NCBI GenBank assembly: GCA_943349945.1
Contig: CALQZS010000001.1
Span: 51,339-115,338 of the forward strand
From: Candidatus Nomurabacteria bacterium
GTDB taxonomy: Bacteria > Patescibacteriota > Minisyncoccia > Phycocordibacterales > SBAW01
DNA: 64,000 nucleotides
Direction of reading: 5' to 3'
Shown here: positions 1-64,000 of the stretch, piece after piece
Numbering within the stretch: the first letter of the stretch is position 1
Layout of the letters: each line of letters begins with the position of its first letter
The notes under the pieces: model-generated
Databases searched by the model: none
The model's input: only the letters and a program-made list of their open reading frames with translations
What the model was told of the DNA's origin: nothing
Made by a program: the position numbers and the translations under genes

Positions 1-953
1 CAGTCCTTACCTTTTACGCAACTCCCACCCCGTCGCACATACCCGCACAATTCTCGCCAAAAGACACTGGCGAGTTTGGGCTCCATGTCGCAGGATCGCC
101 CGAGAGTTTGGGCGAAGTGGTACTACTTAAAACACTTTTTGCAATACTCACCGAGTGGGGCGTGCCCGTGGCGCGCGTACGCGTCAACGCGCTAGGTGAC
201 AGAGACTCCAAAGCACGTTTCGAACGCGAGCTCCTTTCTTACTTACGCAGACACAGTGGCGACCTCGACCCTGCGTGCCAAGATACACTCACCACAAACC
301 CACTAGCCCCCTACACCTGCCAAAGCGAAGCGTGCCGACAGGTGCTTGCCGACGGCCCGCGTGCAGTCAACTTCCTTTCTGAAAAAAGCCGCTCGCACTT
401 TCGCGAAGTGCTCGAGCACGTAGAGAGACTAGGGCTCCCCTACGAGCTGGATGACCTGCTTGTTGGGGACGACCGCGAGCCGCGGATTGTGTTTGCAGTT
501 GATTTAGCAGAAGAGCACCCAACCGTGTTGGGCGGCACCGGCGGCCGATTTGACGAATATGTCCGCCGACTCACCAACAAAAAAGACGGCGCCGCGGTGT
601 CTGCGAGTATATTCTTTCGCAAAAAAGGAACCACAAGGTCGTGCTTTTCTGCACACACACCGCTGCGTAGTCCCAAAATATACTTTGTACAGTTGGGCCT
701 ACGCGCCAAACTCCAAGGCCTGGCTGTGGTAGATATGCTGCGCCAAGCGCAAGTACCCGTCTCGCAATCATTTGATGCAAAAAGCTTGGCGCCCCAACTT
801 GCCTCGGCAAGAACTCTGGGGGTGTCTCACCTGCTGATTATGGGCCAGCGCGAGGCGCTCGACGGCACGGTTATTGTGCGCTCGGCTACCAACAGCTCAC
901 AAACCATAATCCCGCTCACCACACTGCCTCGATTCTTGAAAAACCTGCGGTAG
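1..953 (+). CDS. hisS: histidyl-tRNA synthetase, C-terminal part (5' end lies outside the window)
   Basis: Frame is open from nt 3. The class II core region (GGTGGRFDEY) is followed by an HisRS-type anticodon-binding domain (HLLIMGQREALDGTVIVRS). Confidence 0.65.
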   Translation, partial: VLTFYATPTPSHIPAQFSPKDTGEFGLHVAGSPESLGEVVLLKTLFAILTEWGVPVARVRVNALGDRDSKARFERELLSYLRRHSGDLDPACQDTLTTNPLAPYTCQSEACRQVLADGPRAVNFLSEKSRSHFREVLEHVERLGLPYELDDLLVGDDREPRIVFAVDLAEEHPTVLGGTGGRFDEYVRRLTNKKDGAAVSASIFFRKKGTTRSCFSAHTPLRSPKIYFVQLGLRAKLQGLAVVDMLRQAQVPVSQSFDAKSLAPQLASARTLGVSHLLIMGQREALDGTVIVRSATNSSQTIIPLTTLPRFLKNLR

Positions 954-993
954 TTGCGGCCTATTTGAGCCTATGGTACTATGTGGCGTATCC

Positions 994-1248
994 ATGGCAA
1001 CAAACGCAGAAGTTACCAAAAACGACAATGAGACGGCGGTAAATCTTATCCGCCGCTTTTCTAAGCGCGTACAGGGCGCAGGCCTTATCCAACGCATGCG
1101 TAACCGCCGCTACTATGCCCGCATCAAATCACGCGAGGTGCGCCGCAAACAAACACTCAAGGTTATTAAGCGCCGAGAAAACGTGCAGGAGCTCATCAAG
1201 CTTGGCAAAATACTAGAGCGCACCACCCGCGGCCCACGTCGACGCTAA
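994..1248 (+). CDS. rpsU: 30S ribosomal protein S21
   Basis: Small basic protein with RRFSKRVQ...RRYYARIKSRE, resembling S21. Start is taken at the internal Met of ORF 973..1248. Confidence 0.65.
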   Translation: MATNAEVTKNDNETAVNLIRRFSKRVQGAGLIQRMRNRRYYARIKSREVRRKQTLKVIKRRENVQELIKLGKILERTTRGPRRR

Positions 1249-1262
1249 ATTGCGTACGTGCC

Positions 1263-1658
1263 ATGTCTCCTCAGTTCGAAAAAATAAAACAATTGGTACT
1301 TGGCAAAAAATACGACCTTTCGGTCGCTTTTTTGTCTCCCACAGAGATGCGTAAGGTAGACAAAAAGTACCCCCATCCTATCAACCCCGACGTTTCAGTC
1401 GGGGTCCCGACCAAAGCGTCGGGAAACAAGGCCAGCAACGTGCTGGCCTTCCCGCTTTCTGACACTTCAGGAGAAATTTTGCTCTGCAGAGATACTGCAG
1501 AAAAACAAGCGCCGCTGTATCACATGAGCAAGCGTACATTTGTCACGTATCTTTTTATCCACGGACTTTTGCACTTACGAGGGTTCGATCACAGTGTTAC
1601 AATGGAAGACGAAGAACGTCGAATTATGAAGAAATTCGGCCTTCGTACCCATGAGTAA
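1263..1658 (+). CDS. ybeY: rRNA maturation endoribonuclease YbeY
   Basis: Carries the zinc motif HGLLHLRGFDH in a 131-aa protein. Confidence 0.85.
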   Translation: MSPQFEKIKQLVLGKKYDLSVAFLSPTEMRKVDKKYPHPINPDVSVGVPTKASGNKASNVLAFPLSDTSGEILLCRDTAEKQAPLYHMSKRTFVTYLFIHGLLHLRGFDHSVTMEDEERRIMKKFGLRTHE

Positions 1659-2829
1659 AATTGTTACTGGCATAGATGTTGGCACACACCATGTAAAAGT
1701 GGTCATAGCGGAAGCAGCGGATGACCCGCGGCAGCCGCCGCGCATTTTGGGTACCGGCTACGCAGAAAGCCGTGGACTCAAACAAGGCTACATCGTGTCG
1801 GTACAGGAAGTATCACGCTCCATAGGGGCCGCAGTTGCACAAGCATCCAAAGCAGCACGCGTTAAGGTAAAGCGCGCCTACTTGGGGCTAGGCGGCGTCG
1901 GACTCGACGAGGCCTTTGCGCGTGGCGACGCAATGGTAGAACGCGGCAACTCCGAGGTAACCGACCGCGACATCCCCCACGCTATTGCGGCAAGCGAAAA
2001 AACACTCGCACCGTCTGCGCACCTTAACCGCAAAATCATCCACACCATACCGCTACAGTTTTCTGTCGACGGTGTACGCGTACTCGGCGGCAGCCCAATG
2101 GGCATGAAAGGCGTACGCATCTCGGTTGAAACACTTTTTATCACTTGCCTGGAGCGCCACGTCAGCGACCTTGTCGCCGCTACAGAAGACGCCGGGATAG
2201 AAGTAGAAGACGTGGTTGCATCACCCATTGCGGCAAGTTTTGTCGCACTGACCAAAATGCAAAAACGGGTCGGCTGCGTGTTGGCAAACATTGGTGCCGA
2301 AACATTGTCTATAGTGGTATTTGAAGACTCTCGCCCTATTTCTATAAAAATATTTCCTGTCGGCGCTTCTGCTATTACCCACGATTTGGCACTAGGGCTA
2401 CGCATCCCACCCGAGGATGCCGAGCAATTGAAACAAGGCGCAGTACTTGGTGCGCAATTTCCAAAAAAGAAAGTAGACGATTTGGTGTCCAGACGAGTTT
2501 CAGACATGTTTAAACTTGTCGAAGCACATTTGAAAAAAATCGGCAAAGATGAATTACTTCCTGCAGGTATTATTTTGACCGGCGGCGGCTCGTCGCTGCA
2601 GACCATGGCGGACTTAGCAAAAGCAGTGCTGCGGCTGCCGTCGCGCACCGCATCACTCACCGACAGTGCTGCAGCCAAAACCCAGCTCAAAGATGGCTCA
2701 TGGGCCGTGGCCTACGGACTTACGGTGTGGGGACTCACCCAAGGTGGCGATATGGAAGTCCACGAACCAAGCGGGTTTGGTGATTTTATAAAAAACCTCT
2801 GGCGCTGGTTTAAAAAGTTTTTACCGTAG
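1651..2829 (+). CDS. ftsA: cell division protein FtsA
   Basis: Actin-like ATPase with GIDVGT at the N-terminus and ILTGGGSSLQ, located upstream of ftsZ. Confidence 0.85.
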   Translation: MSKIVTGIDVGTHHVKVVIAEAADDPRQPPRILGTGYAESRGLKQGYIVSVQEVSRSIGAAVAQASKAARVKVKRAYLGLGGVGLDEAFARGDAMVERGNSEVTDRDIPHAIAASEKTLAPSAHLNRKIIHTIPLQFSVDGVRVLGGSPMGMKGVRISVETLFITCLERHVSDLVAATEDAGIEVEDVVASPIAASFVALTKMQKRVGCVLANIGAETLSIVVFEDSRPISIKIFPVGASAITHDLALGLRIPPEDAEQLKQGAVLGAQFPKKKVDDLVSRRVSDMFKLVEAHLKKIGKDELLPAGIILTGGGSSLQTMADLAKAVLRLPSRTASLTDSAAAKTQLKDGSWAVAYGLTVWGLTQGGDMEVHEPSGFGDFIKNLWRWFKKFLP

Positions 2830-2916
2830 GTCAAAAAACTTTGTTTGTCAAAGTTGCAAAGGGGCTCCTGAGTGGTAGAGTTGTCTCGACAGACTAACTT
2901 TAAAAAAACACTACGT

Positions 2917-4113
2917 ATGCCCCAGGTAAACCCAGAAATTGAAGCTTTCGCACGAATCCGCGTCGTCGGTGTTGGCGGCTCGGGCAAAAACGCCGTCAAC
3001 CACATGATGGAAAGCAAAGTGCGTGGCGTCGACTTTGTCGTGGTTAACACCGACGCACAAGACCTCCACCACAGCCTCGCAAAGAAAAAAATCCACATCG
3101 GCAAAAACCTGACCCGCGGTTTGGGTGCGGGCGCAAACCCAGACTTGGGCCGCCGCGCCGCCGAAGAAACTAAGGAAGAAATTCAGCAAGCCATGAAGGG
3201 CTCAGACATGGTGTTTATCGCTTGCGGTATGGGCGGCGGCACCGGCACAGGTGCCGCACCTGTGGTAGCCAAAACTGCAAAAGAGCTGGGCGCCCTGACC
3301 GTCGCAGTGGTAACCAAACCATTTTCATTCGAAGGGCAGCAGCGCCTACGCATGGCCGAGCAAGGTTTGGAGGATTTGCGCAAAGAGGTGGACGCGCTCA
3401 TCGTCATCCCCAACGACCGCATCTTGGCCACAGTAGCCAAAGACACCACGCTCAAGGCAGCGTTTGCCTTGTGTGACGATATTTTAAAACAAGCAGTCGA
3501 GGGAATTTCTGACCTTATCACCCACCCCGGCATCATCAACGTCGACTTTGCCGACATCCGCGCCGTTATGGAAAACGCCGGCTCGGCACTTATGGGTATT
3601 GGTGTTGCGTCGGGCGAAAACCGCGCAGCGGTTGCTGCCAAAGCAGCCGTATCCTCGCCACTGCTTGAGCTGTCTATAAACGGTGCAAAAGGTGTGCTGT
3701 TTGCGATCGCCGGTGGCGACGACCTGGGGATGGTAGAAGTGCACGAGGCAGCAAAAATCATCACCGAGTCAGTGGATGCAAATGCCAAAATCATCTTTGG
3801 TGCAATCAAAGACGAAAAACTCAAGAAAAACGACGTACGCGTAACGGTCATTGCAACTGGCTTCCCCGCTGTAGGCGTAACGCCTCGTGGCACACCATTG
3901 TTTAACTTTGCCCGCGACACAAAAGAAAAAGAGCCTGACGTCGCCCCTATCGGCAAAATATTTAACACACCAGCAGCACCCACAAAAGAAAAAGAGGAGG
4001 AGCCTAAAAAAGCCCCTGTCCAAGAGATTGAAGTGAAGCCAAAAAAAGACGAGGACGAAGACGATGAGTGGGGCGCGGTACCATCCTTCCTTCGCCGACC
4101 AAAAATTAAATAA
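2917..4113 (+). CDS. ftsZ: cell division GTPase FtsZ
   Basis: Contains IRVVGVGGSGKNAV and the GGGTGTGAAPVVA tubulin signature. The Met at 2917 gives an N-terminus of typical length (ORF 2872..4113). Confidence 0.95.
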   Translation: MPQVNPEIEAFARIRVVGVGGSGKNAVNHMMESKVRGVDFVVVNTDAQDLHHSLAKKKIHIGKNLTRGLGAGANPDLGRRAAEETKEEIQQAMKGSDMVFIACGMGGGTGTGAAPVVAKTAKELGALTVAVVTKPFSFEGQQRLRMAEQGLEDLRKEVDALIVIPNDRILATVAKDTTLKAAFALCDDILKQAVEGISDLITHPGIINVDFADIRAVMENAGSALMGIGVASGENRAAVAAKAAVSSPLLELSINGAKGVLFAIAGGDDLGMVEVHEAAKIITESVDANAKIIFGAIKDEKLKKNDVRVTVIATGFPAVGVTPRGTPLFNFARDTKEKEPDVAPIGKIFNTPAAPTKEKEEEPKKAPVQEIEVKPKKDEDEDDEWGAVPSFLRRPKIK

Positions 4114-4119
4114 AAATCC

Positions 4120-4192
4120 GCGAGTAAATAAGAAAAAGAGTGCGCTCCGGGCCGCTAGGCCAAGTCTAACCCTCTTTTTCTTATTTACTCGC
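4120..4192. repeat. perfect 21-bp inverted repeat (gcgagtaaataagaaaaagag / ctctttttcttatttactcgc) around a 31-nt GC-rich loop, downstream of ftsZ
   Basis: Arms at 4120-4140 and 4172-4192 are exact reverse complements. The stem is AT-rich and there is no U-tract after it. Confidence 0.8.
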
Positions 4193-4217
4193 TCCTCTCT
4201 ACTGGTATACTATCTCC

Positions 4218-5147
4218 ATGATTTATGACCTTGCAATAATTGGTGGCGGCCCTGCGGGTGTTGCTGCTGGAGTGTATGCTGCCCGCAAACGATTAAAAAC
4301 AGTTTTTCTTGCAGAGAGTATTGGTGGCCAAAGCACCGACTCCGTCGAGATACAAAACTGGATAGGCACCGAAAAAATATCCGGGCTTGATTTGGCAAAG
4401 TCGCTTGAGACACACTTGCACGCATACGCAAGCGATGTGGTGGATATACACATAGGTGCGCGTGCTACTGCGGTCACCAAAACCTCTACGGGTTTTTCTA
4501 TCCAAACAAATAAAGAGACGTTTGAGGCACGCGCCGTACTGGTAGCCACCGGTGGTTCGCGGCGCAAACTCGACATCCCCGGTGCGGCAGCGTTTGAGCA
4601 TAAAGGGGTTACCTATTGCGCATCTTGCGACGGCCCTATGTTTACAGGCCAAGACACTATTGTTGTTGGCGGCGGCAACGCCGGGTTTGAGACCGCCGCA
4701 CAACTGCTTGCGTATGCAAAATCAGTAACCCTGGTGCACCGTAGCCCCGACTTTGCCCGCGCCGACGCTGCAACCGTAAACGCCGTACTCGCCCACCCCA
4801 ACATGCGCGCCTTGGCCAACACAGAACCCGTGGAGGTAAAAGGTACTACGTTTGTAAACGCCCTTACAGTCAAAAATAAAGAAACTGGCGAAGTGTCGGA
4901 CATTCCTGTTGCTGGTATTTTTGTAGAAATTGGTATGACCGCCAACACCGACCTGGTCAAAGGCCTGGTAGACCTAGACGACTGGGGTCGCGTCAAAGTG
5001 GATGGCAAAAGCCAACGCGCATCACTACCGGGCATTTGGTCTGCGGGCGACTGCTCGGACGGTCTGTATCATCAAAACAACATCGCCGCAGGCGACGCGG
5101 TGAAAGCACTGGAAGATATCTACTTCTACCTTCGCGCAAACAAATAA
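4218..5147 (+). CDS. trxB: thioredoxin-disulfide reductase-like FAD/NAD(P) oxidoreductase
   Basis: Has the FAD-binding motif IIGGGPAGVAAGVYAARK, a redox-active CASC, and the second Rossmann motif VVGGGNAG. Confidence 0.8.
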   Translation: MIYDLAIIGGGPAGVAAGVYAARKRLKTVFLAESIGGQSTDSVEIQNWIGTEKISGLDLAKSLETHLHAYASDVVDIHIGARATAVTKTSTGFSIQTNKETFEARAVLVATGGSRRKLDIPGAAAFEHKGVTYCASCDGPMFTGQDTIVVGGGNAGFETAAQLLAYAKSVTLVHRSPDFARADAATVNAVLAHPNMRALANTEPVEVKGTTFVNALTVKNKETGEVSDIPVAGIFVEIGMTANTDLVKGLVDLDDWGRVKVDGKSQRASLPGIWSAGDCSDGLYHQNNIAAGDAVKALEDIYFYLRANK

Positions 5148-5188
5148 AAATCGGGCCGCCTTTGTAGGGCGACCCGAGCACGATTCGT

Positions 5189-5476
5189 CTATTTTCTTTT
5201 CTTGCGGACTTTTTTGGTCGGCACCCCTTCTTCGGGCCATCCGCCATAGTAATTCCACCCCAAAGCCACAGCAAGGCGAAACAGCGTGTATGCATGGGGC
5301 TTTCTGGTAATCCCCTGAGCAAAGTTGCTCACTGTCGCCGGACTCAAGCGCGCACTGTGCGCCACATGACCCCAGTTGACTCCGCGCTGACCATAAGCCC
5401 TGAACAGACGTCCACGCAGGTCGTCTACCCATTCTTCAAAATCAGATTCGTACGGCACGGGCATCTTCCGGGTCAT
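5189..5476 (-). CDS. helix-turn-helix DNA-binding protein, hypothetical
   Basis: Predicted start at MTRKMPV with a GGAG-like RBS. HTH-like segment LSPATVSNFAQG and a basic C-terminal tail (KKVRKKRK). Confidence 0.45.
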   Translation of the reverse strand: MTRKMPVPYESDFEEWVDDLRGRLFRAYGQRGVNWGHVAHSARLSPATVSNFAQGITRKPHAYTLFRLAVALGWNYYGGWPEEGVPTKKVRKKRK

Positions 5477-5751
5477 AGTAGCCCACTCCCCCCTGGAGCA
5501 AAGGCCCATACAACAGCCTCCGGTCCTTGCCGTCCTTTGCCCATACAGTAGACGATGACATCGTCCACAGTAGGGACAGTAGTCTCCCTTTCTTCCAGGA
5601 ATTCGGTCCCCTCGGGGTTCATCTTCCTACCATTTGCAGTATGGAAGAAGAGCCCACGGTGAAAGAGTCTGACCCCAAGGAAACCGAACCCTCCTCCGCT
5701 TCTGTTGGGGTAGAAGCGCACTACTCGCGCGCGTCCTATGGTTGTGTCCAT
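5473..5751 (-). CDS. hypothetical small protein (92 aa) upstream of the HTH gene
   Basis: Internal Met of ORF 5473..5928. The upstream part of that ORF lies in AT-rich promoter DNA. Its stop abuts the start of the HTH gene. Confidence 0.3.
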   Translation of the reverse strand: MDTTIGRARVVRFYPNRSGGGFGFLGVRLFHRGLFFHTANGRKMNPEGTEFLEERETTVPTVDDVIVYCMGKGRQGPEAVVWAFAPGGSGLL

Positions 5752-5920
5752 TAAAAAGAACTCACGTACACCACCTGATTTTCTTTGAACCCAAGCATTC
5801 TGCAAAGGTCTGGCGGCAAACAGACAATACAATTTATATTTAGATATGTCAAATTTCTCAACAACTGGACAGTTTGTCTTAAATATGCTATAATTAAACG
5901 CAGGGAGTAAGGAGGTAAGA

Positions 5921-6400
5921 TTGCACACACTAAAACACTACTGGCTGGGCGCTAACTATGCCCTATACCTGGCGCTCAACGGGAGCATCGACATGGGGTA
6001 CAAAGACCTGAACATGGCTATAGGTACGCTCCAGGCTGTACCAGGCATCCGACACATTCTGCGCAACAAGATCCGCGGGTGGGCTACGCTGGCAGCAGCA
6101 AAGACTACCAGCCACAAGGCCGCAAGCGCACATGAAAAAACGCTTGCGTACATCCAACTGACCTGGGCGCATATTCGCGCCCACTCAACGAGAGCCGATA
6201 CCGAGAAGTCTCTCATGTCGGCACGAAACTTGGTACCCTGGATAACCACAAACACAAAGGAAGAGCGTTTGTGGTATGCCGACAGCCTGAAAAAGATCGG
6301 CGACCTCCACATGGCGATGGGCGGAGTGTATGAGGCGCTTGCCCCAGCATTCTACCAAGAAGCCACTCGCGAAAGAGCAGCCGCCGGACAACAGGCCTAG
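5921..6400 (+). CDS. hypothetical protein
   Basis: Strong SD (AAGGAGG) 7 nt before a TTG start, with a TATAAT -10 element upstream. 159 aa with no recognised motif. Confidence 0.55.
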   Translation: MHTLKHYWLGANYALYLALNGSIDMGYKDLNMAIGTLQAVPGIRHILRNKIRGWATLAAAKTTSHKAASAHEKTLAYIQLTWAHIRAHSTRADTEKSLMSARNLVPWITTNTKEERLWYADSLKKIGDLHMAMGGVYEALAPAFYQEATRERAAAGQQA

Positions 6401-6405
6401 ACGCA

Positions 6406-6448
6406 AAAACACGCAACCCCACCCTAGGGATTGCGTGTTTCTTTTTTG
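6406..6448. terminator. bidirectional intrinsic terminator between convergent genes
   Basis: Stem aaacacgcaa / ttgcgtgttt is flanked by an A-run and a T-run. Confidence 0.6.
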
Positions 6449-6464
6449 TGTTTACCTGTGTCGC

Positions 6465-6857
6465 TTACTGTGCAAACCAGCTTGTATGCCACTGCTGCAT
6501 CATTTCAATTTCTTTTGTTTGTGCCGCAATTATATCGTTACCCAGTTTTTGTAGCTCGGAACGCTTGGTCCCTGCAATTAATACTTTCGACATCTCTATA
6601 GCGCCTTGGTGGTGCACTATCATCCCTTCCAAAAATGCCTCGTCGAGCTCGTCCCCTGTTTTGCCACTTAGCCCCATCATCATGCCACCCATCGCACCAT
6701 GCATGCCAGACTGCGCATCACGAGACTCCATACGCCAGCCCCATTTGTCATGCATACCATCCCATCTGTCTGATTTGTCTCCTACCACATACCCAAACAG
6801 CCCGCCCACCAGTAACGCGCCCGCTGCTACAAGCAGCATTTCTTTTTTTATCTGCAT
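6465..6857 (-). CDS. DUF305-family metal-binding protein, membrane-anchored
   Basis: N-terminal TM segment and the characteristic HHQGAIEM motif. Confidence 0.75.
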   Translation of the reverse strand: MQIKKEMLLVAAGALLVGGLFGYVVGDKSDRWDGMHDKWGWRMESRDAQSGMHGAMGGMMMGLSGKTGDELDEAFLEGMIVHHQGAIEMSKVLIAGTKRSELQKLGNDIIAAQTKEIEMMQQWHTSWFAQ

Positions 6858-6903
6858 ATGCCTCTAGTATACACCCGCCACACAAACCAAACCCGCCTCC
6901 CTC

Positions 6904-6942
6904 TACGAAGGTCAGTCCTTCGTCGAAGGACTGACCTTCGTA
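6904..6942. repeat. perfect palindrome (core 35 nt: cgaaggtcagtccttcg|tcgaaggactgaccttcg), copy 1
   Basis: Exact self-complement. An identical 35-mer occurs at 30898-30932. GGGATAAC-type DnaA-box-like motifs follow at 6951-6985. Confidence 0.9.
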
Positions 6943-6994
6943 AGCCAAGATGGGGATAACTTTTTTGTGGGATAATTAAAGGCTTTTGTTTATT

Positions 6995-7015
6995 TGTGAC
7001 CTCACCGGGAATCAG
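6995..7015. repeat. direct repeat of the tRNA-Glu 3' end, 175 nt downstream of that tRNA
   Basis: tgtgacctcaccgggaatc here versus tgtgaccccaccgggaatc at 7170-7188 (1 mismatch). Confidence 0.7.
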
Positions 7016-7171
7016 CTGCACGAAATTGTTTAATTTTCATGGTCACAAGTCAAATTTTGTCGTCACAAAATTCGCTCGCGACCCCGGCTCGCGATTTTGC
7101 AAGTGCAAAACATCGCTACGCCCGTCCCAAAAGCAGAAAACCTGCCGCAGGGCAGGTATTTCTGTCTTTTG

Positions 7172-7243
7172 TGACCCCACCGGGAATCGAACCCGGATTA
7201 ACGGCTTGAAAAGCCGGCGTCCTAACCGTTAGACGATGGGGCC
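7172..7243 (-). tRNA. tRNA-Glu (anticodon TTC)
   Basis: Cloverleaf GGCCCCA...CTTTTCAAG...GGTTCGATTCC...TGGGGTCA. CCA is not encoded. Confidence 0.85.
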
Positions 7244-7327
7244 GTTTACCCACCCACTTGGGCGGATACAATGCAAAATATAGCTTAAAACTCAAAAAAA
7301 TGCTATTTTGCGGAAGACTAGACTCAA

Positions 7328-7414
7328 GGAGAGGTGGCTGAGTGGTCTAAGGCACCGGTTTCGAAAACCGGCATGGGGGAAACCTCATCGAGGGTTCAAA
7401 TCCCTCCCTCTCCG
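7328..7414 (+). tRNA. tRNA-Ser (anticodon CGA)
   Basis: GGAGAGG acceptor stem, anticodon loop TTCGAAA, long variable arm, and T-loop GGTTCAAATCC. Confidence 0.9.
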
Positions 7415-7420
7415 CAAGTA

Positions 7421-7450
7421 AAAAATACGCGCCATTTGGCGCCATTTTTT
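7421..7450. terminator. intrinsic terminator after tRNA-Ser (A-run, GCGCC/GGCGC stem, T-run)
   Basis: Sequence aaaaaatacgcgccatttggcgccatttttt. Confidence 0.7.
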
Positions 7451-7583
7451 AGCGAAGAGGAACAAAGTGCGGGGCACTTTGTGTGAGGTATTTGAAAGCC
7501 GGAACGGGCCCCGGACCAGCAGGTACGGGGGTGAGGCAGGGTCGTGCGGCCAAAGTTGCGACGGGAACTTTGGGACGCCTGAC

Positions 7584-7604
7584 CAAATCCCTCCCTCTCC
7601 GCAA
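7584..7604. repeat. exact 21-nt direct repeat of the tRNA-Ser(CGA) 3' end (caaatccctccctctccgcaa)
   Basis: Identical to 7397-7417. It lies 187 nt downstream of the tRNA, at the left edge of a low-GC island. Confidence 0.85.
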
Positions 7605-7637
7605 AAGTTCGAAATTATAATATGGTATAACTCCTTT

Positions 7638-8237
7638 GTGGACATTGCTGCACAAATTTTAGCATTTTTTGGAAACAACACGCCCCTGGTATCTTTTTTT
7701 GGAGCAATTATAGGTGGCGAAGAAACTCTCGTATTGCTTGTTATTTTTGCAGCGCGAGACACGCTTAACCTTTGGCACATTGTAATCTTTTTTTATGCCG
7801 GAGTAATGGTGTCAGATGCTTTGTGGTACCTGGTCGGCAGATCCAGAGTATTTAATTGGCTCATCACGCACAGACTTACGTTTAATGCATATACCTATTG
7901 GGGAAAGATGCTATACAAAACCATGGGCAACAACACACTGGAAGTATTGTTCATGACTAAATTTTTATATGGTTTTAGAATCCCTACCATCATGTATTTT
8001 GCTCAAGAACGTTTGTCGTTTCGAGCTTTTATACAATACTCACTACTGACCAACTTGATTTGGATGACCATAATCACCGTCTTTGCATGGTTTGCAGGAA
8101 AAGGTATCAAATTTGCTATGCATTTTTCACACAACATTCTCCTGGACGTCTTCCTCATTGGTGTGGTTATGGTTCTTTTTGCTCTTGTTGCTAGAATTGC
8201 CTCAAAGTACACAAAATCATGGCTCCAAAAGAAATAA
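7638..8237 (+). CDS. DedA/VTT-family-like integral membrane protein (start uncertain)
   Basis: Multi-TM protein with a GGEETLVLL segment resembling the DedA PGE..L.LAG motif. It sits in a ~40% GC region. The GTG at 7638 is the first plausible start after the tRNA repeat; the upstream part of ORF 7467..8237 overlaps the repeat and is rejected. Confidence 0.5.
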   Translation: MDIAAQILAFFGNNTPLVSFFGAIIGGEETLVLLVIFAARDTLNLWHIVIFFYAGVMVSDALWYLVGRSRVFNWLITHRLTFNAYTYWGKMLYKTMGNNTLEVLFMTKFLYGFRIPTIMYFAQERLSFRAFIQYSLLTNLIWMTIITVFAWFAGKGIKFAMHFSHNILLDVFLIGVVMVLFALVARIASKYTKSWLQKK

Positions 8238-9661
8238 CTTCCCTCATACTCGAAGCCGAGTCAACAAGAGTTTTTTTCTTGATACACGGGTATACAGGCA
8301 GCTCGGACGACTTTCATAACTTGCCAGGTATTTTGCATAAAAAATTTAACGCAAACGTTAAAGTTATTTTGTTGCCTGGGCACGGCACCAAAGTTGAAGA
8401 CCTCGACCACATCACCTACGCAGATTTTATGTACGTGCTGCGCAACGAACTAGAAAAAGAACTGTCGAAGGGTATGGAGGTTATCTTAGGCGGGGTAAGT
8501 ATGGGTGGGCTGTTTGCGCTCTTACTTGCAGCCGAATACCCCGTACAAGGAGTTTTTAACGTTTCCTCTCCCTATGTTATGAAGTTTCCCTTTAACCTAC
8601 CTGGCTTAAAATACATTCTGAAGTACAAAAAATACTGGAAAAAGGCAACACAATCGTCGACACATTCAAAAACATCTGGGTCGTTTAGTTACACGCATAT
8701 GCACTCTAATGGATTTTATATAGCCGTGCAGGCAAAAAAAGAACTGCGGCGCGTTCTAAAAAATGTATCCAGCCCTCTACTCACCATATTTTCCACCAAA
8801 GATGACATTGGGCACATACGGTCGGTACGCAGCATACAAGAGGGCGCAAACTCCAGCATCAAAAGAGAGGGCATCTTCCACATAGAGCCGCATAATGTAT
8901 TTTATTCTAATGAAGACCACAAGGTAAATGATGAGATAGTACGATTTATTGAATATATAGATTTGCCAGAAAAGCACTTAGGCAGCCGCGAAAAAATTGC
9001 AGCCATTATCCCCGCCTATAACGAAGGGTCAAGAATAGAAGCAGTTTTGCGCGCAGTGACCGCTGTTTCTTTGATAGACGAGGTGATTGTTGTAGATGAC
9101 GGCTCTACAGACAATACACGCGAAGTAGTAACAAAATTTCCCAACGTCACCTACATACAAAACGAAGTAAATATTGGCAAAGCAGGCTCGCTAGACAAAG
9201 GAGTGACCCACACAGACGCATCTATATTGTTTTTCTGTGATGCCGATCTTAGAGGCATCACGCCTACAATGATTGAGCAGATACTCGAACCCGTCCTATT
9301 TCGCACATACGCGATGTTTATCGGCTTGCGCAATAATCCCATGCAAAAATCTGTGCACTTGTTTGCAATAAATTCTGGCGAACGCGCCCTAACACGAGAA
9401 GTATGGGAGAAACTACCCCACTATTTTAAACACCGATACCGAGTCGAAGCTGGCTTAAATTATATGGTACGAAAATATTTTGGAGGATTTGGCTACCGAA
9501 CCTTCGATTACTCGCAGCCCTTAAAAGAGAGCAAGTACGGACTAGTGAGAGGCACTTACTTGCGCTGGAGCATGAATATGGACGTCTTGCTAGCCTATAC
9601 TCGAGAAATTATCGAGCGGCTTTTTCGACCGCAAAGACTCTATACTTGCCATGACAAATAA
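8219..9661 (+). CDS. fusion protein: N-terminal alpha/beta-hydrolase (esterase) domain and C-terminal family-2 glycosyltransferase domain
   Basis: GVSMGG nucleophile elbow in the N-terminal half. The C-terminal half has IIPAYNEGSRIE...VVDDGSTDNT...CDADL. Low GC. Confidence 0.75.
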   Translation: MAPKEITSLILEAESTRVFFLIHGYTGSSDDFHNLPGILHKKFNANVKVILLPGHGTKVEDLDHITYADFMYVLRNELEKELSKGMEVILGGVSMGGLFALLLAAEYPVQGVFNVSSPYVMKFPFNLPGLKYILKYKKYWKKATQSSTHSKTSGSFSYTHMHSNGFYIAVQAKKELRRVLKNVSSPLLTIFSTKDDIGHIRSVRSIQEGANSSIKREGIFHIEPHNVFYSNEDHKVNDEIVRFIEYIDLPEKHLGSREKIAAIIPAYNEGSRIEAVLRAVTAVSLIDEVIVVDDGSTDNTREVVTKFPNVTYIQNEVNIGKAGSLDKGVTHTDASILFFCDADLRGITPTMIEQILEPVLFRTYAMFIGLRNNPMQKSVHLFAINSGERALTREVWEKLPHYFKHRYRVEAGLNYMVRKYFGGFGYRTFDYSQPLKESKYGLVRGTYLRWSMNMDVLLAYTREIIERLFRPQRLYTCHDK

Positions 9662-9688
9662 GCCTCTTTTTGCTACAGTAGGGCCAAC

Positions 9689-9764
9689 GCGCGGTTAGCT
9701 CAGTTGGTAGAGCATCCCCTTGACGTGGGGAGGGTCACAGGTTCGAGTCCTGTATCGCGCACCA
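9689..9764 (+). tRNA. tRNA-Val (anticodon GAC), CCA encoded
   Basis: GCGCGGTTAGCTCAGTTGGTAGAGC...TTGACGT...GGTTCGAGTCC...GCGCACCA. Confidence 0.9.
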
Positions 9765-10603
9765 TGGATTTCAAAGACAGAGTCATCCTCTACCACGGCA
9801 ACTGCCTCGACGGCTTTGGCGCGGCGTATGCTGCCTGGAAAAAATTTGGCGACTCCGCAAGTTATATTGCAGTCTTCCATGGCGACGCACCACCTACAGG
9901 ACTTGAGGGTAAGGAGGTATACATCGCCGACTTTAGCTATCCAAAAGAGCAGCTACTCGAGCTGGAGAGGCAGGCAAAGCGCCTGGTCGTGCTCGACCAT
10001 CACGAAGGGGCAAAGGGGTATGTCGAGCTTGTTCGCGAGCACATCTTCGACAACGACCGCTCGGGCAGCGGCATCGCGTGGGAGTATTTTAACCCCAACA
10101 TTCCCCTGCCTCGCCTACTTGCCTACATACAAGACGGCGACTTGTGGCGACACAGCCTGCCGCAGTGGCGCGAAGTTGGGGCATATCTAAGCACCGCGGC
10201 ATTTACCTTCGAAACCTTTGACACCCTCGCCATAACATTTGCAGACGATGTGGAGTTTGAAAAAATAATCCAAAAAGGCGCAGCCTTTGCCGAGTATCGC
10301 GACTACCTGTGCCAAAAGTTTATCGAGAACGCAGAAGAGGTGCAGCTGGACGAGTTTAGTGTGCTTGCCGTCAACACGCCGCGGCTTTTTAATTCTCAAG
10401 TGGGCAACCTGTTAGCACAGAAGCATCCACCCTTTGCAATTGTGTGGTATCCAAGTGATAAAGATTGGCATTTTTCGCTCCGCGGCACAGGCGAAGTAGA
10501 CTTGGCTGCTGTGGCACAGCGCCGCGGCGGCAACGGCCATCACAATGCGGCAAGCTTCCGTATCCCCTTTGGACAACCATTCCCGTTTACTCGCAAAGGT
10601 TAG
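9764..10603 (+). CDS. nrnA: DHH/DHHA1 phosphoesterase (NrnA-like nanoRNase/pAp phosphatase)
   Basis: Motifs VLDHH and GGNGHHNAASF. The ATG overlaps the tRNA-Val CCA by 1 nt. Confidence 0.8.
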   Translation: MDFKDRVILYHGNCLDGFGAAYAAWKKFGDSASYIAVFHGDAPPTGLEGKEVYIADFSYPKEQLLELERQAKRLVVLDHHEGAKGYVELVREHIFDNDRSGSGIAWEYFNPNIPLPRLLAYIQDGDLWRHSLPQWREVGAYLSTAAFTFETFDTLAITFADDVEFEKIIQKGAAFAEYRDYLCQKFIENAEEVQLDEFSVLAVNTPRLFNSQVGNLLAQKHPPFAIVWYPSDKDWHFSLRGTGEVDLAAVAQRRGGNGHHNAASFRIPFGQPFPFTRKG

Positions 10604-10605
10604 TT

Positions 10606-11850
10606 ATGCGTGTACTAGCAATAGAAACGTCGTGCGATGAGACAGGTATCGCGATAGTAGAAGGTATAAAAACTAGCGCACCAGGAGGTTTTACCTTTAC
10701 CCTTTTGGGTGCTGCGGCGCTCAACTCGCAAGCAGCACTGCACGCACACTACGGCGGCGTCTTTCCCAGCCTTGCCAAGCGCGAGCACGAAAAAAACTTG
10801 CCGGTTATTTTAGCGCAGGCACTAATGCATGCACAGCCGAAATTCGCACGAGAAAATAGTCTGGCCCGAAGCTCGTCCGAAGACGAGCAAGGGAGAACCG
10901 AGGACTTTTTCGAGGCGAATTTTGGCGAAGCAATAAACGCTTTACACATAGACGCCATAGCCGTGACCCAAGGCCCTGGGCTTGAACCCGCACTGTGGAC
11001 AGGTATCACCTTTGCACAAAACCTCGCAAAAGAAACAGGACTGCCGTTGTTGCTAGCCAACCATATGGAAGGGCATCTTATCTCATCTCTTGCACAACCC
11101 GAACATTCTAGCATTCTGCAGAATGCTAGAATGTTTACACTAGAAAATGTGCAGCTACCAGTGCTTGCACTGCTCATCTCGGGCGGACACAGCGAATTTG
11201 TGTTGATGAAAAACTGGTTCGAATACTCCGTAGTGGGAGAGACACAAGACGACGCCGTAGGCGAAGCCTTCGACAAAGTTGCACGCATGCTCGGACTCCC
11301 CTACCCAGGCGGCCCCGAGATATCCAAAATTGCTGATGTCGCTAGAAAAGCGAAGATGCAGAGTTTGGAGGGGCTCCACAGCGCGTCTGCATCTTCGCTT
11401 GTTCTCCCACGCCCTATGCTCCACAGCAAAAATTTAGACCTTTCTTTTTCTGGACTCAAGACCGCTGTACTGTACGCGCTGCGCGACTTGGGCGGCATAC
11501 AAAAACTATCGCACGAGCAGATAGCAGAATTTGCCCGAGAGTTTGAAGATGCCGTAGCCGACGTGCTGGTAGCCAAAACTCGGCGCGCATTGGAAGAAAC
11601 TGGCGCCCAAACATTTGTAATCGGCGGCGGTGTTGCAGCAAACACCTACCTACGCGAGAGGCTTAGCGCGTGCGTGCAAAACGAGTTCCCCCACGTGGCC
11701 CTGCGACTCCCCGACCTCTCTATAACAGGCGACAACGGCATCATGGTGGCACAGGCTGCGCTTGCCCGCGCACTTTCTGGCTTGGACGACACCCCAAAGG
11801 GCGAGGTACGCGCCTACAGCAATAGGTTCTCGATTTTAGCGCCAAAATAG
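10606..11850 (+). CDS. tsaD: tRNA N6-adenosine threonylcarbamoyltransferase TsaD
   Basis: Contains LAIETSCDETGIAIV and VIGGGVAANTYLRERL. Start is taken at MRVLAIE within ORF 10465..11850. Confidence 0.9.
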   Translation: MRVLAIETSCDETGIAIVEGIKTSAPGGFTFTLLGAAALNSQAALHAHYGGVFPSLAKREHEKNLPVILAQALMHAQPKFARENSLARSSSEDEQGRTEDFFEANFGEAINALHIDAIAVTQGPGLEPALWTGITFAQNLAKETGLPLLLANHMEGHLISSLAQPEHSSILQNARMFTLENVQLPVLALLISGGHSEFVLMKNWFEYSVVGETQDDAVGEAFDKVARMLGLPYPGGPEISKIADVARKAKMQSLEGLHSASASSLVLPRPMLHSKNLDLSFSGLKTAVLYALRDLGGIQKLSHEQIAEFAREFEDAVADVLVAKTRRALEETGAQTFVIGGGVAANTYLRERLSACVQNEFPHVALRLPDLSITGDNGIMVAQAALARALSGLDDTPKGEVRAYSNRFSILAPK

Positions 11851-11863
11851 CCTAGAATAGCGT

Positions 11864-13951
11864 ATGCCCGAGAAATTTCTCAAACCTTATAACGCATCTG
11901 CTGCCGAGGCAGATATATACAAAAAATGGGAGGAAAGTGGCTACTTTAACCCCGACAATTTGCCGGGCGAGCGCAGCGAGCCCTTTACCATTATCATGCC
12001 GCCGCCCAACGCCAACGGCAGCCTCCACGCGGGCCACGCATTGTTTGTAACCATCCAAGACATCATGATGCGCTTTGAGCGCATGCGTAGCAAAAAAGCG
12101 CTCTGGCTCCCCGGGGCAGACCACGCCGGGTTTGAAACCCAAGTAGTGTACGAACGCCAACTCGAAAAGAGCGGCCGTTCGCGTTTTGAGATGCAGCCGG
12201 AAGATCTTTACAAAGAGATCATGGACTTTACCCTTGCCAACAAATCCTTTATGGAAGGGCAGCTGCGCCAATTGGGCGCGAGCTGCGACTGGTCGCGCGA
12301 AATGTTTACGCTCGACGAGCGAGTCGTCAAAACGGTCTACAGTACCTTCCAAAAACTGCACGACGACGGACTGCTCTATCGCGGCTCGCGCATCGTCAAC
12401 TGGTGCCCCAAACATCAAACATCTCTCTCAAACCTCGAGACAGAGCGCGAGACTCGCACCGACAACTTTTACTATTTGAAATACGGCCCCTTTACCATAG
12501 CGACCGCCCGTCCCGAGACAAAGTTTGGCGACAAGTACGTGGTGATGCACCCTGAAGACCCTCGCTACGCACAGTACAAGGCCGGCGACACCTTTGAGCT
12601 GGAGTGGATAAACGGCCCCATCACCGCAACGGTTGTTAAAGACGAGGCAATAGACATGGAGTTGGGTACTGGCGTCATGACCATCACCCCATGGCACGAT
12701 CAGGCCGACTTTGACATTGCACAGCGCCACAACCTGCCTTTTGATCAAGTGATAGATTGGCGCGGCAAGCTGCTCCCTGTGGCGGGCGAATTTGCAGGGA
12801 TGAATATAAAAGATGCGCGCGCAAAGATTGTCGAAAAACTCCAAGAAAAAGGCCTGGTTGAGAAAATTGACGAAAAATATACTCACGAAGTACCGGTGTG
12901 CTACAAATGCAGCCGCGAGATAGAGCCTCAAGTGCGCCCACAGTGGTTTGTGAAGATGCAGCCGCTCGCAGCGCGCGCGATAACTGCCATAAAAAACGGA
13001 GAGGTTAAGGTTTTGACCGAACAGCACGAAAAAGTTCTGCTCCATTGGCTCGAAAATATTCAAGACTGGAATATCTCACGCCAAATTATCTGGGGCATCC
13101 CTATACCTGCATGGAGTAAAGGCGACGAGTGGAAAATTGGCGCAGACTCGCCCGGCGACGGATGGGTACGCGACCCCGACACTTTCGACACTTGGTTTTC
13201 ATCCGGTCAGTGGCCCTTCGCAACGCTTCAGTTCCCCGACGGTACTGATTTCAAAACCTACTACCCCACAACCGTCATGGAGACGGGGGCAGACATCCTA
13301 TTTTTTTGGGTGGCGCGCATGATTATGCTCGGACTCTACCGCACCGGCGAAGTACCGTTTAAGTACGTCTACCTCCACGGCATGGTACGCGACGCAAAAG
13401 GACAGAAGATGAGTAAATCTAAGGGTAATGTTATCTCCCCTATCGACGTTTCAAGCCAATACGGTACCGACGCACTGCGTATGGGGCTGGTAGTGGGCAA
13501 CACGCCTGGTACCGATATGAATCTTGACCCAAAGAAAATTGAGGCGTACAAAAAATTTGCAAACAAACTTTGGAATATCACTCGTTTTGTACTAGAAAAC
13601 GGCCTCGGCGACCACACACAAGCAGGTGGTGCCCTAGTAGAGGAATTTGATGCACTCGCCCAAGACGTAACTCACGAGATGGAGCTTTTTCACTTTCATC
13701 TTGCGGCAGAAAAGCTCTACCACTACGTCTGGGACCGCTTTGCGAGCGAGATATTGGAAGACAGCAAAACACTACTCAAAGGCGAAGACAGCGCACAAAA
13801 AGCCGCACGCCAAAGCGAACTTGCCTACATTTTGCGCGGCACACTCAAACTCCTGCACCCATTTATGCCGTTTATAACCGAAGAAATCTGGGGATCATTG
13901 CCCCACAATACACAGACCCTGCTGATGGTCGAGTCCTGGCCTACAAAATAG
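11864..13951 (+). CDS. valS: valyl-tRNA synthetase (short form without C-terminal coiled coil)
   Basis: HIGH-type motif PPPNANGSLHAGHA and KMSKS. The ValRS-like editing and core domains are present. Confidence 0.8.
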   Translation: MPEKFLKPYNASAAEADIYKKWEESGYFNPDNLPGERSEPFTIIMPPPNANGSLHAGHALFVTIQDIMMRFERMRSKKALWLPGADHAGFETQVVYERQLEKSGRSRFEMQPEDLYKEIMDFTLANKSFMEGQLRQLGASCDWSREMFTLDERVVKTVYSTFQKLHDDGLLYRGSRIVNWCPKHQTSLSNLETERETRTDNFYYLKYGPFTIATARPETKFGDKYVVMHPEDPRYAQYKAGDTFELEWINGPITATVVKDEAIDMELGTGVMTITPWHDQADFDIAQRHNLPFDQVIDWRGKLLPVAGEFAGMNIKDARAKIVEKLQEKGLVEKIDEKYTHEVPVCYKCSREIEPQVRPQWFVKMQPLAARAITAIKNGEVKVLTEQHEKVLLHWLENIQDWNISRQIIWGIPIPAWSKGDEWKIGADSPGDGWVRDPDTFDTWFSSGQWPFATLQFPDGTDFKTYYPTTVMETGADILFFWVARMIMLGLYRTGEVPFKYVYLHGMVRDAKGQKMSKSKGNVISPIDVSSQYGTDALRMGLVVGNTPGTDMNLDPKKIEAYKKFANKLWNITRFVLENGLGDHTQAGGALVEEFDALAQDVTHEMELFHFHLAAEKLYHYVWDRFASEILEDSKTLLKGEDSAQKAARQSELAYILRGTLKLLHPFMPFITEEIWGSLPHNTQTLLMVESWPTK

Positions 13952-13967
13952 ACGGTATACTGCAAGG

Positions 13968-14651
13968 GTGACACCGTTGGTGCTTTTTATTGCGTTTTTA
14001 GGAGGCATACTACCAGCCTGTATATGGCTGTTTTTTTGGCTACTCGAAGACCGCTGCGAGCCCGAGCCAAAGCGCTACATCTTTTTATCTTTTTTGGCCG
14101 GCATGGTGGGTGTGTTGGTAGTGTTGCCGCTCGAGCAACTAGCAGAAGGATATCTTGCTGGCACAGCGCTACTTTTTGCTTGGGCGGCACTAGAAGAGTT
14201 GGTGAAATTTGGCGCAGCGTATGTTGCCCTGCGAAGCGCCTTTTTTGACGAACCGCTTGATGCGGTCATATACCTTGTAACCGCAGCTCTGGGCTTTGCA
14301 GCACTAGAGAACGCGCTGTTTATGTTGGCACCGCTTATGGACGGCGACTTTTTGCGCAGCGTCATCACCGGAAACTTGCGGTTTATGGGCGCCATGCTTT
14401 TGCACACACTTGCTTCGGCAACTATAGGCATAGCCATAGCACTTTCGTTTTATAAACCAGCCGCCACGCGCAAAATGGTGGCCGCAGCCGGAGTTGTCCT
14501 TGCGATTGTCTTGCACACTCTTTTTAATTTTTTTATACTGAATGGAGGAAACGATGCAACGTTCTGGATTTTCCTTTGTATCTGGGTCGGTATTGTTGCA
14601 GCGCTACTGTTGGTTGAGCGGGTTAAACAGCCCGCACGTGATTATTGTTAA
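13968..14651 (+). CDS. PrsW-family intramembrane metalloprotease
   Basis: Multi-TM protein with EELVK, F..H and HTLFN motifs. Confidence 0.7.
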   Translation: MTPLVLFIAFLGGILPACIWLFFWLLEDRCEPEPKRYIFLSFLAGMVGVLVVLPLEQLAEGYLAGTALLFAWAALEELVKFGAAYVALRSAFFDEPLDAVIYLVTAALGFAALENALFMLAPLMDGDFLRSVITGNLRFMGAMLLHTLASATIGIAIALSFYKPAATRKMVAAAGVVLAIVLHTLFNFFILNGGNDATFWIFLCIWVGIVAALLLVERVKQPARDYC

Positions 14652-14672
14652 ACATTAGCACCGCACATATCT

Positions 14673-15167
14673 ATGGCTCGAGAAAAAAGATCACTATTTG
14701 ACTGGCTCACCGGCAGCGCTGGTGCAAGCGAGGACTATTCTTTTGAGGATCTCGAGAGCGGTGGTGCAGCCTATGCTCCACGCATACCCGCACATGCCGA
14801 GCGCTCTGTGCCGGTCATGAGCGTCGAGGAAGAGGCCGACGGCGAACTTGCGGTAGATGTCTACCAAACTCCTACCCACATCATCATCAAAGCCATGATA
14901 GCCGGTGTACGCCCCGAAGACCTAGACGTCTCTATTACCCGCGACATGGTGACACTGCGAGGCAAGCGAGAAAAACATGTCGAAGGCAACGCTGGGGACT
15001 TCTTCTTTTCGGAATTATACTGGGGCTCTTTTTCGCGCACTATTGTGCTGCCACAAGAGGTAGAAATAGAAGAAGCAGAAGCAAACGAGAAGCACGGCCT
15101 GCTTACTATACGCCTGCCCAAGCTCGACAAAGGCCGCCAAGCAAAGCTTAAAATAAAGTCTAACTGA
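14673..15167 (+). CDS. Hsp20/alpha-crystallin small heat-shock protein
   Basis: Alpha-crystallin domain with DVYQTP...GLLTIRLPK. Confidence 0.85.
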   Translation: MAREKRSLFDWLTGSAGASEDYSFEDLESGGAAYAPRIPAHAERSVPVMSVEEEADGELAVDVYQTPTHIIIKAMIAGVRPEDLDVSITRDMVTLRGKREKHVEGNAGDFFFSELYWGSFSRTIVLPQEVEIEEAEANEKHGLLTIRLPKLDKGRQAKLKIKSN

Positions 15168-15172
15168 GGAGT

Positions 15173-15499
15173 TTAGTGTTTTTCTTCTTTAATCCTTTTT
15201 GCGAGTTTGTCCATTTGTTTTGGAAATTCTGTTTCAAGGTCAATACCAAGCGCATCTGCTACTCGAATAGTTGACCACAAACAGTCACAAACTTCATGCC
15301 GGAGCTTTTCGTCAAGATCTTCAGCGGGAGCGCGCACACCCGACTTCATCAGAACTAACCGCGCAAGCGTGCCTAAATCTTCCATAAACCCTTGCATGTA
15401 ATGCTGCAGCTCCCATTTAGAGTGACCTTGTTCTTTATTAAGCTGATCGTATAAGAAACTAATTTCCCGAGCTTTTTTTGCAAGTTCTTGAAATTCCAT
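15173..15499 (-). CDS. MazG-like nucleotide pyrophosphohydrolase domain protein
   Basis: MazG-type helical fold motifs (EDLGTLARLVL, CDCLWSTIRVADALGIDLE). The start is 5 nt downstream of the tRNA-Phe CCA. Confidence 0.7.
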   Translation of the reverse strand: MEFQELAKKAREISFLYDQLNKEQGHSKWELQHYMQGFMEDLGTLARLVLMKSGVRAPAEDLDEKLRHEVCDCLWSTIRVADALGIDLETEFPKQMDKLAKRIKEEKH

Positions 15500-15504
15500 A
15501 CTTT

Positions 15505-15580
15505 TGGTGCTCGGGGCCGGGCTCGAACCGGCGACCCCTTCCTCTTCAGGGAAATGCTCTACCAACTGAGCTACCCGAGC
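15505..15580 (-). tRNA. tRNA-Phe (anticodon GAA), CCA encoded
   Basis: GCTCGGGTAGCTCAGTTGGTAGAGC...CTGAAGA...GGTTCGAGCCC...CCCGAGCACCA. Confidence 0.9.
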
Positions 15581-15652
15581 GTTTTTGAACCTATATTACT
15601 AAAGTCCCGACGTTTTGTCGGGAGGCCGACCAATGCGTCGGCCCTACCCGAG
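15581..15652. repeat. ~60-nt twin-hairpin element (tcccgac-N5-gtcggga, ggccgac-N6-gtcggcc) followed by a 10-nt duplicate of the tRNA-Phe 5' end (ctacccgagc)
   Basis: The duplicate at 15643-15652 is identical to 15571-15580. A homologous module sits upstream of tRNA-Gly. Confidence 0.6.
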
Positions 15653-15698
15653 CATCTAACTGCTCCATCCTACCAAAAATAGGCAGAATAACAATATT

Positions 15699-15992
15699 TT
15701 ATTGTACAGGAGTTTCAGGTGATTTTGCTCCAAAACTCTGCAAGAAATCTTGCACCTGTTGCCCGCTGGCTTTAAATTGCTCGTACATTGCTTCTATTTG
15801 CCCCACGTAAGGCTGCAGGTAGATATAATACGCAGCGCCCGAAATGGCGATAATCGCTACCCACCACACAATCTGGAAAAATCGCCCCCACAGCGCACTG
15901 CGACGCAACTTGTGGACCATGCGGTTTGTGTCTTCTGCTAATTTAGTGTTTTTTTCTATGAGAGCTCGGAGCTCTTCTATATCATCGGTCAT
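15699..15992 (-). CDS. hypothetical small membrane protein
   Basis: 97 aa with a central TM helix. Confidence 0.45.
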   Translation of the reverse strand: MTDDIEELRALIEKNTKLAEDTNRMVHKLRRSALWGRFFQIVWWVAIIAISGAAYYIYLQPYVGQIEAMYEQFKASGQQVQDFLQSFGAKSPETPVQ

Positions 15993-16032
15993 GCTTCTTA
16001 TTATACCTCAAGCGTGTTAGATTTTTTATGCA

Positions 16033-16104
16033 GCCCCTGTAGTTCAATGGATAGAACAGCCCCGTCCTAAGGGGTTAATGTGGGTCCGATTCCTGCCGGG
16101 GGCA
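16033..16104 (+). tRNA. tRNA-Arg (anticodon CCT)
   Basis: GCCCCTGTAGTTCAATGGATAGAAC...GTCCTAA...TCCGATTCC...CGGGGGCA. It is followed by a nested hairpin at 16102-16151. Confidence 0.8.
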
Positions 16105-16179
16105 TGAAAGGTATAAACATTCCGCCTGCGCGGAATTTTATGCTTTCATGCCGGCCGCTTTGTGACAACGCTCAAACCC

Positions 16180-16422
16180 CTACGCCTCTACGCCCAACTT
16201 TGCTGCCAATTTTTCGCGATCAAAGCCGATCATAATATCGCCGTCGATAACAATCACCGGCACACCAAGCTGTCCTGTCATTTGAATCATCTCTTCACGC
16301 TTCGCTGCATCTACCGAGACGTCAAAGTTGGTAAACGGTATATTTTTTTCGGCAAAAAAATCTTTTGCCATTTTGCAAAAGTGGCAAGTCGGCGTGCTGT
16401 AAATAGTGACGGTTTTTTCCAT
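16180..16422 (-). CDS. glutaredoxin/NrdH-like redoxin
   Basis: CHFC active site (TCHFCKMAK) and GVPVIVIDG. Confidence 0.8.
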   Translation of the reverse strand: MEKTVTIYSTPTCHFCKMAKDFFAEKNIPFTNFDVSVDAAKREEMIQMTGQLGVPVIVIDGDIMIGFDREKLAAKLGVEA

Positions 16423-16463
16423 AAAGATGCGGTTATTGGTTAGGCATCAATTTTATCATATTT

Positions 16464-16537
16464 TGGTGCGAGTGGGGAGAATCGAACTCCCGCCCAGTGC
16501 TTGGGAAGCACTTATTCTACCACTAAACTACACTCGC
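16464..16537 (-). tRNA. tRNA-Gly (anticodon CCC), CCA encoded
   Basis: GCGAGTGTAGTTTAGTGGTAGAA...TTCCCAA...AGTTCGATTCTCC...CACTCGCACCA. Confidence 0.9.
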
Positions 16538-16605
16538 AATGTTCTACCACTAAATCCCGACGCGAGGAGGTCGGGACCCCGACTAATCGTCGGGGCTACA
16601 CTCGC
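16538..16605. repeat. ~58-nt twin-hairpin element (tcccgac-N8-gtcggga, ccccgac-N5-gtcgggg) followed by a 10-nt duplicate of the tRNA-Gly 5' end (ctacactcgc)
   Basis: The duplicate at 16596-16605 is identical to 16528-16537. Same module as at tRNA-Phe. Confidence 0.6.
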
Positions 16606-16617
16606 TTGAGAGCTAAT

Positions 16618-17010
16618 TTACCACACAAACAACGCACGGAATATCCCCCGCCACCAGCCCTCTTTTTCTGGAGCAGGAGGCGTTAGGGCGGCGCTGTCGC
16701 GCACTATTTCTATCTCGCCTTCGCCAGGCTTTACTACGCCATAACGTTGGCGTATCTGTGCCTCGGTCCCCCGCTCTGACGAAAGCTCTGCTACCGAAGC
16801 TGCCACTTTTACTCTTTGTGCCTCCAAGGTTGCCAACTCCCGCTCTGCCTCGCTTTGCCCAGCTGTCGCCGTAGCAAGTTTGCCATACATACCAGCCGCC
16901 GCGCGCACCGACGCCACCGTTACCACAAAAAGCACCAGAACCCCCACCACCTGGAGCAAGAAAACAGCTAGAGATTTTTGGCTACTTCGGTGCTTTTTAA
17001 ACTCGCGCAT
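16618..17010 (-). CDS. septum formation initiator (FtsB/DivIC-like)
   Basis: N-terminal TM segment, a coiled coil, and a YGVVKPGE motif. Confidence 0.55.
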   Translation of the reverse strand: MREFKKHRSSQKSLAVFLLQVVGVLVLFVVTVASVRAAAGMYGKLATATAGQSEAERELATLEAQRVKVAASVAELSSERGTEAQIRQRYGVVKPGEGEIEIVRDSAALTPPAPEKEGWWRGIFRALFVW

Positions 17011-17228
17011 ACCCCAAGTCAGAGGCCTCGTGCCGCACTCTGGTAATACTCTTTTCCTGGTTCCATAGGTCTATTTTGCCTCTAACGGGGCAAGTATGCT
17101 AGTCTAGTAAGTATGTTTGGAAAAAATAGACAGCGCTACATGCGGATGCTTGCCGGTGCTATTGGCATTGTCGTCATCGCAAGTATGATTTTGTCGTACT
17201 TCTCTCTTTTGATATAACCGGCTTATCC

Positions 17229-19013
17229 CTAGTCTGACTGTATCATCTTCAAAAAAACTTCCTCGGGGATGTTTACTCGGCCGCGCTCTTTCATGCGCTC
17301 CTTACCCTTCTTTTGCTTTTCGCGCAGCTTCATCTTGCGGGTAATATCGCCGCCATACATGTGTTGTGTTACATCTTTGCTCAAGGCAGAAAGCGTCCGC
17401 GACGACACAATGCGCCCAGACGCAAGCGCCTGTATTTTTGTAGCAAACTGCTGGCGTGGCAGTATTTTATATAACTTCTCTACCGCCCCCACAGACTCCT
17501 CGTCGGTGCGGTGCCGCGCAATAATACGCGAAAACGCTGGCACAGGCTCTTCTGCGACCGCTATGTCCATACGCACCACGTCCGCCACGCGCAATTCGCG
17601 AAACTCGTACGACACGGATGCATAGCCAGACGAAACGCTCTTAAGTTTGTCGAAAAAGTTACGCATCAACTCACGCAACGGCAACACCACCCGCACAATA
17701 ACCCGCCCTTCTGAAAAGGTTTCGGTCGACTCGGTAGCTGCCTCGTGCTCAAACAACAGTGGCATAAGCATGCCCAAATATTCCCCGGGCAAAATAATCT
17801 CTGCTTCTACAAACGGCTCCCATATCTGGGCGATGTCGCCGTGGTCTGGAAACTGCGTGGGAGAGTATACCGTGTGCCGCTTGCCGTCTTTTGTCTCTAC
17901 CTCGTAGGTTATAGTAGGCGAGGTGATAACCAACGACAGCCCTGCTTCGCGCCGCAGGCGTTCCGTCACAATCTCCAAGTGAAGCATCCCGAGCAGCCCG
18001 CAACGAAAGCCCCGCCCAAGCATACCCGACGACTCTTCTTCAAAAGAAAGTGACGAGTCCGACAAGCGCAACCGAGACAATGCCTGGCGCAAAGCAACAA
18101 AATCACCCTGGTTTTCTGGATACAGCGACGCCCACACCACCGGACGAGGCTCGGCATACCCCGCAAGCGGCTCCGACCGTGTCCCATGCGCCCGCACCGT
18201 GTCGCCGACTCTCGCCAAGCCCGGCTCTTTGATGCCTGTTACCACATACCCAATAGTCCCCACGCTCAAGCCCTCGGACAAAGCCACAGGGAGCGGCGTA
18301 AAGGTGCCCACCTCGAGTGCATTAAACTTGCGTCCGGTTGCGGCAAACTCCAGAGTGTCGCCTTTTTTTATCTGACCATCAAACATTCGCAGATACACAA
18401 TAACGCCTTGGTGGTCGGAATATTGAAAGTCGAACACGAGCGCACGCGGAGGCAAACTTTGCAAAGCAACTAAAGATTTTGGCGGCGGCACCTGTTCTAT
18501 CACCGCCTTAAGCAACTCTTCTACCCCTTCGCCTGTTTTGCCCGAGCAAGTCAAAATAGACTCCGGCTCTATGCTCAAAAGCTGCGCCACCTGCACCCGC
18601 ACATCGTCGGTGCGTGCAAGCGGCGAATCAATTTTAGAAATGGCTGGCACAATAACTAGCCCAAGCTCGCGGGCAGTGCGCAGCGTGGTTAGTGTTTGCG
18701 CCTGTACGCCCTGGGTCGCATCCACCAACAAAATAGCACCCTCCACCGCAGTAAGCGCGCGCGACACTTCATAAGAAAAGTCTATGTGCCCTGGAGTGTC
18801 TATGAGGTGCAGCGTATAACCCCCGTAGCGCATCCGCACCGGCTGCATTTTTATGGTGATGCCGCGTTCGCGTTCCAGCTCCATAGAGTCCAGCACTTGG
18901 TCGCGCATGCGCCGTGGCTCTATGGTGCCTGTACACTCCAAAAAGCGGTCAGCCAAGGTCGACTTACCGTGGTCTATGTGGGCAATAATGCTGAAATTCC
19001 GTACCTGTTGCAT
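17229..19013 (-). CDS. lepA: elongation factor 4 (LepA)
   Basis: [18 protein letters not shown] with GTPase G-motifs and the LepA C-terminal domain. Confidence 0.95.
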
Positions 19014-19043
19014 TGTGCAGGCAGTCTACCATTTTTTGGCCCA

Positions 19044-20711
19044 CTATGACGAGATGTCTGTGGTTTCTAGCTGTGGCGGTGTCCCGCCAAATCGGCGCTT
19101 AAAGGCGCCCAGTGTCTCGGCCAATTCTTGGTTACCAAGGAGCCACAGCACGAGCGCTGTGGTCAAAAGCCCCGCTACCCCACCCATTGCTCCCTGTACG
19201 ATAAGCCCGAGGGCCGTGTTAATAGTCCCCACCGCGCCCGTAGCAGCCAAAACACCGTAGGCAACAGCCCCGCCGATAACTGACGCTGCAAAACTTTGGA
19301 ACAATAGTGTGTAGATAGAGCGAGACAGGTTAAAGTCTCGCATACACAGTACAAAACCGTATACAAATTGGACACTCGCGCCCACTGCAGCCCCCAACGC
19401 CAACATGAGCACAACGGTCCCTGGAACCCCATTTACACGCAGCAGCGTTTCCACAAATGCACGGACCATATCGCTCGATAAAAACACTTGCACAAACAAA
19501 AGAGCCGACCCTACAGTGGTCAACACGCCCGCAGCGGCAAAGTAAAGCGGTTTGCGTGTATTCCCCGCAGCGTAGTATGCGCGGGCGATGAGCATCGTTG
19601 CCGACTGTGCGGCCAGAGATACGATAAACAGCGCGAGCGCTGCGGCAGTTAGCCGTGTTGCATCCCAACTAAATGCACCAGCACCCAAAATGACCCGCAC
19701 CAACTGCGCGCGCAATACCACAACCATAATCGTTGCGGGTATAGACCAAAAGAAAATATGTCGCAGTGCAACTTCAACATAGCGAGCGAATGCTGCTCTT
19801 TCTCCTGCGGCATGAAGGCTTGCTAGTGTAGGAAAGGCGGCGACAGAATAGGACACACCAATAATAGTCAGCGGTACTGCTTGCAGACTATATGCAAACA
19901 TAAACACTGCAATAGAGCCTGCGGTAAAGTACGACGCAACCCCCACCAACAACAACAGCGACAACTGCCCCGCACTAAGCGTCAAAGTCCGAGGCAAAGA
20001 CAGCGCCAAAACCCCCAACAACTCTTTACCTGCTGCACGCACAGGCAGCGTCTGCTGCGTTTTTTCTTTACAGAAAAATGGCAACTGCACCAACAAATGC
20101 AAGGCGGCACCGAGCACCACACCCCAGCCCAGTCCTGCGATGCCCATATATGGGTACAGTGCTACCACGCCCACAATTATTCCTATGTTATACAGCAGCG
20201 GAGACACTGCATATAGGAAAAACCGATGACGCATTTGTGTCAGCGCCGCAATCACATTTGAAGCACCGAGCAGTATAGGCTGCAGCAACAATATACGCAC
20301 CAAACTGACAAGATCTGGGTGGGTAATGCCCGGCACCACCCACGGCACCACCCACGGTGCCGTTATATACAGCACACCCGCAACTGCTCCCATGACGACA
20401 AAAAACACAAACAAGGCTTGGCGCAAAAAAGACACTACAAGTCCTTGGTGTTTTTGCTCAAGACGAGACAATACCGGCAGCAGTGCGTATAGAGAAAGCA
20501 AGGATGCCACCGTGGCAAACAAAAAGTCAGGTATCCGAAACGCAGCGTAGTACACATCGAGTGTCTGTGATGCACCAAACGTGGACGCAAGCAACCGGTC
20601 GCGCACCAACGCCAACAACTGCGACCCTAGGGCAAAAGCAGCCAGTACGTACGCAGCCTCATGCATACCGCGCACCTCACGATTGACTGCTGCTAAAAAT
20701 GCCCCAACCAT
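19044..20711 (-). CDS. murJ: lipid II flippase MurJ
   Basis: [12 protein letters not shown]...YYAAFRIPD and a 14-TM-like profile. Confidence 0.85.
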
Positions 20712-20714
20712 ACC

Positions 20715-23093
20715 TTACTGCGCAATAGGAGCTGTAGTGCGCTCTTGCGGTGCGTCGGTTACAGGAGGTTGCGCATTTTCAAACGGAGGCTTCCCTGCGC
20801 GCAGGTTGCTCAAGATGAGTTTAACCTCTTGGTTGTCTGGATTTGTTTTTTCTAGATCCACAAACTGCTGCAGTGCCTCTTGTGTGCGTCCCTGCGCTGC
20901 GTACGACAACCCCAAAAAGTATTTAGCGTTTGCAAACTCCGGCTGTATCTTAACCGCCTGCTCGAAGACAGGTAGTGCGTTAGCTGTATCGTTTGCACTA
21001 TAGTGCAACAGTCCTAGCTCAAACCAAATTGCCGGCACACCAGGCGCACTGCGCACGGCAGCCTGCGCCGCCCGAATAGCGTTAGGTATGTCTTTGTTAG
21101 CAACATTCAGTTGCACCAAAAAGAGTATGGCGTCTGTGTAGTCTGCCTTGAGTGTGAGCGAGCGCGACAAGTGCGTCTCTATTGCCGCCAAGCCACCACC
21201 TTGCGTTGCCGCAAGCCGCGCGAGTGCCAGCGGTATTTCAGGACTGGTTGGGTGTAGCAGCGCCGCCTGTTGATACATTTTTTCTGCACTCTCTGTAGCA
21301 CCCGAGACGCCCACAGACGCCAAGAGGCTGTATATTCTACCTAGCGCCACATAGCCACGGTAGTCATTTGGAGCAGCAGCAAGTACCTGTAGTCCCAGGG
21401 GAACAACCTTTTCTACCTCGCTTCTAAACTGTTCTTGCTCTGCAGCTGAGGGCGACTCTATTGCAGCAATTCTTTGCAAGTTTGCACCATGCGCCGCTGT
21501 TTGCAGACGTGCCAAATCTTGTATTGGTTTTATTTTTTGTGCTTTTGCTGCAAGCATAAGTGCTTTTTCTGTGTCCCCTTGCGACAAAGCTTCTGCTCCT
21601 TTGTTGACATACCCTTGCGCCACAGCTTGCCGAGCAACCACGGCAGCCAACCACAGAGCCGCTACTATAATTGCGAGTGAGACGACAGCGAGCAGTAATT
21701 GTCCAAACCGGGACAACCGAGTCTTCTCTGCAACAGCATGGCCTTTCATACAAAAACCAAATGTTGCACCAAAAAGTGTAAAGGCAAGCAGGATACTATT
21801 TTGACTTGGCACGTACAACAACATGCCGACCCAAAGCAATATACTCGAAACTCCTAAAGCCAACACCAACACCTTCTCGCTCACCGCAGGCGACCGTAGT
21901 GCCCGCAGCAGTCCAAATACCACCAAAAGGAGCGGCACGAACCAGGCCAGCACACCTAAAATGCCGACGCTCGCAAGCGCTGTAGCCAAGGTGCTAAACC
22001 CGACAGCAAAATCAAGGCTCCAAAACGGCGACTGATTTACTTCGAGCGGCTTGTGCAGCAGCCAACTCTGTCCAAATGTCTGTGGTCCAGTACCCACCAA
22101 AAAACGCTCGACAGAAGTGCCGTGGGATAGGCGGGTGATGTCGAGAGTCGAACTGAATGCAGGCCGCACTTCCAAAGAGGATACTGGCAAAACACTGGTC
22201 AAGCTGGTGTTCACACTTGCTCCATACAACAAAAGTAGGGTGCTTATACCCGCACCCAAAAGCGGCACCCATGGCACATCAGCAAGCGTCCACTCGGCAG
22301 CATCGGTTGCCTGTTTGGAGAAAAAAGACCATAGCGCCAGCACCACACACACCCCAAGCACCATACCCCACACCAGCGGGAACTGTATGACCGCAAGTAG
22401 CAGCACGAGCACCAGTGCCAAGGCCCCGAGCAACAAGCGACGCACGGTGCTGAGACTTACAAACTCAAGCACGAACAAAACCAAAACCAGCAGTATGCCT
22501 GCCAATAATCCTAGGTCATTCCACTTGCCGATGAGGTTAATTGACCGGTCCGCAAAAACAGCGAAAGGCACCACACTTGTGCCGAAGAACATAACTACAT
22601 ATTGGAATAGCACTGGTGCAAGTATGCTGCCTGCAACGGTATACATAAGCGTCCGTGCCGCGCGTGCCGTAGCAAACAACCCGAACGCAAGCAAAAATGC
22701 CAGCGTCGACAAAGTAGTGAACAGCACTGTGTCTGTGTCGAACATGTACCCGACCAAACCAATGCTCCTGTCGACAGAGAAGTACCAAGAAACTAGATAC
22801 ACGAGCGGGAGCGCCACAACCAACAGAGCCGCACGAGACCCACGACTGTGCAAAAATTCACGCACCCCGCCGGCAAGCAAAAAGAACGTCAAAGAAACAG
22901 CCAAAAAAACTGCAAAAATAGCAACTTTGCCCAATTGCAGTGGAAACCAAACACTAGGAATAATAAAAAGTATCGAAAACACGGTACCGGACAGATACGT
23001 ATAGCGCGCCCAAGACATAAGACTTTGTGGTTTCATATATGGATTAGTATACTGCATCTCCCCTGTTGTGCGGAGTGACAAAATCCACAGCAA
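20715..23093 (-). CDS. O-antigen ligase/polymerase-like membrane protein with C-terminal TPR repeats
   Basis: Multi-TM N-terminal domain and a C-terminal block of TPR-like repeats (ALGRIYSLL, YFLGLSYAAQG). Confidence 0.55.
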   Translation of the reverse strand: MLWILSLRTTGEMQYTNPYMKPQSLMSWARYTYLSGTVFSILFIIPSVWFPLQLGKVAIFAVFLAVSLTFFLLAGGVREFLHSRGSRAALLVVALPLVYLVSWYFSVDRSIGLVGYMFDTDTVLFTTLSTLAFLLAFGLFATARAARTLMYTVAGSILAPVLFQYVVMFFGTSVVPFAVFADRSINLIGKWNDLGLLAGILLVLVLFVLEFVSLSTVRRLLLGALALVLVLLLAVIQFPLVWGMVLGVCVVLALWSFFSKQATDAAEWTLADVPWVPLLGAGISTLLLLYGASVNTSLTSVLPVSSLEVRPAFSSTLDITRLSHGTSVERFLVGTGPQTFGQSWLLHKPLEVNQSPFWSLDFAVGFSTLATALASVGILGVLAWFVPLLLVVFGLLRALRSPAVSEKVLVLALGVSSILLWVGMLLYVPSQNSILLAFTLFGATFGFCMKGHAVAEKTRLSRFGQLLLAVVSLAIIVAALWLAAVVARQAVAQGYVNKGAEALSQGDTEKALMLAAKAQKIKPIQDLARLQTAAHGANLQRIAAIESPSAAEQEQFRSEVEKVVPLGLQVLAAAPNDYRGYVALGRIYSLLASVGVSGATESAEKMYQQAALLHPTSPEIPLALARLAATQGGGLAAIETHLSRSLTLKADYTDAILFLVQLNVANKDIPNAIRAAQAAVRSAPGVPAIWFELGLLHYSANDTANALPVFEQAVKIQPEFANAKYFLGLSYAAQGRTQEALQQFVDLEKTNPDNQEVKLILSNLRAGKPPFENAQPPVTDAPQERTTAPIAQ

Positions 23094-23096
23094 ACG

Positions 23097-23490
23097 CCCC
23101 GCTTTTGGCGGGGCGTCTACAATATCTAGCGCGCGCGTCTGTAAGCCGAGTTCTGTCTCCGCCGGTTGGCGGAAGCAACAATTTATCTAGCTCGGGCGTT
23201 ACCGCCCGAGTCAAGCGGCACTCCCACACAAGGTGGGCACGGCCTTGCACTTGGACAAGGATTTAGCTCCGACACCCCGAAGGGGTCGGAGTCCCGGTTT
23301 ATTACGTCGGGACCGTTTCACTCCCACTGAAGGGACTCGTCTCTGTTCGCACCTCTGGTGCCCGCTAGCAGCACCCGATGGGGATTACCCACTGCCTGTC
23401 TGCACTCCACATTTCTGTAGAGGCAAGTGCTCGGACTTTCCTCTCTGACTATTCGTCAGAGCTGTTACTCGACGCGCTCTCTATATTGTA
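23097..23490 (-). ncRNA. rnpB: RNase P RNA (bacterial type)
   Basis: On the minus strand: P4 region GAGGAAAGTCCGAGCAC, GGGAGTGAAACGG, ACAGAACTCGGCTTACAG, and P1 pairing between the 23471-23490 and 23120-23140 regions. A hairpin follows at 23095-23116. Ends are approximate. Confidence 0.75.
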
Positions 23491-23929
23491 CCACAATTTT
23501 TTGCCCAACGCCAATGCCCGCCGCGGCAATATAGCCCGCAGGAACCTCCAGCACATAGCGCGCAGGCGCGTGTGGATAAAAAATCTTGGGGTAGGTATTG
23601 GGAGTAACATTTGGCCATACGGTCACAATCATCCCGTCGTCATCTGCCCAAATAATATCAATCGCAAATCGCATATCCTTCATCCAAAAACCCCACTTTC
23701 CAACTTGTGGAAACACAAACAGCATGCCGCTCCCTTGGGCGAGCGACTCCCGCCCAGAGAGTCCTTGTTGGCGCTTTGCCGGAGTATCTGCAACATCCAC
23801 CACCAATGTGTTACTACCGACAGTGATGCGTTCTGCTGTAGGCGCGGGCGTATGCTGCACTTGAAATACGCCCCACACAAGCAAGGCGACAGCACAAAAA
23901 ACAATTAATCCGAGTATATATTTGATCAT
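23465..23929 (-). CDS. DUF192-domain protein, membrane-anchored
   Basis: MIKYILGLIVF anchor and MLFVF...WMKDMRFAIDIIW motifs. The last ~9 codons overlap the inferred rnpB 5' end. Confidence 0.65.
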   Translation of the reverse strand: MIKYILGLIVFCAVALLVWGVFQVQHTPAPTAERITVGSNTLVVDVADTPAKRQQGLSGRESLAQGSGMLFVFPQVGKWGFWMKDMRFAIDIIWADDDGMIVTVWPNVTPNTYPKIFYPHAPARYVLEVPAGYIAAAGIGVGQKIVVQYRERVE

Positions 23930-25287
23930 AGTTGCCCACCGCAAGCGCGCAAAAATTGTTCGTGCATTTTTTGCAAATCGCCCTCGGGCATGGCGCCAAA
24001 CGTGTGTGCCGCATCTTCTGACTGGTCGCGAAATTGCTCGTCGCGCTCCAACACCCCAGGATGCACCTCGAACGTGCGCTTGTTCCATCCTAAAATGTAG
24101 AGTCCCGAAAGCCGACGCACACGCGAGAGCGCCACATACCCCTGCCCAAACTCGAAGGTATCGTGCAAGTCCATCACTGCTTCATCTAAACTCATACCCT
24201 GGCTTTTATGCACAGTAATGGCCCACGCTAGCCGCAGCGGCACTTGCGTGACTCGCGCATGCACCTTGCCCCCCTCTTCCACAGTCCACTCCATGGGTTC
24301 CACCTCGATAGAGCGCCCACTGCGGGTTACCACTGTCGGATATCCGTTGTAGCCACTAAACCCCTCAACCATACCGAGCGTGCCGTTGACGTAGCCCTCT
24401 TTGGGATTGTTTTTTGTAAACATAACTGACGCCCCTTTTTTGAGCTGTAAAACTTCCGGCGATATACAGCTTTTAACCAGCGCCGCCACTATTCCTGCAG
24501 TCCCCTGCGACGACATCGCAAATGACTTTTGGGTGCCGGGCAGCGCGCGCAGTGTCATATCGTTAATCCTGTCTACATCAGCATTGTGCGAAAAAAGTTT
24601 TGGTGCATTTTTGGGCACTTTGTGTGGCGCGACTTTGCGTGCGGCAATATGTTCTAGGTGTGTATCTCTAAATGTGTTTTTGCGTATCGCGTCGAGCACG
24701 CTCAAGTATGCATGGTCGTCTTGTCGGTGCTGTTCGGTTAGATAACACACAATAGGGTTTGCCCGTGCCCACACCGCGGCATCGTAGGCAAAGTGCGTGC
24801 GTGACTCGTCGACAAATAGGTCGTTATCTTCTTCTTGGGGCACGGCGCGCACAATAGGCGGTAGCTGAAAAAAGTCTCCAACCAACACCACTTGGAGCCC
24901 CCCAAAAGGTCGCGCACTACCTAACACTTCACGACACACCGCATCAACCATCGCAAGCGTGTTGTCGGCAAGCATCGACACCTCGTCGATAATTAAAATT
25001 TTGGTGCGGCGGATTTGCTTGACCACCCGCTCGAGCGAGGCGATGCGGTCAAGCTCGTAGGCATCGAGCTTTTGTTTGATGCCTATACCGCTCCAAGAAT
25101 GTACGGTCATGCCGCCTATATGCGTGGCGGCAATACCTGTAGAGGCGGTAATTGCCGGCTCTATACCCCGTGCACGCAACCATGCAATGTACTGGTTTAT
25201 AGTGTGCGTCTTGCCGGCCCCCGGCTCGCCGGTTAAAAACACATTTGCGCCAGTTTTGAGTATGTCGAGCGCTGTTTCTTGAGTCAT
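23926..25287 (-). CDS. PIF1/RecD-like ATP-dependent DNA helicase
   Basis: Walker A (GEPGAGKTH), ILIIDEVSM, VGDFFQLPP and HKSQGMSLD. Confidence 0.8.
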   Translation of the reverse strand: MTQETALDILKTGANVFLTGEPGAGKTHTINQYIAWLRARGIEPAITASTGIAATHIGGMTVHSWSGIGIKQKLDAYELDRIASLERVVKQIRRTKILIIDEVSMLADNTLAMVDAVCREVLGSARPFGGLQVVLVGDFFQLPPIVRAVPQEEDNDLFVDESRTHFAYDAAVWARANPIVCYLTEQHRQDDHAYLSVLDAIRKNTFRDTHLEHIAARKVAPHKVPKNAPKLFSHNADVDRINDMTLRALPGTQKSFAMSSQGTAGIVAALVKSCISPEVLQLKKGASVMFTKNNPKEGYVNGTLGMVEGFSGYNGYPTVVTRSGRSIEVEPMEWTVEEGGKVHARVTQVPLRLAWAITVHKSQGMSLDEAVMDLHDTFEFGQGYVALSRVRRLSGLYILGWNKRTFEVHPGVLERDEQFRDQSEDAAHTFGAMPEGDLQKMHEQFLRACGGQL

Positions 25288-25374
25288 AGGTATCTCAAAC
25301 TATACCAGAGAAGGCACGCCTGTGGTGGCTCGACCCAGATGCTGTAAAAGGCCCGAGGTTGTATACTGGTGTGT

Positions 25375-26067
25375 ATGGAATTAACACGCGGAAGTGCAGA
25401 GCTTGAAGCATTAAACGTACAGCTAAACAACGAAGAAGATTTGCTTGCCTATAAAAAGCCGCTCGACAACTACCACCCCGCGCTCGTACCGCGCTTACTG
25501 GGCCACACACTCGTGTGGTGCGGCAACACCGTGTACGGCAAGCGGCCATCGTATTTAAAATTCCGCGCAGTCGAGATTATTGCGCGCGTCCCCTACCACT
25601 CGTGGGCATCAGCTGCGTATACTATGTTGACGCTCTTTTACAATAACGAACAAAAAGCGATGCGCTTGTCCGAAACAGCAAAGTACGCACAACTTGCGCA
25701 AGACAATGAGACCATGCACGTCGTTGTTATATCGCAGCTAGCTAAACGCGAGCGTAAGGCTGGGTTTTTGCGCCACACGCTTGTACCGATGTTGTTTGCG
25801 TTTGTCTATTTTTGGGCATCATACTTGTTGTACTTGGTTAAACCGCGTTACTCGTACGAGCTTAACTACATGTTCGAAAACCATGCATTCGAACAATATA
25901 CTGAATTTATTCATCGCCATGAAGAGGGGCTTAAAAAGAAGCCTGTCGACAGCGCATTTCTTGCTTGGTATGGCCGCAACCCAGAAAATCAGTACGAGTT
26001 CTTTCGTTCTATACGCAACGACGAAATAATCCACCGCAACACCTCGATTGAAGAAATCGGAAGGTAA
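25375..26067 (+). CDS. alternative oxidase/plastid terminal oxidase-family di-iron carboxylate protein
   Basis: Four-helix ExxH signature: VEIIARVP, NETMH, ENHAFEQYTEF, RNDEIIHRN. Confidence 0.65.
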   Translation: MELTRGSAELEALNVQLNNEEDLLAYKKPLDNYHPALVPRLLGHTLVWCGNTVYGKRPSYLKFRAVEIIARVPYHSWASAAYTMLTLFYNNEQKAMRLSETAKYAQLAQDNETMHVVVISQLAKRERKAGFLRHTLVPMLFAFVYFWASYLLYLVKPRYSYELNYMFENHAFEQYTEFIHRHEEGLKKKPVDSAFLAWYGRNPENQYEFFRSIRNDEIIHRNTSIEEIGR

Positions 26068-26079
26068 AGTAAGGAGGGG

Positions 26080-26403
26080 TTAGCGGAGCTTTACCGCAGT
26101 CCCGTACGCTAAAATCTCGGCACCGCCACCAGCCACTTGCGACGTAGAGTAGCGCATACAGACAATAGCATCAGCACCCAACCCTTCCGCTTCCAAAAGC
26201 ATACGCTTGGTCGCCTCGTCGCGTGCAGACACAAACGCTTTTACATACCCCTTGATCTCGCCGCCAATAACGGAACGCAAGGATGCTACAATGTCGCTCC
26301 CTATGTGGCGTGTATAAATAGTATTGCCTTTAACCAATCCGAGAGTCTCTACAACCTCGCGCCCTGCAACCAATTCAGTAGTAGTGATGATGATATCTTT
26401 CAT
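26080..26403 (-). CDS. YbjQ/UPF0145-family protein
   Basis: 107-aa protein typical of the family (DIVASLRSVIGGE...YGTAV). Confidence 0.85.
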   Translation of the reverse strand: MKDIIITTTELVAGREVVETLGLVKGNTIYTRHIGSDIVASLRSVIGGEIKGYVKAFVSARDEATKRMLLEAEGLGADAIVCMRYSTSQVAGGGAEILAYGTAVKLR

Positions 26404-26433
26404 ATAACATTAGTATAGCAAATATAAAAAATA

Positions 26434-26455
26434 CCCCCGGGTTGTACCCCGGGGG
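26434..26455. terminator. intrinsic terminator (cccccggg ttgtac cccggggg) followed by a T-run on the minus strand
   Basis: GC hairpin followed by TATTTTTTATATTT in minus sense, downstream of the 26481..26741 gene. Confidence 0.6.
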
Positions 26456-26480
26456 CGTTGTATGCAGCAAACTGCTGCAA

Positions 26481-26741
26481 TTATACGTGCTGCATGTGTT
26501 CTGAAGTATATTTCTCCGCAATGGTCATACCCGGCCGGTAGACGAGCTCATGCCTGCCTGGCTTCTTTAGTTTGAAGCGCTCCTGTTGTACGTACACAAG
26601 GCCTTCTTCCGTTCGACGAATACGCTCGCAGAGAAAGACCCGACTGGTCAACACCAGCGCCTGCCCGATACCCGGAATATCGATTTCCGGAAGGCAAAAA
26701 CTGAACGAAGGCGGATATACTTTCTTAGGTTGCGACCACAT
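26481..26741 (-). CDS. hypothetical protein (86 aa)
   Basis: AAAGGAA RBS before the ATG, and a terminator directly downstream. No recognised motif. Confidence 0.35.
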   Translation of the reverse strand: MWSQPKKVYPPSFSFCLPEIDIPGIGQALVLTSRVFLCERIRRTEEGLVYVQQERFKLKKPGRHELVYRPGMTIAEKYTSEHMQHV

Positions 26742-26811
26742 TACGCGTTCCTTTGATAAATCTTGCAGGTACCATACCCTTAAATATAATACATCGAAAT
26801 ATAGAGAAGTA

Positions 26812-26893
26812 AAGCTGCGGAGGCGGAGAAACGATTCGGCTTCGATTCGCTGTCGCGCCGTCGCGCAACAGCGGTCTAGCCACCGCCTCGCAA
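26812..26893 (-). pseudogene. degenerate tRNA-Ser-like relic
   Basis: tgcggaggcggaga...gattcg matches the 3' end of tRNA-Ser(GGA) 190 nt away. Its 5' part (GCGAGGCGGTGGCTAGACC) is tRNA-like but cannot fold. Confidence 0.35.
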
Positions 26894-27007
26894 AAACTTT
26901 CTGCTGAAAGTTTTATGCTCCGGCGTTCGAATCTCTCACGCAAAGTACGCAGGTACTTTGCTCGCCTCTCGCAAAATCAAAACGCCCGTTTTGGGCGTTG
27001 GATTTTG

Positions 27008-27092
27008 CGGAGGCGGAGAGATTCGAACTCTCGGTGGGTTGCCCCACACAGACGTTCCAGGTCTGCGCACTAGACCACTATGCGACGCCTCC
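27008..27092 (-). tRNA. tRNA-Ser (anticodon GGA)
   Basis: GGAGGCGTCGCATAGTGGTCTAGTGCG, anticodon loop CTGGAAC, long variable arm, GAGTTCGAATCTC. CCA is not encoded. Confidence 0.85.
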
Positions 27093-27609
27093 GTGTGTGT
27101 AGTTATCGCATGCCGAGAGGTAAGTTTCAAGAAAAAAGAAAGCGACTCAAAAGAGTCGCTTAGTGTGAGTTGCTGCTACCTATTGCAGCGACCCTTGTAT
27201 TTTACCCGAAGCCAGCCCCTGCCCTTGTTTGGAGGAGCGTGGGCAGAGCCACGGCGCCGCGTGCGGTTGCCGCGAAGCGCACCACTGCGGGACTTCAAGA
27301 CCCCTTACCTTTCTTGTGGTTTCGATTTTGACCCCACAAAATGCTGTCGTAGTCGGCCACGGCACTCGTCGAGCGCTTGCCCGACTTCATAATGGCGGCG
27401 AGAGCCTGGTCATCCATACTTTGTGTTCTTTGACCGCTGCCGCGTCGCGGTGATGTAGAGGCCCTGGGCCTCCCTGAAAAAAGTTGGTAATCGTCGTTAT
27501 GTTTCAAGCCACGTCCCCTACTTTTTTGTACTCGGCACACAAACGCATTCTCCATTTTGGAGACCATCGTGCCAAAAATATCCTACAACACTAACGTACA
27601 GAAAGCAAA

Positions 27610-28494
27610 TTACCCAATTAAAGCCTTGATACGATCCTCCGTGGGCGGGTGGGTCATAAACAATTTAGAAATACCACTCATAGCAGCTTTTGCGCCAAAG
27701 GGGTTCGAAATATAGAGGTGCGCAGTGGCATTGTTGGCGCGGCGCATGGGCGCCTGGTAGGAGCCAATTTTACGCAAAGCACTCGCCAACCCCTCTGGGT
27801 AGCGGGTTAGCAGCGCGCCCGATGCGTCGGCCAAAAACTCGCGCTTGCGCGAAATAGCCAGTTGCAGCAGCGTAGCTACAATGGGCGCCAGCACAATAAG
27901 CGCAATAGAAATTATAGCCATGATGGGGTGCGACTTTTCTTCCCTATCGCGACCGCCAAACAGCATCGAATGCAAAAAGAAGTCTGAGATAAGTGTAATG
28001 AATCCAAGCAACACCACCGCCACGGTCGAGACAAGCATGTCGCGGTTGCCTACATGGCTAAGTTCGTGCGCAAGCACGCCTTCAAGCTCGTGCCGCTCCA
28101 TCATCCCCAAAAGTCCGGTAGTTACAGCCACCACAGCGTGCTTTGGGTCGCGGCCGGTAGCAAAAGCGTTGGGCGCTGGGTCTTCAATAATGTAGACCTT
28201 TGGTTTTGGCAGCCCCGCTGTGATGGCCAAGTTTTCGACAAGGCGATTAAGCTCGAGATACTCAGGCCCATCGGCTGGCTTTGCACCCGCCATTTTGACC
28301 ACTATTTTATCCGAAAACCAGTAGCTGGTGATGTTCATCACCACCGCAAACACCACCGCAAAAAGTAAGATGCCCGGGTTGTTGTAGTAAAAGGAAATAG
28401 CCCACCCCACGCCGATAACCACAGCAAAAAACAAGGTCATCAAGACCCACGTTTTTGCAACATTTTGACTCTGGTGTGTATAAAGTGTGGCCAT
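27610..28494 (-). CDS. htpX: M48 zinc metalloprotease HtpX
   Basis: HELSHV (HExxH) motif and a 4-TM topology. Confidence 0.9.
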   Translation of the reverse strand: MATLYTHQSQNVAKTWVLMTLFFAVVIGVGWAISFYYNNPGILLFAVVFAVVMNITSYWFSDKIVVKMAGAKPADGPEYLELNRLVENLAITAGLPKPKVYIIEDPAPNAFATGRDPKHAVVAVTTGLLGMMERHELEGVLAHELSHVGNRDMLVSTVAVVLLGFITLISDFFLHSMLFGGRDREEKSHPIMAIISIALIVLAPIVATLLQLAISRKREFLADASGALLTRYPEGLASALRKIGSYQAPMRRANNATAHLYISNPFGAKAAMSGISKLFMTHPPTEDRIKALIG

Positions 28495-28601
28495 GATTTG
28501 AGTCTTCGAAAATCACCCTGTTAAATTCGCGAAGCGAGGGCCGGAGGCCTATTTAACAGGGTAGTGAAAATTATATTCACTACCTATTCATTAATTTTCA
28601 A

Positions 28602-29165
28602 CTAGAACTTTACCGCAACTGGTTGGCGAGCCGCTTCTTCGTCTTGCGCAAGCTCAAAGAACTCGCGTGATTCGAAGTGGAAGAGGTTTGCAATAATATT
28701 GCCTGGGAAGCTCTGCATAGCGGTGTTTAGGTCGCGTACCACCCCGTTGTAAAAGCGGCGCGACGCTTGGATCTTGTTTTCTGTATCCGACAACTCGCGC
28801 TGCAACTCAAGGAAGTTTGTATTTGCTTTGAGGTCTGGATAATTCTCGGCAACTGCAAAAAGCGACTTGAGGGTGCTGGAGAGCATGTTTTCTGCCTCAC
28901 CACGCTGGTTTAGGTCACTGGTTGCACCCATCGCACGTGCACGAGCATTTGTGACATCGTCTAATACGGTTTTTTCGTGTGTAGCATAGCCTTTAACCGT
29001 TTCGATAAGGTTTGGGATAAGATCGTAGCGACGCTTAAGCTGCACATCAATGTCTGCCCATGCCTCACGGCCGCGCTGCACCATACTTACAAAACGGTTG
29101 TACGCAAAAACCGTCCAAAGCACCAACACAACAATAATCGCAAGCCCAATATATAGTGGTGTCAT
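28602..29165 (-). CDS. LemA-family protein
   Basis: N-terminal TM segment and the LemA signature (AYNRFVS...NYPDLKAN). Adjacent to htpX. Confidence 0.85.
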   Translation of the reverse strand: MTPLYIGLAIIVVLVLWTVFAYNRFVSMVQRGREAWADIDVQLKRRYDLIPNLIETVKGYATHEKTVLDDVTNARARAMGATSDLNQRGEAENMLSSTLKSLFAVAENYPDLKANTNFLELQRELSDTENKIQASRRFYNGVVRDLNTAMQSFPGNIIANLFHFESREFFELAQDEEAARQPVAVKF

Positions 29166-29197
29166 ATGCCTATAAGTATACAGCAAATTAGAGGAAC

Positions 29198-30847
<1,650 letters not shown>

Positions 30848-30897
30848 CTAGTGAGTGAGTGAATAAAAGGCTAAAAAGTTATCCCCAGTTCTCTCAA

Positions 30898-30932
30898 CGA
30901 AGGTCAGTCCTTCGTCGAAGGACTGACCTTCG
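30898..30932. repeat. perfect 35-nt palindrome, copy 2 (identical to 6906-6940), in the groES-groEL spacer
   Basis: Exact match to copy 1. Flanked by gttatcccca (30879-30888) and tgtggataac (30944-30953), which are DnaA-box-like. Confidence 0.9.
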
Positions 30933-30937
30933 GGTGG

Positions 30938-31321
30938 TTAGTTGTGGATAACTGCGAGAATGCTGCTTTCGGGCAAGATGTAGTACTCTACCCCGCCCAC
31001 CTTTATTTCGTCGAAGCCATACTTAGAGAACATCACTTTGTCGCCAACCTGGACCCCCATAGGCACTAGTTCGTTGTCGTCGCCGCGGCGACCGGGACCC
31101 ACCGCCACTACGGTGCCGTGTTCCGGTTTTTCTTTTGCACTGTCGGGGATAATAAGCCCAAACGAAGTCATCTCTTCGGGAGCTTGGGGCTTGATGAGTA
31201 CGCGGTCGCCCATAGGCAACACGCCCAACTCACCAAATCGACTTGTAGTAGAGGTAACTTTTTTAATGACCTGCTTTTTTGCACCACTGCGCGCGACAAC
31301 TTTTTTCTTAGTTTTTTTCAT
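30938..31321 (-). CDS. groES: co-chaperonin GroES with ~35-aa basic N-terminal extension
   Basis: GroES core (RVLIKP...GTVVAVGPG...GDKVMFSKYG) preceded by MKKTKKKVVARSGAKKQVIKK. Confidence 0.9.
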   Translation of the reverse strand: MKKTKKKVVARSGAKKQVIKKVTSTTSRFGELGVLPMGDRVLIKPQAPEEMTSFGLIIPDSAKEKPEHGTVVAVGPGRRGDDNELVPMGVQVGDKVMFSKYGFDEIKVGGVEYYILPESSILAVIHN

Positions 31322-31459
31322 AGCGAAAAAGCATTAGGAACTTGAATAAACGGGCTTTTTCTACACCCTAAAATCGCATTAAATATAGACAAAAATTGCC
31401 CACAGTCAAGGACATCGCTGGTTTGCGCACAGGCCATACCCGTGCTATATTGCTTGGCA

Positions 31460-31690
31460 ATGACCTTACACGGCATCTTGCCGTACATACAGATAGTGCT
31501 CTCGATTGTCCTGGTACTCTGCATACTCTTGCAGCAAACAGGAGCTTCGATGGGCGGCGCATTTGGCGGAGACAACTTCAGCGCGGCTTACCATACTCGT
31601 CGTGGCACTGAAAAATATCTGTTTTATACGACAATTATTGTAGGTAGCTTGTTTGCTCTATCTGCGTTTGTTGCGCTGGTCATACAGTAA
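31460..31690 (+). CDS. secG: preprotein translocase subunit SecG
   Basis: IVLVLCILLQQ...GASMGGAFGG...TRRGTEK pattern. Confidence 0.7.
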   Translation: MTLHGILPYIQIVLSIVLVLCILLQQTGASMGGAFGGDNFSAAYHTRRGTEKYLFYTTIIVGSLFALSAFVALVIQ

Positions 31691-31738
31691 TCGGTACCCC
31701 CTTTAACAACTTAGCTCTTCTCCTCCTCAACACCATTT

Positions 31739-33490
31739 ATGCGTAGTACTTCTTCGCGTTTCTCCTGGCGAGCTCGCCCGCTTGTGCGGCAAGCAAATAC
31801 AATAGTGCAGTCATTTTCGGCAAGCGGGCGAGCTTTGTTTATGTTGTTCGCGGGCATGCTTATATGTAGCAGCGTGGCGCTTGTCTATTTACTCAATGCC
31901 CAATTTTTAGTCGCTGCACCTGCTCGCGGCGGCGCACTGTCGGAAGGTATTATCGGCGCACCACGGTTTATAAACCCCGTGCTGGCCATATCCGACGCCG
32001 ACCGAGATTTGTCTGCCCTGGTGTACTCTGGCTTACTTAAAGCCGCACCCGAAGGCGGGTATGTGCCCGACTTGGCGCAAAGCTATGCAGTGTCCGACGA
32101 AGGGCGCACCTACACCTTTACCTTAAAACCAGAGGCAACCTTTCATGACGGCACACCCGTTACCGCAAGCGACGTGGTATTTACCATTACCAAAACGCAG
32201 GATCCAAAACTCAAAAGCCCAGAGCGCGCAAACTGGAATAGCGTCACCGTCGAAGAGCTAGATGCGCGCACGGTCAGGTTTACCCTCAAACAAGCGTATG
32301 CTCCATTTGTCGAAAATTTGACCTTGGGTATTTTGCCTAAACACCTCTGGCAGTCAACCACCGCCGAGGACATGACCTTTAGCAACTTAAACAGCAATCC
32401 TATAGGTTCGGGGCCATTTATGGTGAGCTCTGTGTCGCGCAACTCCTCGGGTATTCCTGCCGCCTATACACTCACCGCCTTTGCAGAGTACGCGCTGGGC
32501 GAGCCGTATCTCACACACGTCACATTCAACTTTTACAAAAACGAGGACGATTTGCTGGACGCGCTGCGCAAAGGCGAGATAGAAACCGCAAGCGGCATAT
32601 CGCCCGCGGCCTTGGCCGACCTAGACACCACAGTAGAGCGGTCCCCTCTTAACCGTATTTTTGCAGTGTTCTTTAACCAAAACCAGTCAGAGGTACTGCG
32701 CGACAAAGTGGTGCGACAAGCGCTCAACGCAGCCATTAACCGCCACGATTTAGTGGAAGAGGTGCTAGGCGGCTACGGCACACCCATAGACGGCCCTATA
32801 CCTCCCGCCATCCTCAGCACGCCCGCAGTCGAAGCGGCGGCGGATACCGCAAGCGCTGTTGCTGCCGCCCAACAAATACTCGTTGATGCCGGATGGGAAA
32901 CAGGACCGGACGGTATTTTCCAAAAAAAGACCGGTAGTGGCAGCGATGCAAAAACTGTAACCCTTTCATTTTCTCTTGCGACAGGCAATGTGCCCGAGCT
33001 GCGCGCCGCAGCAGAGTACATGCGCCACACCTGGGCAGAGATGGGCGCACAGGTAGAGGTACAGGTATACGACCAAGGCGACTTGTCGCAAAACATTATA
33101 CGACCGCGCAAATATGATGCACTTTTGTTTGGCGAAGTAGTGGGCAGAGAGATGGATCTCTTTGCGTTTTGGGACTCCAGCCAGCGCGTCGACCCAGGAC
33201 TCAATGTCGCCCTGTACGCAAACGCCACTGCAGACAAACTCCTAGCCCAGCTGCGCCAAACTGCAGACACAGCAACCCGTGGCAGTCTCTACGAGCAGTT
33301 TGCTGCCGAGCTGCGCAACGACATACCTGCACTATTTCTCTATGCGCCGGATTTCGTGTATATTGTACCCAAAGATCTCCAAGGGCTTGATCTAAAGTTT
33401 ATAGAAACGCCTAGTGACAGATTTTTGAGCGCACATCTGTGGCACCGTGAGACAGACTTTGTGTGGCCGTTTTTTGCCGCCAAAAAGTAA
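31739..33490 (+). CDS. ABC transporter substrate-binding protein (family 5, peptide/nickel-type)
   Basis: N-terminal anchor followed by an SBP_bac_5-like region (FINPVLA, YTFTLK...FHDG). No cognate permease genes are adjacent. Confidence 0.7.
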   Translation: MRSTSSRFSWRARPLVRQANTIVQSFSASGRALFMLFAGMLICSSVALVYLLNAQFLVAAPARGGALSEGIIGAPRFINPVLAISDADRDLSALVYSGLLKAAPEGGYVPDLAQSYAVSDEGRTYTFTLKPEATFHDGTPVTASDVVFTITKTQDPKLKSPERANWNSVTVEELDARTVRFTLKQAYAPFVENLTLGILPKHLWQSTTAEDMTFSNLNSNPIGSGPFMVSSVSRNSSGIPAAYTLTAFAEYALGEPYLTHVTFNFYKNEDDLLDALRKGEIETASGISPAALADLDTTVERSPLNRIFAVFFNQNQSEVLRDKVVRQALNAAINRHDLVEEVLGGYGTPIDGPIPPAILSTPAVEAAADTASAVAAAQQILVDAGWETGPDGIFQKKTGSGSDAKTVTLSFSLATGNVPELRAAAEYMRHTWAEMGAQVEVQVYDQGDLSQNIIRPRKYDALLFGEVVGREMDLFAFWDSSQRVDPGLNVALYANATADKLLAQLRQTADTATRGSLYEQFAAELRNDIPALFLYAPDFVYIVPKDLQGLDLKFIETPSDRFLSAHLWHRETDFVWPFFAAKK

Positions 33491-33533
33491 GTATTAACAA
33501 CATCTATTCGATTAATCATGTACGTATATAGTT

Positions 33534-35441
33534 ATGGAACCAAATAAAAAGCCTGTACAAGGCCGTCCGTTTGCTGCAAAAAACCCTACCAACAAACCCG
33601 GTGGCACTTTTGGCGCACAAAGAGGTGGCCGCGGCAAACGCGGCGACAGTCGCTCGTTTCGACGCAGCGGTGGCCCCAAGCCTCACCAAGTGCACCCGCC
33701 TCGCGAAATCGCGGAGCAAGGCATGCCCAACACAAACGGTGCCGAAGAAAAACCAATACCACCACTTGAGGCCGGGAACATCCGCATCATCCCGCTAGGC
33801 GGCGTCGAAGAAATCGGCCGCAACATGACCGCAATTGAATATGGCGACGACATTATCGCCATAGACTGTGGTTTCCAATTCCGCGAAGACGACACCCCTG
33901 GCATCGACTACATCCTGCCTAACACCAAATATCTAGAAGACCGTCGCGACAAAATCCGTGGACTCTTTATAACCCACGGACACCTCGACCATATCGGCGG
34001 CATCCCCTACGTTATCGACCGTATCGGCTACCCGCCGATATTTACCCGCCGCCTCTCTGCGGTCATGATCAAAAAACGCCAAGAGGAATTCCCAAACCTA
34101 AAACCTCTGGATATCCACGAAGTAGAAAAGGAGGACACTATTCGCGCAGGCAATATGCGGGTTAAGTTTTTCGCCGTGTCGCACACCATCCCCGACGCTA
34201 TGGGTATCATTATAGAAACTCCGCACGGACTCGTGGTATTTACCGGTGACTTGCGCCTCGACCACATCGACGGCATTCCTACCGAAAAAGAGGAGCAGGA
34301 ATTTGCCTACTTTAAAGACAAAAAGGTGCTCTTTTTGGCAGCAGACTCGACCAACGCCGACAAGCCAGGGTTTTCTCTGCCGGAGCGCATTGTGCAAAAA
34401 AATCTCGACGACATAATCACCAATACCAAGACGCGCTTAATAATCGGCACCTTCTCGAGCCAGCTGGAGCGTATTATGCGCATGCTCGAGTGTGCTGAAC
34501 GTACCGGACGCAAAGTCCTGGTTGAAGGCCGCTCTATGAAGGTAAACATAGAAATAGTGAAGCAGCTTGGGATGATCAAGGTAGACGAAAAAATGTTTAT
34601 CGGACCCGAGCAGCTCGAGCACTTGCCCGACCACAAGGTGATGGTCTTGGCCACCGGCGCACAAGGCGACGAATTTGCCGCACTGATGCGCGTTGCACAA
34701 AAAACCCACAAGTACGTCAAGATTAAACCCGGCGACACCGTGGTACTCTCCTCGTCTGTGGTGCCAGGCAACGAACGCGCCGTACAAAAACTCAAAGACA
34801 ACCTCTCTCGCCAAGGCGCGCGCATTATCGACAGACAAATCATGGACGTGCACGCCTCGGGCCACGCCAACCGCGACGAAACACTTTGGATACACTCCAA
34901 AATAAATCCTCGCTTCTTTATGCCGCTGCACGGCTATCACTACATGTTGCGTGTACACGCGGACATTGCCAAAGCATGCGGCCGTAGAGAAGACGAGATA
35001 ATCGTCCCCGACAACAGCTGCATTATCGAAATCCAAGACGAGGGACAAAAAATAGTACGCCGCAAAGAAATGGCTCCTGCAGGACTCCGCCTGGTAGACG
35101 GCTTTTCTATCGGCGACATCCAAGAGGTGGTTATACGCGACCGCACTGTGCTTGCCCAAGAAGGCATGTTTGTCATCATCGCAACGGTAAACCCAAAAAC
35201 CGGCCGCTTGCGCAAATCTCCAGACATCATCTCGCGCGGCTTTGTATACTTGCGCGAGTCGCAAGAACTGTTGCAACAAACACGCATCATCATCAAAAAA
35301 ACAATCGAAGACACTACCCAGGGTATGCAGCCGGTTAACTTTGACTATGTCAAAAACAACGTCACAGACGCGGTCGCACGTTTTCTATTCGAGAAGACAA
35401 ACAAGCGCCCTATCGTCATCCCTGTCGTACTTGGCGTCTAG
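33534..35441 (+). CDS. rnj: ribonuclease J (metallo-beta-lactamase/beta-CASP) with basic N-terminal extension
   Basis: ITHGHLDHIGG and beta-CASP motifs, preceded by ~70 aa that are rich in R, G and K. Confidence 0.9.
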   Translation: MEPNKKPVQGRPFAAKNPTNKPGGTFGAQRGGRGKRGDSRSFRRSGGPKPHQVHPPREIAEQGMPNTNGAEEKPIPPLEAGNIRIIPLGGVEEIGRNMTAIEYGDDIIAIDCGFQFREDDTPGIDYILPNTKYLEDRRDKIRGLFITHGHLDHIGGIPYVIDRIGYPPIFTRRLSAVMIKKRQEEFPNLKPLDIHEVEKEDTIRAGNMRVKFFAVSHTIPDAMGIIIETPHGLVVFTGDLRLDHIDGIPTEKEEQEFAYFKDKKVLFLAADSTNADKPGFSLPERIVQKNLDDIITNTKTRLIIGTFSSQLERIMRMLECAERTGRKVLVEGRSMKVNIEIVKQLGMIKVDEKMFIGPEQLEHLPDHKVMVLATGAQGDEFAALMRVAQKTHKYVKIKPGDTVVLSSSVVPGNERAVQKLKDNLSRQGARIIDRQIMDVHASGHANRDETLWIHSKINPRFFMPLHGYHYMLRVHADIAKACGRREDEIIVPDNSCIIEIQDEGQKIVRRKEMAPAGLRLVDGFSIGDIQEVVIRDRTVLAQEGMFVIIATVNPKTGRLRKSPDIISRGFVYLRESQELLQQTRIIIKKTIEDTTQGMQPVNFDYVKNNVTDAVARFLFEKTNKRPIVIPVVLGV

Positions 35442-35503
35442 CTTGCCGCCCGCTACAAACACAGTAGTATAAAGAACAGTTGCACTCATGGAGGTTAATT
35501 ACC

Positions 35504-35686
35504 ATGCCGCTTCATGCGATGTATTACACGTGCCCAGCCTGTGGGAAACAGGTCCAACTACAAGACGCCCTGGCACATACCGAAGCAGGATTTGCTCGGA
35601 GACTGCGAGAATGGTATCTGATTCCAACACACAAAAAACCCTCATCGCTTGTGTGCGAAAAATCCGGGCAAAACCCAGACTTATAG
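35504..35686 (+). CDS. small zinc-ribbon protein (CPAC...C)
   Basis: GGAGG RBS 6 nt before the ATG. CxxC motif in YTCPACGKQ. Confidence 0.4.
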   Translation: MPLHAMYYTCPACGKQVQLQDALAHTEAGFARRLREWYLIPTHKKPSSLVCEKSGQNPDL

Positions 35687-35689
35687 CAG

Positions 35690-36538
35690 CTAGCCTGCTA
35701 GCGCAAACTGCCGGCCTCGTCGTATGACGAGGCCTTCTTTTTGCAGCCGCAGAAGCTCATGCTCTATTTTGACTTCTGTGTACAGTATCGATTTTTGCGC
35801 ACGTGCGCAAAAGTCTTTAATTTGTTTTACTGTTGCGGGCCCGGCCAGAAGTGCACGTACTATAGCGCCACGCAACTGCCGTGTAGAGCCTGCAAACTTT
35901 TTTTGCTTTATATAGTGCTTGCTTTGCGCATTTAACTTAACTCCGCTTGCCTTCAAGTGCGTGCCGTAGTCCATAAGCGCCGCATAAAAATGACGCGACT
36001 CTATACCCTGCCGGTGCGCCACACGCAGCGCCTGCTCTATCAAAGGAAACAGCGTAGCGTCGGCTATTTCTCCAGCAGAAGCATCAGCAAAGCAGTGGTG
36101 CAAAAAGACCGTGCGGATATTTGTCTCGATACACACCTCCGGTTTGTTAAATGCAAAAATAGCCACTGCACGCGCAGTATAGTGTCCCACCCCGGGCAGC
36201 TCCTCAAGCCTTTTTACGTCTTGTGGGAAAGTGCGGTTATATTTCTCTGCCACCACTTTGGCCGCTTGTTGCAAGTATTTTGCCCGTCGGTTATACCCCA
36301 GTCCGCTCCACGCCAAAAGCACTTCCGACAAAGGCGCTTCAGCGAGCGCTTGCACCGTAGGAAATTTTTTTACAAAGAGTTTATATTTTGGCAGCACACG
36401 GTCCACTTGCGTTTGTTGCAGCATCACCTCCGACACCAAAATACGGTACGGGTTTTGGGTCTGTCTCCACGGCAAATGATGCCTGCCACTTTTGGCATAA
36501 TAGGAAGACACGGTGCGCACTAAGGCAGGCATGGTCAT
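35690..36538 (-). CDS. HhH-GPD DNA glycosylase (MutY/Nth-like) lacking the 4Fe-4S cysteine cluster, with a C-terminal winged-helix domain
   Basis: LPWRQTQNPYRILVSEVMLQQTQV and an HhH-GPD motif (LPGVGHYTARAV). No C-x6-C-x2-C-x5-C cluster. Confidence 0.7.
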   Translation of the reverse strand: MTMPALVRTVSSYYAKSGRHHLPWRQTQNPYRILVSEVMLQQTQVDRVLPKYKLFVKKFPTVQALAEAPLSEVLLAWSGLGYNRRAKYLQQAAKVVAEKYNRTFPQDVKRLEELPGVGHYTARAVAIFAFNKPEVCIETNIRTVFLHHCFADASAGEIADATLFPLIEQALRVAHRQGIESRHFYAALMDYGTHLKASGVKLNAQSKHYIKQKKFAGSTRQLRGAIVRALLAGPATVKQIKDFCARAQKSILYTEVKIEHELLRLQKEGLVIRRGRQFALAG

Positions 36539-36555
36539 ACAAAAATGAGCATAAC

Positions 36556-36584
36556 AAAAAACTCCGCCGAAGCGGAGTTTTTTG
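36556..36584. terminator. bidirectional intrinsic terminator (aaaaaactccgccgaagcggagtttttt)
   Basis: Perfect stem flanked by an A-run and a T-run, between convergent genes. Confidence 0.75.
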
Positions 36585-36601
36585 TACGAACCCAGTATGA
36601 A

Positions 36602-36856
36602 TTACTGAGCTTTTGGACGTGCGTCAGAAACTGTGAGCATGCGACCACCGAAGTCTTTGCCATTCCACATAGCAATAGCTTGGTCAGCACCTGCATCATC
36701 GGCCATCTCGACAAAGCCAAAGCCTCGTGAGCGACCAGTTTCGCGGTCGGTGACAATGGATGCAGAAGCAACCTCACCGGCCTGTGCGAACGCGTCTTTG
36801 AGCTCATCCCCCGTAGTACGGTATGGGAGGCCACCTACGAACAACTTGCGTGCCAT
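36602..36856 (-). CDS. RRM-type RNA-binding protein
   Basis: RNP-2 (KLFVGGL) and RNP-1 (RGFGFVEM). Confidence 0.9.
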   Translation of the reverse strand: MARKLFVGGLPYRTTGDELKDAFAQAGEVASASIVTDRETGRSRGFGFVEMADDAGADQAIAMWNGKDFGGRMLTVSDARPKAQ

Positions 36857-37005
36857 ATTGTGCGAATACAATAATTAACTAAGTTCTCTGTAAGACGACC
36901 CTCTCAAAACTCCCGAAACTTAATACAGCCCGGGTGACATGGAGAACTTACTCGAACGCCCCCAAGATAGCACGGCACCCCAAAAAGGGCAATACCGACT
37001 ATGCA

Positions 37006-37809
37006 CTACTGTACCTGTGCTGTGGTTGTGGCGGTTACCGAGGCTTCTGCCTTTTTAAGACCGTCTAGAATGGTCTGTATTGCTTTGCGCGCGTCCTGTA
37101 GGTCTTTGTGCGCTGCCTGCAAATTGGTGCGGGCTGCTTTGAGTGCTGCGGCATTTGCGGCCATTTTGGTCTTGTCGTTATTGTCGGGCGACAACACTGC
37201 ACTTGCAGACACTGCTGCCTGGGCTTGGGTGTTTGCGCTGTTTATCTTTGTATTGAGCTCGGTCAAGGCCAGGTTAAGTGCGGCTACTTCGGCACCCGCG
37301 GTCTGGGCTGCTACCACGCGCGCCTGCAGTTTTGCACCCAAGGTTGCCATCATGTTGGCAAGCACAACTTCGCGGTCGGCCATGGCCGCGATGCGTGCCT
37401 GAGGCATAAACAATGCGAAGATTTGATGTGACTGGGTTATGGACTGTACGTCAGCCTTTATCACTGCCTCGTCGGTCTCGGCGTCTATCTTAGTTTTGAG
37501 TGTCTGCAGCGCGGTTGTCTGTGTTTGCACCGCAGCGCTGAGGTTTTGTTTAAATGCATCAGTTACCTTCTGCATGGTCTGGATGCGCGCCTGCATGTCG
37601 GCCAACAAGGCGATGCGGCGATCTATCTCTTTGGTGGCTTTTGCTTTTGCGGCAGTAACCTTAGCAGAAACTGAGGCATTCACCCCGCCTACGGGTGTGG
37701 TAACTGCGGCGTTTACTCCGGCATTAACCCCAGCACCTTGCGCCAAAGCAGTGGTGGGTATCACGGCCAAACTAGCAATAAGAGCGGCTGCAAAAATTGT
37801 GTGTAACAT
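37006..37809 (-). CDS. secreted coiled-coil protein, hypothetical
   Basis: Signal peptide followed by A/Q/T-rich heptad-like sequence. Confidence 0.5.
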   Translation of the reverse strand: MLHTIFAAALIASLAVIPTTALAQGAGVNAGVNAAVTTPVGGVNASVSAKVTAAKAKATKEIDRRIALLADMQARIQTMQKVTDAFKQNLSAAVQTQTTALQTLKTKIDAETDEAVIKADVQSITQSHQIFALFMPQARIAAMADREVVLANMMATLGAKLQARVVAAQTAGAEVAALNLALTELNTKINSANTQAQAAVSASAVLSPDNNDKTKMAANAAALKAARTNLQAAHKDLQDARKAIQTILDGLKKAEASVTATTTAQVQ

Positions 37810-37828
37810 ATGAGGTATAGAAGTTAGA

Positions 37829-38125
37829 TTAGTAGTCTTGCGGTGTTTGCTTGTCGGACATGCTGCTGTCGACGTTTGCCGAGTCGGTAGTCAGCGCCTG
37901 CATCTGTACATCCACAGCAGCCGTATCTTGCGCCACAGCGGCATCAGAAGTGTCATTTGCGGCACTCATGCCGTTGGTAGGCTGCTCGGTAGTGGTAGTA
38001 GGCGCAGGCTCAACGGGTGTGGGCGTTGGCACTGGTGCTGCGCCCAACCAGCCGCTCCACCATACAAGAAATCCGGCAGCGCCAAGAATTATTACTATAA
38101 ATATCCATTTAATTGCTGTAGCCAT
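37829..38125 (-). CDS. hypothetical membrane-anchored protein
   Basis: N-terminal TM segment and a P/T-rich linker. Confidence 0.4.
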   Translation of the reverse strand: MATAIKWIFIVIILGAAGFLVWWSGWLGAAPVPTPTPVEPAPTTTTEQPTNGMSAANDTSDAAVAQDTAAVDVQMQALTTDSANVDSSMSDKQTPQDY

Positions 38126-38171
38126 AGTGTATTCATTCGGTTACGCACAGTTAGTATCTGCTTAGTATACC

Positions 38172-38846
38172 CTATTTTATAAAATAGGGCGCTTGCGGCA
38201 CATCCCCAACCCATGTTGCAGTACCCTCGCCAGACACAGGAAACGGCTCGCCGAGGTACTTTGGCACTCTATGAGTAGCCAAATCAAACAGGGCTTTGGC
38301 TGTTGCGGGCACTTCGCGGATAGAGTTCTTCACAAACGCTTCGCCATGCGACGCATCCACACCCCTTGCATCAAGCCCCAACTGCCTTGCCACAAACACC
38401 GCCCGGGGCAAGTGGAAGCCCTGCGACACAATAAGCACCGAAGTAACTCCAAACACCTCGCGGGCACGGTACATGCTGCTGTACGTGTCAAAACCTGCAT
38501 AGTCTAAAAAGATGTCCGCAGGGGGGATACCCGCTGCCAAAAGATACTTACCCACCGGGTACACTTCGTGGTAGGTAAGGCTGCCGTCGTCTCCCGTTAC
38601 CAAGATCTTGTCCACCTTGCCACTGATATACAAGCTAACCGCCGTGTCGGCGCGCTGCTGTAGCACTGGAGACAACACTCCTTTGGAGGTCACGGACGCA
38701 CCCAGCACCATTGCTACTTCGGCGGAGGGGGCATCAGATGCTGTGTAGCGGTGGTCTTTGGTTGCAAGTGCTACGTACCACACCGCACAAACACACGCCA
38801 CTACCACCCCCACGGTCAGCCATATACCAAGACGAACATATCTCAT
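38172..38846 (-). CDS. SanA/YdcF (DUF218) family protein
   Basis: N-terminal TM segment. DUF218 motifs VLGA, ILVTGDDG and VLIVSQGFHLPRA. Confidence 0.75.
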   Translation of the reverse strand: MRYVRLGIWLTVGVVVACVCAVWYVALATKDHRYTASDAPSAEVAMVLGASVTSKGVLSPVLQQRADTAVSLYISGKVDKILVTGDDGSLTYHEVYPVGKYLLAAGIPPADIFLDYAGFDTYSSMYRAREVFGVTSVLIVSQGFHLPRAVFVARQLGLDARGVDASHGEAFVKNSIREVPATAKALFDLATHRVPKYLGEPFPVSGEGTATWVGDVPQAPYFIK

Positions 38847-38873
38847 ACTTGCAGTATAGACTATTTATTTTGG

Positions 38874-39542
38874 TTAAAATTCGTCTTCCAGGGGCACCAC
38901 TTCGGTCATTTCTATTTGCGGCGCGGGGATGACACACAGCACTTTACCTGCAATTTTGAAGTCTTCTTTAAGAATAATGGGTTTGAATTTTGGGTCTTTA
39001 GACTCTGGCCACAAAATGGTCATGCCGTCGCGTTTTTCGAGCCGCTTTACCGTCACCATGTCGTTGACAATAGCCGCTACCCTGTCGCCAGTTTGTGCTT
39101 GGTCGGTAAAGCGAATGAGCACGTAGTCGCCTGTGTTGATGCCCGCATCGTTCATACTGTCGCCAATAGCGCGTACCGCCACAATGTCGCCGTCTTCTTC
39201 GTCGACAATGCGCTTGTCGACCTCTAGAAACTCGTCACACTGCTCTTGCGCAAACACACTCAAATCGTCGCAGCCGACGTTGGCTATAACCGGGATACTC
39301 ACTGTACCCCACGCACCGTCGACATTGCGCAGCTCTATGTTGCGGGTGCTATTTTTGCGCCGCACAATGTAGCCTTTGCGCTCGAGGATGTCGAGATATT
39401 GCACCACCGTGCGCAATGACTGGAAACCAAGCCGCTGCCGCAATTGTTCGAGCGTGGGCGACTCTTCTTGCAGGTCTAGATGTTCGCGAATGGCGCTTAA
39501 GACGCGCTGTTGCTTAAACGTTAAGAGGTTTTGTATTTGCAT
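38874..39542 (-). CDS. lexA: LexA repressor (S24 peptidase)
   Basis: N-terminal wHTH domain, Ser nucleophile in AIGDSMNDAGI, and a catalytic Lys in VKRLEK. Confidence 0.85.
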   Translation of the reverse strand: MQIQNLLTFKQQRVLSAIREHLDLQEESPTLEQLRQRLGFQSLRTVVQYLDILERKGYIVRRKNSTRNIELRNVDGAWGTVSIPVIANVGCDDLSVFAQEQCDEFLEVDKRIVDEEDGDIVAVRAIGDSMNDAGINTGDYVLIRFTDQAQTGDRVAAIVNDMVTVKRLEKRDGMTILWPESKDPKFKPIILKEDFKIAGKVLCVIPAPQIEMTEVVPLEDEF

Positions 39543-39650
39543 AGGCTTGTGTGTATTAGTTAGTAGTAATATACACTATTGTAGCATCTATTTTTACAAA
39601 CAATACACAAGATACACAAATCTGTGGACAACTGGCGGCATAAAAATAAA

Positions 39651-39678
39651 GGCCGAGAAGTTTTGCAACTTCTCGGCC
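39651..39678. terminator. intrinsic terminator (ggccgagaagtt ttgc aacttctcggcc) with a T-run in minus sense
   Basis: 12-bp stem, located downstream of the minus-strand small ORF. Confidence 0.65.
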
Positions 39679-39690
39679 TCATGTGTCGCC

Positions 39691-39891
39691 TTAAGGGTTT
39701 TTGTCCTTAAAGCGGATCACCTCCTTTGCTTTGGGTTGTCGCCGGTCGTACCCGATGTACGTCGGAGTGATGATGATGCCTCGCTCTACCTTTGCTGCAT
39801 CCCACCCATCTGCGAGCAACGCTCGCCTGAGCGCGGTTACTGTTTTTGCATCATCTTTTTCAGTATCAGAAAGCACTACTATATCCCCCAA
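39691..39891 (-). CDS. hypothetical small protein (start uncertain)
   Basis: Distal part of ORF 39691..40005. The N-terminal part of that ORF overlaps the neighbouring gene. Terminator directly downstream. Confidence 0.25.
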   Translation of the reverse strand: MGDIVVLSDTEKDDAKTVTALRRALLADGWDAAKVERGIIITPTYIGYDRRQPKAKEVIRFKDKNP

Positions 39892-39955
39892 CTCAACACT
39901 ACCAGTCTTAATTATAACACATATTACATGAATATGCAATGAATACTGTGTGGCG

Positions 39956-40852
39956 CTACTGAGCGCACAGCGCCTGAAGCAAGACCACGTCACTTGGCGC
40001 CGCAACGAGACTAGTGCCTTTATTAACCGGACTCATAATAGCCTCCACGTCGCTTACGTGGCCCAGCCCCAGCGCATGCCCTAGCTCGTGTGCCAAGACG
40101 CGCACAAAAGTTGTTTTGTCATCAAATTGATATATCTCTATCCGCTCGCCCTCTTTGTCGGAAATATACACTCCTTCTTCAAACTCAGCCCCAGCAAAGT
40201 CGTCGTTTATCGTGCGCACGTCTGCGTTTACCCGCTCCACCAACAAGTTATACTCGTCGATAAATGCATTTGCCTCGACTGCAAGCCGGTTAACCTTTTG
40301 TCTTGCCGCCTCTAGTGCCTCCCACTCTGCTTCGAGCCCCTCTTTTATTTTTTGGAGCGCCTCATACTCGGCTGGGCTACCTTGCTTGTTGTAGGCTGCA
40401 ACCCGCGCGTTGTAGGCGTCTTGCGCACTGGCAAAGTCGGCAGCGCGGCGCGTATAGGCGCGGCCAGCCGCAGCGTACGCTGCCTGCATCTTTTTGTACT
40501 CTTGCATCGCCGCCTCTGCAGACAACTTGCCGTCACTGATGTTGTGAGTCAGCTCTTGCACTTGTTCGGTTGTTTGCTGGCGCTCGTCATACACCAAACT
40601 CACCGTCAGCGCGGCGTCCGGGTCGTATACAAACAAGTCCGCGCCACCCAGCGCATCCTCCCATATGCGGCTAGAGGCCTCTAAGTCTGCAAGCAACTCT
40701 GCCTCGGTAAGTCCGAAGCGCGGGTCCAACGTACCTATTTTGTAGGCAATAGGCTCGGTACAAGGTGTGGGTGTTGTGTACAGGACATACCCATATACAG
40801 CGACTGCCGAGCCTAATACCAAAAGCAAGATATTTTTCTGTAGCCACTTCAT
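39956..40852 (-). CDS. matrixin-like (M10) zinc metalloprotease with coiled-coil insert
   Basis: HELGHALGLGH zincin motif, and a signal/anchor at the N-terminus. Confidence 0.7.
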   Translation of the reverse strand: MKWLQKNILLLVLGSAVAVYGYVLYTTPTPCTEPIAYKIGTLDPRFGLTEAELLADLEASSRIWEDALGGADLFVYDPDAALTVSLVYDERQQTTEQVQELTHNISDGKLSAEAAMQEYKKMQAAYAAAGRAYTRRAADFASAQDAYNARVAAYNKQGSPAEYEALQKIKEGLEAEWEALEAARQKVNRLAVEANAFIDEYNLLVERVNADVRTINDDFAGAEFEEGVYISDKEGERIEIYQFDDKTTFVRVLAHELGHALGLGHVSDVEAIMSPVNKGTSLVAAPSDVVLLQALCAQ

Positions 40853-41220
40853 ATACGGCGTGTGCGCCACGCCGCCGCGGCAAGTGCCGCAGATGCTGCA
40901 GCCAAAGCAAGGTCGCGGAACAATATCTCAAACTGAACAGGATTTAACACCACAATACCAAGCAGCATGGCGGTAGCCGCAAGCGAAGGCCAGAAGATAT
41001 GCTTGCCCGACAATAGCCACAAAGCGATGCACACCTCCACTGCACCAAAGGTGTGCAGCAGCACCAAGTCAGATATACCTACACTGTGCGCCAAGTCGCG
41101 TACAAACAGCGGAAAATACCCAACCCAGCTGTCTGGGTGAAAGAGCGCGTGCACTGCCGGATATGCAAAAGCAAAAGCGACACCGACACGCACAAGCAGG
41201 TGTGCAACCTTGTCTGTCAT
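40849..41220 (-). CDS. DoxX-like small integral membrane protein
   Basis: Four predicted TM helices over 123 aa. Confidence 0.4.
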   Translation of the reverse strand: MTDKVAHLLVRVGVAFAFAYPAVHALFHPDSWVGYFPLFVRDLAHSVGISDLVLLHTFGAVEVCIALWLLSGKHIFWPSLAATAMLLGIVVLNPVQFEILFRDLALAAASAALAAAAWRTRRI

Positions 41221-41226
41221 ACGCGA

Positions 41227-41685
41227 CTACTGCACCACCACCTTGCCTGTGGCTGCAGCGTTTATGTGGTCGTGATACTCAAACACGCCCGATTTAGTAA
41301 AAGTAAAGCTGTAGCTTGTGCCCCCTTGGCACTGGTCGAAGGCAGGCGCACCGGTGTAGCCCTCTGCACAATGCACCGCACGCGAGGTGTCGTCATATTT
41401 TGTGTGCGTAGGGTGATCATCCGCAGCAACCCACATGCGCGCACCCGAAGAGGTAAAGGTAACTACCCCACCCTTGGCTATAGTAACCGTGCCAGGCGCA
41501 TAGGTATTGCCGTCATACACAACGGCGGCGGTCATGGGCGCATCACTTTCTGTTGGTTGCTCTGGCTCTGGGATGGGTGCAAGCACTACAGGCGCAGGCG
41601 CCATGGCTGTTTTCGCAGAATATACGTACCAAACGCCACCCAAAAGAATAATAAGTATTGCGACAAAAAGTATGCTCTTTTTCAT
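41227..41685 (-). CDS. secreted cupredoxin-like protein (putative copper-binding)
   Basis: Signal anchor with His/Cys spacing of H..HC...YHDH. Confidence 0.4.
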   Translation of the reverse strand: MKKSILFVAILIILLGGVWYVYSAKTAMAPAPVVLAPIPEPEQPTESDAPMTAAVVYDGNTYAPGTVTIAKGGVVTFTSSGARMWVAADDHPTHTKYDDTSRAVHCAEGYTGAPAFDQCQGGTSYSFTFTKSGVFEYHDHINAAATGKVVVQ

Positions 41686-42013
41686 GGTAGTACAAGGTTA
41701 TTTGCCCAGTAATATACCCATTTAGTATAGCACAAACCCCGCTTTGGGCGGGGTTTGTGGCTTGAAAAAAAGAGGAGCTGTTAGCGTACAAACGCCGAGA
41801 GACAGCGTAGACACTTTTCTTGGCCTGCACGCGTTTTGAGGTAGCGGTTACTGCACGGACATATCAAAATAGCCGTCTTGTGCGGTTTTTCTATCCAGTG
41901 GCCATCCTGCTGGAAGGTCTTACTTGGCCCCCGCAGCTGCTGGTTTGGCTTGTGCACCACTGGTGTTTCTTTTTTTATTTCTTCTTTCTTTTTCATACGC
42001 AAAAATATGTGCC

Positions 42014-43273
42014 CTATGCCTCGACAAAGGTGAGCGCCTTACCCTTTTTGCCTGCACGGCCGGTGCGGCCAATGCGGTGGATGTAGTCTTCATGACTCGA
42101 CGGCAAGTCGTAGTTTATAACATGGCTAACGCCCGCGATGTCGAGCCCGCGCGCAGCCACATCGGTGGCTACCAACACCTGTACATGGTCGCGCTTAAAG
42201 AGGTCGAGCGCTTTTTGGCGTTTGTTTTGTGTTTTGTTGCCGTGTATAGACTCCGACTTAAAGCCGCGGTCGTTGAGTGTCTTGGAAAGCTTTTCTACAC
42301 CATGTTTGGTGCGTCCAAAGATAAGTACTTTGTTGAAGTCTGGCTGTACCAACAGGTCGTGCAACACGTCGAGCTTGTTTGCGCCGCGCGGTACGCGCAC
42401 TACGTCTTGCTCGATGTTGGCAGAAGTCTCGCGAGTCTTGACCGAAATGCGCACCGGCTCGCGCAAAAACTCACCGATCAAACGCTCAATCTCAGTCGAG
42501 AGTGTCGCCGAGAAAAAGAGTGTGTGTCGTGGCGCAGGCAAAAGAGAAAGGATGGTGCGCATGTCTGCAATAAAGCCCATGTCCAACATGCGGTCTGCCT
42601 CGTCGAGTACCGCTGCGGTAAAGGTAGACAGGTTAAGCGCCCGGCGTTCGAGCAAGTCTTTAAGACGTCCTGGGGTACCTATCACAAACTGCGGCTTGCG
42701 GCGGAGGTCGGACATCTGTGGACCAATCGACGCACCACCCACACAAGTGGCAGCATAAATTTGGAGCCCTGGGGTAAAGCCGCGCAGCTCGTCGTTTATC
42801 TGTGTTGCCAACTCGCGGGTCGGCACCATGATAAGCACGCGCTCGTTGCGGTTGAGCAATACTTTGTTTATGAGCGGGATAAGAAAAGCGGCTGTTTTGC
42901 CTGTGCCGGTGTTGGCGATACCCACCACATCGTCGCCACGCAAAACGTGCGGGATAGAGCGGTCTTGGATAGGCGTTGGGTCGGTGTAGCCTTTTTTGAT
43001 GATGTTTTGCTTCAAACGCTCGTCGAGCGCAAAGTCAGAAAACTTGTGTTCGGGGACAAAGCGCGGCGCCTCTTCAATTATCACCGCTTTGTTTATAAAG
43101 CGAGACAGGTCAAAGGTTGAGGCTGGTCCGCTAAAGCGCGAACGCCCGCCTGGGCGGCCACCCTGGCGTGGAGAAGAGCCCGCATATTTGCGCGGCCCAC
43201 TGCTAAAACGAGACCCTCCCGAGCGGGGAAAACGGCTTCCCCCGCCAAAGCTCTTTTTAAAATTTTCGGACAT
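42014..43273 (-). CDS. DEAD-box ATP-dependent RNA helicase
   Basis: Q-motif, ANTGTGKTAAF, DEAD, SAT and HRIGRTGRAG. The N-terminus is RGG/R-rich. Confidence 0.95.
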   Translation of the reverse strand: MSENFKKSFGGGSRFPRSGGSRFSSGPRKYAGSSPRQGGRPGGRSRFSGPASTFDLSRFINKAVIIEEAPRFVPEHKFSDFALDERLKQNIIKKGYTDPTPIQDRSIPHVLRGDDVVGIANTGTGKTAAFLIPLINKVLLNRNERVLIMVPTRELATQINDELRGFTPGLQIYAATCVGGASIGPQMSDLRRKPQFVIGTPGRLKDLLERRALNLSTFTAAVLDEADRMLDMGFIADMRTILSLLPAPRHTLFFSATLSTEIERLIGEFLREPVRISVKTRETSANIEQDVVRVPRGANKLDVLHDLLVQPDFNKVLIFGRTKHGVEKLSKTLNDRGFKSESIHGNKTQNKRQKALDLFKRDHVQVLVATDVAARGLDIAGVSHVINYDLPSSHEDYIHRIGRTGRAGKKGKALTFVEA

Positions 43274-43321
43274 GTGGCTACATTGTAATATACCACATAT
43301 TCTTTGTCAATACAGGCTTTT

Positions 43322-45439
43322 TTACTGCTCTATATAACTGGGGAGCAGGTTCACCACGACGCTTTGCGAGCGTGGGCCAAGCGCTGTGTCGCAGTTAAGT
43401 CTAAACGTGGTCTGCGCATCTAGCGGGCCCGAGTCAACTTTTGTGCCGGCATGCTCTTCACTGGAGAAGCCGTTTTGCCCTGTGAGGGTGCAGCTGGTGA
43501 TAGAGCCTGTTGCCGACCAGGTAAGTTTGGTCGAGGTGTCTTTGCGTACACGCGTTGGGTCGGCACTAAGTTTGAGTACCGGACACAGCGACTCTGCAGG
43601 GGTACTTACCGAGCATGCACTGCCGCTCGCATTGCAAGTACCAGAATTAGTCATGCCACATGAGTTTGGAGCTGATGTGCAGGTCGACGTTGGTAAACAA
43701 ACCCTAGGCACACAATTTGGCGGAGTACCAGTATATCCAGCAGGGCACGTTGGCGCAACAGTGCAGTTAGGTGGCGTGCCTGTGTAGCCTACCGGACACG
43801 AAGTCACGCACGAACCATTAAAGCAAGTCGTACCTGTAGGGCACGCAGGATTGCACTGCCCTACCACATTCACATCCGTCCATCCGCCACAGTTATTAAG
43901 CTCGTTTGACTCGTCAATAACACCCACAGCATCACCACTATTTGATTTGTCTGCACAGACACGCACACCGTAGGTGCCCGCTTGTGGGAAGGTATAGACC
44001 TGTGTCGCGACACTGCTTGCGCCCACCGCAAGCGCGCCCATGTTCGAAGCGGCAAGGTCGGTGATGACTTCTGCTGCGTGGGCGATGTTAAAGAGTTTGG
44101 TGAATATATTTTGTGGAGCAGTAGCCGCTGTGTTACTGCGCACTTGATAGAAGTTTTTAAAGCCCACGCCTGTTGAACCGCCGCCGGTGTTGGTGACTGT
44201 GGCAGAAAAAGTAGTGGGCGTGCCTGCTACAGCACTAGTTGGAGTAATTCCCGAGACGGTGAGGTCGGGTTGGGATCCGGTTGGGGTACACACACCATCT
44301 CCTGCGCGGACAAAGCGATATTGTATTGGGTTGGTGGTGGTTTTTTCCCACCACTGCCAGTAGTTGCCGTTGGGGTCGCTGCCGCCGGTGCAATAGGGGG
44401 TCCAGGTACCCGCCTGCCCCACTACCACCGCAACAGCACTGCTGTAGACATCTGTCGTACTAAACCCTGTATTGTGGTTGTATACGCCAAACACGTGCGA
44501 GCCCGCGAGCGAGCTTGGTATGGCAAGCGAGCCACTTGCCGGCTTGCTTGCATACAATAAGCCGCTGTTGGTACCGTCGGGACGCAGCATAATAATGTCT
44601 ACCAAGCCGCTGTTGGTGTTGCCCGACGTCCACGAGAGAGTCATATTGCACGTGCCGCCGCCCGCGGGCAAGGTACACCCGCTAGCAACCGCGTTTATTG
44701 TTGGGGCCACAGGTGCACTACAGTCCCCCGGACTGTCTGCACCGTCGACGTTTACTGTTTTTGTTTGTACCAAAAAGTATGTACCGTCGCGTATTACTCC
44801 CCCGTTTGTGCTCCAGTCTATAAGGGGAAAAAGTGTACGCGCCCACTGCCAACTGTTGTCGCCATAGATGTCGCCATTTACCCGCATCTCGAGCGAAATG
44901 GTTTGTGCACCGCTTAGGTTGGTAAAGACGCTGCCGCCGTTTATACACCCAGCCGTCTGGCTGGATCCGCCCACAGACACGCGCGAGCCACCACACAGCG
45001 ACACGCCGTCTGTGTAGAGCGTGTAGGTATTGTAAAGATTATACGATACTACGACTGATTTAGAATTATCGACACAGGTAGGAGATGCAACAATGAGGTT
45101 AAGCTGCGTTGTAGGTATAGGGTTGTAGCCGTCTGGAGTGCTTGGAGTACCGTCGTTTACGTCTGCCACACCGCCAGTATCTTGGTCTGCACCGGTGTCT
45201 GTGGAGCCGGAGGCACCACTTTCATTATCAGCACCACCTTCAGCTCCTGTTCCTTCGCCTGACCCTCCCGATCCACCTGTACCCTCTGCACCAGCACCAC
45301 CGCTACTATCATTTGCATCTTGCGCATACACCAACGGCGTTTGCAGCATACTGACGCTCCCCACTGCTACTATTAAAAAAACAATGCTTAAAAAAGCTGC
45401 AAAAAATGCACGCGTCATATTGCTAAGCATAGCAAACAT
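43322..45439 (-). CDS. large secreted/surface protein with Gly/Ser/Thr-rich linker, CARDB-like segment and Cys-rich CPxGYTGTPPNC repeats
   Basis: Signal anchor. TTFSATVTNTGGG segment, and a repeated C-P-x-G-Y-T-G-T-P-P-N-C unit. Confidence 0.65.
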   Translation of the reverse strand: MFAMLSNMTRAFFAAFLSIVFLIVAVGSVSMLQTPLVYAQDANDSSGGAGAEGTGGSGGSGEGTGAEGGADNESGASGSTDTGADQDTGGVADVNDGTPSTPDGYNPIPTTQLNLIVASPTCVDNSKSVVVSYNLYNTYTLYTDGVSLCGGSRVSVGGSSQTAGCINGGSVFTNLSGAQTISLEMRVNGDIYGDNSWQWARTLFPLIDWSTNGGVIRDGTYFLVQTKTVNVDGADSPGDCSAPVAPTINAVASGCTLPAGGGTCNMTLSWTSGNTNSGLVDIIMLRPDGTNSGLLYASKPASGSLAIPSSLAGSHVFGVYNHNTGFSTTDVYSSAVAVVVGQAGTWTPYCTGGSDPNGNYWQWWEKTTTNPIQYRFVRAGDGVCTPTGSQPDLTVSGITPTSAVAGTPTTFSATVTNTGGGSTGVGFKNFYQVRSNTAATAPQNIFTKLFNIAHAAEVITDLAASNMGALAVGASSVATQVYTFPQAGTYGVRVCADKSNSGDAVGVIDESNELNNCGGWTDVNVVGQCNPACPTGTTCFNGSCVTSCPVGYTGTPPNCTVAPTCPAGYTGTPPNCVPRVCLPTSTCTSAPNSCGMTNSGTCNASGSACSVSTPAESLCPVLKLSADPTRVRKDTSTKLTWSATGSITSCTLTGQNGFSSEEHAGTKVDSGPLDAQTTFRLNCDTALGPRSQSVVVNLLPSYIEQ

Positions 45440-45525
45440 TATGCATCACATACTTGTTTGGGTGTGGATAGTAAGAAAGTAGAAATGCCGCTGGGTAATC
45501 CAGCGGCATTAGTAGGCGAAAAATA

Positions 45526-46176
45526 TCAACTACCAGGAACAGGCAACACGGTGATGCTTGCGAGCATAGCCAGCAAGGCATTCTCGAGTTGCCACTTCTC
45601 AGTAAACAGTCCGACACCTCGCGCCGTAACGGTCAGGGAGTACTCCGGCCACACTGGGAATGTGGCCAGTAGGAAGTTGCTCTTGGATGACCACGAGTCG
45701 AATCGACCGTCTCGATAGATACAATCAATACGAGAGGTCACCAGCAAACCCCTTGGTCCTTGTACGGGAAAACTAAACGGGGCGGTACACGTAGTACCCT
45801 CCTCATTTAGAGACCGCGGTTTTGCCCAACGATACTCTGGACCTCCTGTGCGGTCATAATACACAAGTCTGTCCACCAATCCTTTGTGGTAAGGTTCCGC
45901 AGGATTTGCCCCACGCCAAACCAACCACAACGACGGCCCATTTCCTCCGGCTGGAACCCAGCATGCCGTATACGGAGACATGCCGCGGGATGGAATTACC
46001 TTCTTTGCTTCGCAAAGTATTTGCGATTGATATCCACCTGCAATAGAGACACCATGACTCGCTAAATACGCTATGGAGTCATTGCCAGTTAATGGCCATT
46101 CCTTTTGTTGCGCCAAAACCGGCGATGCAGTGATAGTCACGAAGAGCGCCATCAGCGCCCAAGTTAATGTACGCAT
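45526..46176 (-). CDS. secreted hypothetical protein
   Basis: Signal peptide (LAQQ). A hairpin terminator lies downstream at 45485-45512. Confidence 0.5.
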   Translation of the reverse strand: MRTLTWALMALFVTITASPVLAQQKEWPLTGNDSIAYLASHGVSIAGGYQSQILCEAKKVIPSRGMSPYTACWVPAGGNGPSLWLVWRGANPAEPYHKGLVDRLVYYDRTGGPEYRWAKPRSLNEEGTTCTAPFSFPVQGPRGLLVTSRIDCIYRDGRFDSWSSKSNFLLATFPVWPEYSLTVTARGVGLFTEKWQLENALLAMLASITVLPVPGS

Positions 46177-46272
46177 TGATAGGCCCTCTCTTTTTATGTA
46201 TCACCCCACCGCGGGGTGAACTCCTGCAAAAACACTACTTTACTAAAATGGATTTGTCAAGTTTTGTACCCA

Positions 46273-47346
46273 CTACCGCCACCCGCCAAGCCAGATAAAA
46301 CCGGGATTATAGCTACTTAGGTCGAGCACCTCATTCATACGCAGGTCAGACAGCTTGTACACAGCAATTTTTGCATTCGCAAGCTCCCCACCTACTAGCT
46401 GTGCTTGTTGTAAAGCCAAAAACTGATTGTCAGGAGAAAAGGCCCCGCCGTAGGCGATGGTGTGTATATCTGCATCCTTAACCAAAGTTAGCGGCGACCA
46501 GTTTTCGACAGTAAACACGCGTACAAAATGCTCTTTGGGCACCAACCACGCAAGTTTTGCATGGTCGGGCGACACCACTACCTTTGCCGAACGCGACGCA
46601 GGAAGATCTGGGTTGGTGATTGTGGGCACTACCAAGGTGCCATCCAACGCATCAGGCACGCCTGCGTCATTTGCCGTAAATTGCTCCACAGGGAATGCGT
46701 ATATACCATTTGCCCGTAGTACAAAAAGTGTTTTGTCGTCAGGAGAGAAAAAAGGATGCAAGCCCCCCACCACACCAAGTGTCTTGCCTACCCTGTCCAC
46801 CAAAAAAGTCTGCCATCTGTCCGGATTGCTCAAGTCTGCGCCCTGGAGCCCCGCAGGCTGCACCACGTATGCAATGTAGGCACCACTGCGACTCCACACC
46901 GGTTCGCGTTTGATGCGGTTTGCGTCGTTGGTTACTTGCGTGAGTGCTTTTGTAGCTGTGTTCATTACATACAGCTGGTACGCTTGGTCGTTTGTCTGTC
47001 TGCTCATGTATGCAACCTGCGTACCATCGGCGGAAAAAGCCCCGGTCAAATTATTTTGATTGTTTGCAAAAAGCGGCTCAAGCGCCCCTGTCGCAAAAGA
47101 GTATTCGCGCATAGTAAAATTTTTTGTATCCTTGTCTTGCAAGGTAAGCAAAAGTCCGCCCGTCTGCGGCATCCCCAAAAGTGAGTCTTTACCTCCTGCC
47201 CCATACCAAAATGCACCCAAAGCAAGTAGCACAAGCACGCCCACGAGAGCGAGTATTTTAAACCGCCAAGGTCGAGCTGGTTGTGTGGTTGTAGTTAGAG
47301 GAGGCATGGTGCGTATAGAAACGTATACATACATTAGAGCACACAA
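46273..47346 (-). CDS. TolB-like/PD40 beta-propeller protein
   Basis: Repeated FSPDG, FSPDD and VSPDH blades. Confidence 0.7.
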   Translation of the reverse strand: MCALMYVYVSIRTMPPLTTTTQPARPWRFKILALVGVLVLLALGAFWYGAGGKDSLLGMPQTGGLLLTLQDKDTKNFTMREYSFATGALEPLFANNQNNLTGAFSADGTQVAYMSRQTNDQAYQLYVMNTATKALTQVTNDANRIKREPVWSRSGAYIAYVVQPAGLQGADLSNPDRWQTFLVDRVGKTLGVVGGLHPFFSPDDKTLFVLRANGIYAFPVEQFTANDAGVPDALDGTLVVPTITNPDLPASRSAKVVVSPDHAKLAWLVPKEHFVRVFTVENWSPLTLVKDADIHTIAYGGAFSPDNQFLALQQAQLVGGELANAKIAVYKLSDLRMNEVLDLSSYNPGFIWLGGWR

Positions 47347-47478
47347 GGAGGCGTAGTCGAAACAAGTTTATCCACCGCACAATTGCGAATGCCGCGGCTG
47401 TCACTAACTTTTAAAGTTATGTGTACAAGCCGCGGCATTTTATTTGGATTATAGTATCCAACTCAAGCCCCCCTTTTT

Positions 47479-47718
47479 TTAGTCTTTTTTTTCTCCGCCC
47501 GCCACTTCAGCAGGCGAAGCTGGAGCGGCGGCATACACTGCCGCCCTGTCCCAGAGGCACGCCTCTGCCGTCCTCCACGGCGACGCCGGTGGCAGTGCCA
47601 GACGAAGCTCGAGCTGCCGCAAAGCAGTCGAACCCGGGCACGCATTGGGAGGCGGACCCTGCCCAGCGAATGCCGGGAAGGGAAACAGCAGCAAGGCTGC
47701 CAAAAAAAGAATGTTCAT
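47479..47718 (-). CDS. small secreted protein, hypothetical
   Basis: AGGAGG RBS 6 nt upstream, a signal peptide, and a nested-palindrome terminator downstream. Confidence 0.5.
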   Translation of the reverse strand: MNILFLAALLLFPFPAFAGQGPPPNACPGSTALRQLELRLALPPASPWRTAEACLWDRAAVYAAAPASPAEVAGGEKKD

Positions 47719-47821
47719 TTTGACCTCCTAAGGTCGACTACGGGGCACCATTGCCCCATTTCCTGAAACAACAGTAGCAGGTTATGATTTTTTGTCAAGC
47801 CCCGCTGGGGATAGGCTGAAG

Positions 47822-49138
47822 TTACCGCAGGGGCGGCTTGGCGGCCACGTCGCGTAGTGCTTGTATAAGCGACAAAGATTCAAAGTGCTTGGGCAGCTCT
47901 TGCTGCCAACTTGGCTTGGACGTATCGATGTCTGGCTCTATGCCACGACCCTCGACCGGCTGGTTGTCCTCGCGGAGCGTGATGTTGTTGACCAACAGCA
48001 GCGAGTACTTGGTGGGCGGGTCTATCATAGTTTGCAGTGGGTAGGTGTTTTCTACCGTCCCCCACCCGCGCGTTTTGGTGCCCACTACCACCCCAAGCTT
48101 AAATCGCTTAAACGCTGCGGTCGTAAGCTCGGCCGTGGACTGAGTATTGCCATCGGTCAAAAGCGCAATGTCGCCATAGCGCTCGAGTCTATCAAATTTC
48201 TGCAGCACCGTGCGCTGCACCGCGTACTCGCCCTGATGAAAAAGGTCGAACGCGTACTGGTCTTTGCCTATAAACAGCCCGAGGAAGTATTGCGTAAAGT
48301 CCAAAGAGCCGCCCACGTTGCCGCGCAGGTCGAGTATCATACTGTCGAGCCCGGGCGTCGTGGACGCCGCCTCCACAGCCATACCAAACTCCTGCAGCGT
48401 GGTAGGAGATATTTTAGTCAAATTGACGTACAGGGTTTTACCCAACACACGGGTAAAGGCGGTCGGCTCTACTTTATGTTCGTCGTAGAGCGCCTTGCTC
48501 CCCGGCGCGGTCAACACCTCTTTTGCATAGGCAATCTTTTTAAGTTCCTCGGCTGCTTCGGGTGCGGCACTGCTTTTGAGTATCGCTTCTTTGCTTGCTG
48601 CGGCGGCCGCCACTTGTTCTGCACTTGCGCCCGCACTAAGCCCCAAGTCGCTATAGAGGTCTTTGGTTGGGTTTACGTTTGCGACATTTTGACGAAGTTC
48701 TTTTTCTTGCGCATCCGACAACAAGCCGCTGCGCCCGTTGGGCGGCAAGTTGTAGAGCACCACAATCAACACGTTGCGCGCCAAGTCTTGTTTGGCCAGG
48801 GTGCTGGTTGCAGCCCCCGCGGCCTCTGCAAGCAACGCCGCCACACCACTGCGGTCTGGCGAGGCAAGTTGTGGCGAGGATGTTGCGTTGGTCGCCTTTT
48901 GTACTGCAAGTTGGAAGAGCTGTGCCAAGTCTTTGTCTTCTGCCTTCATCCAAAAGTTTTGCTGCAGCGTGTCGTACCCTTCCATCATAAAGCGCACATA
49001 CACATCAGCTTCATGCGGTGTTTTGTATGCAGCCTCTGGGGTAGCTGGCGCATATATATAGAAGTAGTATGCCGCCCCGCCTGCAAGCAGCGCCGCCACA
49101 CACGCCACCGCCGTAAGTTTTTTTCGCCACGCGCGCAT
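47822..49138 (-). CDS. S41-family C-terminal processing peptidase
   Basis: MILDLRGNVGGSLD and the catalytic-region motifs. N-terminal anchor. Confidence 0.8.
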   Translation of the reverse strand: MRAWRKKLTAVACVAALLAGGAAYYFYIYAPATPEAAYKTPHEADVYVRFMMEGYDTLQQNFWMKAEDKDLAQLFQLAVQKATNATSSPQLASPDRSGVAALLAEAAGAATSTLAKQDLARNVLIVVLYNLPPNGRSGLLSDAQEKELRQNVANVNPTKDLYSDLGLSAGASAEQVAAAAASKEAILKSSAAPEAAEELKKIAYAKEVLTAPGSKALYDEHKVEPTAFTRVLGKTLYVNLTKISPTTLQEFGMAVEAASTTPGLDSMILDLRGNVGGSLDFTQYFLGLFIGKDQYAFDLFHQGEYAVQRTVLQKFDRLERYGDIALLTDGNTQSTAELTTAAFKRFKLGVVVGTKTRGWGTVENTYPLQTMIDPPTKYSLLLVNNITLREDNQPVEGRGIEPDIDTSKPSWQQELPKHFESLSLIQALRDVAAKPPLR

Positions 49139-49177
49139 AATACAAAATAGTATACACCCTGCTATACTGGCACCGTA

Positions 49178-50284
49178 ATGCAGGCCCTGTTTGCAACACT
49201 GTTGTGTATATCGTTTTTACTGCCCAGCACGGCGCTGGCGCAAAACGAGGTGGTACTTGATGTGCACGCTATATATAAAGCGCGCGTCACCGCGGTAGCC
49301 GACCAACAAACCATCACCCTACCCGGCACACAAACCACAGCACAGGTGCAGACACTCACCGCACAGCTGCTCGAGGGTCCGCACAAAGGCACCGAAGTGG
49401 TGTTTGAGAACGACTACACACAGCTTGCGCTGGGCGACAAGTTTTATCTGCGCCACATCACCAACGACCTAGACCAAACATCCTTCTATAGCGTCGCCGA
49501 CCCAGACCGCCTGCCCGTGTTGGCAATACTGTTGGCGCTGTTTATATTTTTGATTTTTATCTTTGGCGGCATCCAAGGTGTGCGCGGGCTTGCAAGCCTG
49601 TGCGGCAGCATACTGCTTATTTTCTATCTGTTGCTGCCGGGCATCTATGACGGCTACTCACCCATACTCGTGAGCATAGGTGTTGCGTCGCTGATTATTG
49701 TGGTGGGCTCATACATCACCCACGGGTTTAACAAAACTACCTCTGCTGCGGTGTTGGGGATGCTCGGCACCGTATGCATCACCGGCGTGGCCGCATACGT
49801 GGCGATGGACGCGGCCAACTTGAGCGGTTTTACTTCGGACGAAAGCGTATACCTTAACTTCGACACAGGCGGCAACATAAGCATGGTGGGCCTGCTCTTT
49901 GGCGGCATCATGATAGGTCTGTTGGGCGTGTTGTATGACATGGCCATAGGTCAAGCTGTGGCCGTAGAAGAATTATTTGCCGCAGGTAGCCTCACCCCGG
50001 CAGAGGTGTACCGCCGGGCGATACGCATCGGGCGCGAGCATATTGGCGCGTTGGTAAACACACTAGCCATTGCCTACGTGGGTGCGGCGCTGCCCTTGCT
50101 GCTGTTGCTCCAAAGCTCCGACAACAGCATGCTGTTTATACTCAACAAAGAAGTCTTTGCCACCGAGATAGTGCGCATCTTAATAGGCAGCATCGGGCTC
50201 ATCTTGGCGGTCCCTATAACCACAGCTATAGCCGCGTTTGTGTTGGTGGGCAAACCGCGCGGCGCACACGCACACAAACACTAG
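49178..50284 (+). CDS. YibE/F-family membrane protein
   Basis: Signal peptide, an extracellular domain, then a polytopic YibE/F-like region. Confidence 0.65.
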   Translation: MQALFATLLCISFLLPSTALAQNEVVLDVHAIYKARVTAVADQQTITLPGTQTTAQVQTLTAQLLEGPHKGTEVVFENDYTQLALGDKFYLRHITNDLDQTSFYSVADPDRLPVLAILLALFIFLIFIFGGIQGVRGLASLCGSILLIFYLLLPGIYDGYSPILVSIGVASLIIVVGSYITHGFNKTTSAAVLGMLGTVCITGVAAYVAMDAANLSGFTSDESVYLNFDTGGNISMVGLLFGGIMIGLLGVLYDMAIGQAVAVEELFAAGSLTPAEVYRRAIRIGREHIGALVNTLAIAYVGAALPLLLLLQSSDNSMLFILNKEVFATEIVRILIGSIGLILAVPITTAIAAFVLVGKPRGAHAHKH

Positions 50285-50285
50285 C

Positions 50286-51005
50286 CTAGTGCCCGGCCAA
50301 ACGTATCACCACAAAGAGTACTGCTGCGCCAAAAATAGTCATCGCTGTTGTCCAAAACGCCGGATGCGCATGATGGCTTTCGGGCACCAACTCGGATGCG
50401 CCAATATAGAGGAAGAATCCCGAAAAGAGCGCGAGCAGTACAGCTAGCGTCCCCTCGCTAACCGAAAAGAAGAATGTAGATACGATACCGAGCATGGGCG
50501 CTGTGCCGTTTATAGCCAGCCACCGCAGCGCACGCAAGCGTTCGCCCCCGTGGCGAATGATGGCGTTGACTGTGTTGATACCGTCAGAAAATCCGTGTGC
50601 CAACACCGCGATACCAACCACTATGCCGGCCTCCAGCGACAACTGCGACGCTAGCCCCACACCCACACCATCCAAAAAGCTGTGTACCGAAAACGAGCCC
50701 GCCCGCATCTGCCCGCGCGACGGCGCATGATGCTCGGCGTCGGCATGGTTGTGCAACACCAGCACACGGTCGAGCAGCAAGTAGACCAAAAATCCAACTG
50801 CCACCAAAGACACGATGGTGTGCACCTCAAACCCGTGACCCATTTCAATCGCCTCGGGGATAAGATCAAAAAAAGCGACCGCAATAACCGCGCCAGCACC
50901 AAAGCCCAAAATCAAATGCAGCCTGTCGCGCAGCCGCAGCGCAAACAACCCCCCAAGCATCGTCGACGCAAACGCCGCAACTCCAACCAACAACATAGTA
51001 CTCAT
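50286..51005 (-). CDS. zupT: ZIP-family zinc transporter ZupT
   Basis: HNHADAEHH loop and LAHGFSDG. Start taken at MSTMLLVG. Confidence 0.85.
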   Translation of the reverse strand: MSTMLLVGVAAFASTMLGGLFALRLRDRLHLILGFGAGAVIAVAFFDLIPEAIEMGHGFEVHTIVSLVAVGFLVYLLLDRVLVLHNHADAEHHAPSRGQMRAGSFSVHSFLDGVGVGLASQLSLEAGIVVGIAVLAHGFSDGINTVNAIIRHGGERLRALRWLAINGTAPMLGIVSTFFFSVSEGTLAVLLALFSGFFLYIGASELVPESHHAHPAFWTTAMTIFGAAVLFVVIRLAGH

Positions 51006-51105
51006 GGTTAGAATATACACCCATGCACACATAATCGCATAATTGATTGACAAAAAGTATTTTTCGTACTATTATTAAAGAGATCGATCTTTGGAGAACT
51101 TGGAA

Positions 51106-51405
51106 ATGCACTATGTTGTAGTTTTACTGCTCGTGTTACTCACCGGCTGCTCCTTGGAGACCAGCGTGGTGGGTACCAGGCCCTCGCATAGCCCCTCGTA
51201 CGGCTACGTCTACCCTGGATGGGAACAGCCTGGCGTCTGGGTGGCACCAGGATACAGCTATCGTCCACCGAGGCATCACTATTACAAGCCGCCAAGATAC
51301 TATCATTCACCACAGCGGTACCGTCGGCCACACTACTACCACTCACCAGGGCACCGGCCGCAGCAATACCAGAGGCCACACTACCGGCCGTGGAGACACC
51401 ACTAG
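51106..51405 (+). CDS. lipoprotein with Tyr/His/Pro/Arg-rich low-complexity C-terminus
   Basis: Lipobox LLTGC, followed by PRHHYYKPPRYYHSP-like repeats. Divergent from zupT. Confidence 0.5.
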   Translation: MHYVVVLLLVLLTGCSLETSVVGTRPSHSPSYGYVYPGWEQPGVWVAPGYSYRPPRHHYYKPPRYYHSPQRYRRPHYYHSPGHRPQQYQRPHYRPWRHH

Positions 51406-51410
51406 ACCAC

Positions 51411-51441
51411 AGCGAGCACTTCGGTGCTCGCTCTTTTTTTA
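51411..51441 (+). terminator. rho-independent terminator (agcgagcac ttcg gtgctcgct + T9)
   Basis: Perfect 9-bp GC-rich stem followed by tttttttta. Confidence 0.85.
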
Positions 51442-52290
51442 TTTAGGAAAAATATCGGTCAACTCGGCCGAGTTATAAAAACTCTCCCCCAGCTGGCCGT
51501 AGGTGTAGCGCACACCGCCTATCACAATGCCGGCGCCGCCCACCGCAGGAGCCGCATGCGGATTAGAATTTTGGAATCCGATATTAAACAAGGTCACCAC
51601 CACACCCGGACTATTTGCAATAGAAAATCCCGCACGCTGCCACTGTGTCTGTATCTCTTTTATATATAGAGCAGTATAGAGGTATGAGTAGTAGTGGTCT
51701 TTTGGATTGGTCAGACGGTTATACAACTCGGCCTTTTGGTCGACACCCGGCGGGTAGGTAATAAGCTGCCGCATCCCTGCGCCCGGATAAAACGGCGACG
51801 TGGTACTTGCCGCATGTAGCTCTATCTCCTCTGCGGTCTCTTGCTTGATGCCCGATACCCCTAAAGAGAATTGCGAAAGCGAGCCCAAAATCTTGAGCGG
51901 CTCGAAGTAGCGTTTAAATACCTCGCGCTCTGCCGTAAAAAACCGCAGCTGCTCGGGCACTGCAGCGGCGGCTATCAGCCGCGCGGGCACACCTGTTTGC
52001 ATACTGACTTTCGCTATCACCTCTTGGTCTTTGATAAGCCCGCCCTTAATAGTCTCCCACTGTGGAGTCTCCTTCCAGTCGCAGGCAGGCTGTCCGTCGA
52101 TGCAGTCGGGCACGTCTTCTGCCAACACGGTACTTTGCCCCTGCATAAAAAAAGCGTTGCGCTCTAAACTGGAGCCCCGCACATTCAACAAGTCAAAACG
52201 CATCGCCACAAACACCGCCACAAAGAGCACGCCCACCAGCGCAAAAAGCCCCACCACACCCAAAAAGCTGTACCACAAAAAATTCCGCAT
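51439..52290 (-). CDS. hypothetical membrane-anchored protein
   Basis: N-terminal TM segment. 283 aa with no recognised motif. Confidence 0.5.
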   Translation of the reverse strand: MRNFLWYSFLGVVGLFALVGVLFVAVFVAMRFDLLNVRGSSLERNAFFMQGQSTVLAEDVPDCIDGQPACDWKETPQWETIKGGLIKDQEVIAKVSMQTGVPARLIAAAAVPEQLRFFTAEREVFKRYFEPLKILGSLSQFSLGVSGIKQETAEEIELHAASTTSPFYPGAGMRQLITYPPGVDQKAELYNRLTNPKDHYYSYLYTALYIKEIQTQWQRAGFSIANSPGVVVTLFNIGFQNSNPHAAPAVGGAGIVIGGVRYTYGQLGESFYNSAELTDIFPK

Positions 52291-52361
52291 CTGCGTATAG
52301 TATTCTATTTTTTACAAAATCAGAAACTTTTCCCTTTAAAATAACGGACCAGGTCAGGTTA

Positions 52362-52389
52362 TTGACAAAGCTGGTAGATTTGTTATAAT
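52362..52389 (+). promoter_or_regulatory. consensus sigma70-like promoter (TTGACA -16 nt- TATAAT) upstream of the MFP/RND operon
   Basis: ttgaca at 52362-52367 and tataat at 52384-52389, 8 nt before the ATG region. Confidence 0.55.
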
Positions 52390-52397
52390 TAAGTTAT

Positions 52398-53987
52398 ATG
52401 GATATACGTTCAGTACGGGCTCGGGCGGGTGCTTTTTTTGTGTCTATGCGCACTAAAGTAGTTGTACTTTGGGCAGGGTACCGCGCACGGCCACTGTGGC
52501 AGCAGGGACTTTTGGCACTTGTAGCACTTGCACTGCTCTGGGGCCTTTTTTCTTTTTTTACGACAAGCCCGACTGTAGAGTCTGCAAACAAACCTCGCGC
52601 CGTGGCGCTTGCTAGTGTGGGCGAGTTAAACGGCGGCTCAGTCGGCGGCAACTTCATAGGCACCGTGCGCTCAATAACCGAGGCAAATATTTTGGCACAA
52701 AGCGGCGGCACGGTGCGCGCAGTGCACGCTAGCTTGGGCAGATACATCCCTGCTGGATTTATCATTGCCGAACTCGACAATGCATCCGAGCGCGCAGCGG
52801 TGCTCCAAGCAGAAGGTTCGTACGAAGCAGCACTTGCCGCACGCACTGTGGCACAGCAGCAAGCACAAAACACCAACCAATCTTTGACCGAGGCTGCGGT
52901 GTCTGCACGCAACACCTACCGCAGCAGCTACACCACGCTCGACATCACGCTCAACACCTATGTCGATACTTTTTTTGGCTCCGCAACTTCGTTCGGGCCA
53001 AAGCTTCTTATTAACCCAGACTTGGGGCCTTACTACACCCTACCTAAAGCGCGCCGCGAAATAACCGACCAGATGCGCGATTGGAAAAATGCACTAGGCA
53101 CCGCACAAACACGCGACCCAGAAACACTGCTTGCAGAGGCCGAGGTGGTGGCACGCAGCATCTCTGACTTGCTGGTCAAGCTGGGTAGCGCAGCCAACCG
53201 CCGCGACTCTGGAGCTAACGCAACACAACTAAGCGCACTCGCCACAGCACAAACTACCGTCGATGCACAACTAACCGCGCTCTCCACCGCGCGCAGCTCA
53301 TACCGTGCCGCAGCAACTGCAGCCGCAGTGGGCAAAACACAAACCGAGTCTGGCACCGCCACAGCCAGCGCCGACGCCGCAGTCAAACAAGCACTGGGGG
53401 CGCTGCGCGGTGCACAAGCAAATTTTGAAAAAACAGTAGTCCGCGCACCCCTGGCCGGCACGATAAACTTCTTGCCGCTTCGCGTGGGCGACTATGTTAC
53501 CTCGTTTACCCATGTCGCAACGGTGGCACAAAACGGCGCGCTCGAGGTAGTTACCTATGTCTCGCAAGCCGACCGCGACTTACTCTCTGTGGGAGCCAAA
53601 GTAACTCTCGACGGGGCACCCGGCACTGTTACCTCCATTGCCCCAGCACTCGACCCCGTGCGCAAACAAATTGAGGTACGCATCGCCGCAGCAGCAGGCA
53701 GCACATTGGTCAACGGCCAGTCGGTGCAGGTACGCTTGGCGAGCGCTACCCCAAGCCCCACCACCAGCAAAGGTCCCACAACCCTTCCCCTCTCGGCAGT
53801 CAAACTCCTCACCGACAAGCGCATCGTGTTTGTGGTCGAGGATGGCCGCCTTGTAGCACAAGAAGTCGAGGTGGGCGAAGTACGCGGTGACCGCATCGAG
53901 ATAGTCAGTCCGCTTGCTGCCGACTTGCGCATTGTTGTAGACGCACGCGGCTTGGTCGACGGCGAAAAGGTAGTAACCCTCCCCTAA
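52398..53987 (+). CDS. efflux transporter periplasmic adaptor (membrane fusion protein)
   Basis: Anchor, coiled coil, and barrel-sandwich motif (VVRAPLAGTINFLPLRVGDYV). Confidence 0.75.
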   Translation: MDIRSVRARAGAFFVSMRTKVVVLWAGYRARPLWQQGLLALVALALLWGLFSFFTTSPTVESANKPRAVALASVGELNGGSVGGNFIGTVRSITEANILAQSGGTVRAVHASLGRYIPAGFIIAELDNASERAAVLQAEGSYEAALAARTVAQQQAQNTNQSLTEAAVSARNTYRSSYTTLDITLNTYVDTFFGSATSFGPKLLINPDLGPYYTLPKARREITDQMRDWKNALGTAQTRDPETLLAEAEVVARSISDLLVKLGSAANRRDSGANATQLSALATAQTTVDAQLTALSTARSSYRAAATAAAVGKTQTESGTATASADAAVKQALGALRGAQANFEKTVVRAPLAGTINFLPLRVGDYVTSFTHVATVAQNGALEVVTYVSQADRDLLSVGAKVTLDGAPGTVTSIAPALDPVRKQIEVRIAAAAGSTLVNGQSVQVRLASATPSPTTSKGPTTLPLSAVKLLTDKRIVFVVEDGRLVAQEVEVGEVRGDRIEIVSPLAADLRIVVDARGLVDGEKVVTLP

Positions 53988-53990
53988 CAT

Positions 53991-56900
53991 ATGACAAAAT
54001 TCTGGGTATTTTTTATTACCAAACACAACTTCACCATTTTGCTTGGTGTGGTGCTTATGGCGGCGGGCGTCTATACGGCCATTGCTATACCCAAAGAATC
54101 TTCTCCTGAGATCCAGATACCAATAGGGATCATCACCACCGTACTACCCGGCGCCTCGAGCGAAGACGTGGAGCGCCTTATCACCAACAAAGTCGAGGAC
54201 CGCGTACTTGGCGTCGAGAATGTATCCAAAGTTACCTCCACCTCGGGCGACGGTGTGTCGTCTATTACCGTCGAGTTTACCGCTTCGGCCAACATCGACA
54301 AATCTATCCAGCTCCTTAAAGACGAGGTAGACAAAGTTAAAGCAGAGTTGCCCGCCGAAGCCGAAGACCCAAGCGTCACCGACGTAAACTTTGCCGACCA
54401 GCCTATACTCATCGCCTCAATCTCGGGTGACTTGAGCCCCGCCGAGCTGACGACGTTGGGCGAAAGCGTTAAAGACGAACTAGAGCGTGTAGGCGGCGTG
54501 TCGTCTGTGTCGCTCTCGGGTGTGCGTGCCCGCCAAGTAACAGTGGTCGTCGAGCAAACAAAGTTGCGCCAGTACGGACTTACCTTGTCCGAGGTAACCG
54601 CCGCTATACGCGCCTCGGGCGTTGCATCGCCGCTTGGCTCTATCACGGTCAACAATATTTCTTATGCTGTCCGTCTTGAAGCGGGCGTGGGCGACACCTC
54701 GGACGTTGCCAACATTTCTTTTGTATCTAAAAGCGGCGCAGTGGTGCATGTGCGCGATGTCGCAAACGTCATAGACGGACTCGAAGACGCGCGCACCTAT
54801 TCGCGTGTGTCGGTCGAGGGCGCACCTTCATCCCCCGCACTTAGCTTGTCTGTGTTTAAAAGCCGCGGCGGAAACATAGTCGAGACAGGAGACGCAATCA
54901 AAGCCAAACTTGCCGAGCTCGAGAGCGGCCCCTTGGCAGGCACCAAAACAGTCATCTCCTACGACGCCGCTAAAGATGTGCAAAAAGACCTCACAGAGCT
55001 GACCCGTGTCGGGCTCGAGACTGTGGCGCTCGTGATGTTGATGCTGTTTTTGACCTTGGGCTGGCGCGAGTCTGTGGCTGCGGCACTGTCCATCCCCCTT
55101 TCTTTCCTTATTGCATTCATTGGTATATACGCCTCGGGCAACACCATAAACTTTATTTCTTTGTTCTCGCTTATTTTAGCCATCGGCATTTTGGTCGACT
55201 CCGGCATCGTAGTGGTCGAGGCGATACACACCCGTTTTGTCGAGCTACGCAACAAAAAAGAGGCTGCCGTGCTTGCGATACGTGAGTACGCTTGGCCGCT
55301 TATTGCCGGCACCTTTACCACCATAGCGGTGTTTGTACCGCTCTTCTTCCTCTCGGGCATTGTCGGCAAGTTTTTGGCCTCTATTCCGTTTACGGTTATC
55401 TTTGTGCTGCTTGCATCCATTTTGGTTGCGCTGGGTTTTGTGCCGCTTATTGCGCTTTACATTATCCGCCCGACCCTTTCACCTTTGGAGATTAAACAAG
55501 AGGAGTACAACGTACGCGCTAAACAATGGTACGAAGCATTTTTGCGCCGCATACTAGGGAACCGCAAAAACGAAAACCGCTTTTTGGCTGGTATAGTTCT
55601 GCTCTTTTTTATCGCCCTATCGCTCCCGGCCATTGGCGCGGTCAAGGTAGTCTTCTTCCCCGCAGAAAACGGCAACTTGGTTACTATCGAAGTTGAGAAG
55701 CCACAAGGCAGCACCCTTGCCGACACCGACTTGGCCGTGCGCGAAGTCGAAGAGGTGCTCTATGCCGACACCCGCATTGACTCGTTTGTAACCGAAGTAG
55801 GTAGCGGTAGCTCGTTTGCACAAAGTGGCCTCTCGGGTAGCCGCGCGGGCAACATCACCATAAACCTCGACCCAGATAAAAAAGAAACGAGCGCCGACAT
55901 CGTAGTCGACCTACGCCAAAAGCTTGACCCTATAACCTCGGCGCGCATCAGTGTGTCGGAACCTGCAGGCGGCCCACCAACCGCCGCAGCAGTAAGCATC
56001 ACACTGCAAGGCGACGACTTGGGTAGTTTGACCGCAGCCGTTACAAACGCGCAGCGCATTTTGGCAGACACTCCAGGCACCACAAACATCAACACTTCTA
56101 TGCGCGACAACAGCGCCGAGTTTGTGGTGTCGCTCGACACCGCACGCGCAGCCGAGCTGGGCGTGTCGCCCTTGGCCGTAGCCGACGTCTTGCGCACCGC
56201 GCTGTACGGCGCTAAAGCCACCGACATCCGCGGCGAAACAGATATAGAAGTCCGCACCAAACTCGACCTTAACCCTGCATACACCGACCCGTCTGAAACC
56301 ACGCACGTATCCATAGATGCAGTCCGCGAATTGAGCATCGCCGGAGCGCGCGGCCCCGTGCCACTTTCGAGCATCGCTACCATTTCCTACGAGCCTGCCA
56401 ACACCATCATCCGCCACGAAGACGGTACGCGCGTTGCAACACTCACCGCCGACGCAGCCGCAGGCGCCAACCCAATTGAAATAACCAACGCCTTCCGCAA
56501 AAACATGGAAGAGGTGCAGCTCCCCGAGGGAGTTGTGATGAAAATCGGCGGCGAGAGCGAAGACGTTAACCAGTCCTTTGCCGAAATGGGGCTCGCCCTC
56601 TTGGCAGGTGCGGCGTTGATGCTTGGAATATTGGTGTTGGAGTTTAACTCATTCCGCCACTCACTGTACCTGCTCTCTATAATCCCCTTCTCGCTTATTG
56701 GCGTATTGGTAGGGCTTATGCTCACTGGCTCGCCGCTTTCACTTCCGTCAATGCTCGGCGTTATTGCGCTTGCAGGCGTCATCATCAACCACGCCATTAT
56801 TTTGATGGACTCCATTGCCCGTATCAGCAAACAAAACCCAGGGCAAAGTTTGACCGACGTGGTGGTAACCGCATCCGCAAGCCGCTTCCGCCCCATATTG

Positions 56901-57092
56901 CTCACCACCGCCACCACTGTTGTGGGCATGATCCCGCTTTCGTTTGCATCGGCCATTTGGGGCCCGTTGGCATTCTCTATTATGTTTGGACTTGCCTTCT
57001 CTATGTTGCTCACACTGGTGCTTATACCTGTGCTCTATCACCGCTGGCCAGGCAAAGCTGTACGCGACCAGTTTGCTTCAACCACAAACTAA
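53991..57092 (+). CDS. RND-family efflux permease (AcrB-like)
   Basis: 1033 aa with 12 TM helices and two large loops. Conserved RND TM4/TM10 regions. Confidence 0.9.
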   Translation: MTKFWVFFITKHNFTILLGVVLMAAGVYTAIAIPKESSPEIQIPIGIITTVLPGASSEDVERLITNKVEDRVLGVENVSKVTSTSGDGVSSITVEFTASANIDKSIQLLKDEVDKVKAELPAEAEDPSVTDVNFADQPILIASISGDLSPAELTTLGESVKDELERVGGVSSVSLSGVRARQVTVVVEQTKLRQYGLTLSEVTAAIRASGVASPLGSITVNNISYAVRLEAGVGDTSDVANISFVSKSGAVVHVRDVANVIDGLEDARTYSRVSVEGAPSSPALSLSVFKSRGGNIVETGDAIKAKLAELESGPLAGTKTVISYDAAKDVQKDLTELTRVGLETVALVMLMLFLTLGWRESVAAALSIPLSFLIAFIGIYASGNTINFISLFSLILAIGILVDSGIVVVEAIHTRFVELRNKKEAAVLAIREYAWPLIAGTFTTIAVFVPLFFLSGIVGKFLASIPFTVIFVLLASILVALGFVPLIALYIIRPTLSPLEIKQEEYNVRAKQWYEAFLRRILGNRKNENRFLAGIVLLFFIALSLPAIGAVKVVFFPAENGNLVTIEVEKPQGSTLADTDLAVREVEEVLYADTRIDSFVTEVGSGSSFAQSGLSGSRAGNITINLDPDKKETSADIVVDLRQKLDPITSARISVSEPAGGPPTAAAVSITLQGDDLGSLTAAVTNAQRILADTPGTTNINTSMRDNSAEFVVSLDTARAAELGVSPLAVADVLRTALYGAKATDIRGETDIEVRTKLDLNPAYTDPSETTHVSIDAVRELSIAGARGPVPLSSIATISYEPANTIIRHEDGTRVATLTADAAAGANPIEITNAFRKNMEEVQLPEGVVMKIGGESEDVNQSFAEMGLALLAGAALMLGILVLEFNSFRHSLYLLSIIPFSLIGVLVGLMLTGSPLSLPSMLGVIALAGVIINHAIILMDSIARISKQNPGQSLTDVVVTASASRFRPILLTTATTVVGMIPLSFASAIWGPLAFSIMFGLAFSMLLTLVLIPVLYHRWPGKAVRDQFASTTN

Positions 57093-57802
57093 AGTCCTAC
57101 AACACCAAAAAGCTTTCCGACGCCGAATGTAATAATCATCGCCAAAGCGCCGCCCGCAATGTTGCGCAGTGTTGCTGTTTTTTTGTCCGCACCACCCACG
57201 TGTGCGCTCAAGCTCCCGGTGATAGCTAGCGCTACAAGTACTCCGGCAAAAATCGCCGGTACACGCATATACTCGGGTGTAAATACCATAGCCAGCGGTA
57301 TAATGCCGCCCACTAAAAATGATGCTGCGGAAGCATACGCCGCATGCCACGGGTTGGTTAGATCGTGTGGGTCGATACCCAACTCCGCGTCCACGTGCGC
57401 TGCGAATGCGTCTTTTGCCGTAAGCTCACGCGCGACCACGTGCGCTGTTTCGCTCGAGAGTCCCTTTTTTTGATAAATATCTGCAAGCTCCTCGAGCTCT
57501 TGTTCGGGATAATTTTCTAGTTCAAACCGCTCTTTTTGCAAGAGCGCTTTTTCGGTATCACGTTGTGTACTGACCGAGACATATTCCCCCACAGCCATAG
57601 ACAACGCGCCTCCCACAAGCGCCGCAACGCCTGCCGTCAAAATAAAATTCACATCCGCGGCAGCACCCGCCACACCCACCACCACTGCCGCCACCGACAC
57701 GATGCCGTCGTTAGCACCAAGTACGGCTGCGCGCAGCCAGTTAAGTTGTGAGCTATCAGTGCCGGTGTGCCATTCTGGATGAGCGTTTAGATGTGGTTGC
57801 AT
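57089..57802 (-). CDS. VIT1/CCC1-family iron/manganese transporter
   Basis: LRAAVLGANDGIVS signature. Confidence 0.8.
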   Translation of the reverse strand: MQPHLNAHPEWHTGTDSSQLNWLRAAVLGANDGIVSVAAVVVGVAGAAADVNFILTAGVAALVGGALSMAVGEYVSVSTQRDTEKALLQKERFELENYPEQELEELADIYQKKGLSSETAHVVARELTAKDAFAAHVDAELGIDPHDLTNPWHAAYASAASFLVGGIIPLAMVFTPEYMRVPAIFAGVLVALAITGSLSAHVGGADKKTATLRNIAGGALAMIITFGVGKLFGVVGL

Positions 57803-57826
57803 ATACCCAAGTAGTATAGCAAACGT

Positions 57827-59053
57827 TTAGGCAGCTTTGTGATACGCCGCATTCAACCGAGCCAGCGCCACCACAAACGCAGCACGACGCAGATCGGTCT
57901 CTAGCTCTACTGCGTGCTTCCATACATGAGCCGCCTCTTTTGTAAGCAGCTGCTGCAGCTTTTGAAGCACCACCTCCTCGCTCCAGTGTTCGTTTTTTAA
58001 ATTTTGCTCCCACTCAAAGGTCGACACCACCACTCCGCCCGCGTTTGCCAAGATGTCGGGTACCATAGGGATACCGCGCGCAAACAATATGTCGTCTGCC
58101 TCGGGCGTGGTGGGACCGTTTGCCAACTCGAGCACCAGTTTGGCTTGTATGCGAGGCGCGTTATCTTTGGTGATTTGATTTTCGAGCGCTGCGGGTATAA
58201 GCACGTCGCACGGCAACTCCAACAACTCTGTGTTAGACACCACACGTGCACCGGGAAAACCAGCCAAAGTACCATTCTCTTTTTTGTACGCCTCTACTGC
58301 CGCTATATCGAGCCCAGACTCGTTTACAATGCCACCCCTGGAGTCGGAAATTGCAACTATTTTGTGCCCATGTTTTTGAAATATCGCCGCCGCGTTGCCA
58401 CCCACGTTGCCCATCCCCTGCACCACAACGCGGCACTCACCCGGCAACTGCAAAAACTCTTTAAGCGCCTCGAACACATAAAAACCACCCATACCCGTGG
58501 CCTGCCCACGGCCCTCTGATCCACCCTTACCCACCGGCTTGCCAGTAAACGCGGCGCCTGTAGTATCGCCCGTAAGCAATGCGTACTCATCTGCCATCCA
58601 ACCTAAAATCTCGGGTGTTGTATTCACGTCCGGCGCAGGCACGTCTACATGCGGACCAAACACTGGGTACAGCATGCGCACAAAGCCGCGAGACAACCGC
58701 TCCAACTCTGTTTTGGAAAGTAGTTTTGGATTCACCGTTATGCCGCCCTTGCCGCCACCCATGGGGATGTTGGCCACCGCACACTTTAGTGTCATCCAAA
58801 ATGCCAAAGCGCGCACCTCGTTTTCGTCGGCTTGTTCGTGGTAGCGTATGCCACCTTTGTATGGCCCGCGCACGCTCGAGTGCTGCACACGATACCCTTC
58901 GAACAACCGCGTACTACCGTCGTCCATACGCACAGGTATAGACACACGCACCTCGCGCTCGGGCACAGACAACCGCTCAAGCAGCGTCCTATCAAATGCT
59001 TTAACCGCTACCGCCCGCCCCAACTGCTCGAGTGCACTCTGGAATTGATTCAT
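57827..59053 (-). CDS. gdhA: glutamate dehydrogenase (Glu/Leu/Phe/Val DH family)
   Basis: GGGKGG, GKPVGKGGS and GMGNVGGNAA. Confidence 0.9.
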   Translation of the reverse strand: MNQFQSALEQLGRAVAVKAFDRTLLERLSVPEREVRVSIPVRMDDGSTRLFEGYRVQHSSVRGPYKGGIRYHEQADENEVRALAFWMTLKCAVANIPMGGGKGGITVNPKLLSKTELERLSRGFVRMLYPVFGPHVDVPAPDVNTTPEILGWMADEYALLTGDTTGAAFTGKPVGKGGSEGRGQATGMGGFYVFEALKEFLQLPGECRVVVQGMGNVGGNAAAIFQKHGHKIVAISDSRGGIVNESGLDIAAVEAYKKENGTLAGFPGARVVSNTELLELPCDVLIPAALENQITKDNAPRIQAKLVLELANGPTTPEADDILFARGIPMVPDILANAGGVVVSTFEWEQNLKNEHWSEEVVLQKLQQLLTKEAAHVWKHAVELETDLRRAAFVVALARLNAAYHKAA

Positions 59054-59196
59054 GCTGGAATAATGCTTAATTCAGTACTGCTGAAATTAGTATGGGGCCA
59101 GTATACACTAGGCCCCTGCCCGACACAGCTTGCCAATAATGCCAAGCAGACGTACTCTAGTCTCTTGAGTACGGCAGTAGCCTACCCCAAACCCAT

Positions 59197-61290
59197 ATGT
59201 TTACCACAGCAAGCGCATTCGCTCTCTTTTTTATGCTCGCCCTGGCGGGCATTGCCTCGTATGTAGCTACCAAACTCAAACAGCCCTACACTGTGGTGCT
59301 AGTGCTGCTTGGTATCGTCTTGGCAGCCGCATCCTATGCAGAGCCGTTGCGCTTTTTGCGCGAATTCCACCTTACACCCGAGCTGCTTTTTTTCATCTTT
59401 TTGCCAACACTGCTGTTTGAGTCCGCATACAACATGAACATCCGCCGCATCGTAGACGATTGGCGGCCTATTATGCTGCTTGCAGTAGGCGGACTGCTAG
59501 TTTCGGCGTTTGTGATTGGTGGCGCGCTGTGGGGCGCACTCACCCTTTTGGGTTTGGGCGTGCCATTTACCATCACACTGCTGTTTGGTGCACTTATCTC
59601 TGCCACCGACCCCGTTGCAGTGCTAGCACTCTTTAAAGAGTATGGGGCACCGCGACGTTTGACGCTTTTGTTTGAGGGCGAATCTATCGCCAACGATGCC
59701 ACATCGCTTGCGCTCTTTTTAGTTGTACTGGGCCTGGTGGGCCAGCAGATAACCGTCCTGTCTTTAGCGACGGGCGGCATGGTCTTTACCACCATGTTGT
59801 TTGGTGGCGCAATTGTTGGCTTGCTTGTGGGCGCCGTGTTTATTGCGTTTATCGGCATGTTCCGCGAAGACGAAGTGGTGGCTATAACGCTCATGCTGGT
59901 GCTTGCACACCTGACCTTCCTTATTGCCGAAGGCGCCAACGAGATAGCGCAGCATGCCGGAGTGCCTGCGCTACAATTCTCGCCTATCATCGCCACAACC
60001 GTTGCGTCGCTTTTGATGGGCAACTATGGCCGATTTAAAATCACGCCGCGTGCCGAGGAGTTTGTCGACAAGTTTTGGACCCAATTTGCATTTATGGCAA
60101 ACTCGCTGGTATTTATTTTGGTGGGTTTTTTGGCAGCGTCACTACCCGCGCACAGCAGCAGCCTAGTTATACCGGCACTAGTGACGGTACTCATTGTTGC
60201 CCTAGCCCGCGCACTGTCCATATATGGCATCCTTGTGCCGTACAACTTTTTTGCCACACCAGAGTGTCGCGTACCAGCCGCTTGGCAACACTTGCTGTCT
60301 TGGGGGTCACTGCGCGGCGCCCTGGCGGTTATGTTGGTGTTACTGGTGCCCGCAGAGCTTGCGGTCGACGGGTGGGGGCTCGAGGTGTCGGTGCGTGACT
60401 TTTTGCTTGTGCTCACGCTTGCGTGCGTATTTGCGACACTGTTCATCAAAGCTACTACTATCGGGCCAATAATGCGTCGACTCAGAGTCGATGCCCTCAC
60501 TCCGCTTGAAGATGCTGCCGAGTCGGAGGCCGCGTCCATCATCCATGCAATTACCAGCATCAAACTCAAAGCCTTTGCCGAAAAAGGCTACGTCCCAAGC
60601 GAGGTCGCCACGCACATGATAGCCGAGCACGAGCGGGTATTTGGCGATGTATCCAAAAAAATCACCACCGACACGGCGTCTCCTTTTACCTTGCGAGCGC
60701 TTCGACTGTATTTGATCGGACTGGAAAAAGAGGTGCTTAAAGATCTGTTTGCGTTTGATGAGATACCTGAGCGCGTCTTCCGACGCATACACGGCAAACT
60801 CACCCTCCAGAGCGAGGCAATAGAGCGAGGCGACGCACCAGACAAACACAGAGTCCGCGACAAGCGCGACTTGTTTGAGAATGCTGCAGAATATGTGTAC
60901 AACCTTGTATCCAAAGAAAACCAGACACAAGCCACAGAAGACGAGATACTCTACTATCGTGCACAGGCAATACTTTCACGCAAAGTGCTTAAAGAATTGT
61001 CACTGTTTGAAAATGAGTTTAAGGTACCCGTCTTTTCTCCCCAGATATTGAGCACTGCACGCGCCGAGTACTATGCATGGCGCGCCGAAGCAAACGAAAA
61101 AGTCGTGGCACTGCGTGCCAACTCGCCGCACATCGCCCGCGCGCTCGACGAGCAGCTTGCACACAAAAGTGCGCTGCGGGTAGAAAAACACCATCTCGAA
61201 ACCCTCTCCACGCGAGGACTTCTTACTCCAAAGCTATTTATCAAACTCGAGCAAGCATACGAAGAACACTCCGAGCGCCCCGGCGCCTAG
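59197..61290 (+). CDS. Na+/H+ (cation:proton) antiporter, NhaP/CPA1-type, with cytoplasmic C-terminal domain
   Basis: Thirteen TM helices (ATDPVAV), followed by a ~250-aa soluble tail. Confidence 0.75.
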   Translation: MFTTASAFALFFMLALAGIASYVATKLKQPYTVVLVLLGIVLAAASYAEPLRFLREFHLTPELLFFIFLPTLLFESAYNMNIRRIVDDWRPIMLLAVGGLLVSAFVIGGALWGALTLLGLGVPFTITLLFGALISATDPVAVLALFKEYGAPRRLTLLFEGESIANDATSLALFLVVLGLVGQQITVLSLATGGMVFTTMLFGGAIVGLLVGAVFIAFIGMFREDEVVAITLMLVLAHLTFLIAEGANEIAQHAGVPALQFSPIIATTVASLLMGNYGRFKITPRAEEFVDKFWTQFAFMANSLVFILVGFLAASLPAHSSSLVIPALVTVLIVALARALSIYGILVPYNFFATPECRVPAAWQHLLSWGSLRGALAVMLVLLVPAELAVDGWGLEVSVRDFLLVLTLACVFATLFIKATTIGPIMRRLRVDALTPLEDAAESEAASIIHAITSIKLKAFAEKGYVPSEVATHMIAEHERVFGDVSKKITTDTASPFTLRALRLYLIGLEKEVLKDLFAFDEIPERVFRRIHGKLTLQSEAIERGDAPDKHRVRDKRDLFENAAEYVYNLVSKENQTQATEDEILYYRAQAILSRKVLKELSLFENEFKVPVFSPQILSTARAEYYAWRAEANEKVVALRANSPHIARALDEQLAHKSALRVEKHHLETLSTRGLLTPKLFIKLEQAYEEHSERPGA

Positions 61291-61856
61291 TACTCTATAG
61301 TGATAGGAAACGACACAGACGCCTCATGCTCGGGCAGCCCCGATGGGTTGTCTTTATGCAAGATGAGCGTGGCAGGTCCTATGTAACTTTGCGGCACCGC
61401 AAGCTCTGCCACAAAAGGCACGAACTCGGTCGTCATCCACTCGCCCTGTGCTTGCGCGGGGACAATGGCCAAGCGCTTGCTGTCTTTGTCTAGCACTTCG
61501 ACAGGAAATGATGCCTCAAAATACCAATTACCGCGCGCCGTACCACGAACACTAAACTTCTTTCCTACCACAGCGCCGGGGAATGGTAGCTCAACAACCA
61601 CCAAGTCGGCAGACGCATTGGTGTAGGTTATTTTTTCGGGCAGCTCTTCCGCATACGTGCGCCCGTCGGGGGTACGGCACTGGCGCGGATGACTCTCCAT
61701 TACTGGGTACCCAGCATTGGCGCAGTCCTCAAAAGACAACACCTGCGGGGTTGGCGTGGGAGACGGTGCGTGTGTGCTCTTGGGGTACAGCAGCCACGCT
61801 GCTGCCAGCAATGCAATAATACCCACAAACACTCCTATGCGACGTAGTGTATACAT
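61287..61856 (-). CDS. Gmad2 Ig-like-domain secreted protein
   Basis: Anchor plus a Gmad2-like C-terminal beta domain. Start taken at MYTLRRIG. Confidence 0.45.
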   Translation of the reverse strand: MYTLRRIGVFVGIIALLAAAWLLYPKSTHAPSPTPTPQVLSFEDCANAGYPVMESHPRQCRTPDGRTYAEELPEKITYTNASADLVVVELPFPGAVVGKKFSVRGTARGNWYFEASFPVEVLDKDSKRLAIVPAQAQGEWMTTEFVPFVAELAVPQSYIGPATLILHKDNPSGLPEHEASVSFPITIEY

Positions 61857-61918
61857 GTGGCTATTGTACCCCGCCCGTACACACAACACAAAAACACGAG
61901 ACAGGGTATAGTAAGGCC

Positions 61919-62557
61919 ATGTCTGCGCCACGCACAAAACCAGCACCCACCAGCCTTATTGTTGCAGTAGGGGTCGTGGCGCTGTTTGTCCTGGCGTCTA
62001 TACTAGCCAACCAATACCAAGACACACTTTTTGTGCTCGCAGAGCAAGGGCTGTTGGGGATGGGTGTCTACGTCGCCATAACCATTGTGGCCATAGTGCT
62101 TGCCCCTCTCTCTACCTTTCCGCTCATTCCCGTAGCTGTGCATATGTGGGGTTGGTTCATCACTGCCCTACTCTCAATTGCAGGCTGGACTATTGGATCG
62201 CAAATTGCTTTTTACATCGCACGCACCTATGGCCAAGGCGTGGTGCGAAGGTACATGTCGCTCGAGCGTCTGCGCACGTTTGAAAAACGCTTCTCGCGCC
62301 ATGACTTGTTTTGGACGGTGGTGTTTTTGCGCATGACCGTGCCAGTCGACATACTCTCCTATGCTCTGGGGCTGTTTTCTACCATATCTGCTCGGTCGTT
62401 TTTTGTGGCAACAATTATTGGAGTCACTCCTTTTGCGTTTATATTTGCGTACGTGGGCACCTTGCCGCCCTACACGCAAATACTCGCTCTGGGGCTAGCG
62501 GGACTCTTGGTCGCCACACTGCACTTTGCCAGGCAGCCAAAAATACATGAGGATTAA
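61919..62557 (+). CDS. TVP38/TMEM64 (DedA superfamily) membrane protein
   Basis: VTT-domain-like segment FPLIPVAV...GW.IG. Confidence 0.65.
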   Translation: MSAPRTKPAPTSLIVAVGVVALFVLASILANQYQDTLFVLAEQGLLGMGVYVAITIVAIVLAPLSTFPLIPVAVHMWGWFITALLSIAGWTIGSQIAFYIARTYGQGVVRRYMSLERLRTFEKRFSRHDLFWTVVFLRMTVPVDILSYALGLFSTISARSFFVATIIGVTPFAFIFAYVGTLPPYTQILALGLAGLLVATLHFARQPKIHED

Positions 62558-62584
62558 AAGAACACGCGCTACAGCGTACGCTCT

Positions 62585-63163
62585 TTAACGAGACTCGCCT
62601 TCAAAGTTAGGTTCGACTATACCCCACTGCATAGTCGATGGGTCAAGCTTTATATATGCGCTCTTGCCCATAGATGGTCGCGCGGTCATCGGCTCGCCAG
62701 GCGCACGGTCGGCATAATTTACCACCACCACATTTTTGTGCCGCGGATTCTGGCTCAGCTCTGTCGTTTGTGGCGCCACCCTGTCGCCAAGCAAGTATGC
62801 GTCCGAGCCCACATACCCACGTGGTGTATTGAGCGCCGCTACTGCATAGTAAAAAGTCCCGCTCCCTCCGGTATTTTGTGTCAAAAGAAATACCACGTCC
62901 TTGCGGCCATCGTTGTTTAAGTCTGCCTCGAGCTCGTTACCAAAATATTTAGTCACCACTTTTGTCGCCGAGCCTGGCGCAGCCTCCGTTTCTACTTCGC
63001 CTCCAGAGAGCTGCACGAGCGTGCCGTCAATGTAGTATGCAGCGTCTTTATAACTTGCCGCACCAGCCGCCTGCTTTTCGTTATAGATATACGTGTTAAA
63101 CGCAAAAAACCCACCCACTGCGACAATAATAAGACTTAGACTCCCCCATAGCCATGTATTCAT
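62585..63163 (-). CDS. hypothetical membrane-anchored protein
   Basis: N-terminal TM segment and a soluble domain with no recognised motif. Confidence 0.45.
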   Translation of the reverse strand: MNTWLWGSLSLIIVAVGGFFAFNTYIYNEKQAAGAASYKDAAYYIDGTLVQLSGGEVETEAAPGSATKVVTKYFGNELEADLNNDGRKDVVFLLTQNTGGSGTFYYAVAALNTPRGYVGSDAYLLGDRVAPQTTELSQNPRHKNVVVVNYADRAPGEPMTARPSMGKSAYIKLDPSTMQWGIVEPNFEGESR

Positions 63164-63221
63164 ATGGATACAGTATATCAAATACAACTACTCTGATTTC
63201 CGCAAACCATGCTCCAAACTT

Positions 63222-63242
63222 TTGCTGCCAGACTAGGATTCG
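63222..63242. repeat. exact 21-nt direct repeat of the tRNA-Gln 3' end (ttgctgccagactaggattcg)
   Basis: Identical to 63411-63431, with an offset of 189 nt. Confidence 0.8.
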
Positions 63243-63413
63243 GTCACGAATCACTAACTATTTTACTTCGGCACCTCGTAAAATACTAAGTGTTCTCGAC
63301 CCCGACTCAAAAATTCATTCCCCGAACGAATTTTTTCCGTCCTTCGAATCCTCAACTTCAAGCAGATTAGCGCACAGAAAAACCGCCCTCTCGGGCGGCC
63401 ATCTGTGCGCTTG

Positions 63414-63484
63414 CTGCCAGACTAGGATTCGAACCTAGATAAACAGATTCAGAGTCTGTTGTCCTACCATTAGACGATCTGGCA
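63414..63484 (-). tRNA. tRNA-Gln (anticodon CTG)
   Basis: U1:A72 acceptor (TGCCAGA / TCTGGCA), anticodon loop CTCTGAA, GGTTCGAATCC. CCA is not encoded. Confidence 0.85.
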
Positions 63485-63597
63485 ATGTAGGCGCATCATA
63501 ACGAGAAAATGGCTTTATTTCAAGCATACAAAGGCCACTGACACCACAAAACAGTGGTACTATAGAAGCATTAGTTATTAGCGATATATAGCACTAT

Positions 63598-63981
63598 ATG
63601 GAAACGACTATCTTCCTTGCGCAGATATGGGGCCCGGTCATCTTTGCAGTGGGTCTGGGTATTTTTGTTAGCCGCGATTACTACATCAAAATCTATCGCG
63701 ATCTCGAAAAAGAAAAGTTTGCCGCACTGGTGTTTGGCATGATGGCTATTGCCGCCGGCGCCGCACATATTGGGGTACACAACACCTGGGGCACTTTGCC
63801 CGAGATTGTTATCAGCTTTCTTGGTTGGGGGCTGTTTGCCAAAGGTGCAGTGCTTGCTATTGCACCAAAGTTTGCCGACAAAGCTGGCGACTGGACAGTG
63901 CGCTCTAAAATGGTCCCTGCAGCGGGCGGCTTTGCCTTACTGGTGGGTGTCTACCTCTCGTGGCTTGGATACTTGGTCTAA
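63598..63981 (+). CDS. hypothetical 4-TM membrane protein
   Basis: 127-aa hydrophobic protein. Confidence 0.5.
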   Translation: METTIFLAQIWGPVIFAVGLGIFVSRDYYIKIYRDLEKEKFAALVFGMMAIAAGAAHIGVHNTWGTLPEIVISFLGWGLFAKGAVLAIAPKFADKAGDWTVRSKMVPAAGGFALLVGVYLSWLGYLV

Positions 63982-64000
63982 ACATATTCAAAAAATCCCC

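Follow-up and report, generated by a model that had tools for sequence, protein, structure and literature searches.

Two intergenic regions of the window, the whole 64,000-nt stretch of DNA analysed here, are the subject of this study. The first is a gene-free stretch of 313 nt (6858-7170; earlier counted as 314 nt) between a DUF305 gene (PF03713, 6465-6857) and tRNA-Glu (7171-7243), both on the minus strand. The second is the 93-nt spacer between groES (30938-31321) and groEL (29198-30844), which form an operon spanning 29198-31321 on the minus strand, with a promoter-like site upstream of groES (31409-31382). Each region holds one copy of the same 35-nt palindrome. Copy 1 (6906-6940) is separated by 48 nt from the ATG of DUF305, the gene downstream of it, and by about 230 nt from tRNA-Glu, which lies upstream; copy 2 (30898-30932) begins 5 nt past the groES stop codon and ends 53 nt ahead of the groEL ATG. 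An 18-nt duplicate of the tRNA-Glu 3' end is also seen beside copy 1, at 6996-7013. The window organism belongs to Patescibacteria/CPR, and its nearest named GroEL relatives are from Candidatus Adlerbacteria.

The 35-mer CGAAGGTCAGTCCTTCGTCGAAGGACTGACCTTCG, that is CGAAGGTCAGTCCTTCG-T-CGAAGGACTGACCTTCG, occurs exactly twice in the 64-kb window, both times on the plus strand, and the number of matches expected by chance from 100 dinucleotide-preserving shuffles is 0. It is made up of two 17-nt arms flanking one unpaired central base (T on the plus strand) and, being a palindrome of odd length, shows one mismatch on the reverse strand. Each arm is itself a mini-palindrome, CGAAGG-N5-CCTTCG, so that two folds are open to the 35-mer, a pair of small hairpins or a single helix of 16-19 bp. 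In the doublet core of copy 1 the arms CGAAGG-TCAGT-CCTTCG and CGAAGG-ACTGA-CCTTCG stand around the central base; this core is assigned to the minus strand, on which the flanking box of the family lies 5' of the core and which is also the sense strand of DUF305. The doublet core of copy 2 is likewise given on the minus strand. The pairing of copy 1 is lengthened by TA/TA to 6904-6942, and these coordinates, reported in the preliminary description, hold for the extended pairing but not for the identical 35-mer itself.

A census of hairpins gave stems of 19 perfect pairs for copy 1 and 17 for copy 2, with none of 12 pairs or more in 20 shuffled windows, and the DNA fold of copy 1 was calculated at -20.1 kcal/mol (z = -9.0). 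All fetched contigs of the window species that span either site whole, 2 at groESL and 10 at DUF305 from independent ENA, JGI and NCBI assemblies, are identical in sequence, and two Logan groEL contigs (L006 and L008) terminate within the palindrome. The palindrome is genuine, non-random and no assembly artefact; exact search, shuffles and hairpin census agree on a self-complementary 35-mer present twice, as first described.

The repeat shared by the two sites reaches past the 35-mer, over 64 nt at 84% identity, and copy 2 is an imperfect palindrome of 38+38 nt in its own right. The family consensus reads A5-GTTATCCMCAG, N5, CTTA-CRAAGG-TCAGT-CCTTYG-TAAG, N5, CTGKGGATAAC-T5. It has terminal inverted repeats in the form of its two outer boxes, A(4-6)GTTATCCMCAG at one end and CTGKGGATAAC-T(4-6) at the other. 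The 35-mer is the doubled central hairpin of this imperfect palindromic repeat of roughly 75-95 nt, a full element being about 73 nt long, and the DnaA-like motifs noticed earlier are its outer inverted arms. These motifs are indeed present at copy 1, as TGGGGATAA at 6951-6959 and GTGGGATAATT at 6967-6977. The first belongs to the outer box of copy 1 (6951-6966, minus strand), which reads TGGGGATAAC followed by T6 on the plus strand and A6-GTTATCCCCA on the minus strand and is conserved in the relatives' loci L046 and L049. Between core and box lies a spacer of 10 nt (6941-6950, minus strand), which varies among copies, whereas box and arm do not. The second box-like motif (GTGGGATAATT on the plus strand, AATTATCCCAC on the minus strand, to which it is assigned) stands in tandem with the first and is kept at the DUF305 site of relatives. 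Wherever the box AAGTTATCCCCAG was found with 0-1 mismatch in the window and related loci, an arm followed 9 nt later.

In the groESL transcript, the parts of copy 2, all given on the minus strand, are predicted to fold into a composite structure. The outer box (30873-30888; A5-GTTATCCCCAG on the plus strand, CTGGGGATAAC-U5 in the transcript) forms the 3' half of a predicted outer stem of 10-11 bp, in which it pairs with AGUUAUCCACA, the A-V-I-H-N codons of groES. The 5' half of this stem (30943-30953; AGTTATCCACA on the minus strand, with a perfect TTATCCACA) thus consists of the final groES codons, and it is found too in relatives with an element-free spacer. The stem encloses a 10x10 internal loop, with 30933-30942 on its 5' side, including the groES stop codon (30938-30940), and the variable spacer between core and box (30889-30897) on its 3' side, together with the inner hairpin; U5 comes after the outer stem. 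The fold of the doublet in the window species was calculated at -39.8 kcal/mol (z = -6.0) and that of the singlet in a one-arm relative at -23.7 kcal/mol, the outer stem being the same in both. A U run directly after the inner hairpin is absent at both copies, and the terminator scan does not report the palindrome; canonical terminators elsewhere in the window have GC stems with flanking A/T runs. The palindrome is therefore unlikely to be a canonical intrinsic terminator, although at groESL the outer stem does have U5 after it. A CIRCE / HrcA operator was rejected: the CIRCE pattern TTAGCACTC-N9-GAGTGCTAA, which would be expected upstream of groES, is absent from the window even when 3 mismatches are allowed, and the palindrome has another sequence and is placed between the two genes.

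Comparison with related genomes reveals several states of the groES-groEL spacer. In the window species it measures 93 nt and holds the doublet, and in L035, L037 and L040 it measures 75 nt, 18 nt fewer, and holds exactly one arm together with TGTGGATAACTTTTT. In L034, L036, L041 and L042, as well as L050 and L051, the spacer of 88-89 nt carries an unrelated hairpin (type H) and no box; type H has no repeat elsewhere in the fetched loci. The spacers of the more distant relatives L038/39 and L052/53 are 9 and 4 nt long, respectively, and lack the element. L034, L035, L040 and L041 represent one sister species (species C), with groEL 97-98% identical at the nucleotide level, and the GroEL proteins P0006 and P0005 are each found with both the one-arm and the other-hairpin spacer allele. 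Between the window species and species C, groEL is about 83% identical in nucleotides, the arm is identical at 17/17 positions and the box shows one change, whereas 5/10 positions differ in the stretch 30888-30897, which includes the first base of the box. With arm and box kept and the stretch between them changed at half of its positions, conservation is seen in the parts predicted to pair but not in the predicted internal loop.

The DUF305 site shows a comparable range of states. The window species has a doublet, and so has L049, whose DUF305 is 90% identical and whose doublet shows one G·T change. In L046-48 a singlet is followed by what is left of a second arm (TCAAAGGA...), and from this remnant in L046 the doublet would seem to be old at the DUF305 site. 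L043 and L044 contain a boxed singlet, CAAAGG..CCTTTG, with a ZIP-YibE_F cassette between the singlet and DUF305, and L054 a box-less singlet adjoining the ZIP gene. In L055 and L056, where DUF305 is 62% identical, the element is absent and a canonical terminator is in place. The sequence TGTATACT, a putative -10 region of DUF305 (6866-6873, minus strand), lies 8 nt before the ATG in the window and 6-8 nt before it in all relatives (L009, L043-L049), element-free ones included. This conservation suggests that the DUF305 mRNA may be leaderless or nearly so, with a promoter downstream of the palindrome; if TGTATACT is the -10 region, the palindrome would lie at about -46 to -80.

Extra copies with the arm CAAAGG-TCAGT-CCTTTG were observed in relatives at the ZIP/DUF305 site and in the spacer between an S1 gene and a Lactamase_B_3 gene. 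In the latter spacer, about 84 nt have been cleanly inserted in L043 and L044 and make up a complete symmetric element, and the insertion point is empty in the window species (L009, L012 and L013) as well as in L046 and L047. Nearer the S1 gene, L046 and L047 have TACAAAGG-TCAGT-CCTTTGTA where other genomes have TACATAGG-CCGGG-CCTATGTA. Within a narrow clade the family thus occupies three or four intergenic sites that are not homologous to one another, and it is polymorphic in presence at orthologous sites, both in the S1/Lactamase_B_3 spacer and among the groES-groEL alleles within one species. Two copies are present in the 64-kb window and three in about 42 kb of one relative's contig, and a profile search found no further family copies in the window or the other loci. 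The broader hairpin class C-NN-AGG-N3-7-CCT-NN-G is not abundant in the window, where 4 of its 6 matches are the palindrome arms themselves. Around the ~84-nt insert no direct repeat that might represent a target-site duplication was seen in the single case that could be compared (L043 against L009 and L046), in which the boundaries are not sharp.

An alignment of 14 distinct cores allowed the hairpin to be examined by covariation. Two stem pairs are altered on both sides, one occurring as G:C and A:U with two G·U intermediates and the other as A:U and U:A. Paired cells make up 86.5% of the total against 26-56% under a slid register, and the covariation score lies above those of all 500 shuffles; as the rows are related copies, these values support the hairpin without proving it. 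The G·T variants conflict as to the strand, those of L049 and L047 favouring the sense strand and that of L054 the antisense strand. The doublet helix of about 16-19 bp is common to the window copies and L049.

A tblastn search with an IS200 TnpA probe produced chance matches only over the ~423 kb of the window and clade loci, a redundant set of partial genomes, and no IS200-like Pfam family appears in the gene tables of the fetched loci. Pfam detected no transposase, recombinase or DnaA among 10 unannotated large ORFs of the window. At the gathering threshold of Rfam 15 only tRNAs and RNase P RNA were reported, and in E-value mode the two sites yielded only chance miRNA/sRNA matches far below threshold. 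The family core had 0 matches in viral contigs. An integron attC site was rejected, as the boxes read GTT...AAC 5' to 3' on both strands, the opposite of RYYYAAC...GTTRRRY, and there is no integrase; a mimic of a tRNA anticodon loop or T-arm was rejected on loop size and sequence.

Taken together with the predicted structures, the distribution of the copies makes it probable that both 35-mers are doubled hairpins of a non-coding REP/REPIN- or MITE-like repeat in a narrow Candidatus Adlerbacteria-like CPR clade. A REP-like intergenic repeat was among the roles proposed in the preliminary description, and it is upheld by the three or four non-homologous sites, by the occurrence of occupied and empty sites and by the compensatory changes in the stem; the relatives carry family copies of their own, so that the palindrome is not confined to two copies without conservation outside the window species.

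REPINs are described as REP doublets forming hairpins, accompanied by decaying singlets, by A/T runs flanking the doublets and by derived long palindromes (PMC3337134). As in the REP/REPIN-RAYT systems of Pseudomonas and Enterobacteria, the unit is a short extragenic imperfect palindrome (here the 17-nt arm CRAAGG-TCAGT-CCTTYG), two inverted units make a longer hairpin, singlets that appear derived or decaying occur alongside doublets, A + T runs flank the element, long perfect palindromes are by-products, and copies are located inside operons and between convergent or divergent genes. However, the doublet arms are 1 nt apart here and REPIN units tens of nucleotides, an additional pair of outer inverted boxes is present, the copies appear to amount to a few per 50 kb at most against hundreds of REPs per genome, and no RAYT (HUH/Y1) gene was found in the ~423 kb of window and clade loci. 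REPs have a conserved GTAG at their 5' end, whereas here GTAG/GTAA is found at the 3' foot of the hairpin. Membership of the REPIN family is not established, because the copy number looks low and neither a RAYT gene nor a target-site duplication was found.

MITE-like repeats such as Correia/NEMIS, ERIC, RUP and the Rickettsia palindromic elements resemble the present family in length (about 70-100 nt), in their terminal inverted repeats and foldable interior, in insertion polymorphism among close relatives and in their location in transcribed intergenic regions; as in some of these elements, a coding sequence, here groES, shares its 3' end with one end of the repeat. Two features depart from MITEs: the clean insertion has no recognisable target-site duplication, and conservation is equally strong in the central hairpin and at the ends, whereas MITE interiors typically drift. 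We know of no parent insertion sequence with the same ends.

A description as a dispersed mobile family rests on few events, the clade having yielded only three or four independent sites. The groESL 'element' may moreover comprise the arm and the 3' box only, because its 5' outer box is native groES coding sequence and is present without the element. A separate observation runs against the repeat: from one species to another, groEL has changed more than the arm with its loop, and more than the groESL spacer as a whole. This conservation fits a cis-element under selection at least as well as it fits selfish DNA, and perhaps better.

In the window species and the L049 lineage the 17-nt core stands as an inverted doublet, so that the hairpin of the singlet, with its 6 bp, is replaced by a perfect helix of about 16 bp. 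A single 18-nt step, corresponding to one arm and one base and matching the difference observed at groESL, could convert doublet and singlet into each other, either by inverted duplication of the arm, e.g. through template switching, or by loss of an arm through deletion between the direct CCTTCG repeats; the change may have run in either direction. The element has probably been gained and lost at intergenic sites as the species diverged. Provided that the predicted fold also forms in vivo, the groES-groEL transcript would present a very stable inner hairpin, set off by an internal loop from an outer stem with U5 behind it, and such a barrier would most likely protect or attenuate the 3' end and so alter the ratio of groES to groEL transcripts. 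The groESL copy most likely acts as a strong intercistronic RNA hairpin. By analogy with selective RNA processing and stabilisation, where a stronger 3' stem-loop in an operon makes the upstream transcript relatively more abundant (PMC4423207), it would stabilise the groES-containing 3' end or attenuate read-through.

The same structure invites another interpretation, which we consider possible though unlikely: the hairpin would not be mobile at all but a selected cis-acting RNA structure, a processing, stabilising or attenuating signal that sets groES against groEL expression, with the doublet as an adaptive strengthening of the stem and similar modules recruited at a few further genes. Where an operon encodes a protein complex, the strength of its stem-loops controls the proportions of the transcripts (PMC4423207). 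The groESL copy resembles the intercistronic stem-loops of such operons in being a stable stem-loop just 3' of the upstream cistron in an operon for a heteromeric complex (PMC4423207), and its stem strength differs by lineage, here by about 16 kcal/mol between singlet and doublet. Conservation of the paired parts between species with a variable internal loop would also be expected of such a signal; the different hairpin in the same position of the alternative allele suggests that a stem-loop is wanted there; U5 follows the composite stem; and the TCAGT strand is the sense strand at both informative sites, groESL and DUF305. However, the same sequence is also present outside operons, and close outgroups manage with spacers of 4-9 nt. 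One complete copy has a promoter-like site downstream of it and divergent genes on its two sides, a place that calls for no transcript end, and copy 1 stands upstream of the putative DUF305 promoter. No U run directly follows the inner hairpin, unlike in the canonical terminators of the window, and the L054 variant amounts to an A·C mismatch on the transcribed strand.

A stronger form of the repeat hypothesis, which we hold to be doubtful, is that the family is an active REPIN-like replicator of an ultra-small CPR genome, in which a hairpin-specific enzyme, HUH/Y1-like or other, would recognise the invariant hairpin CRAAGG-TCAGT-CCTTYG, the doublet would be the mobile form and the groESL copy would have been co-opted for chaperonin tuning. 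Public scans bear on how far such a system might extend. They were run with the pattern GAAGG-N5-CCTTCG-N-CGAAGG-N5-CCTTC, in which the stems are fixed and the loops free, and as the stems were fixed by the pattern the matches are leads only and no proof of a wider family. True intergenic palindromes with different, still complementary loops came from a Candidatus Moranbacteria MAG and the contigs that match it (L002/31/33), where the gene context of L002 shows a co-directional gene on either side, and from L030, where the palindrome lies between the convergent genes rplU and recR and beside a canonical terminator; L021 and L032 are candidate intergenic analogues by sequence pattern. High-GC matches proved to be direct coding repeats, and those in L020, L024 and L027 lie inside the RecG and TsaD coding sequences; both were discarded, along with chance matches. 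If the replicator exists, the CGAAGG/CCTTCG doublets of L002, L021, L030 and L032 would belong to a wider and so far undescribed CPR repeat system.

The preliminary description had also listed the binding site of a dimeric regulator, and the palindrome might on this account be an operator through which a dimeric or tetrameric protein, e.g. of a stress or metal response, controls groEL and DUF305, the 17-mer being its palindromic site CGAAGG-N5-CCTTCG. The identical palindromes at 53 nt (groEL) and 48 nt (DUF305) upstream of the start codons on the same strand would suit such an arrangement, as would the invariance of loop and stem sequence across three species and the ZIP, YibE_F and Fur-family genes in the DUF305 neighbourhood of relatives. 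Nevertheless an unrelated spacer is found in strains with the same GroEL protein, no element stands beside the DUF305 promoter in L043-45 and L055, and other copies adjoin the unrelated genes for S1 and Lactamase_B_3. The changes in the half-sites are compensatory, which is expected of a hairpin and not of a protein half-site, and there is no CIRCE-like sequence. Since close relatives lack the element at these genes or have something else in its place, and since it adjoins unrelated genes elsewhere, an operator is very unlikely.

Still less plausible is a role of the outer boxes as DnaA-binding sites, whether in an origin-related element, in DnaA titration or in a DnaA-regulated promoter element. 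The 9-mers TTATCCACA and TTATCCCCA do occur in the element, the former as a perfect consensus at 30943-30951 (minus strand) and in L035 and L043, the latter agreeing with the consensus at 8/9 positions, and each full element has two inverted boxes. However, the commonest form of the box is off-consensus at position 7, which is one of the conserved CACA positions of the DnaA box, and one 'box' is nothing but the final groES codons. Box-like 9-mers number one to three per site and form no cluster, and TTATCCACA with up to 1 mismatch is not enriched in the window (15 sites, with 10.7 expected). GC skew stays negative over the whole 64 kb and nowhere changes sign as it would at an origin, and neither dnaA nor dnaN was seen among the annotated window ORFs or in the gene tables of overlapping loci. 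The boxes always accompany the hairpin, and at groESL they pair together; the GGGGATAAC/GTTATCCMC motifs that had been associated with DnaA and oriC are the outer arms of the repeat. Hardly credible, finally, is a recombination substrate in which the inward-facing boxes bound an invertible or deletable 24-kb segment (groEL to tRNA-Glu) or copy 1 marks the end of an element integrated at tRNA-Glu: although the modules of palindrome, 10 nt and TGGGGATAACTTTTT are mutually inverted in the two copies and the 18-nt tRNA-Glu duplicate lies beside copy 1, gene order and orientation from groES to DUF305 are unchanged in the relative contig CBBESA010000001.1, the junctions are the same in all same-species contigs spanning either site, an inversion would part groES from groEL, and no integrase or recombinase was found nearby.

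The genomes of Patescibacteria/CPR are tiny and usually thought to be repeat-poor. Short palindromic repeats have hardly been described in this group, and our literature search found none of this kind for it. The REP/REPIN- or MITE-like repeat proposed here is well resolved in its evolution, with singlet, doublet, replaced and empty states at one site, both within and between sister species. It is of practical concern as well, since the element breaks assemblies, as in the Logan contigs that terminate inside it, and its outer arms could pass for DnaA boxes. Should the copy between groES and groEL indeed influence the ratio of their transcripts, a comparison of the naturally occurring alleles would lend itself to the study of how operon stoichiometry is controlled in uncultivated bacteria.

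Immediately upstream of the S1-domain gene, most genomes carry the hairpin TACATAGG-CCGGG-CCTATGTA (12439-12455 in L009, a contig of the window species, and 18672-18688 in the relative L043), while at this site the relatives L046 (17272-17288) and L047 hold TACAAAGG-TCAGT-CCTTTGTA, which is the core of the palindromic family. The flanks of the hairpin are homologous between the latter two and the other genomes; either an existing hairpin was converted to the family core, or both hairpins have a common origin. The groES-groEL spacer also occurs in an alternative allele with a hairpin unrelated to the element, ACTATATGAG-CAGCTTCG-CTCATATAGT, seen in the sister-species contig L034 (9912-10000) and also in L036, L041, L042, L050 and L051. 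One species has both the alternative-hairpin and the element alleles, a third species also carries the alternative hairpin, and no second copy of this hairpin was found elsewhere among the fetched loci.

Inverted repeats were also observed at other places in the window. The tsaD coding sequence (10606-11850, forward strand) holds a 34-nt perfect palindrome, AACATTCTAGCATTCTG|CAGAATGCTAGAATGTT (11102-11135), in a variable loop past the HMEGH motif. At the equivalent position, tsaD of L046 has another perfect palindrome of 22 nt, CTAGTGTTTTG|CAAAACACTAG, and that of L043 has no palindrome. The palindrome may represent a conserved hairpin within the coding sequence or a palindromic insertion in frame. 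In the ftsZ-trxB interval, perfect inverted arms of 21 nt, GCGAGTAAATAAGAAAAAGAG and CTCTTTTTCTTATTTACTCGC (4120-4192), enclose a GC-rich loop of 31 nt; trxB begins 25 nt downstream.

Adjoining the 35-nt doublet upstream of DUF305, GTGACCTCACCGGGAATC (6996-7013) repeats the 3' end of tRNA-Glu (7171-7188) with 17 of 18 positions identical, about 170 nt from the tRNA end, and only a GGTCA..A-rich trace is seen at this position in L046 and L049. This duplicate resembles the att-type remnant that an integration or excision at tRNA-Glu would leave. The element and DUF305 are separated in relatives by a metal-homeostasis cassette, ZIP-(Fur)-YibE_F (L043 7992-9927, L054 2399-4761), and in the window species a YibE_F gene is found at 49178-50284, about 42 kb distant; the DUF305 neighbourhood has undergone rearrangement.

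At the start regions, -10-like boxes end 6-8 nt ahead of the start codons, as seen for TGTATACT preceding DUF305 (window 6866-6873, reverse strand) and TGCTAAAAT preceding Lactamase_B_3 (L043, about 18895-18915). No Shine-Dalgarno sequence was recognisable in the groEL start region (CACTCACTAGATT-ATG), and initiation that is leaderless or lacks such a sequence may be common in the window organism. Further along, a bacterial class A RNase P RNA (23126-23480, reverse strand) was identified with Rfam, its 106.3 bits being narrowly above the 100-bit gathering threshold.

In the Logan contigs L006 and L008, position 1 falls within the palindrome's second arm, 82 nt ahead of groEL; k-mer assemblies are evidently broken by the element.

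Doublets on the same scaffold were detected inside coding sequences of L027, another low-GC contig (7484-7516 and 3346-3385), and also in L020 and L024. This group includes a RecG doublet (...EGPPFAEGWSFGE...) and a TsaD doublet (...TKGNPSESKGYP...), the latter with one mismatch per arm, yet forming a perfect long hairpin from both arms. Three differing flanking contexts, in contigs of 38-51% GC, hold an identical 33-nt doublet whose loops are CTAAA/TTTAG (L002 6883-6915, L021 2425-2457 and L032 1003-1035), and L030 (8655-8687) carries a CAAGG/CCTTG version between rplU and recR, adjoining a TACATAGG-N5-CCTATGTA hairpin as well as a canonical terminator. These doublets, from a search whose pattern favoured such stems, may hint at a wider class of hairpins in the CPR.

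Follow-up and report, generated by a model that had tools for sequence, protein, structure and literature searches.

Four tRNA genes of the window, as we call the whole 64,000-nt stretch of DNA that was analysed, are each followed on the same strand by a further copy of their own 3' end, 175 to 190 nt downstream (Table 1). The repeated segment runs from C56 in the T-loop to C74, with or without an additional AA. The 3' end of tRNA-Glu (7168-7188, minus strand) recurs over 21 nt with 1 mismatch at an offset of 175, while exact 21-nt copies follow tRNA-Ser(CGA) (segment 7397-7417, offset 187) and tRNA-Gln (offset 189). For tRNA-Ser(GGA), the segment 27007-27021 is copied at 26817-26831 at an offset of 190, with an exact 14-mer, or 23 nt if a 2-nt indel is allowed. 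The initial annotation had pointed to these four tRNAs and to the near-identical spacing of the copies. All four cases are in the sequence, including the exact Ser(CGA) copy at 7584-7604 and the offsets given for Ser(GGA) and Gln, and only small coordinate corrections were needed: the Glu repeat, placed at 6995-7015 with one mismatch, lies at 6993-7013, and its tRNA spans 7171-7243. An intrinsic terminator had been reported directly after the tRNA, and we found a terminator-like hairpin in this position after each of the four genes. The low-GC island described beside tRNA-Ser(CGA) is also real; the segment 7605-9688 is absent in the relative L037, and the island lies outside the repeat-bearing unit.

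In the 64-kb window, each 3' end occurs exactly once more, and this copy is downstream on the tRNA strand in all four cases. Among 184 tRNAs from the window and related Patescibacteria loci, a direct copy of the 3' end was present within 450 nt downstream in 18, and an inverted copy of the T-arm within the same distance in 14; no copy of either kind was found within 450 nt upstream. A separate count of 3'-end copies gave 19 downstream versus 0 upstream. This asymmetry, together with the single extra copy per 3' end, rules out chance, already judged very unlikely in the initial annotation, as well as an artefact of local duplication.

The interval between tRNA and repeat had been taken for about 120 nt of non-coding spacer. 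Coding it is not, as the units contain no ORF; however, in all four cases the spacer is part of a homologous and structured unit that holds a segment complementary to the repeat. A fifth site, downstream of tRNA-Arg(CCT), is probably the remnant of a short-form unit with the core deleted. Read from the sequence, it shows a trailer, a hairpin and a complement of the trailer and the tRNA end (..CTTTCATGCC), followed by GGCCGC..TTTGTGAC.

Table 1. tRNA genes of the window with downstream units, and the parts of each unit.
Feature	Position	Strand	Evidence
tRNA-Glu(TTC), no encoded CCA; target and proximal copy	7171..7243	minus	ARAGORN, Rfam tRNA model
Glu unit, A-rich trailer and terminator-like hairpin t; outer stem extends into last bases of the tRNA	7129..7170	minus
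Glu unit, three-way-junction core	7038..7126	minus	model R1, 72.2 bits, E 2.7e-16; homologous unit in L037
Glu unit, distal copy of tRNA-Glu 3' end, 20/21 nt	6993..7013	minus
tRNA-Ser(CGA), no encoded CCA	7328..7415	plus	ARAGORN, Rfam
Ser(CGA) unit, hairpin t, scores terminator-like on both strands	7416..7450	plus
Ser(CGA) unit, A'	7451..7496	plus	sequence comparison
Ser(CGA) A', acceptor 3'-strand complement	7451..7462	plus
Ser(CGA) A', inserted hairpin P2	7463..7481	plus
Ser(CGA) A', T-loop and T-stem 3'-strand complement	7485..7496	plus
Ser(CGA) unit, conserved core	7494..7587	plus	R1, 61.2 bits, E 1.6e-13
Ser(CGA) unit, exact distal copy of tRNA 56-74 with AA	7584..7604	plus
Probable short-form unit remnant after tRNA-Arg(CCT)	16105..16168	plus	sequence reading, compared with L028
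tRNA-Ser(GGA)	27007..27092	minus	ARAGORN, Rfam
Ser(GGA) unit	26816..27006	minus	R1, 53.8 bits, E 1.2e-11; fold z -6.9
Ser(GGA) unit, t	26974..27006	minus
Ser(GGA) unit, A' (P1 5' strand, P2, P3 5' strand)	26925..26973	minus
Ser(GGA) unit, core	26835..26928	minus
Ser(GGA) unit, distal copy	26816..26838	minus
tRNA-Gln(CTG)	63413..63484	minus	ARAGORN, Rfam
Gln unit	63222..63412	minus	R1, 46.8 bits, E 6.9e-10; fold z -5.4
Gln unit, t	63369..63412	minus
Gln unit, A'	63342..63365	minus
Gln unit, core	63239..63345	minus
Gln unit, distal exact 21-nt copy	63222..63242	minus

Architecture of the units

The units are about 110-190 nt long and have a constant order. The tRNA segment C56-C74 is followed by an A-rich trailer with a GC hairpin (t), by A', by a conserved core and by A. 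Here A' is the reverse complement of tRNA positions from about 76 to 54, often split by the small hairpin P2, and A is the C56-C74 copy at the right end of the unit. A' tracks unusual T-loops: it reads, for example, ATTTGAA for the TTCAAAT loop of tRNA-Ser(CGA), the complement of which is included in 7485-7496. The core, a three-way junction about 90 nt long, has the layout GNC-GNA / hairpin A / GA-GN'C-GGG / GTCGNG hairpin B YGTGAC. In 58 of the 99 metagenome cores with an upstream tRNA, the distal copy begins directly 3' of GTGAC, and the identity between the two copies most often ends 1 nt past N73, i.e., after C74.

The core is under structural constraint. The initial annotation had proposed a check for spacer homology and covariation; besides the homology of the four spacers, the family core covaries in 32 metagenome sequences, with a covariation score of 0.555 compared to 0.194 in shuffles and at most 0.196 in slid controls. 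Pairing was seen in 88.8% of the cells versus 68.3% in shuffles. The middle pair of GNC/GN'C, a position left free by the search pattern, forms a Watson-Crick pair in all 32 sequences and occurs as four pair types, and the partner of G55 is C in 17 sequences and U in 15. The structure also favours the sense strand: out of 194 hairpins, 136 fold better on the sense strand and 38 on the antisense strand, and G-U/G-T pairs are twice as frequent on the sense strand.

In the helix of A' and A, 84% of the P3 positions pair, with 25 G-T versus 24 A-C combinations. At positions that distinguish the tRNA from the distal copy, A' agrees with the tRNA in 18 cases and with the copy in 1. Of 70 units, 39 have a perfect distal copy, and the 5' strand of P1 scored above all 50 shuffles in only 27 of 87 units. 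We looked for a correlation of A'/A decay with hairpin defects and found none, while A' mismatches and distal-copy mismatches showed a weak anticorrelation (rho -0.27, p 0.025). The folds from A' to A in window units reach z-scores of -3.6 to -6.9. A recurrent variant in P3, TCG-to-GAG, would give sheared G-A pairs, and the core has RNA-like features such as tandem G-A motifs and conserved loops.

Insertion sites and spread of the family

Empty sites in relatives, another check proposed initially, were found. The comparison of the empty loci L007 and L005 with the filled locus L014 revealed an insert of exactly 112 nt plus a 19-bp duplication of C56-C74, with homologous downstream flanks that join exactly in the empty sites. 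In L035, the CCA is kept at the distal copy, next to tRNA-Glu, just as in the empty relative L021. Units at Val and Gly genes (L008, L014) have CAC|AA at the end of the proximal copy and CAC|CA at the end of the distal one. The insertion junction falls after C74. The presence of units differs between close relatives. The unit is an insertion; it is strand-specific, and its A and A' match the particular tRNA. The empty and filled sites support one of the three origins considered in the initial annotation, miniature site-specific insertions; the other two, att-type scars of integrative elements and a small antisense or regulatory RNA, fared worse, as described below.

We built a covariance model, R1, from 32 cores taken from metagenome sequences only. 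Its search of the window returned exactly four matches, the four units, with E-values of 1e-10 to 1e-16. In 0.8 Mb of related loci there were 22 matches, and the sites placed relative to tRNAs (nearly all) adjoin tRNAs. Pattern, profile and model searches added about 150 further cores in Paceibacteria genomes and metagenomes. Nearly all cores with enough upstream sequence sit just 3' of a same-strand tRNA; among 131 metagenome cores, for which 450 nt upstream was read, 99 had such a tRNA, in most cases ending 27-130 nt before the core. These 99 cores cover 19 amino-acid types, and units after tRNA-Phe in TsaD-anchored loci complete all 20. At least two further core types exist with the same flank logic as the main type, together with short-form units that have only a few duplicated bases.

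The unit family is widespread in Patescibacteria, and it forms tandem arrays (L127, L092, L086, L035, L055) and has the capacity for cargo. Cores beside Ser(GCT) and Ala(GGC) are 93% identical, yet their flanks are tRNA-specific; the same holds for the very similar type-2 cores beside Ser(CGA) and Gly(CCC) of one genome, L023. In L010, L131 and L114, the tRNA is separated from the unit by cargo ORFs. No shared cargo protein emerged: the ORFs in L010, L114, L131, L171, L038, L141 and L187 are mutually unrelated and mostly have no Pfam match. A 79-aa GIY-YIG-like ORF, read from the sequence of the L045 unit, has no other copy among 55 sequences (the window and L001-L054), and a homing endonuclease was rejected as a component of the family.

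Database searches gave little. Rfam 15 at the gathering score detected only tRNAs and RNase P in the window, and permissive thresholds (E up to 10 or 0.1), applied to the window and to four loci with all three core types, gave nothing on the units. There was no blastn match to the units in known phage and plasmid collections, one true match among 13 in IMG/VR, and full-text literature searches yielded no description of these units.

Origin of the repeats

With moderate confidence, we propose that the repeats are the right ends of small (about 110-190 bp), protein-less insertion elements located directly after tRNA C74, which would be non-autonomous and strand-specific and would have their tRNA target picked by base pairing. 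A' would act as a guide that pairs with the 3' segment of the tRNA gene and thereby chooses the insertion site. The 3' end of the element, A, would have the sequence of the target because one guide must recognise both. The element would move as a folded single strand, as do IS200/IS605-derived PATEs or integron attC cassettes, mobilised in trans by a separate enzyme, and A' and A would decay neutrally once inserted. Such decay is suggested by the agreement of A' with the tRNA rather than with the distal copy and by the equal numbers of G-T and A-C combinations in P3. Tandem arrays, near-identical cores at different tRNAs and unrelated cargo point to mobility-like behaviour. Several observations count against this reading. 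The units have no linked transposase or recombinase; in the genome fragments analysed, the single Y1/HUH-like ORF (a weak Y1_Tnp match), in L188, is unlinked to any unit. No excised circle or junction was observed in the loci analysed. To acquire a new tRNA-matched pair of A' and A, a lineage would need rare retargeting and core exchange between units, or some copying step. The RNA-like features of the core, including the TCG-to-GAG variant, also speak against a mobile element, the many perfect distal copies could be due to selection on a host RNA, and the few duplicated bases of short-form units suit a single mechanism less neatly.

Some of these features would be expected if the unit were a structured RNA of the host, or encoded by an element, transcribed on the tRNA strand by read-through of the tRNA terminator. 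Its closing helix A'/A would mimic the top half of the neighbouring tRNA, and the repeat would exist because the RNA needs this helix; it might be a substrate of RNase P, RNase Z or the CCA-adding enzyme, or else the core could be a ribozyme or a protein-binding scaffold. The strong covariation of the core, the sense-strand G-U bias, the stable A'-to-A folds and the perfect distal copies agree with this possibility, as does the layout of P1, P2 and P3, which recalls that of an acceptor stem, a single arm and a T stem and includes a conserved GT linker and the recurrent tandem G-A variant. We nevertheless consider it rather unlikely. A terminator-like hairpin stands directly 5' of the unit, and we found no sense promoter between t and A' in the window units; the lack of a promoter agrees better with a structure at the DNA level than with a gene dedicated to an RNA. 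P3 has no excess of G-U over A-C, compensatory changes toward the distal copy are almost nil, and the 5' strand of P1 exceeds its shuffles in a minority of units. Presence varies among close relatives, the same flanks are common to tandem arrays and to several unrelated core types, and no Rfam family matches.

On the opposite strand, a small antisense RNA might have its start at the distal copy, with a 5' end complementary to the tRNA 3' end, and stop at the bidirectional hairpin beside the tRNA. The hairpins of the Glu and Ser(CGA) units do score as terminators on both strands, a promoter-like site with 10 of 12 matches (7642-7614, minus strand) is directed into the Ser(CGA) unit, and two A-C mismatches in P1 of this unit would become G-U. 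On the other hand, the Gln hairpin resembles a terminator on just one strand, and a single promoter-like match is within chance (0.9 expected). The family-wide strand test goes against this reading: folding is poorer on the opposite strand, which has only half as many G-U pairs, and the invariant G53-U90 as well as G55-U88 (15 of 32 sequences) would become C-A mismatches. An antisense transcript is highly improbable. The small antisense or regulatory RNA of the initial annotation is not supported: structure and G-U/G-T bias favour the tRNA-sense strand, on which no promoter lies from the terminator to the unit.

The repeats could also be attL/attR duplications of islands whose integrase, a large serine or tyrosine recombinase, enters the tRNA T-loop and supplies a replacement 3' end, with the units as deletion remnants or as miniature elements moved by the same integrases. 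The geometry is that reported for the Dehalococcoides ssrA islands with serine recombinases (PMC3146451), and direct repeats of 19-21 nt from the 3' part of the tRNA do flank both ends in the window. Moreover, large serine recombinases target the same tRNA ends as the units. In L171, tRNA-Tyr and a unit with an 18/18 distal copy are separated by a 5.3-kb island that encodes a 509-aa serine recombinase, and homologues of this recombinase gene are convergent with tRNA genes and overlap their 3' ends (L018, L033; 10 of 10 fetched loci). However, L171 is the sole co-occurrence of such an island with the unit core, and it is best read as an island inserted between the tRNA and a pre-existing unit, as in L010. 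The 10 loci of the L171 family, 163 kb in total, all abut tRNAs and gave 0 R1 matches and no direct repeats of tRNA ends, whereas such islands should carry the core next to attR if the units were their end-modules. The L171 recombinase had no tblastn match in the window, and a Pfam scan of the window ORFs neighbouring the units yielded no recombinase. The units hold no integrase gene, are complete at 110-190 nt and constant in architecture, unlike random remnants; each of the many tRNAs in one small genome would demand a different integrase, and the tRNA-specific complement A' and the covarying core are left unaccounted for. We regard an origin as island scars as quite unlikely.

If the units are guided insertion elements, they might further represent, as a tentative suggestion, a new class of nucleic-acid-guided mobile element, in which A' is a putative guide of 12-21 nt and the three-way-junction core serves as a catalytic or enzyme-recruiting module (a small ribozyme, or a handle for a single-strand transposase or recombinase). 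Altering A' together with A would then retarget insertion, and the unit would be a naturally programmable cassette without a protein gene that has spread to nearly every Patescibacteria tRNA type.

A unit follows half of the tRNA genes of the window and about a tenth of the tRNAs in related loci. Patescibacteria genomes are known for extreme reduction, and a high load of units in such genomes implies that they are either a parasite of unusual success or of some use to the cell. The layout of target copy, target complement and structured core suggests that the site is chosen through base pairing of about 20 nt, with no protein gene alongside, which is of relevance for mobile-DNA biology and for programmable insertion tools. 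In assemblies of Patescibacteria, the units account for spurious "tRNA fragments" as well as for variable tRNA trailers. Since the junction falls after C74, they may also contribute to the loss of encoded CCA. Judging from sequence comparison, they appear to form a large family of small tRNA-targeted insertion elements without prior description in the literature searched.

Comparison with known systems

Several memberships were rejected. In a MITE derived from a DDE element the inverted arms would be family-conserved and accompanied by a short target duplication of fixed length, whereas A' and A copy the local tRNA and the "duplication" is the arm itself. Described RNA families (ribozymes, introns, omega- or bridge-type RNAs, tmRNA) gave no Rfam covariance-model match on the units, and we know of no convincing match between the unit core and the cores of hammerhead or other small ribozymes. 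Neither group I nor group II introns apply, as the proximal tRNA is complete, no intron model matches and the core has only about 90 nt. The group I introns of Patescibacteria tRNAs, which sit at anticodon position 35/36 (PMC13011429), are unrelated.

Integrative islands that target tRNA or tmRNA genes with large serine recombinases, such as the ssrA islands of Dehalococcoides (PMC3146451), share with the units a tandem accretion downstream of the gene, and related recombinases occur at tRNA ends in the bacteria studied here. The units differ in being 30-100 times smaller, in having no integrase and in bearing the target in inverted copy as well as a conserved, covarying core, which the fetched recombinase loci lack.

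Group II introns (EBS-IBS), IS110 bridge RNAs and TnpB/IscB omega RNAs also combine a segment complementary (or identical) to the target with a structured scaffold of about 100-180 nt, and their target is in principle changeable through the guide. In the units, by contrast, the putative guide pairs in cis with a copy of the target; no gene for a reverse transcriptase, DEDD recombinase or TnpB/IscB is adjacent, and there is no Rfam match.

Integron cassettes with attC resemble the units in the imperfect palindrome, whose structured centre is variable and which in the units, too, would recombine as a single folded strand, in being empty or carrying promoterless cargo in the same orientation, and in forming tandem arrays with a short direct repeat per boundary. 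The core sites RYYYAAC / GTTRRRY do not occur at the unit ends, which are derived from the tRNA, differ per tRNA and show no consensus in alignments; unlike attC, the units lack the GTTRRRY R/L core-site consensus, no IntI or other recombinase is among the neighbouring ORFs scanned against Pfam, they dock at the 3' ends of many different tRNA genes, and the arms of their palindrome are tRNA-specific.

PATEs derived from IS200/IS605, moved by a Y1 HUH transposase, differ from the units in that their known guides have 4-5 nt compared to 12-21 nt for the putative guide of the units, and in that the left target and the right end are unlike and use two separate guides; a linked transposase was not found at the units. 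To our knowledge, no tRNA specificity has been described for the IS200/IS605 family. Like the units, PATEs are protein-less, 100-400 bp long and strand-specific, with hairpins at both ends; they insert immediately 3' of a target recognised by pairing with an internal guide, recognise their own 3' end likewise and do not require a classical target duplication. The units are always in tRNA-sense orientation with the junction after C74, with t on the left, the core hairpins on the right and A', the putative guide, complementary to the target.

Copies of tRNA 3' ends and the unit that carries them

Eight tRNA genes were found in the window by ARAGORN, and the four without an encoded CCA (Glu, Ser-CGA, Ser-GGA and Gln) each had their own 3' end repeated downstream on the same strand, from C56 of the T-loop to C74 plus one or two A. 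The repeats that the initial annotation had pointed out at these tRNAs were present at offsets of 175-190 nt; a whole-window search allowing up to two mismatches gave exactly one additional copy for each tRNA and nothing further. No 3'-end copy was found for the window tRNAs Val, Phe and Gly, all of which have an encoded CCA.

From 50 TsaD-anchored loci of relatives, the source organism was judged to be a Paceibacteria (Parcubacteria) relative of 'Candidatus Adlerbacteria'. In these loci and the window taken together, the 450 nt downstream contained a direct copy of positions 61-73 for 18 of 184 tRNAs and an inverted copy of positions 54-65 for 14 of 184, compared to 0 of 184 with either copy upstream. 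Therefore, the tRNA-end copies are real, non-random and not restricted to this genome, in line with the initial judgement that a chance origin was very unlikely. An nhmmer profile made from nine units detected further copies in the TsaD-anchored loci, all directly downstream of same-strand tRNAs.

The spacers, for which the initial annotation proposed a homology test, were homologous in all four window cases: the 'spacer' is one unit with four parts on the tRNA strand. Part t comprises an A-rich trailer, then a GC hairpin, then a run of T. It was terminator-like in all four units, as the initial annotation had it; the t hairpins of Glu and Ser-CGA were terminator-like on both strands. Part A' is the reverse complement of the tRNA 3' half. 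Its P1 5' strand is complementary to the acceptor 3' strand, the discriminator and the trailer, while its P3 5' strand is complementary to the T-stem 3' strand and the T-loop and follows the individual tRNA, for example with ATTTGAA opposite the unusual TTCAAAT loop of tRNA-Ser(CGA). A small hairpin, P2, is often inserted in A' (CAAAGT..ACTTTG in both Ser units). The conserved core of ~90 nt reads AAR / GNC-GGA-[hairpin A]-GA-GN'C / GGG / GTCGNG-[hairpin B]-YGTGAC, and part A, the distal copy of C56-C74, begins directly after GTGAC. With A' and A as its closing strands, the core forms a three-way junction; the fold z-scores of A'-to-A segments were -3.6, -6.9 and -5.4.

The Glu unit is a 'short form', whose 5' flank reaches across the hairpin to pair with the actual tRNA end and whose distal copy lies 24 nt past GTGACC, the core end. 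The relative L037 has the same Glu unit with a decayed distal copy. Judging by sequence, the segment after tRNA-Arg(CCT) looks like a short-form unit with its core deleted; if this reading is true, five of the eight window tRNAs have been struck.

Coordinates and motifs of the features (window positions unless a locus is named)
Feature	Position or motif	Strand	Description
tRNA-Glu	7171-7243	-	ARAGORN; no encoded CCA; distal copy offset 175 nt, one mismatch
tRNA-Ser-CGA	7328-7415	+	ARAGORN; no encoded CCA; distal copy offset 187 nt, exact 21-mer
Low-GC segment	7605-9688	+	42-48% GC vs ~52%; between Ser(CGA) unit and tRNA-Val
Putative unit remnant after tRNA-Arg(CCT)	16105-16168	+	trailer, hairpin, complement of trailer and tRNA end, then GGCCGC..TTTGTGAC
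tRNA-Ser-GGA	27007-27092	-	ARAGORN; no encoded CCA; copy offset 190 nt, exact 14-mer, extends with 2-nt indel
tRNA-Gln	63413-63484	-	ARAGORN; no encoded CCA; distal copy offset 189 nt, exact 21-mer
Array	L127 9574-9927		three identical complete units, head-to-tail, period 134 nt, after tRNA-Arg(TCT)
Array	L055 2900-3319		head-to-tail complete units; only true IMG/VR match
Array	L035 6780-7110		head-to-tail complete units
Core type 2	GGGTCGGGGAAC..CCGAGGG..AGTGAGATT		copy begins at C61
Core type 3	..GTACTG..CTGTAAG..		copy takes in T-loop

The low-GC island noted initially as starting at the Ser(CGA) repeat was recovered as a segment encoding a VTT/DedA-like membrane protein and a hydrolase-glycosyltransferase-2 fusion. 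It was absent from L037, where tRNA-Ser and tRNA-Val were 137 nt apart and tRNA-Ser had the opposite orientation; therefore, both an inversion and a 2-kb gain occurred at the Ser(CGA)-Val locus. Elsewhere in the window, positions 23126-23480 on the minus strand matched bacterial RNase P RNA class A at 106.3 bits, barely above the gathering score of 100.

Insertion events and the extent of the family

The search for empty sites in relatives, also suggested initially, was successful for tRNA-Gly(CCC). In L007 and L005 the gene end ...CTCGCAC is joined directly to ATTTACCAAGAAAAGAGTGTG, while in L014 the same CTCGCAC is followed by 112 nt and CGATTCTCCCCACTCGCAC and, past the second junction, by CATTACCACGAAAACAGTGTG; L014 differs by a clean insertion that is accompanied by a 19-bp duplication. 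The miniature site-specific insertion offered among the initial explanations was the right one, and the units likely constitute a non-autonomous tRNA-targeted insertion element. In the relative L035, the distal copy of a tRNA-Ser ends in GCCA and adjoins tRNA-Glu, just as the intact gene does in L021. In tRNAs Val and Gly with units, the CCA was lost from the proximal copy (C/AA, the slash marking the junction) and kept in the distal one. Since the identity between copies most often ended one base past N73 (49 well-preserved units), the left junction is placed after C74.

We also observed that the majority of tRNAs without encoded CCA in L001-L050 retain C74 followed by A (..N73-C/A..), the same junction as in unit insertions. 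This raises the question of whether past insertion and excision added to the CCA loss in these genomes.

Complete units occurred in arrays (see the table), also in L092 and L086, and mutually unrelated cargo ORFs were situated between tRNA and unit in L010, L131, L114 and L171; in L010 there were two small ORFs, and the tRNA end was present three times. After tRNA-Ser(CGA) in L045 (9434-9800, plus strand), a 79-aa ORF, GIY-YIG-like judging by its sequence, takes the place of the unit's central hairpins, an arrangement reminiscent of a structured element hosting a homing-endonuclease gene; this version was the sole copy among 55 sequences searched (the window and L001-L054).

A core-derived pattern scan of metagenomes yielded at least 120 loci with at least 131 cores. 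Among the matches listed, 99 of 131 cores had a same-strand tRNA upstream within the 450 nt read, most tRNAs ending 27-130 nt before the core, and most of the remaining cores were at contig ends or had intervening cargo. The upstream tRNAs covered 19 amino-acid types among the matches listed; Phe units were seen in the relatives L023 and L014. In 58 of the 99 tRNA-linked cores listed, the last 19-20 nt of the tRNA recurred directly after GTGAC. For 32 aligned cores and a structure drawn by hand, pairing cells amounted to 88.8% compared to 68.3% in shuffles, and the covariation score was 0.555 compared to 0.194 in shuffles and at most 0.196 with slid partners. The middle pair of GNC/GN'C, a position left free by the search pattern, formed a Watson-Crick pair in every one of the 32 sequences, and four pair types were represented. 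From the metagenome cores a covariance model was built; it matched exactly the four units in the window (46.8-72.2 bits; next best E 0.15) and gave 22 matches in 0.8 Mb of related loci.

At least two further core types are built to the same scheme (hairpin, A', core, A); other types were found in L023 (500-8330), which has units behind four of its tRNAs, and in L040, L041, L144, L150 and L171. No core type had a match in Rfam 15, and the units had none among INPHARED phages and PLSDB plasmids; the one true match in IMG/VR, L055, is itself a tandem array. We found no description of this family in full-text literature searches.

Recombinase islands and the small-RNA reading

The initial annotation had also considered att-type duplications left by integrative elements. 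The comparison locus L171 carries a large serine recombinase of 509 aa (Resolvase, Recombinase and Zn-ribbon domains) that converges on tRNA-Tyr, and 5.3 kb away is a unit whose distal copy matches at 18/18; homologues adjoin tRNA ends in L018, L033 and L024. In ten additional loci of this recombinase family (163 kb), the 3' end of the recombinase gene overlapped a convergent tRNA (Lys, Leu, Tyr, Arg or Pro) in all ten. No unit core was found in the 163 kb at E up to 0.1, nor a tRNA-end repeat in any of six scanned regions. Scars of integrase islands are not the best fit. The islands and units appear to use a common hotspot independently, and we read L171 and L010 as islands inserted between a tRNA and a unit already there. 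A 150-bp inverted repeat (L171 4068-4217 and 5674-5823) flanks the recombinase gene and includes its last 50 codons; a 32-nt palindrome (L188 9795-9826 and 11460-11491) is present on both sides of another tRNA-adjoining serine-recombinase gene. In several added loci the called ORF extends through the entire antisense tRNA.

A tRNA-linked antisense or regulatory RNA had been proposed as well. Its antisense strand is disfavored, as hairpins A and B folded better on the tRNA-sense strand in 136 cases compared to 38, with 55 G-U pairs compared to 27 on the opposite strand. G53-U90 was invariant in the 32-core alignment, though forced by the search pattern, and the partner of G55 was C in 17 sequences and U in 15; G53-U90 and G55-U would become mismatches on the opposite strand. 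A small RNA from the sense strand is a minority possibility. It has RNA-like features in its favor, namely a conserved GT linker, conserved loop sequences and a TCG-to-GAG variant that would give P3 tandem G-A pairs where it meets the junction, but the four window units had no sense promoter-like site from the t hairpin to A', and that hairpin resembles an efficient terminator. Structure confined to one strand, with no promoter, agrees with a folded single strand of DNA no less well than with RNA. In P3, G-T and A-C mismatches were equally common (25 and 24). For the P1 5' strand, no more than 27 of 87 units scored above every one of the 50 shuffles, and where the tRNA and distal copy disagreed, A' matched the tRNA 18 times and the distal copy once. 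In our reading, A' and A match at insertion and drift afterwards, and the core structure stems from constraint acting on the active lineages.

Two other observations concern the units. A 10/12 sigma-70-like promoter match (TCCACA-17-TATAAT; window 7614-7642, minus strand) lies on the distal side of the Ser(CGA) unit and is directed into it; its strand has no annotated-looking gene, and one such match is within chance expectation. Across metagenome units, mismatches of A' and of the distal copy were weakly anticorrelated (rho -0.27, p 0.025), opposite to the positive correlation that a simple ageing model would predict.

A possible mechanism and known analogues

Tentatively, and by analogy, the insertion element may choose its target by base pairing of A' with the 3' segment of the tRNA gene, move as a folded single strand and use an enzyme supplied in trans. 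Cores 93% identical were found beside Ser(GCT) and Ala(GGC) on separate contigs, and very similar type-2 cores beside Ser(CGA) and Gly(CCC) in L023, with flanks fully tRNA-specific in each. The match to a new tRNA would come either from core exchange between resident units by recombination or from flanks whose sequence is taken over from the target when the element inserts.

Formally, IS200/IS605 elements and the miniature elements derived from them have the same layout: target A, hairpin, guide A', hairpins, and A at the 3' end with the junction right after it. The guide of IS200/IS605 elements is an internal segment located 5' of a hairpin, and it base-pairs with the cleavage site both in the flanking DNA and at the terminus of the element itself. 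In the units, a single long guide A' would serve both ends, which would account for the identity of element end and target, for strand-specific insertion and for arrays, formed when an element inserts behind another. Integron attC cassettes are a second analogue, with a folded single strand, cassettes that are empty or carry cargo, and arrays. The family is close in kind to known small non-autonomous elements; its distinctive feature is a long tRNA-specific complement of the target beside a conserved three-way-junction core.

Follow-up and report, generated by a model that had tools for sequence, protein, structure and literature searches.

A low-GC accessory cassette at a tRNA-Ser/tRNA-Val hotspot of an Adlerbacteria-like Patescibacterium encodes a DedA protein and a hydrolase–glycosyltransferase fusion that probably glycosylate a membrane lipid

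The 64,000 nt of DNA analysed here (the window) come from an Adlerbacteria-like Patescibacterium (CPR) with an insertion hotspot at a cluster of tRNA genes. These genes, tRNA-Glu(UUC) (7171–7243, minus strand), tRNA-Ser(CGA) (7328–7415, plus strand) and tRNA-Val(GAC) (9689–9764, plus strand), are all Rfam tRNA matches, and in an Rfam scan of 6800–9900 at E values up to 1 only these three reached the gathering score. Between tRNA-Ser and tRNA-Val, positions 7605–9688 have a GC content of 42.0%, against 52.5% elsewhere in the window (z = −6.2). In a sliding scan of 2084-nt segments the GC minimum (41.99%) starts at 7596, and the next-lowest value outside the island is 47.3%. The low-GC island of about 2 kb that an earlier, sequence-only reading placed between these tRNA genes is therefore the lowest-GC stretch of the window. 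The deviation extends to third codon positions, at which the two genes of the island have the lowest GC3 among 47 genes (0.46 versus 0.568 ± 0.048), but not to codon-usage distance, which for both lies within the range of the window's other genes.

Comparison with relatives defines the edges of the cassette. The DNA of about 42% GC that is missing in four of them (L095, L097, L098 and L099) runs from 7605 to 9647 on the plus strand. The adjoining flank (9648–9688, plus strand) is conserved with L095 and L006 and contains a promoter-like site of tRNA-Val (ATGACA-17-TACAGT). The right edge of the non-conserved DNA (9647/9648) falls within the final codons of the second gene of the cassette, and the last codons and stop of that gene (CAT GAC AAA TAA) lie inside the −35 box of this site. 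The cassette holds two genes only, and no integrase or recombinase was found in it. Its position at a tRNA 3′ end, its absence from close relatives and its deviant composition are those of a tRNA-linked genomic island.

The 3′ end of tRNA-Ser is present in two exact copies. The sequence CAAATCCCTCCCTCTCCGCAA occurs at 7397–7417 (plus strand), where it spans the T-loop to the tRNA 3′ end plus 2 nt, and again at 7584–7604 (plus strand, 21/21 identical), at the left edge of the low-GC DNA; chance would be expected to yield 0.01 matches, and the window contains no third copy even at 3 mismatches. The view of this repeat as a scar flanking the island did not survive closer inspection. The exact copies enclose only a 166-nt spacer (7418–7583, not assigned to a strand; 57% GC, with a terminator-like hairpin at 7429–7442), no copy of the tRNA-Ser 3′ end is recognisable at the right end of the island (5/12 positions match at the junction, as read by eye), and direct repeats of the tRNA 3′ end thus do not flank it. 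A homologue of the spacer was found in none of the other loci compared. We infer that the second repeat copy is the displaced former 3′ end of tRNA-Ser and that the spacer is a remnant of a later integration at this gene. A decayed tRNA-Ser duplicate at 7500–7604 was also considered, and was rejected because only the last 21 nt match. A near-copy of the tRNA-Glu 3′ end (about 21/22 nt; 6991–7013, not assigned to a strand), 177 nt from the tRNA-Glu gene, is an att-like scar at a second integration site. Around the copies of the gene pair in L010, L093 and L094 no tRNA-end repeats were found; the L010 copy adjoins tRNA-Glu in the opposite orientation.

The first gene of the cassette (7638–8237, plus strand) encodes a DedA/VTT-family membrane protein, assigned from the VTT profile and an alignment of homologues. 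Its true start is the GTG at 7638, replacing a 256-aa ORF from 7467, and the same start is used in 17/17 aligned homologues; its stop overlaps the second gene by 19 nt. The resulting protein of 199 aa has four separate hydrophobic regions and the conserved motifs GGEE, SD..WY and KFxYGxR, with G26, G27, E28, S59, D60, K108 and R114 invariant. Its size and its conserved acidic and basic core residues are as in the DedA family, the canonical second Arg being here, we presume, an invariant Tyr120. The match of this single protein to Pfam VTT_dom (PF09335; 22.4 bits, E 1.8e-4) is below the gathering cut-off of 33.9, and no NCBIfam model matched it. Across the family, 18/18 aligned members match VTT_dom at E ≤ 1e-3 (best 4e-10) and most homologues carry a precomputed PF09335 match. 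The earlier description of a DedA/VTT-like protein in the island is supported.

The second gene (8219–9661, plus strand) encodes a bifunctional hydrolase–GT2 protein of 480 aa, identified from Pfam, homologues and a fold search. Residues 16–250 form a serine hydrolase resembling Est30 and monoacylglycerol lipases, and residues 258–470 form a GT2 domain of GT-A fold. A frameshift artefact was rejected as the source of this layout: the identical protein recurs on 13 contigs, which stem from five or more separate samples or records, and most of the best 120 homologues listed share its length and both domain sets. The single ORF is thus a real gene, but the architecture is not rare. Fusions account for 41 of 119 classified metagenome loci, and among the 150 top-scoring clusters at 50% identity about 12 are full-length fusions. 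The hydrolase and GT halves are separate genes with a 4-nt overlap in at least one locus (L145). The analysis shows that the cassette is a translationally overlapped two-gene operon for a DedA membrane protein and a hydrolase–GT2 protein that lacks TM helices.

Fold, GxSxG elbow and Ser-Asp-His triad identify the hydrolase domain (8264–8968, plus strand) as an alpha/beta-hydrolase. Its oxyanion-hole motif (H23-G24) is invariant, and the triad deduced from 38 sequences comprises S94 (36/38, with Cys in 2), D195 (34/38, with Glu in 4) and H225 (38/38). The domain scores 28.7 against Abhydrolase_1 (cut-off 25.8), matches Est30 over residues 16–248 (phmmer E 8e-16) and reaches Foldseek TM-scores, normalised by target length, of 0.80–0.85 to bMGL and LipS. 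It resembles the Est30/bMGL carboxylesterases in this full-length match and in its elbow, HG motif and triad, but differs from them in being fused to a GT, in an identity of 17–24% and in a cap with a conserved KKYWKK motif.

The GT2 domain (8990–9628, plus strand), defined by Pfam and by invariant motifs, exceeds the gathering score of PF00535 and has the DxD motif and GT-A fold of the family. Its invariant residues comprise DDGSxD (293–298), DAD (341–343), SGER (386–389), E410/G412/N414 and K436/E437/K439, and the acceptor half contains five invariant basic residues. The domain ends in a long hydrophobic or amphipathic helix (442–469), and no TM helix is predicted in the 480-aa protein; in one fusion homologue (P0104) the C-terminus is extended by a hydrophobic tail resembling membrane-spanning segments. 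With the polyprenyl-phosphate GTs of the GtrB/ArnC/DPMS type the window GT shares the DxD motif, and it has stand-alone relatives with the two C-terminal TM helices of the GtrB/ArnC architecture. C-terminal extensions of at least 90 aa occur in 23/35 stand-alone clusters, and all 27 distinct extension sequences examined have two predicted TM helices. Eight of these two-TM GTs are 35–48% identical to one another, and the window GT is 41% identical to a reference two-TM GT and retains every invariant residue. Unlike the GtrB/ArnC/DPMS enzymes, however, the window GT itself has no TM helices, its sequence matches to them are limited to the nucleotide-binding half, and it falls short of the NCBIfam equivalog cut-offs by a factor of 10 to 20 (ArnC PRK10714, 23.1 versus 529; PpgS, 36.4 versus 370; AglJ, 35.1 versus 325).

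GpgS is a soluble, retaining enzyme with 3-phosphoglycerate as acceptor, and Halanaerobium, one of the hosts of the family, is a halophile. The halophilic hosts and the lack of a TM helix in the window protein would both fit a soluble GpgS/MpgS-like enzyme that glycosylates a small molecule (for example a compatible-solute precursor), which the hydrolase would process and with which DedA would be linked through export or incidentally. We consider this very improbable. The score against GpgS (PRK13915) is 61.8 bits where the cut-off demands 262, a wide shortfall, and significant similarity is confined to the nucleotide-binding half (residues 256–364). The region aligned to GpgS residues 159–214 amounts to only about 24 residues, some 30 fewer than in GpgS, so that a full-length GT81 (GpgS) match including the acceptor-binding region is not seen, and no invariant His, compared with GpgS, was found in the GT half of the family. 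Furthermore, the family is tied to a membrane protein, with DedA adjacent in 72–92% of informative clusters, and includes TM-bearing members (two TM helices in 23/35 stand-alone clusters). With a family profile, DPMS and GtrB rank above GpgS, and the best PHROG match of the GT is 'GtrB-like O-antigen conversion'. As fold searches do not separate the polyprenyl-phosphate GTs from GpgS, the acceptor is deduced rather than read from structure.

The link between DedA and this GT2 subfamily is very strong. Of 8 distinct genomic contexts that were read directly, 7 have an adjacent DedA gene, as do 24/26 informative non-redundant metagenome fusion clusters and 26/36 stand-alone GT clusters, and the gap between the DedA and GT homology regions is typically −40 to +30 nt. 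These data show the pair to be a conserved module of CPR bacteria, DPANN archaea and Halanaerobium, with three natural variants: a GT with two TM helices, a fusion of GT and lipase-like hydrolase, and a GT and a hydrolase encoded by separate genes. GT-only loci number 54 of the 119 classified, and the hydrolase is missing in about half. In Halanaerobium, the fusion gene has as neighbours a VTT-PAP2-LssY_C protein, two PMT_2 (ArnT-type) GT-C genes, a second GT2, a LAB_N protein and a gene with a Glycos_transf_N (KdtA-type) domain. In the window, a scan of eleven large ORFs found no GT-C family; one of the window's proteins, a TPR protein of 792 aa, has no Pfam match over its first 567 aa. A first scan of a genome collection with the fusion alignment gave back-translated patterns of generic GT2 motifs, and a family-specific DNA signature was used in their place; at least one full-length relative (L012, Saccharibacteria) was among the matches listed in that first scan. 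A defence or phage origin was rejected, with no PADLOC hits, only generic GtrB-like and esterase PHROGs, and no match to the module among 2.9 million viral contigs.

In the literature we found nothing specific on the hydrolase–GT fusion or on DedA in CPR/DPANN. The nearest parallel is the YclJ regulon of B. subtilis (yngABC and ykcBC), which contains the DedA protein UptA, the GT2 YkcC, the GT-C YkcB and the GtrA-like YngA; UptA is co-regulated with this GT2/GT-C glycosylation pathway and is thought to close the lipid-carrier cycle, and DedA-PAP2 fusions are documented (doi 10.1101/2022.02.03.479048). Common to both systems is a genetic tie between a DedA-family protein and a GT2, in the regulon one thought to load sugar on undecaprenyl phosphate. 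In contrast, the window pair is a single overlapping operon without an adjacent GT-C, GtrA or UGPase, its GT lacks TM helices and carries an N-terminal serine hydrolase, and the module, whose function is predicted from its genes, is hosted by CPR, DPANN and Halanaerobium. In the lipid-carrier glycosylation module proposed by the sequence-only reading, the pairing of DedA with a GT stands very firmly; the lipid acceptor is putative, and the fold searches are ambiguous with respect to GpgS.

The closest relative found, L095, has the same tRNA frame and is 98% identical to the window in FtsZ, 96% in TrxR and 93% in ValRS. It is homologous to the window up to the 3′ end of tRNA-Ser, and again from a point 41 nt ahead of tRNA-Val. 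The interval holds a 717-nt insert with an unrelated 214-aa ORF and no DedA–GT pair; this cargo is also of low GC (38–44%), and at its right junction (CACTCTCCGCAA|TGACAAATAAG) the tRNA-Ser 3′ end is matched at 11/12 positions. The pair is also missing in L097, L098 and L099, which are more distant than L095. Serine recombinases lie near the same tRNA cluster in L098 and in a strain variant (L001), whose large serine recombinase element sits at the 3′ end of tRNA-Glu. The interval between tRNA-Ser and tRNA-Val is a variable accessory hotspot: the pair is absent from L095, as expected of an accessory slot, but that junction holds another insert and is not empty. In its location at a tRNA 3′ end, a direct repeat that begins in the T-loop, deviant composition and variable cargo, the cassette resembles tRNA-gene-linked islands, at which variable cargo is common in Patescibacteria (PMC12455944). 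It differs from them in that it has no integrase, the repeats flank a 166-nt spacer and the cargo is old (dS >1).

The age of the cassette emerges from L006, a more distant relative that carries the pair, apparently at the same junction. Window-to-L006 dS values are 1.39 for the fusion, 2.8 for DedA and 1.6–2.2 for flanking genes, all saturated, and in an NJ tree built without bootstrapping the fusions of the window and L006 group with a clade that contains all four Paceibacteria-named homologues of the set. Because L006 shares the pair and the apparent junction at a saturated dS like that of the flanks, the cassette is regarded as an old resident and not a recent import. Several observations do fit recent horizontal acquisition, in which a low-GC donor supplied two genes to tRNA-Ser and left the 21-nt repeat as the att scar of the island. 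These are the 10.5-point GC drop (z = −6.2), the framing by tRNAs and an exact 21-nt repeat, the absence of the pair from the closest relative, the interleaving of bacterial and archaeal homologues in the same unbootstrapped tree, and a FLIMKNY content of 41–50%, typical of low-GC organisms, against 29–36% in neighbouring proteins. In nine other hosts with flanks of at least 50% GC, moreover, the module matches host GC, and it is therefore not intrinsically AT-rich. However, the repeat pair encloses only the spacer, codon-usage distance is ordinary for the window, and the cassette has neither an integrase nor viral matches; the L006 dS values and shared junction largely refute recent acquisition, which we regard as improbable. 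Of the 'acquired' module proposed earlier, the accessory cassette at a tRNA hotspot is retained, but recent acquisition is not, given dS values of 1.4–2.8 to L006.

It is possible, if somewhat unlikely, that the low GC is intrinsic to the genes, through AT-rich amino-acid content, weak expression or mRNA selection, and is uninformative on horizontal origin. The module is AT-richer than its flanks in 49/65 loci (median −2.1 points, Wilcoxon p = 2e-7), its amino-acid composition is AT-skewed, and the window and L006 have the same GC3 (0.46) although dS exceeds 1, which suggests equilibrium. Yet the usual deficit is 2 points and not 10, hosts with flanks of at least 50% GC have a module mean of 53.5% GC with a deficit of 0.3 points, and the unrelated cargo of L095 in the same slot is also AT-rich. 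An old cassette faces its own difficulty here, as the pair remains poorer in GC than its flanks, by about 10 points, although dS is saturated.

Taken together, we propose with moderate confidence that an accessory cassette without an integrase, at the tRNA-Glu/Ser/Val hotspot, carries a lipid-glycosylating DedA–GT module. Insertion of the cassette at the tRNA-Ser 3′ end would predate the divergence of the window lineage from that of L006, and the att copy on its right side would since have decayed. A later integration at tRNA-Ser may have displaced the old 3′ end to 7584–7604, leaving the 166-nt spacer, and in the L095 lineage the pair would have been replaced by a different insert. The probable task of the operon of DedA and esterase-fused GT is to glycosylate a membrane lipid. 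The GT would act on the cytoplasmic side of the membrane, with a nucleotide-sugar as donor and a phosphate-bearing lipid, in all likelihood polyprenyl phosphate, as acceptor; DedA would move either the glycosylated lipid or the released carrier across the membrane and may also anchor the TM-less enzyme there. The hydrolase domain would remove an ester-linked acyl group from donor, acceptor or product, which is the weakest part of the model. A conceptual parallel exists in lipid A aminoarabinose modification, in which the GT2 ArnC forms a polyprenyl-phosphate sugar that ArnD deacylates before flipping. ArnD, however, is a metal-dependent deformylase of another fold and a separate protein, and a lipid-linked sugar is only a putative substrate of the window enzyme.

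The lipid need not be polyprenyl phosphate, since PetA-type DedA proteins are reported also to flip glycerophospholipids such as phosphatidylethanolamine (PMC10193950). This activity would suit glycerolipid remodelling, in which the lipase domain strips acyl groups from scavenged host (lyso)lipids or from monoacylglycerol, the GT acts on diacylglycerol, a lysolipid or a phosphatidyl acceptor, and DedA scrambles the product. In structure the N-terminal domain most resembles monoacylglycerol lipases, the Halanaerobium VTT-fused PAP2 could act on phosphatidate too, and the module is concentrated in CPR and DPANN; CPR bacteria are described as having no membrane-lipid synthesis of their own and as being enriched in lysolipids (doi 10.1101/465690 / PMC7242380). 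Nevertheless, we hold this to be rather unlikely. The core module is DedA plus GT, about half of the classified loci having no hydrolase; the two-TM stand-alone GTs and the Halanaerobium ArnT-type GT-C genes resemble polyprenyl-phosphate-sugar systems, and no glycolipid synthase is among the fold matches listed.

In summary, the locus is an ordinary genomic island with an uncharacterised variant of a DedA-linked lipid-glycosylation module, and its persistent 10-point GC deficit at saturated dS is a small puzzle about amelioration. DedA proteins have only recently been tied to the flipping of undecaprenyl phosphate and phospholipids, and few substrates have been assigned. The operon of DedA and this GT2 subfamily is a simple system in which the product of the partner enzyme could reveal the DedA substrate, and the module bears on membrane tailoring in organisms without lipid synthesis. 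More speculatively, and in our view decidedly unlikely, DedA and GT, with an optional lipase-like domain, might be a self-contained lipid-modifying machine characteristic of ultra-small CPR/DPANN episymbionts unable to make lipids, with DedA as tether and dedicated product flippase and the lipase-like domain deacylating scavenged host lipids, to yield glycosylated or lyso-type membrane lipids. If this is true, DedA proteins would gain a defined substrate and a defined enzymatic partner encoded in the same operon.

The DNA between tRNA-Ser and tRNA-Val (7605-9647) holds a gene for a DedA-like protein and a gene for a 480-aa fusion of a hydrolase with a family 2 glycosyltransferase (GT2). The sharp fall in GC that the sequence-only reading had placed between a repeat of the tRNA-Ser end and tRNA-Val was borne out, with 42.0% GC for 7605-9688 against 52.5% for the remaining window (z = -6.2). 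In sliding windows, the 2084-nt minimum for all 64 kb begins at 7596, and the lowest window not overlapping the island has 47.3% GC. Both ARAGORN and Rfam place tRNA-Glu(UUC) at 7171-7243 (minus strand), tRNA-Ser(CGA) at 7328-7415 (plus strand) and tRNA-Val(GAC) at 9689-9764 (plus strand). The 21-mer CAAATCCCTCCCTCTCCGCAA occurs in two exact copies (0.01 matches expected by chance), one at 7397-7417, spanning the T-loop to the tRNA-Ser end plus 2 nt, and one at 7584-7604; no third copy was found in the window with 3 mismatches allowed. The 166-nt spacer between them (57% GC) carries a terminator-like hairpin, and low-GC DNA begins immediately 3' of the second copy. As the duplication is limited to 21 nt, a decayed tRNA-Ser duplicate was ruled out. 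The island is placed as an ordinary tRNA-linked accessory region, a type reported to be common in Patescibacteria (PMC12455944).

All 17 aligned homologues of the DedA-like protein start at the position of GTG 7638, which argues from the alignment that the gene is 7638-8237 (199 aa) and not the 256-aa ORF from 7467. Public gene calls set the start at 7467, 57 codons further upstream, across the spacer and tRNA-Ser repeat (7467-7637), and are contradicted by this alignment. The proposed DedA/VTT-like identity is supported by the family as a whole, in which 18/18 aligned members match Pfam VTT_dom at E of 1e-3 or better, although the window member (22.4 bits) is below the gathering score of 33.9.

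The fusion gene (8219-9661) overlaps the DedA-like gene upstream by 19 nt, and its product qualifies both as an Est30/MGL-type hydrolase and as a GT2. Residues 16-250 align full length with Est30-type carboxylesterases (E 8e-16), and the AF2 model (pLDDT 88) matches bacterial monoacylglycerol lipases in structure (TMt about 0.8). Judged from 38 aligned sequences, the active site of the hydrolase appears intact: H23-G24 and H225 are invariant, S94 is kept in 36 (Cys in two) and D195 in 34 (Glu in four). Residues 258-470 form a GT-A domain (PF00535, 82.5 bits; domain model pLDDT 92.7) with the invariant motifs DDGSxD, DAD (341-343), SGER, ExGLN and KExK. No TM helix is predicted in the window protein, and a long hydrophobic/amphipathic helix (442-469) closes the GT domain. 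A conserved, sigma-70-like candidate promoter for tRNA-Val lies at 9648-9688 (ATGACA-17-TACAGT, extended -10 TG); the last codons and stop of the fusion ORF fall within its -35 box, and owing to this overlap the final 10 residues are non-homologous, with pLDDT below 50.

The single-ORF fusion withstood the frameshift check, since 13 contigs, drawn from five or more separate samples or records, carry the identical 480-aa protein, which has same-length homologues. A search of 5.8 billion proteins gave 447 matches among 8,000 scored candidates; most of the best 120 have equal length and both domain sets, under host names of Paceibacteria-type CPR, Woesearchaeota, Nanoarchaeota and Halanaerobium. 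When 1.84 billion cluster representatives were searched with a profile, 719 clusters matched at E of 1e-30 or better, and the best 150 included about a dozen full-length fusions, together with many lone GTs and many lone hydrolases of the same subfamilies. Thus, the architecture is not the rarity it had been taken for. Literature searches found no paper on this combination of DedA and fusion cargo.

A DedA gene lies directly beside the fusion in seven of eight distinct contexts read: the window, the relative L006, the loci L010 and L012 (Saccharibacteria), Woesearchaeota (L093), Zambryskibacteria (L094) and Halanaerobium (L092), where the partner is a VTT-PAP2-LssY_C fusion protein. The eighth context, L007, has no DedA beside the fusion. 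The family-specific signature GER..W..K..E.GLN, scanned for at the DNA level, had zero matches in viral contigs and marked at least 120 loci in a metagenome collection, of which 119 were classifiable and fell into 92 clusters at 90% identity. Among these loci, a DedA gene adjoins fusions in 24/26 informative clusters (21 upstream, 3 downstream) and stand-alone GTs in 26/36. Of the stand-alone GT clusters, 23/35 extend at the C terminus by at least 90 aa, and two TM helices are predicted in each of the 27 different extensions examined. Identity among eight of these TM-bearing relatives is 35-48%; the window GT domain shares 41% identity, and every invariant residue, with the reference member. 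In a few loci hydrolase and GT are separate genes, truly so in L145 (4-nt overlap). Therefore, the conserved core is DedA with this GT, to which a hydrolase or a TM pair is an alternative appendage. In other metagenome loci (L152, 579-2019; L123, 255-762) a single in-frame stop divides the hydrolase half from the GT half, which suggests genetic code 25, as expected where CPR lineages read UGA as Gly.

What, then, is the acceptor? Fold searches with the GT domain do not separate polyprenyl-phosphate GTs (PcManGT 19.0, DPMS 18.3, ArnC 17.8, GtrB 16.5) from GpgS, and in a family-profile search DPMS and GtrB rank above GpgS; all significant profile matches are confined to the nucleotide-binding half. 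The fusion approached no NCBIfam equivalog cut-off, and failed the GpgS and ArnC-type equivalog tests. We lean slightly towards a membrane lipid because of the two-TM relatives, the DedA coupling, the additional hydrophobic C-terminal tail of one fusion homologue (P0104) and the Halanaerobium neighbourhood; polyprenyl phosphate specifically is less likely than not. The published DedA-PAP2 synteny and fusion, and the co-regulation of B. subtilis UptA with a GT2/GT-C surface-glycosylation pathway (doi 10.1101/2022.02.03.479048), add weight to a lipid acceptor. One guess for the hydrolase is that it removes an acyl group from a lipid-linked sugar, with ArnC and ArnD as the analogy; another is that it deacylates lipids. 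The Halanaerobium saccharolyticum cluster (L092, 1-8743) resembles an envelope-lipid modification locus; it encloses the fusion among two PMT_2 (ArnT-like) genes, a 239-aa GT2, a LAB_N protein, the 707-aa VTT-PAP2-LssY_C protein and a Glycos_transf_N (KdtA-type) gene.

The host is an Adlerbacteria-like Patescibacterium, whose strain is also present in MAG GCA_943349155.1 and whose relatives carry the names Adlerbacteria and Minisyncoccia. Its genome also encodes, at 52398-57092, an RND transporter of the AcrB type, which scores 607 bits against ACR_tran, and a membrane-fusion partner of the HlyD type. The nearest relative found, L095 (FtsZ 98%, TrxR 96%, ValRS 93% and TsaD 85% identical; dS 0.8-1.0), retains the tRNA-Glu/Ser/Val frame without DedA or fusion gene. 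DNA homology ends at the tRNA-Ser 3' end and restarts at 9648; between these breaks L095 carries 717 nt of inserted low-GC DNA. Its 214-aa ORF (6191-6835; low GC, hydrophobic N- and C-terminal segments) is unrelated to the pair and matched nothing in Pfam, PADLOC or PHROG. The right junction of L095 is CACTCTCCGCAA|TGACAAATAAG, with 11/12 identity to the tRNA-Ser 3' end, and TGACAAATAAG is the -35 region of the tRNA-Val promoter-like site; ancestrally, tRNA-Ser would have been followed directly by TGACAAATAAG. In L097, L098 and L099 the flanking genes are as in the window, with different cargo and no pair. The Ser-Val junction is essentially empty in L099 (52 nt) and L010 (141 nt), but gene order differs.

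The more distant L006 (TsaD 73%, ValRS 91%) has the pair, and its right junction, TCTTGCAA|TGACAAATAG, aligns with ACTTGCCA|TGACAAATAAG of the window. Window-to-L006 dS is 1.39 for the fusion, 2.8 for DedA and 1.6-2.2 for DHH, TsaD and ValRS. As L006 is the outgroup to window and L095 on TsaD and ValRS (DHH being nearly equidistant), the simplest history would be a single old insertion, later replaced in L095. The island is accessory, as the claim of acquisition implied, given its absence from L095, L097, L098 and L099, but it is old, being common to L006 at saturated dS. A second element may later have integrated at tRNA-Ser, shifting the former 3' end by 187 nt; the perfectly preserved second 21-mer copy fits an event later than the cassette insertion. 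In L010 (fusion 59% identical) the pair adjoins the same tRNA cluster, inverted beside tRNA-Glu; no repeats were found around it, and this copy may be either an orthologue or an independent insertion.

Large-serine-recombinase elements occur at this tRNA cluster in the strain variant L001 (tRNA-Glu 3' end) and in L098. From 7168 onwards L001 and the window are 100% identical, but left of the tRNA-Glu 3' end L001 has a different segment (1-4016) that encodes a large serine recombinase of 575 aa; there the window (6991-7188) has about 150 nt between tRNA-Glu and a near-copy (~21/22 nt) of its 3' end. Members of the population differ in whether tRNA-Glu carries an integrative element. Downstream of tRNA-Glu, 64 nt (7022-7085; L095 5696-5759) are 100% identical amid genes only 72-82% identical at the DNA level, with no Rfam match. 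In L098, a serine recombinase, an N6/N4 methylase and a DUF4238 gene (676-5540) adjoin the cluster, and an RVT_1 reverse transcriptase beside a bAvd gene near tsaD (10315-11726) looks like a diversity-generating retroelement.

The low GC of the pair has persisted. Pair GC is 42% in the window and L006 and 37.5% in L010, against flanks of ~50-52% in all three, so that a deficit of 9-13 points is held in three lineages despite saturated synonymous sites; GC3 is 0.46 in window and L006 alike, with dS saturated. The amino-acid content of the two proteins is AT-skewed, which does not explain GC3. Across 65 metagenome loci the module lies ~2 points below its flanks (49/65 negative, p = 2e-7), and it matches its surroundings in the nine hosts whose flanks reach at least 50% GC.

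In summary, the cassette carries an uncharacterised variation on the known pairing of DedA and a lipid-carrier glycosyltransferase. It is not a surprise, but should be useful to those who study DedA proteins or the membrane biology of CPR and DPANN organisms.
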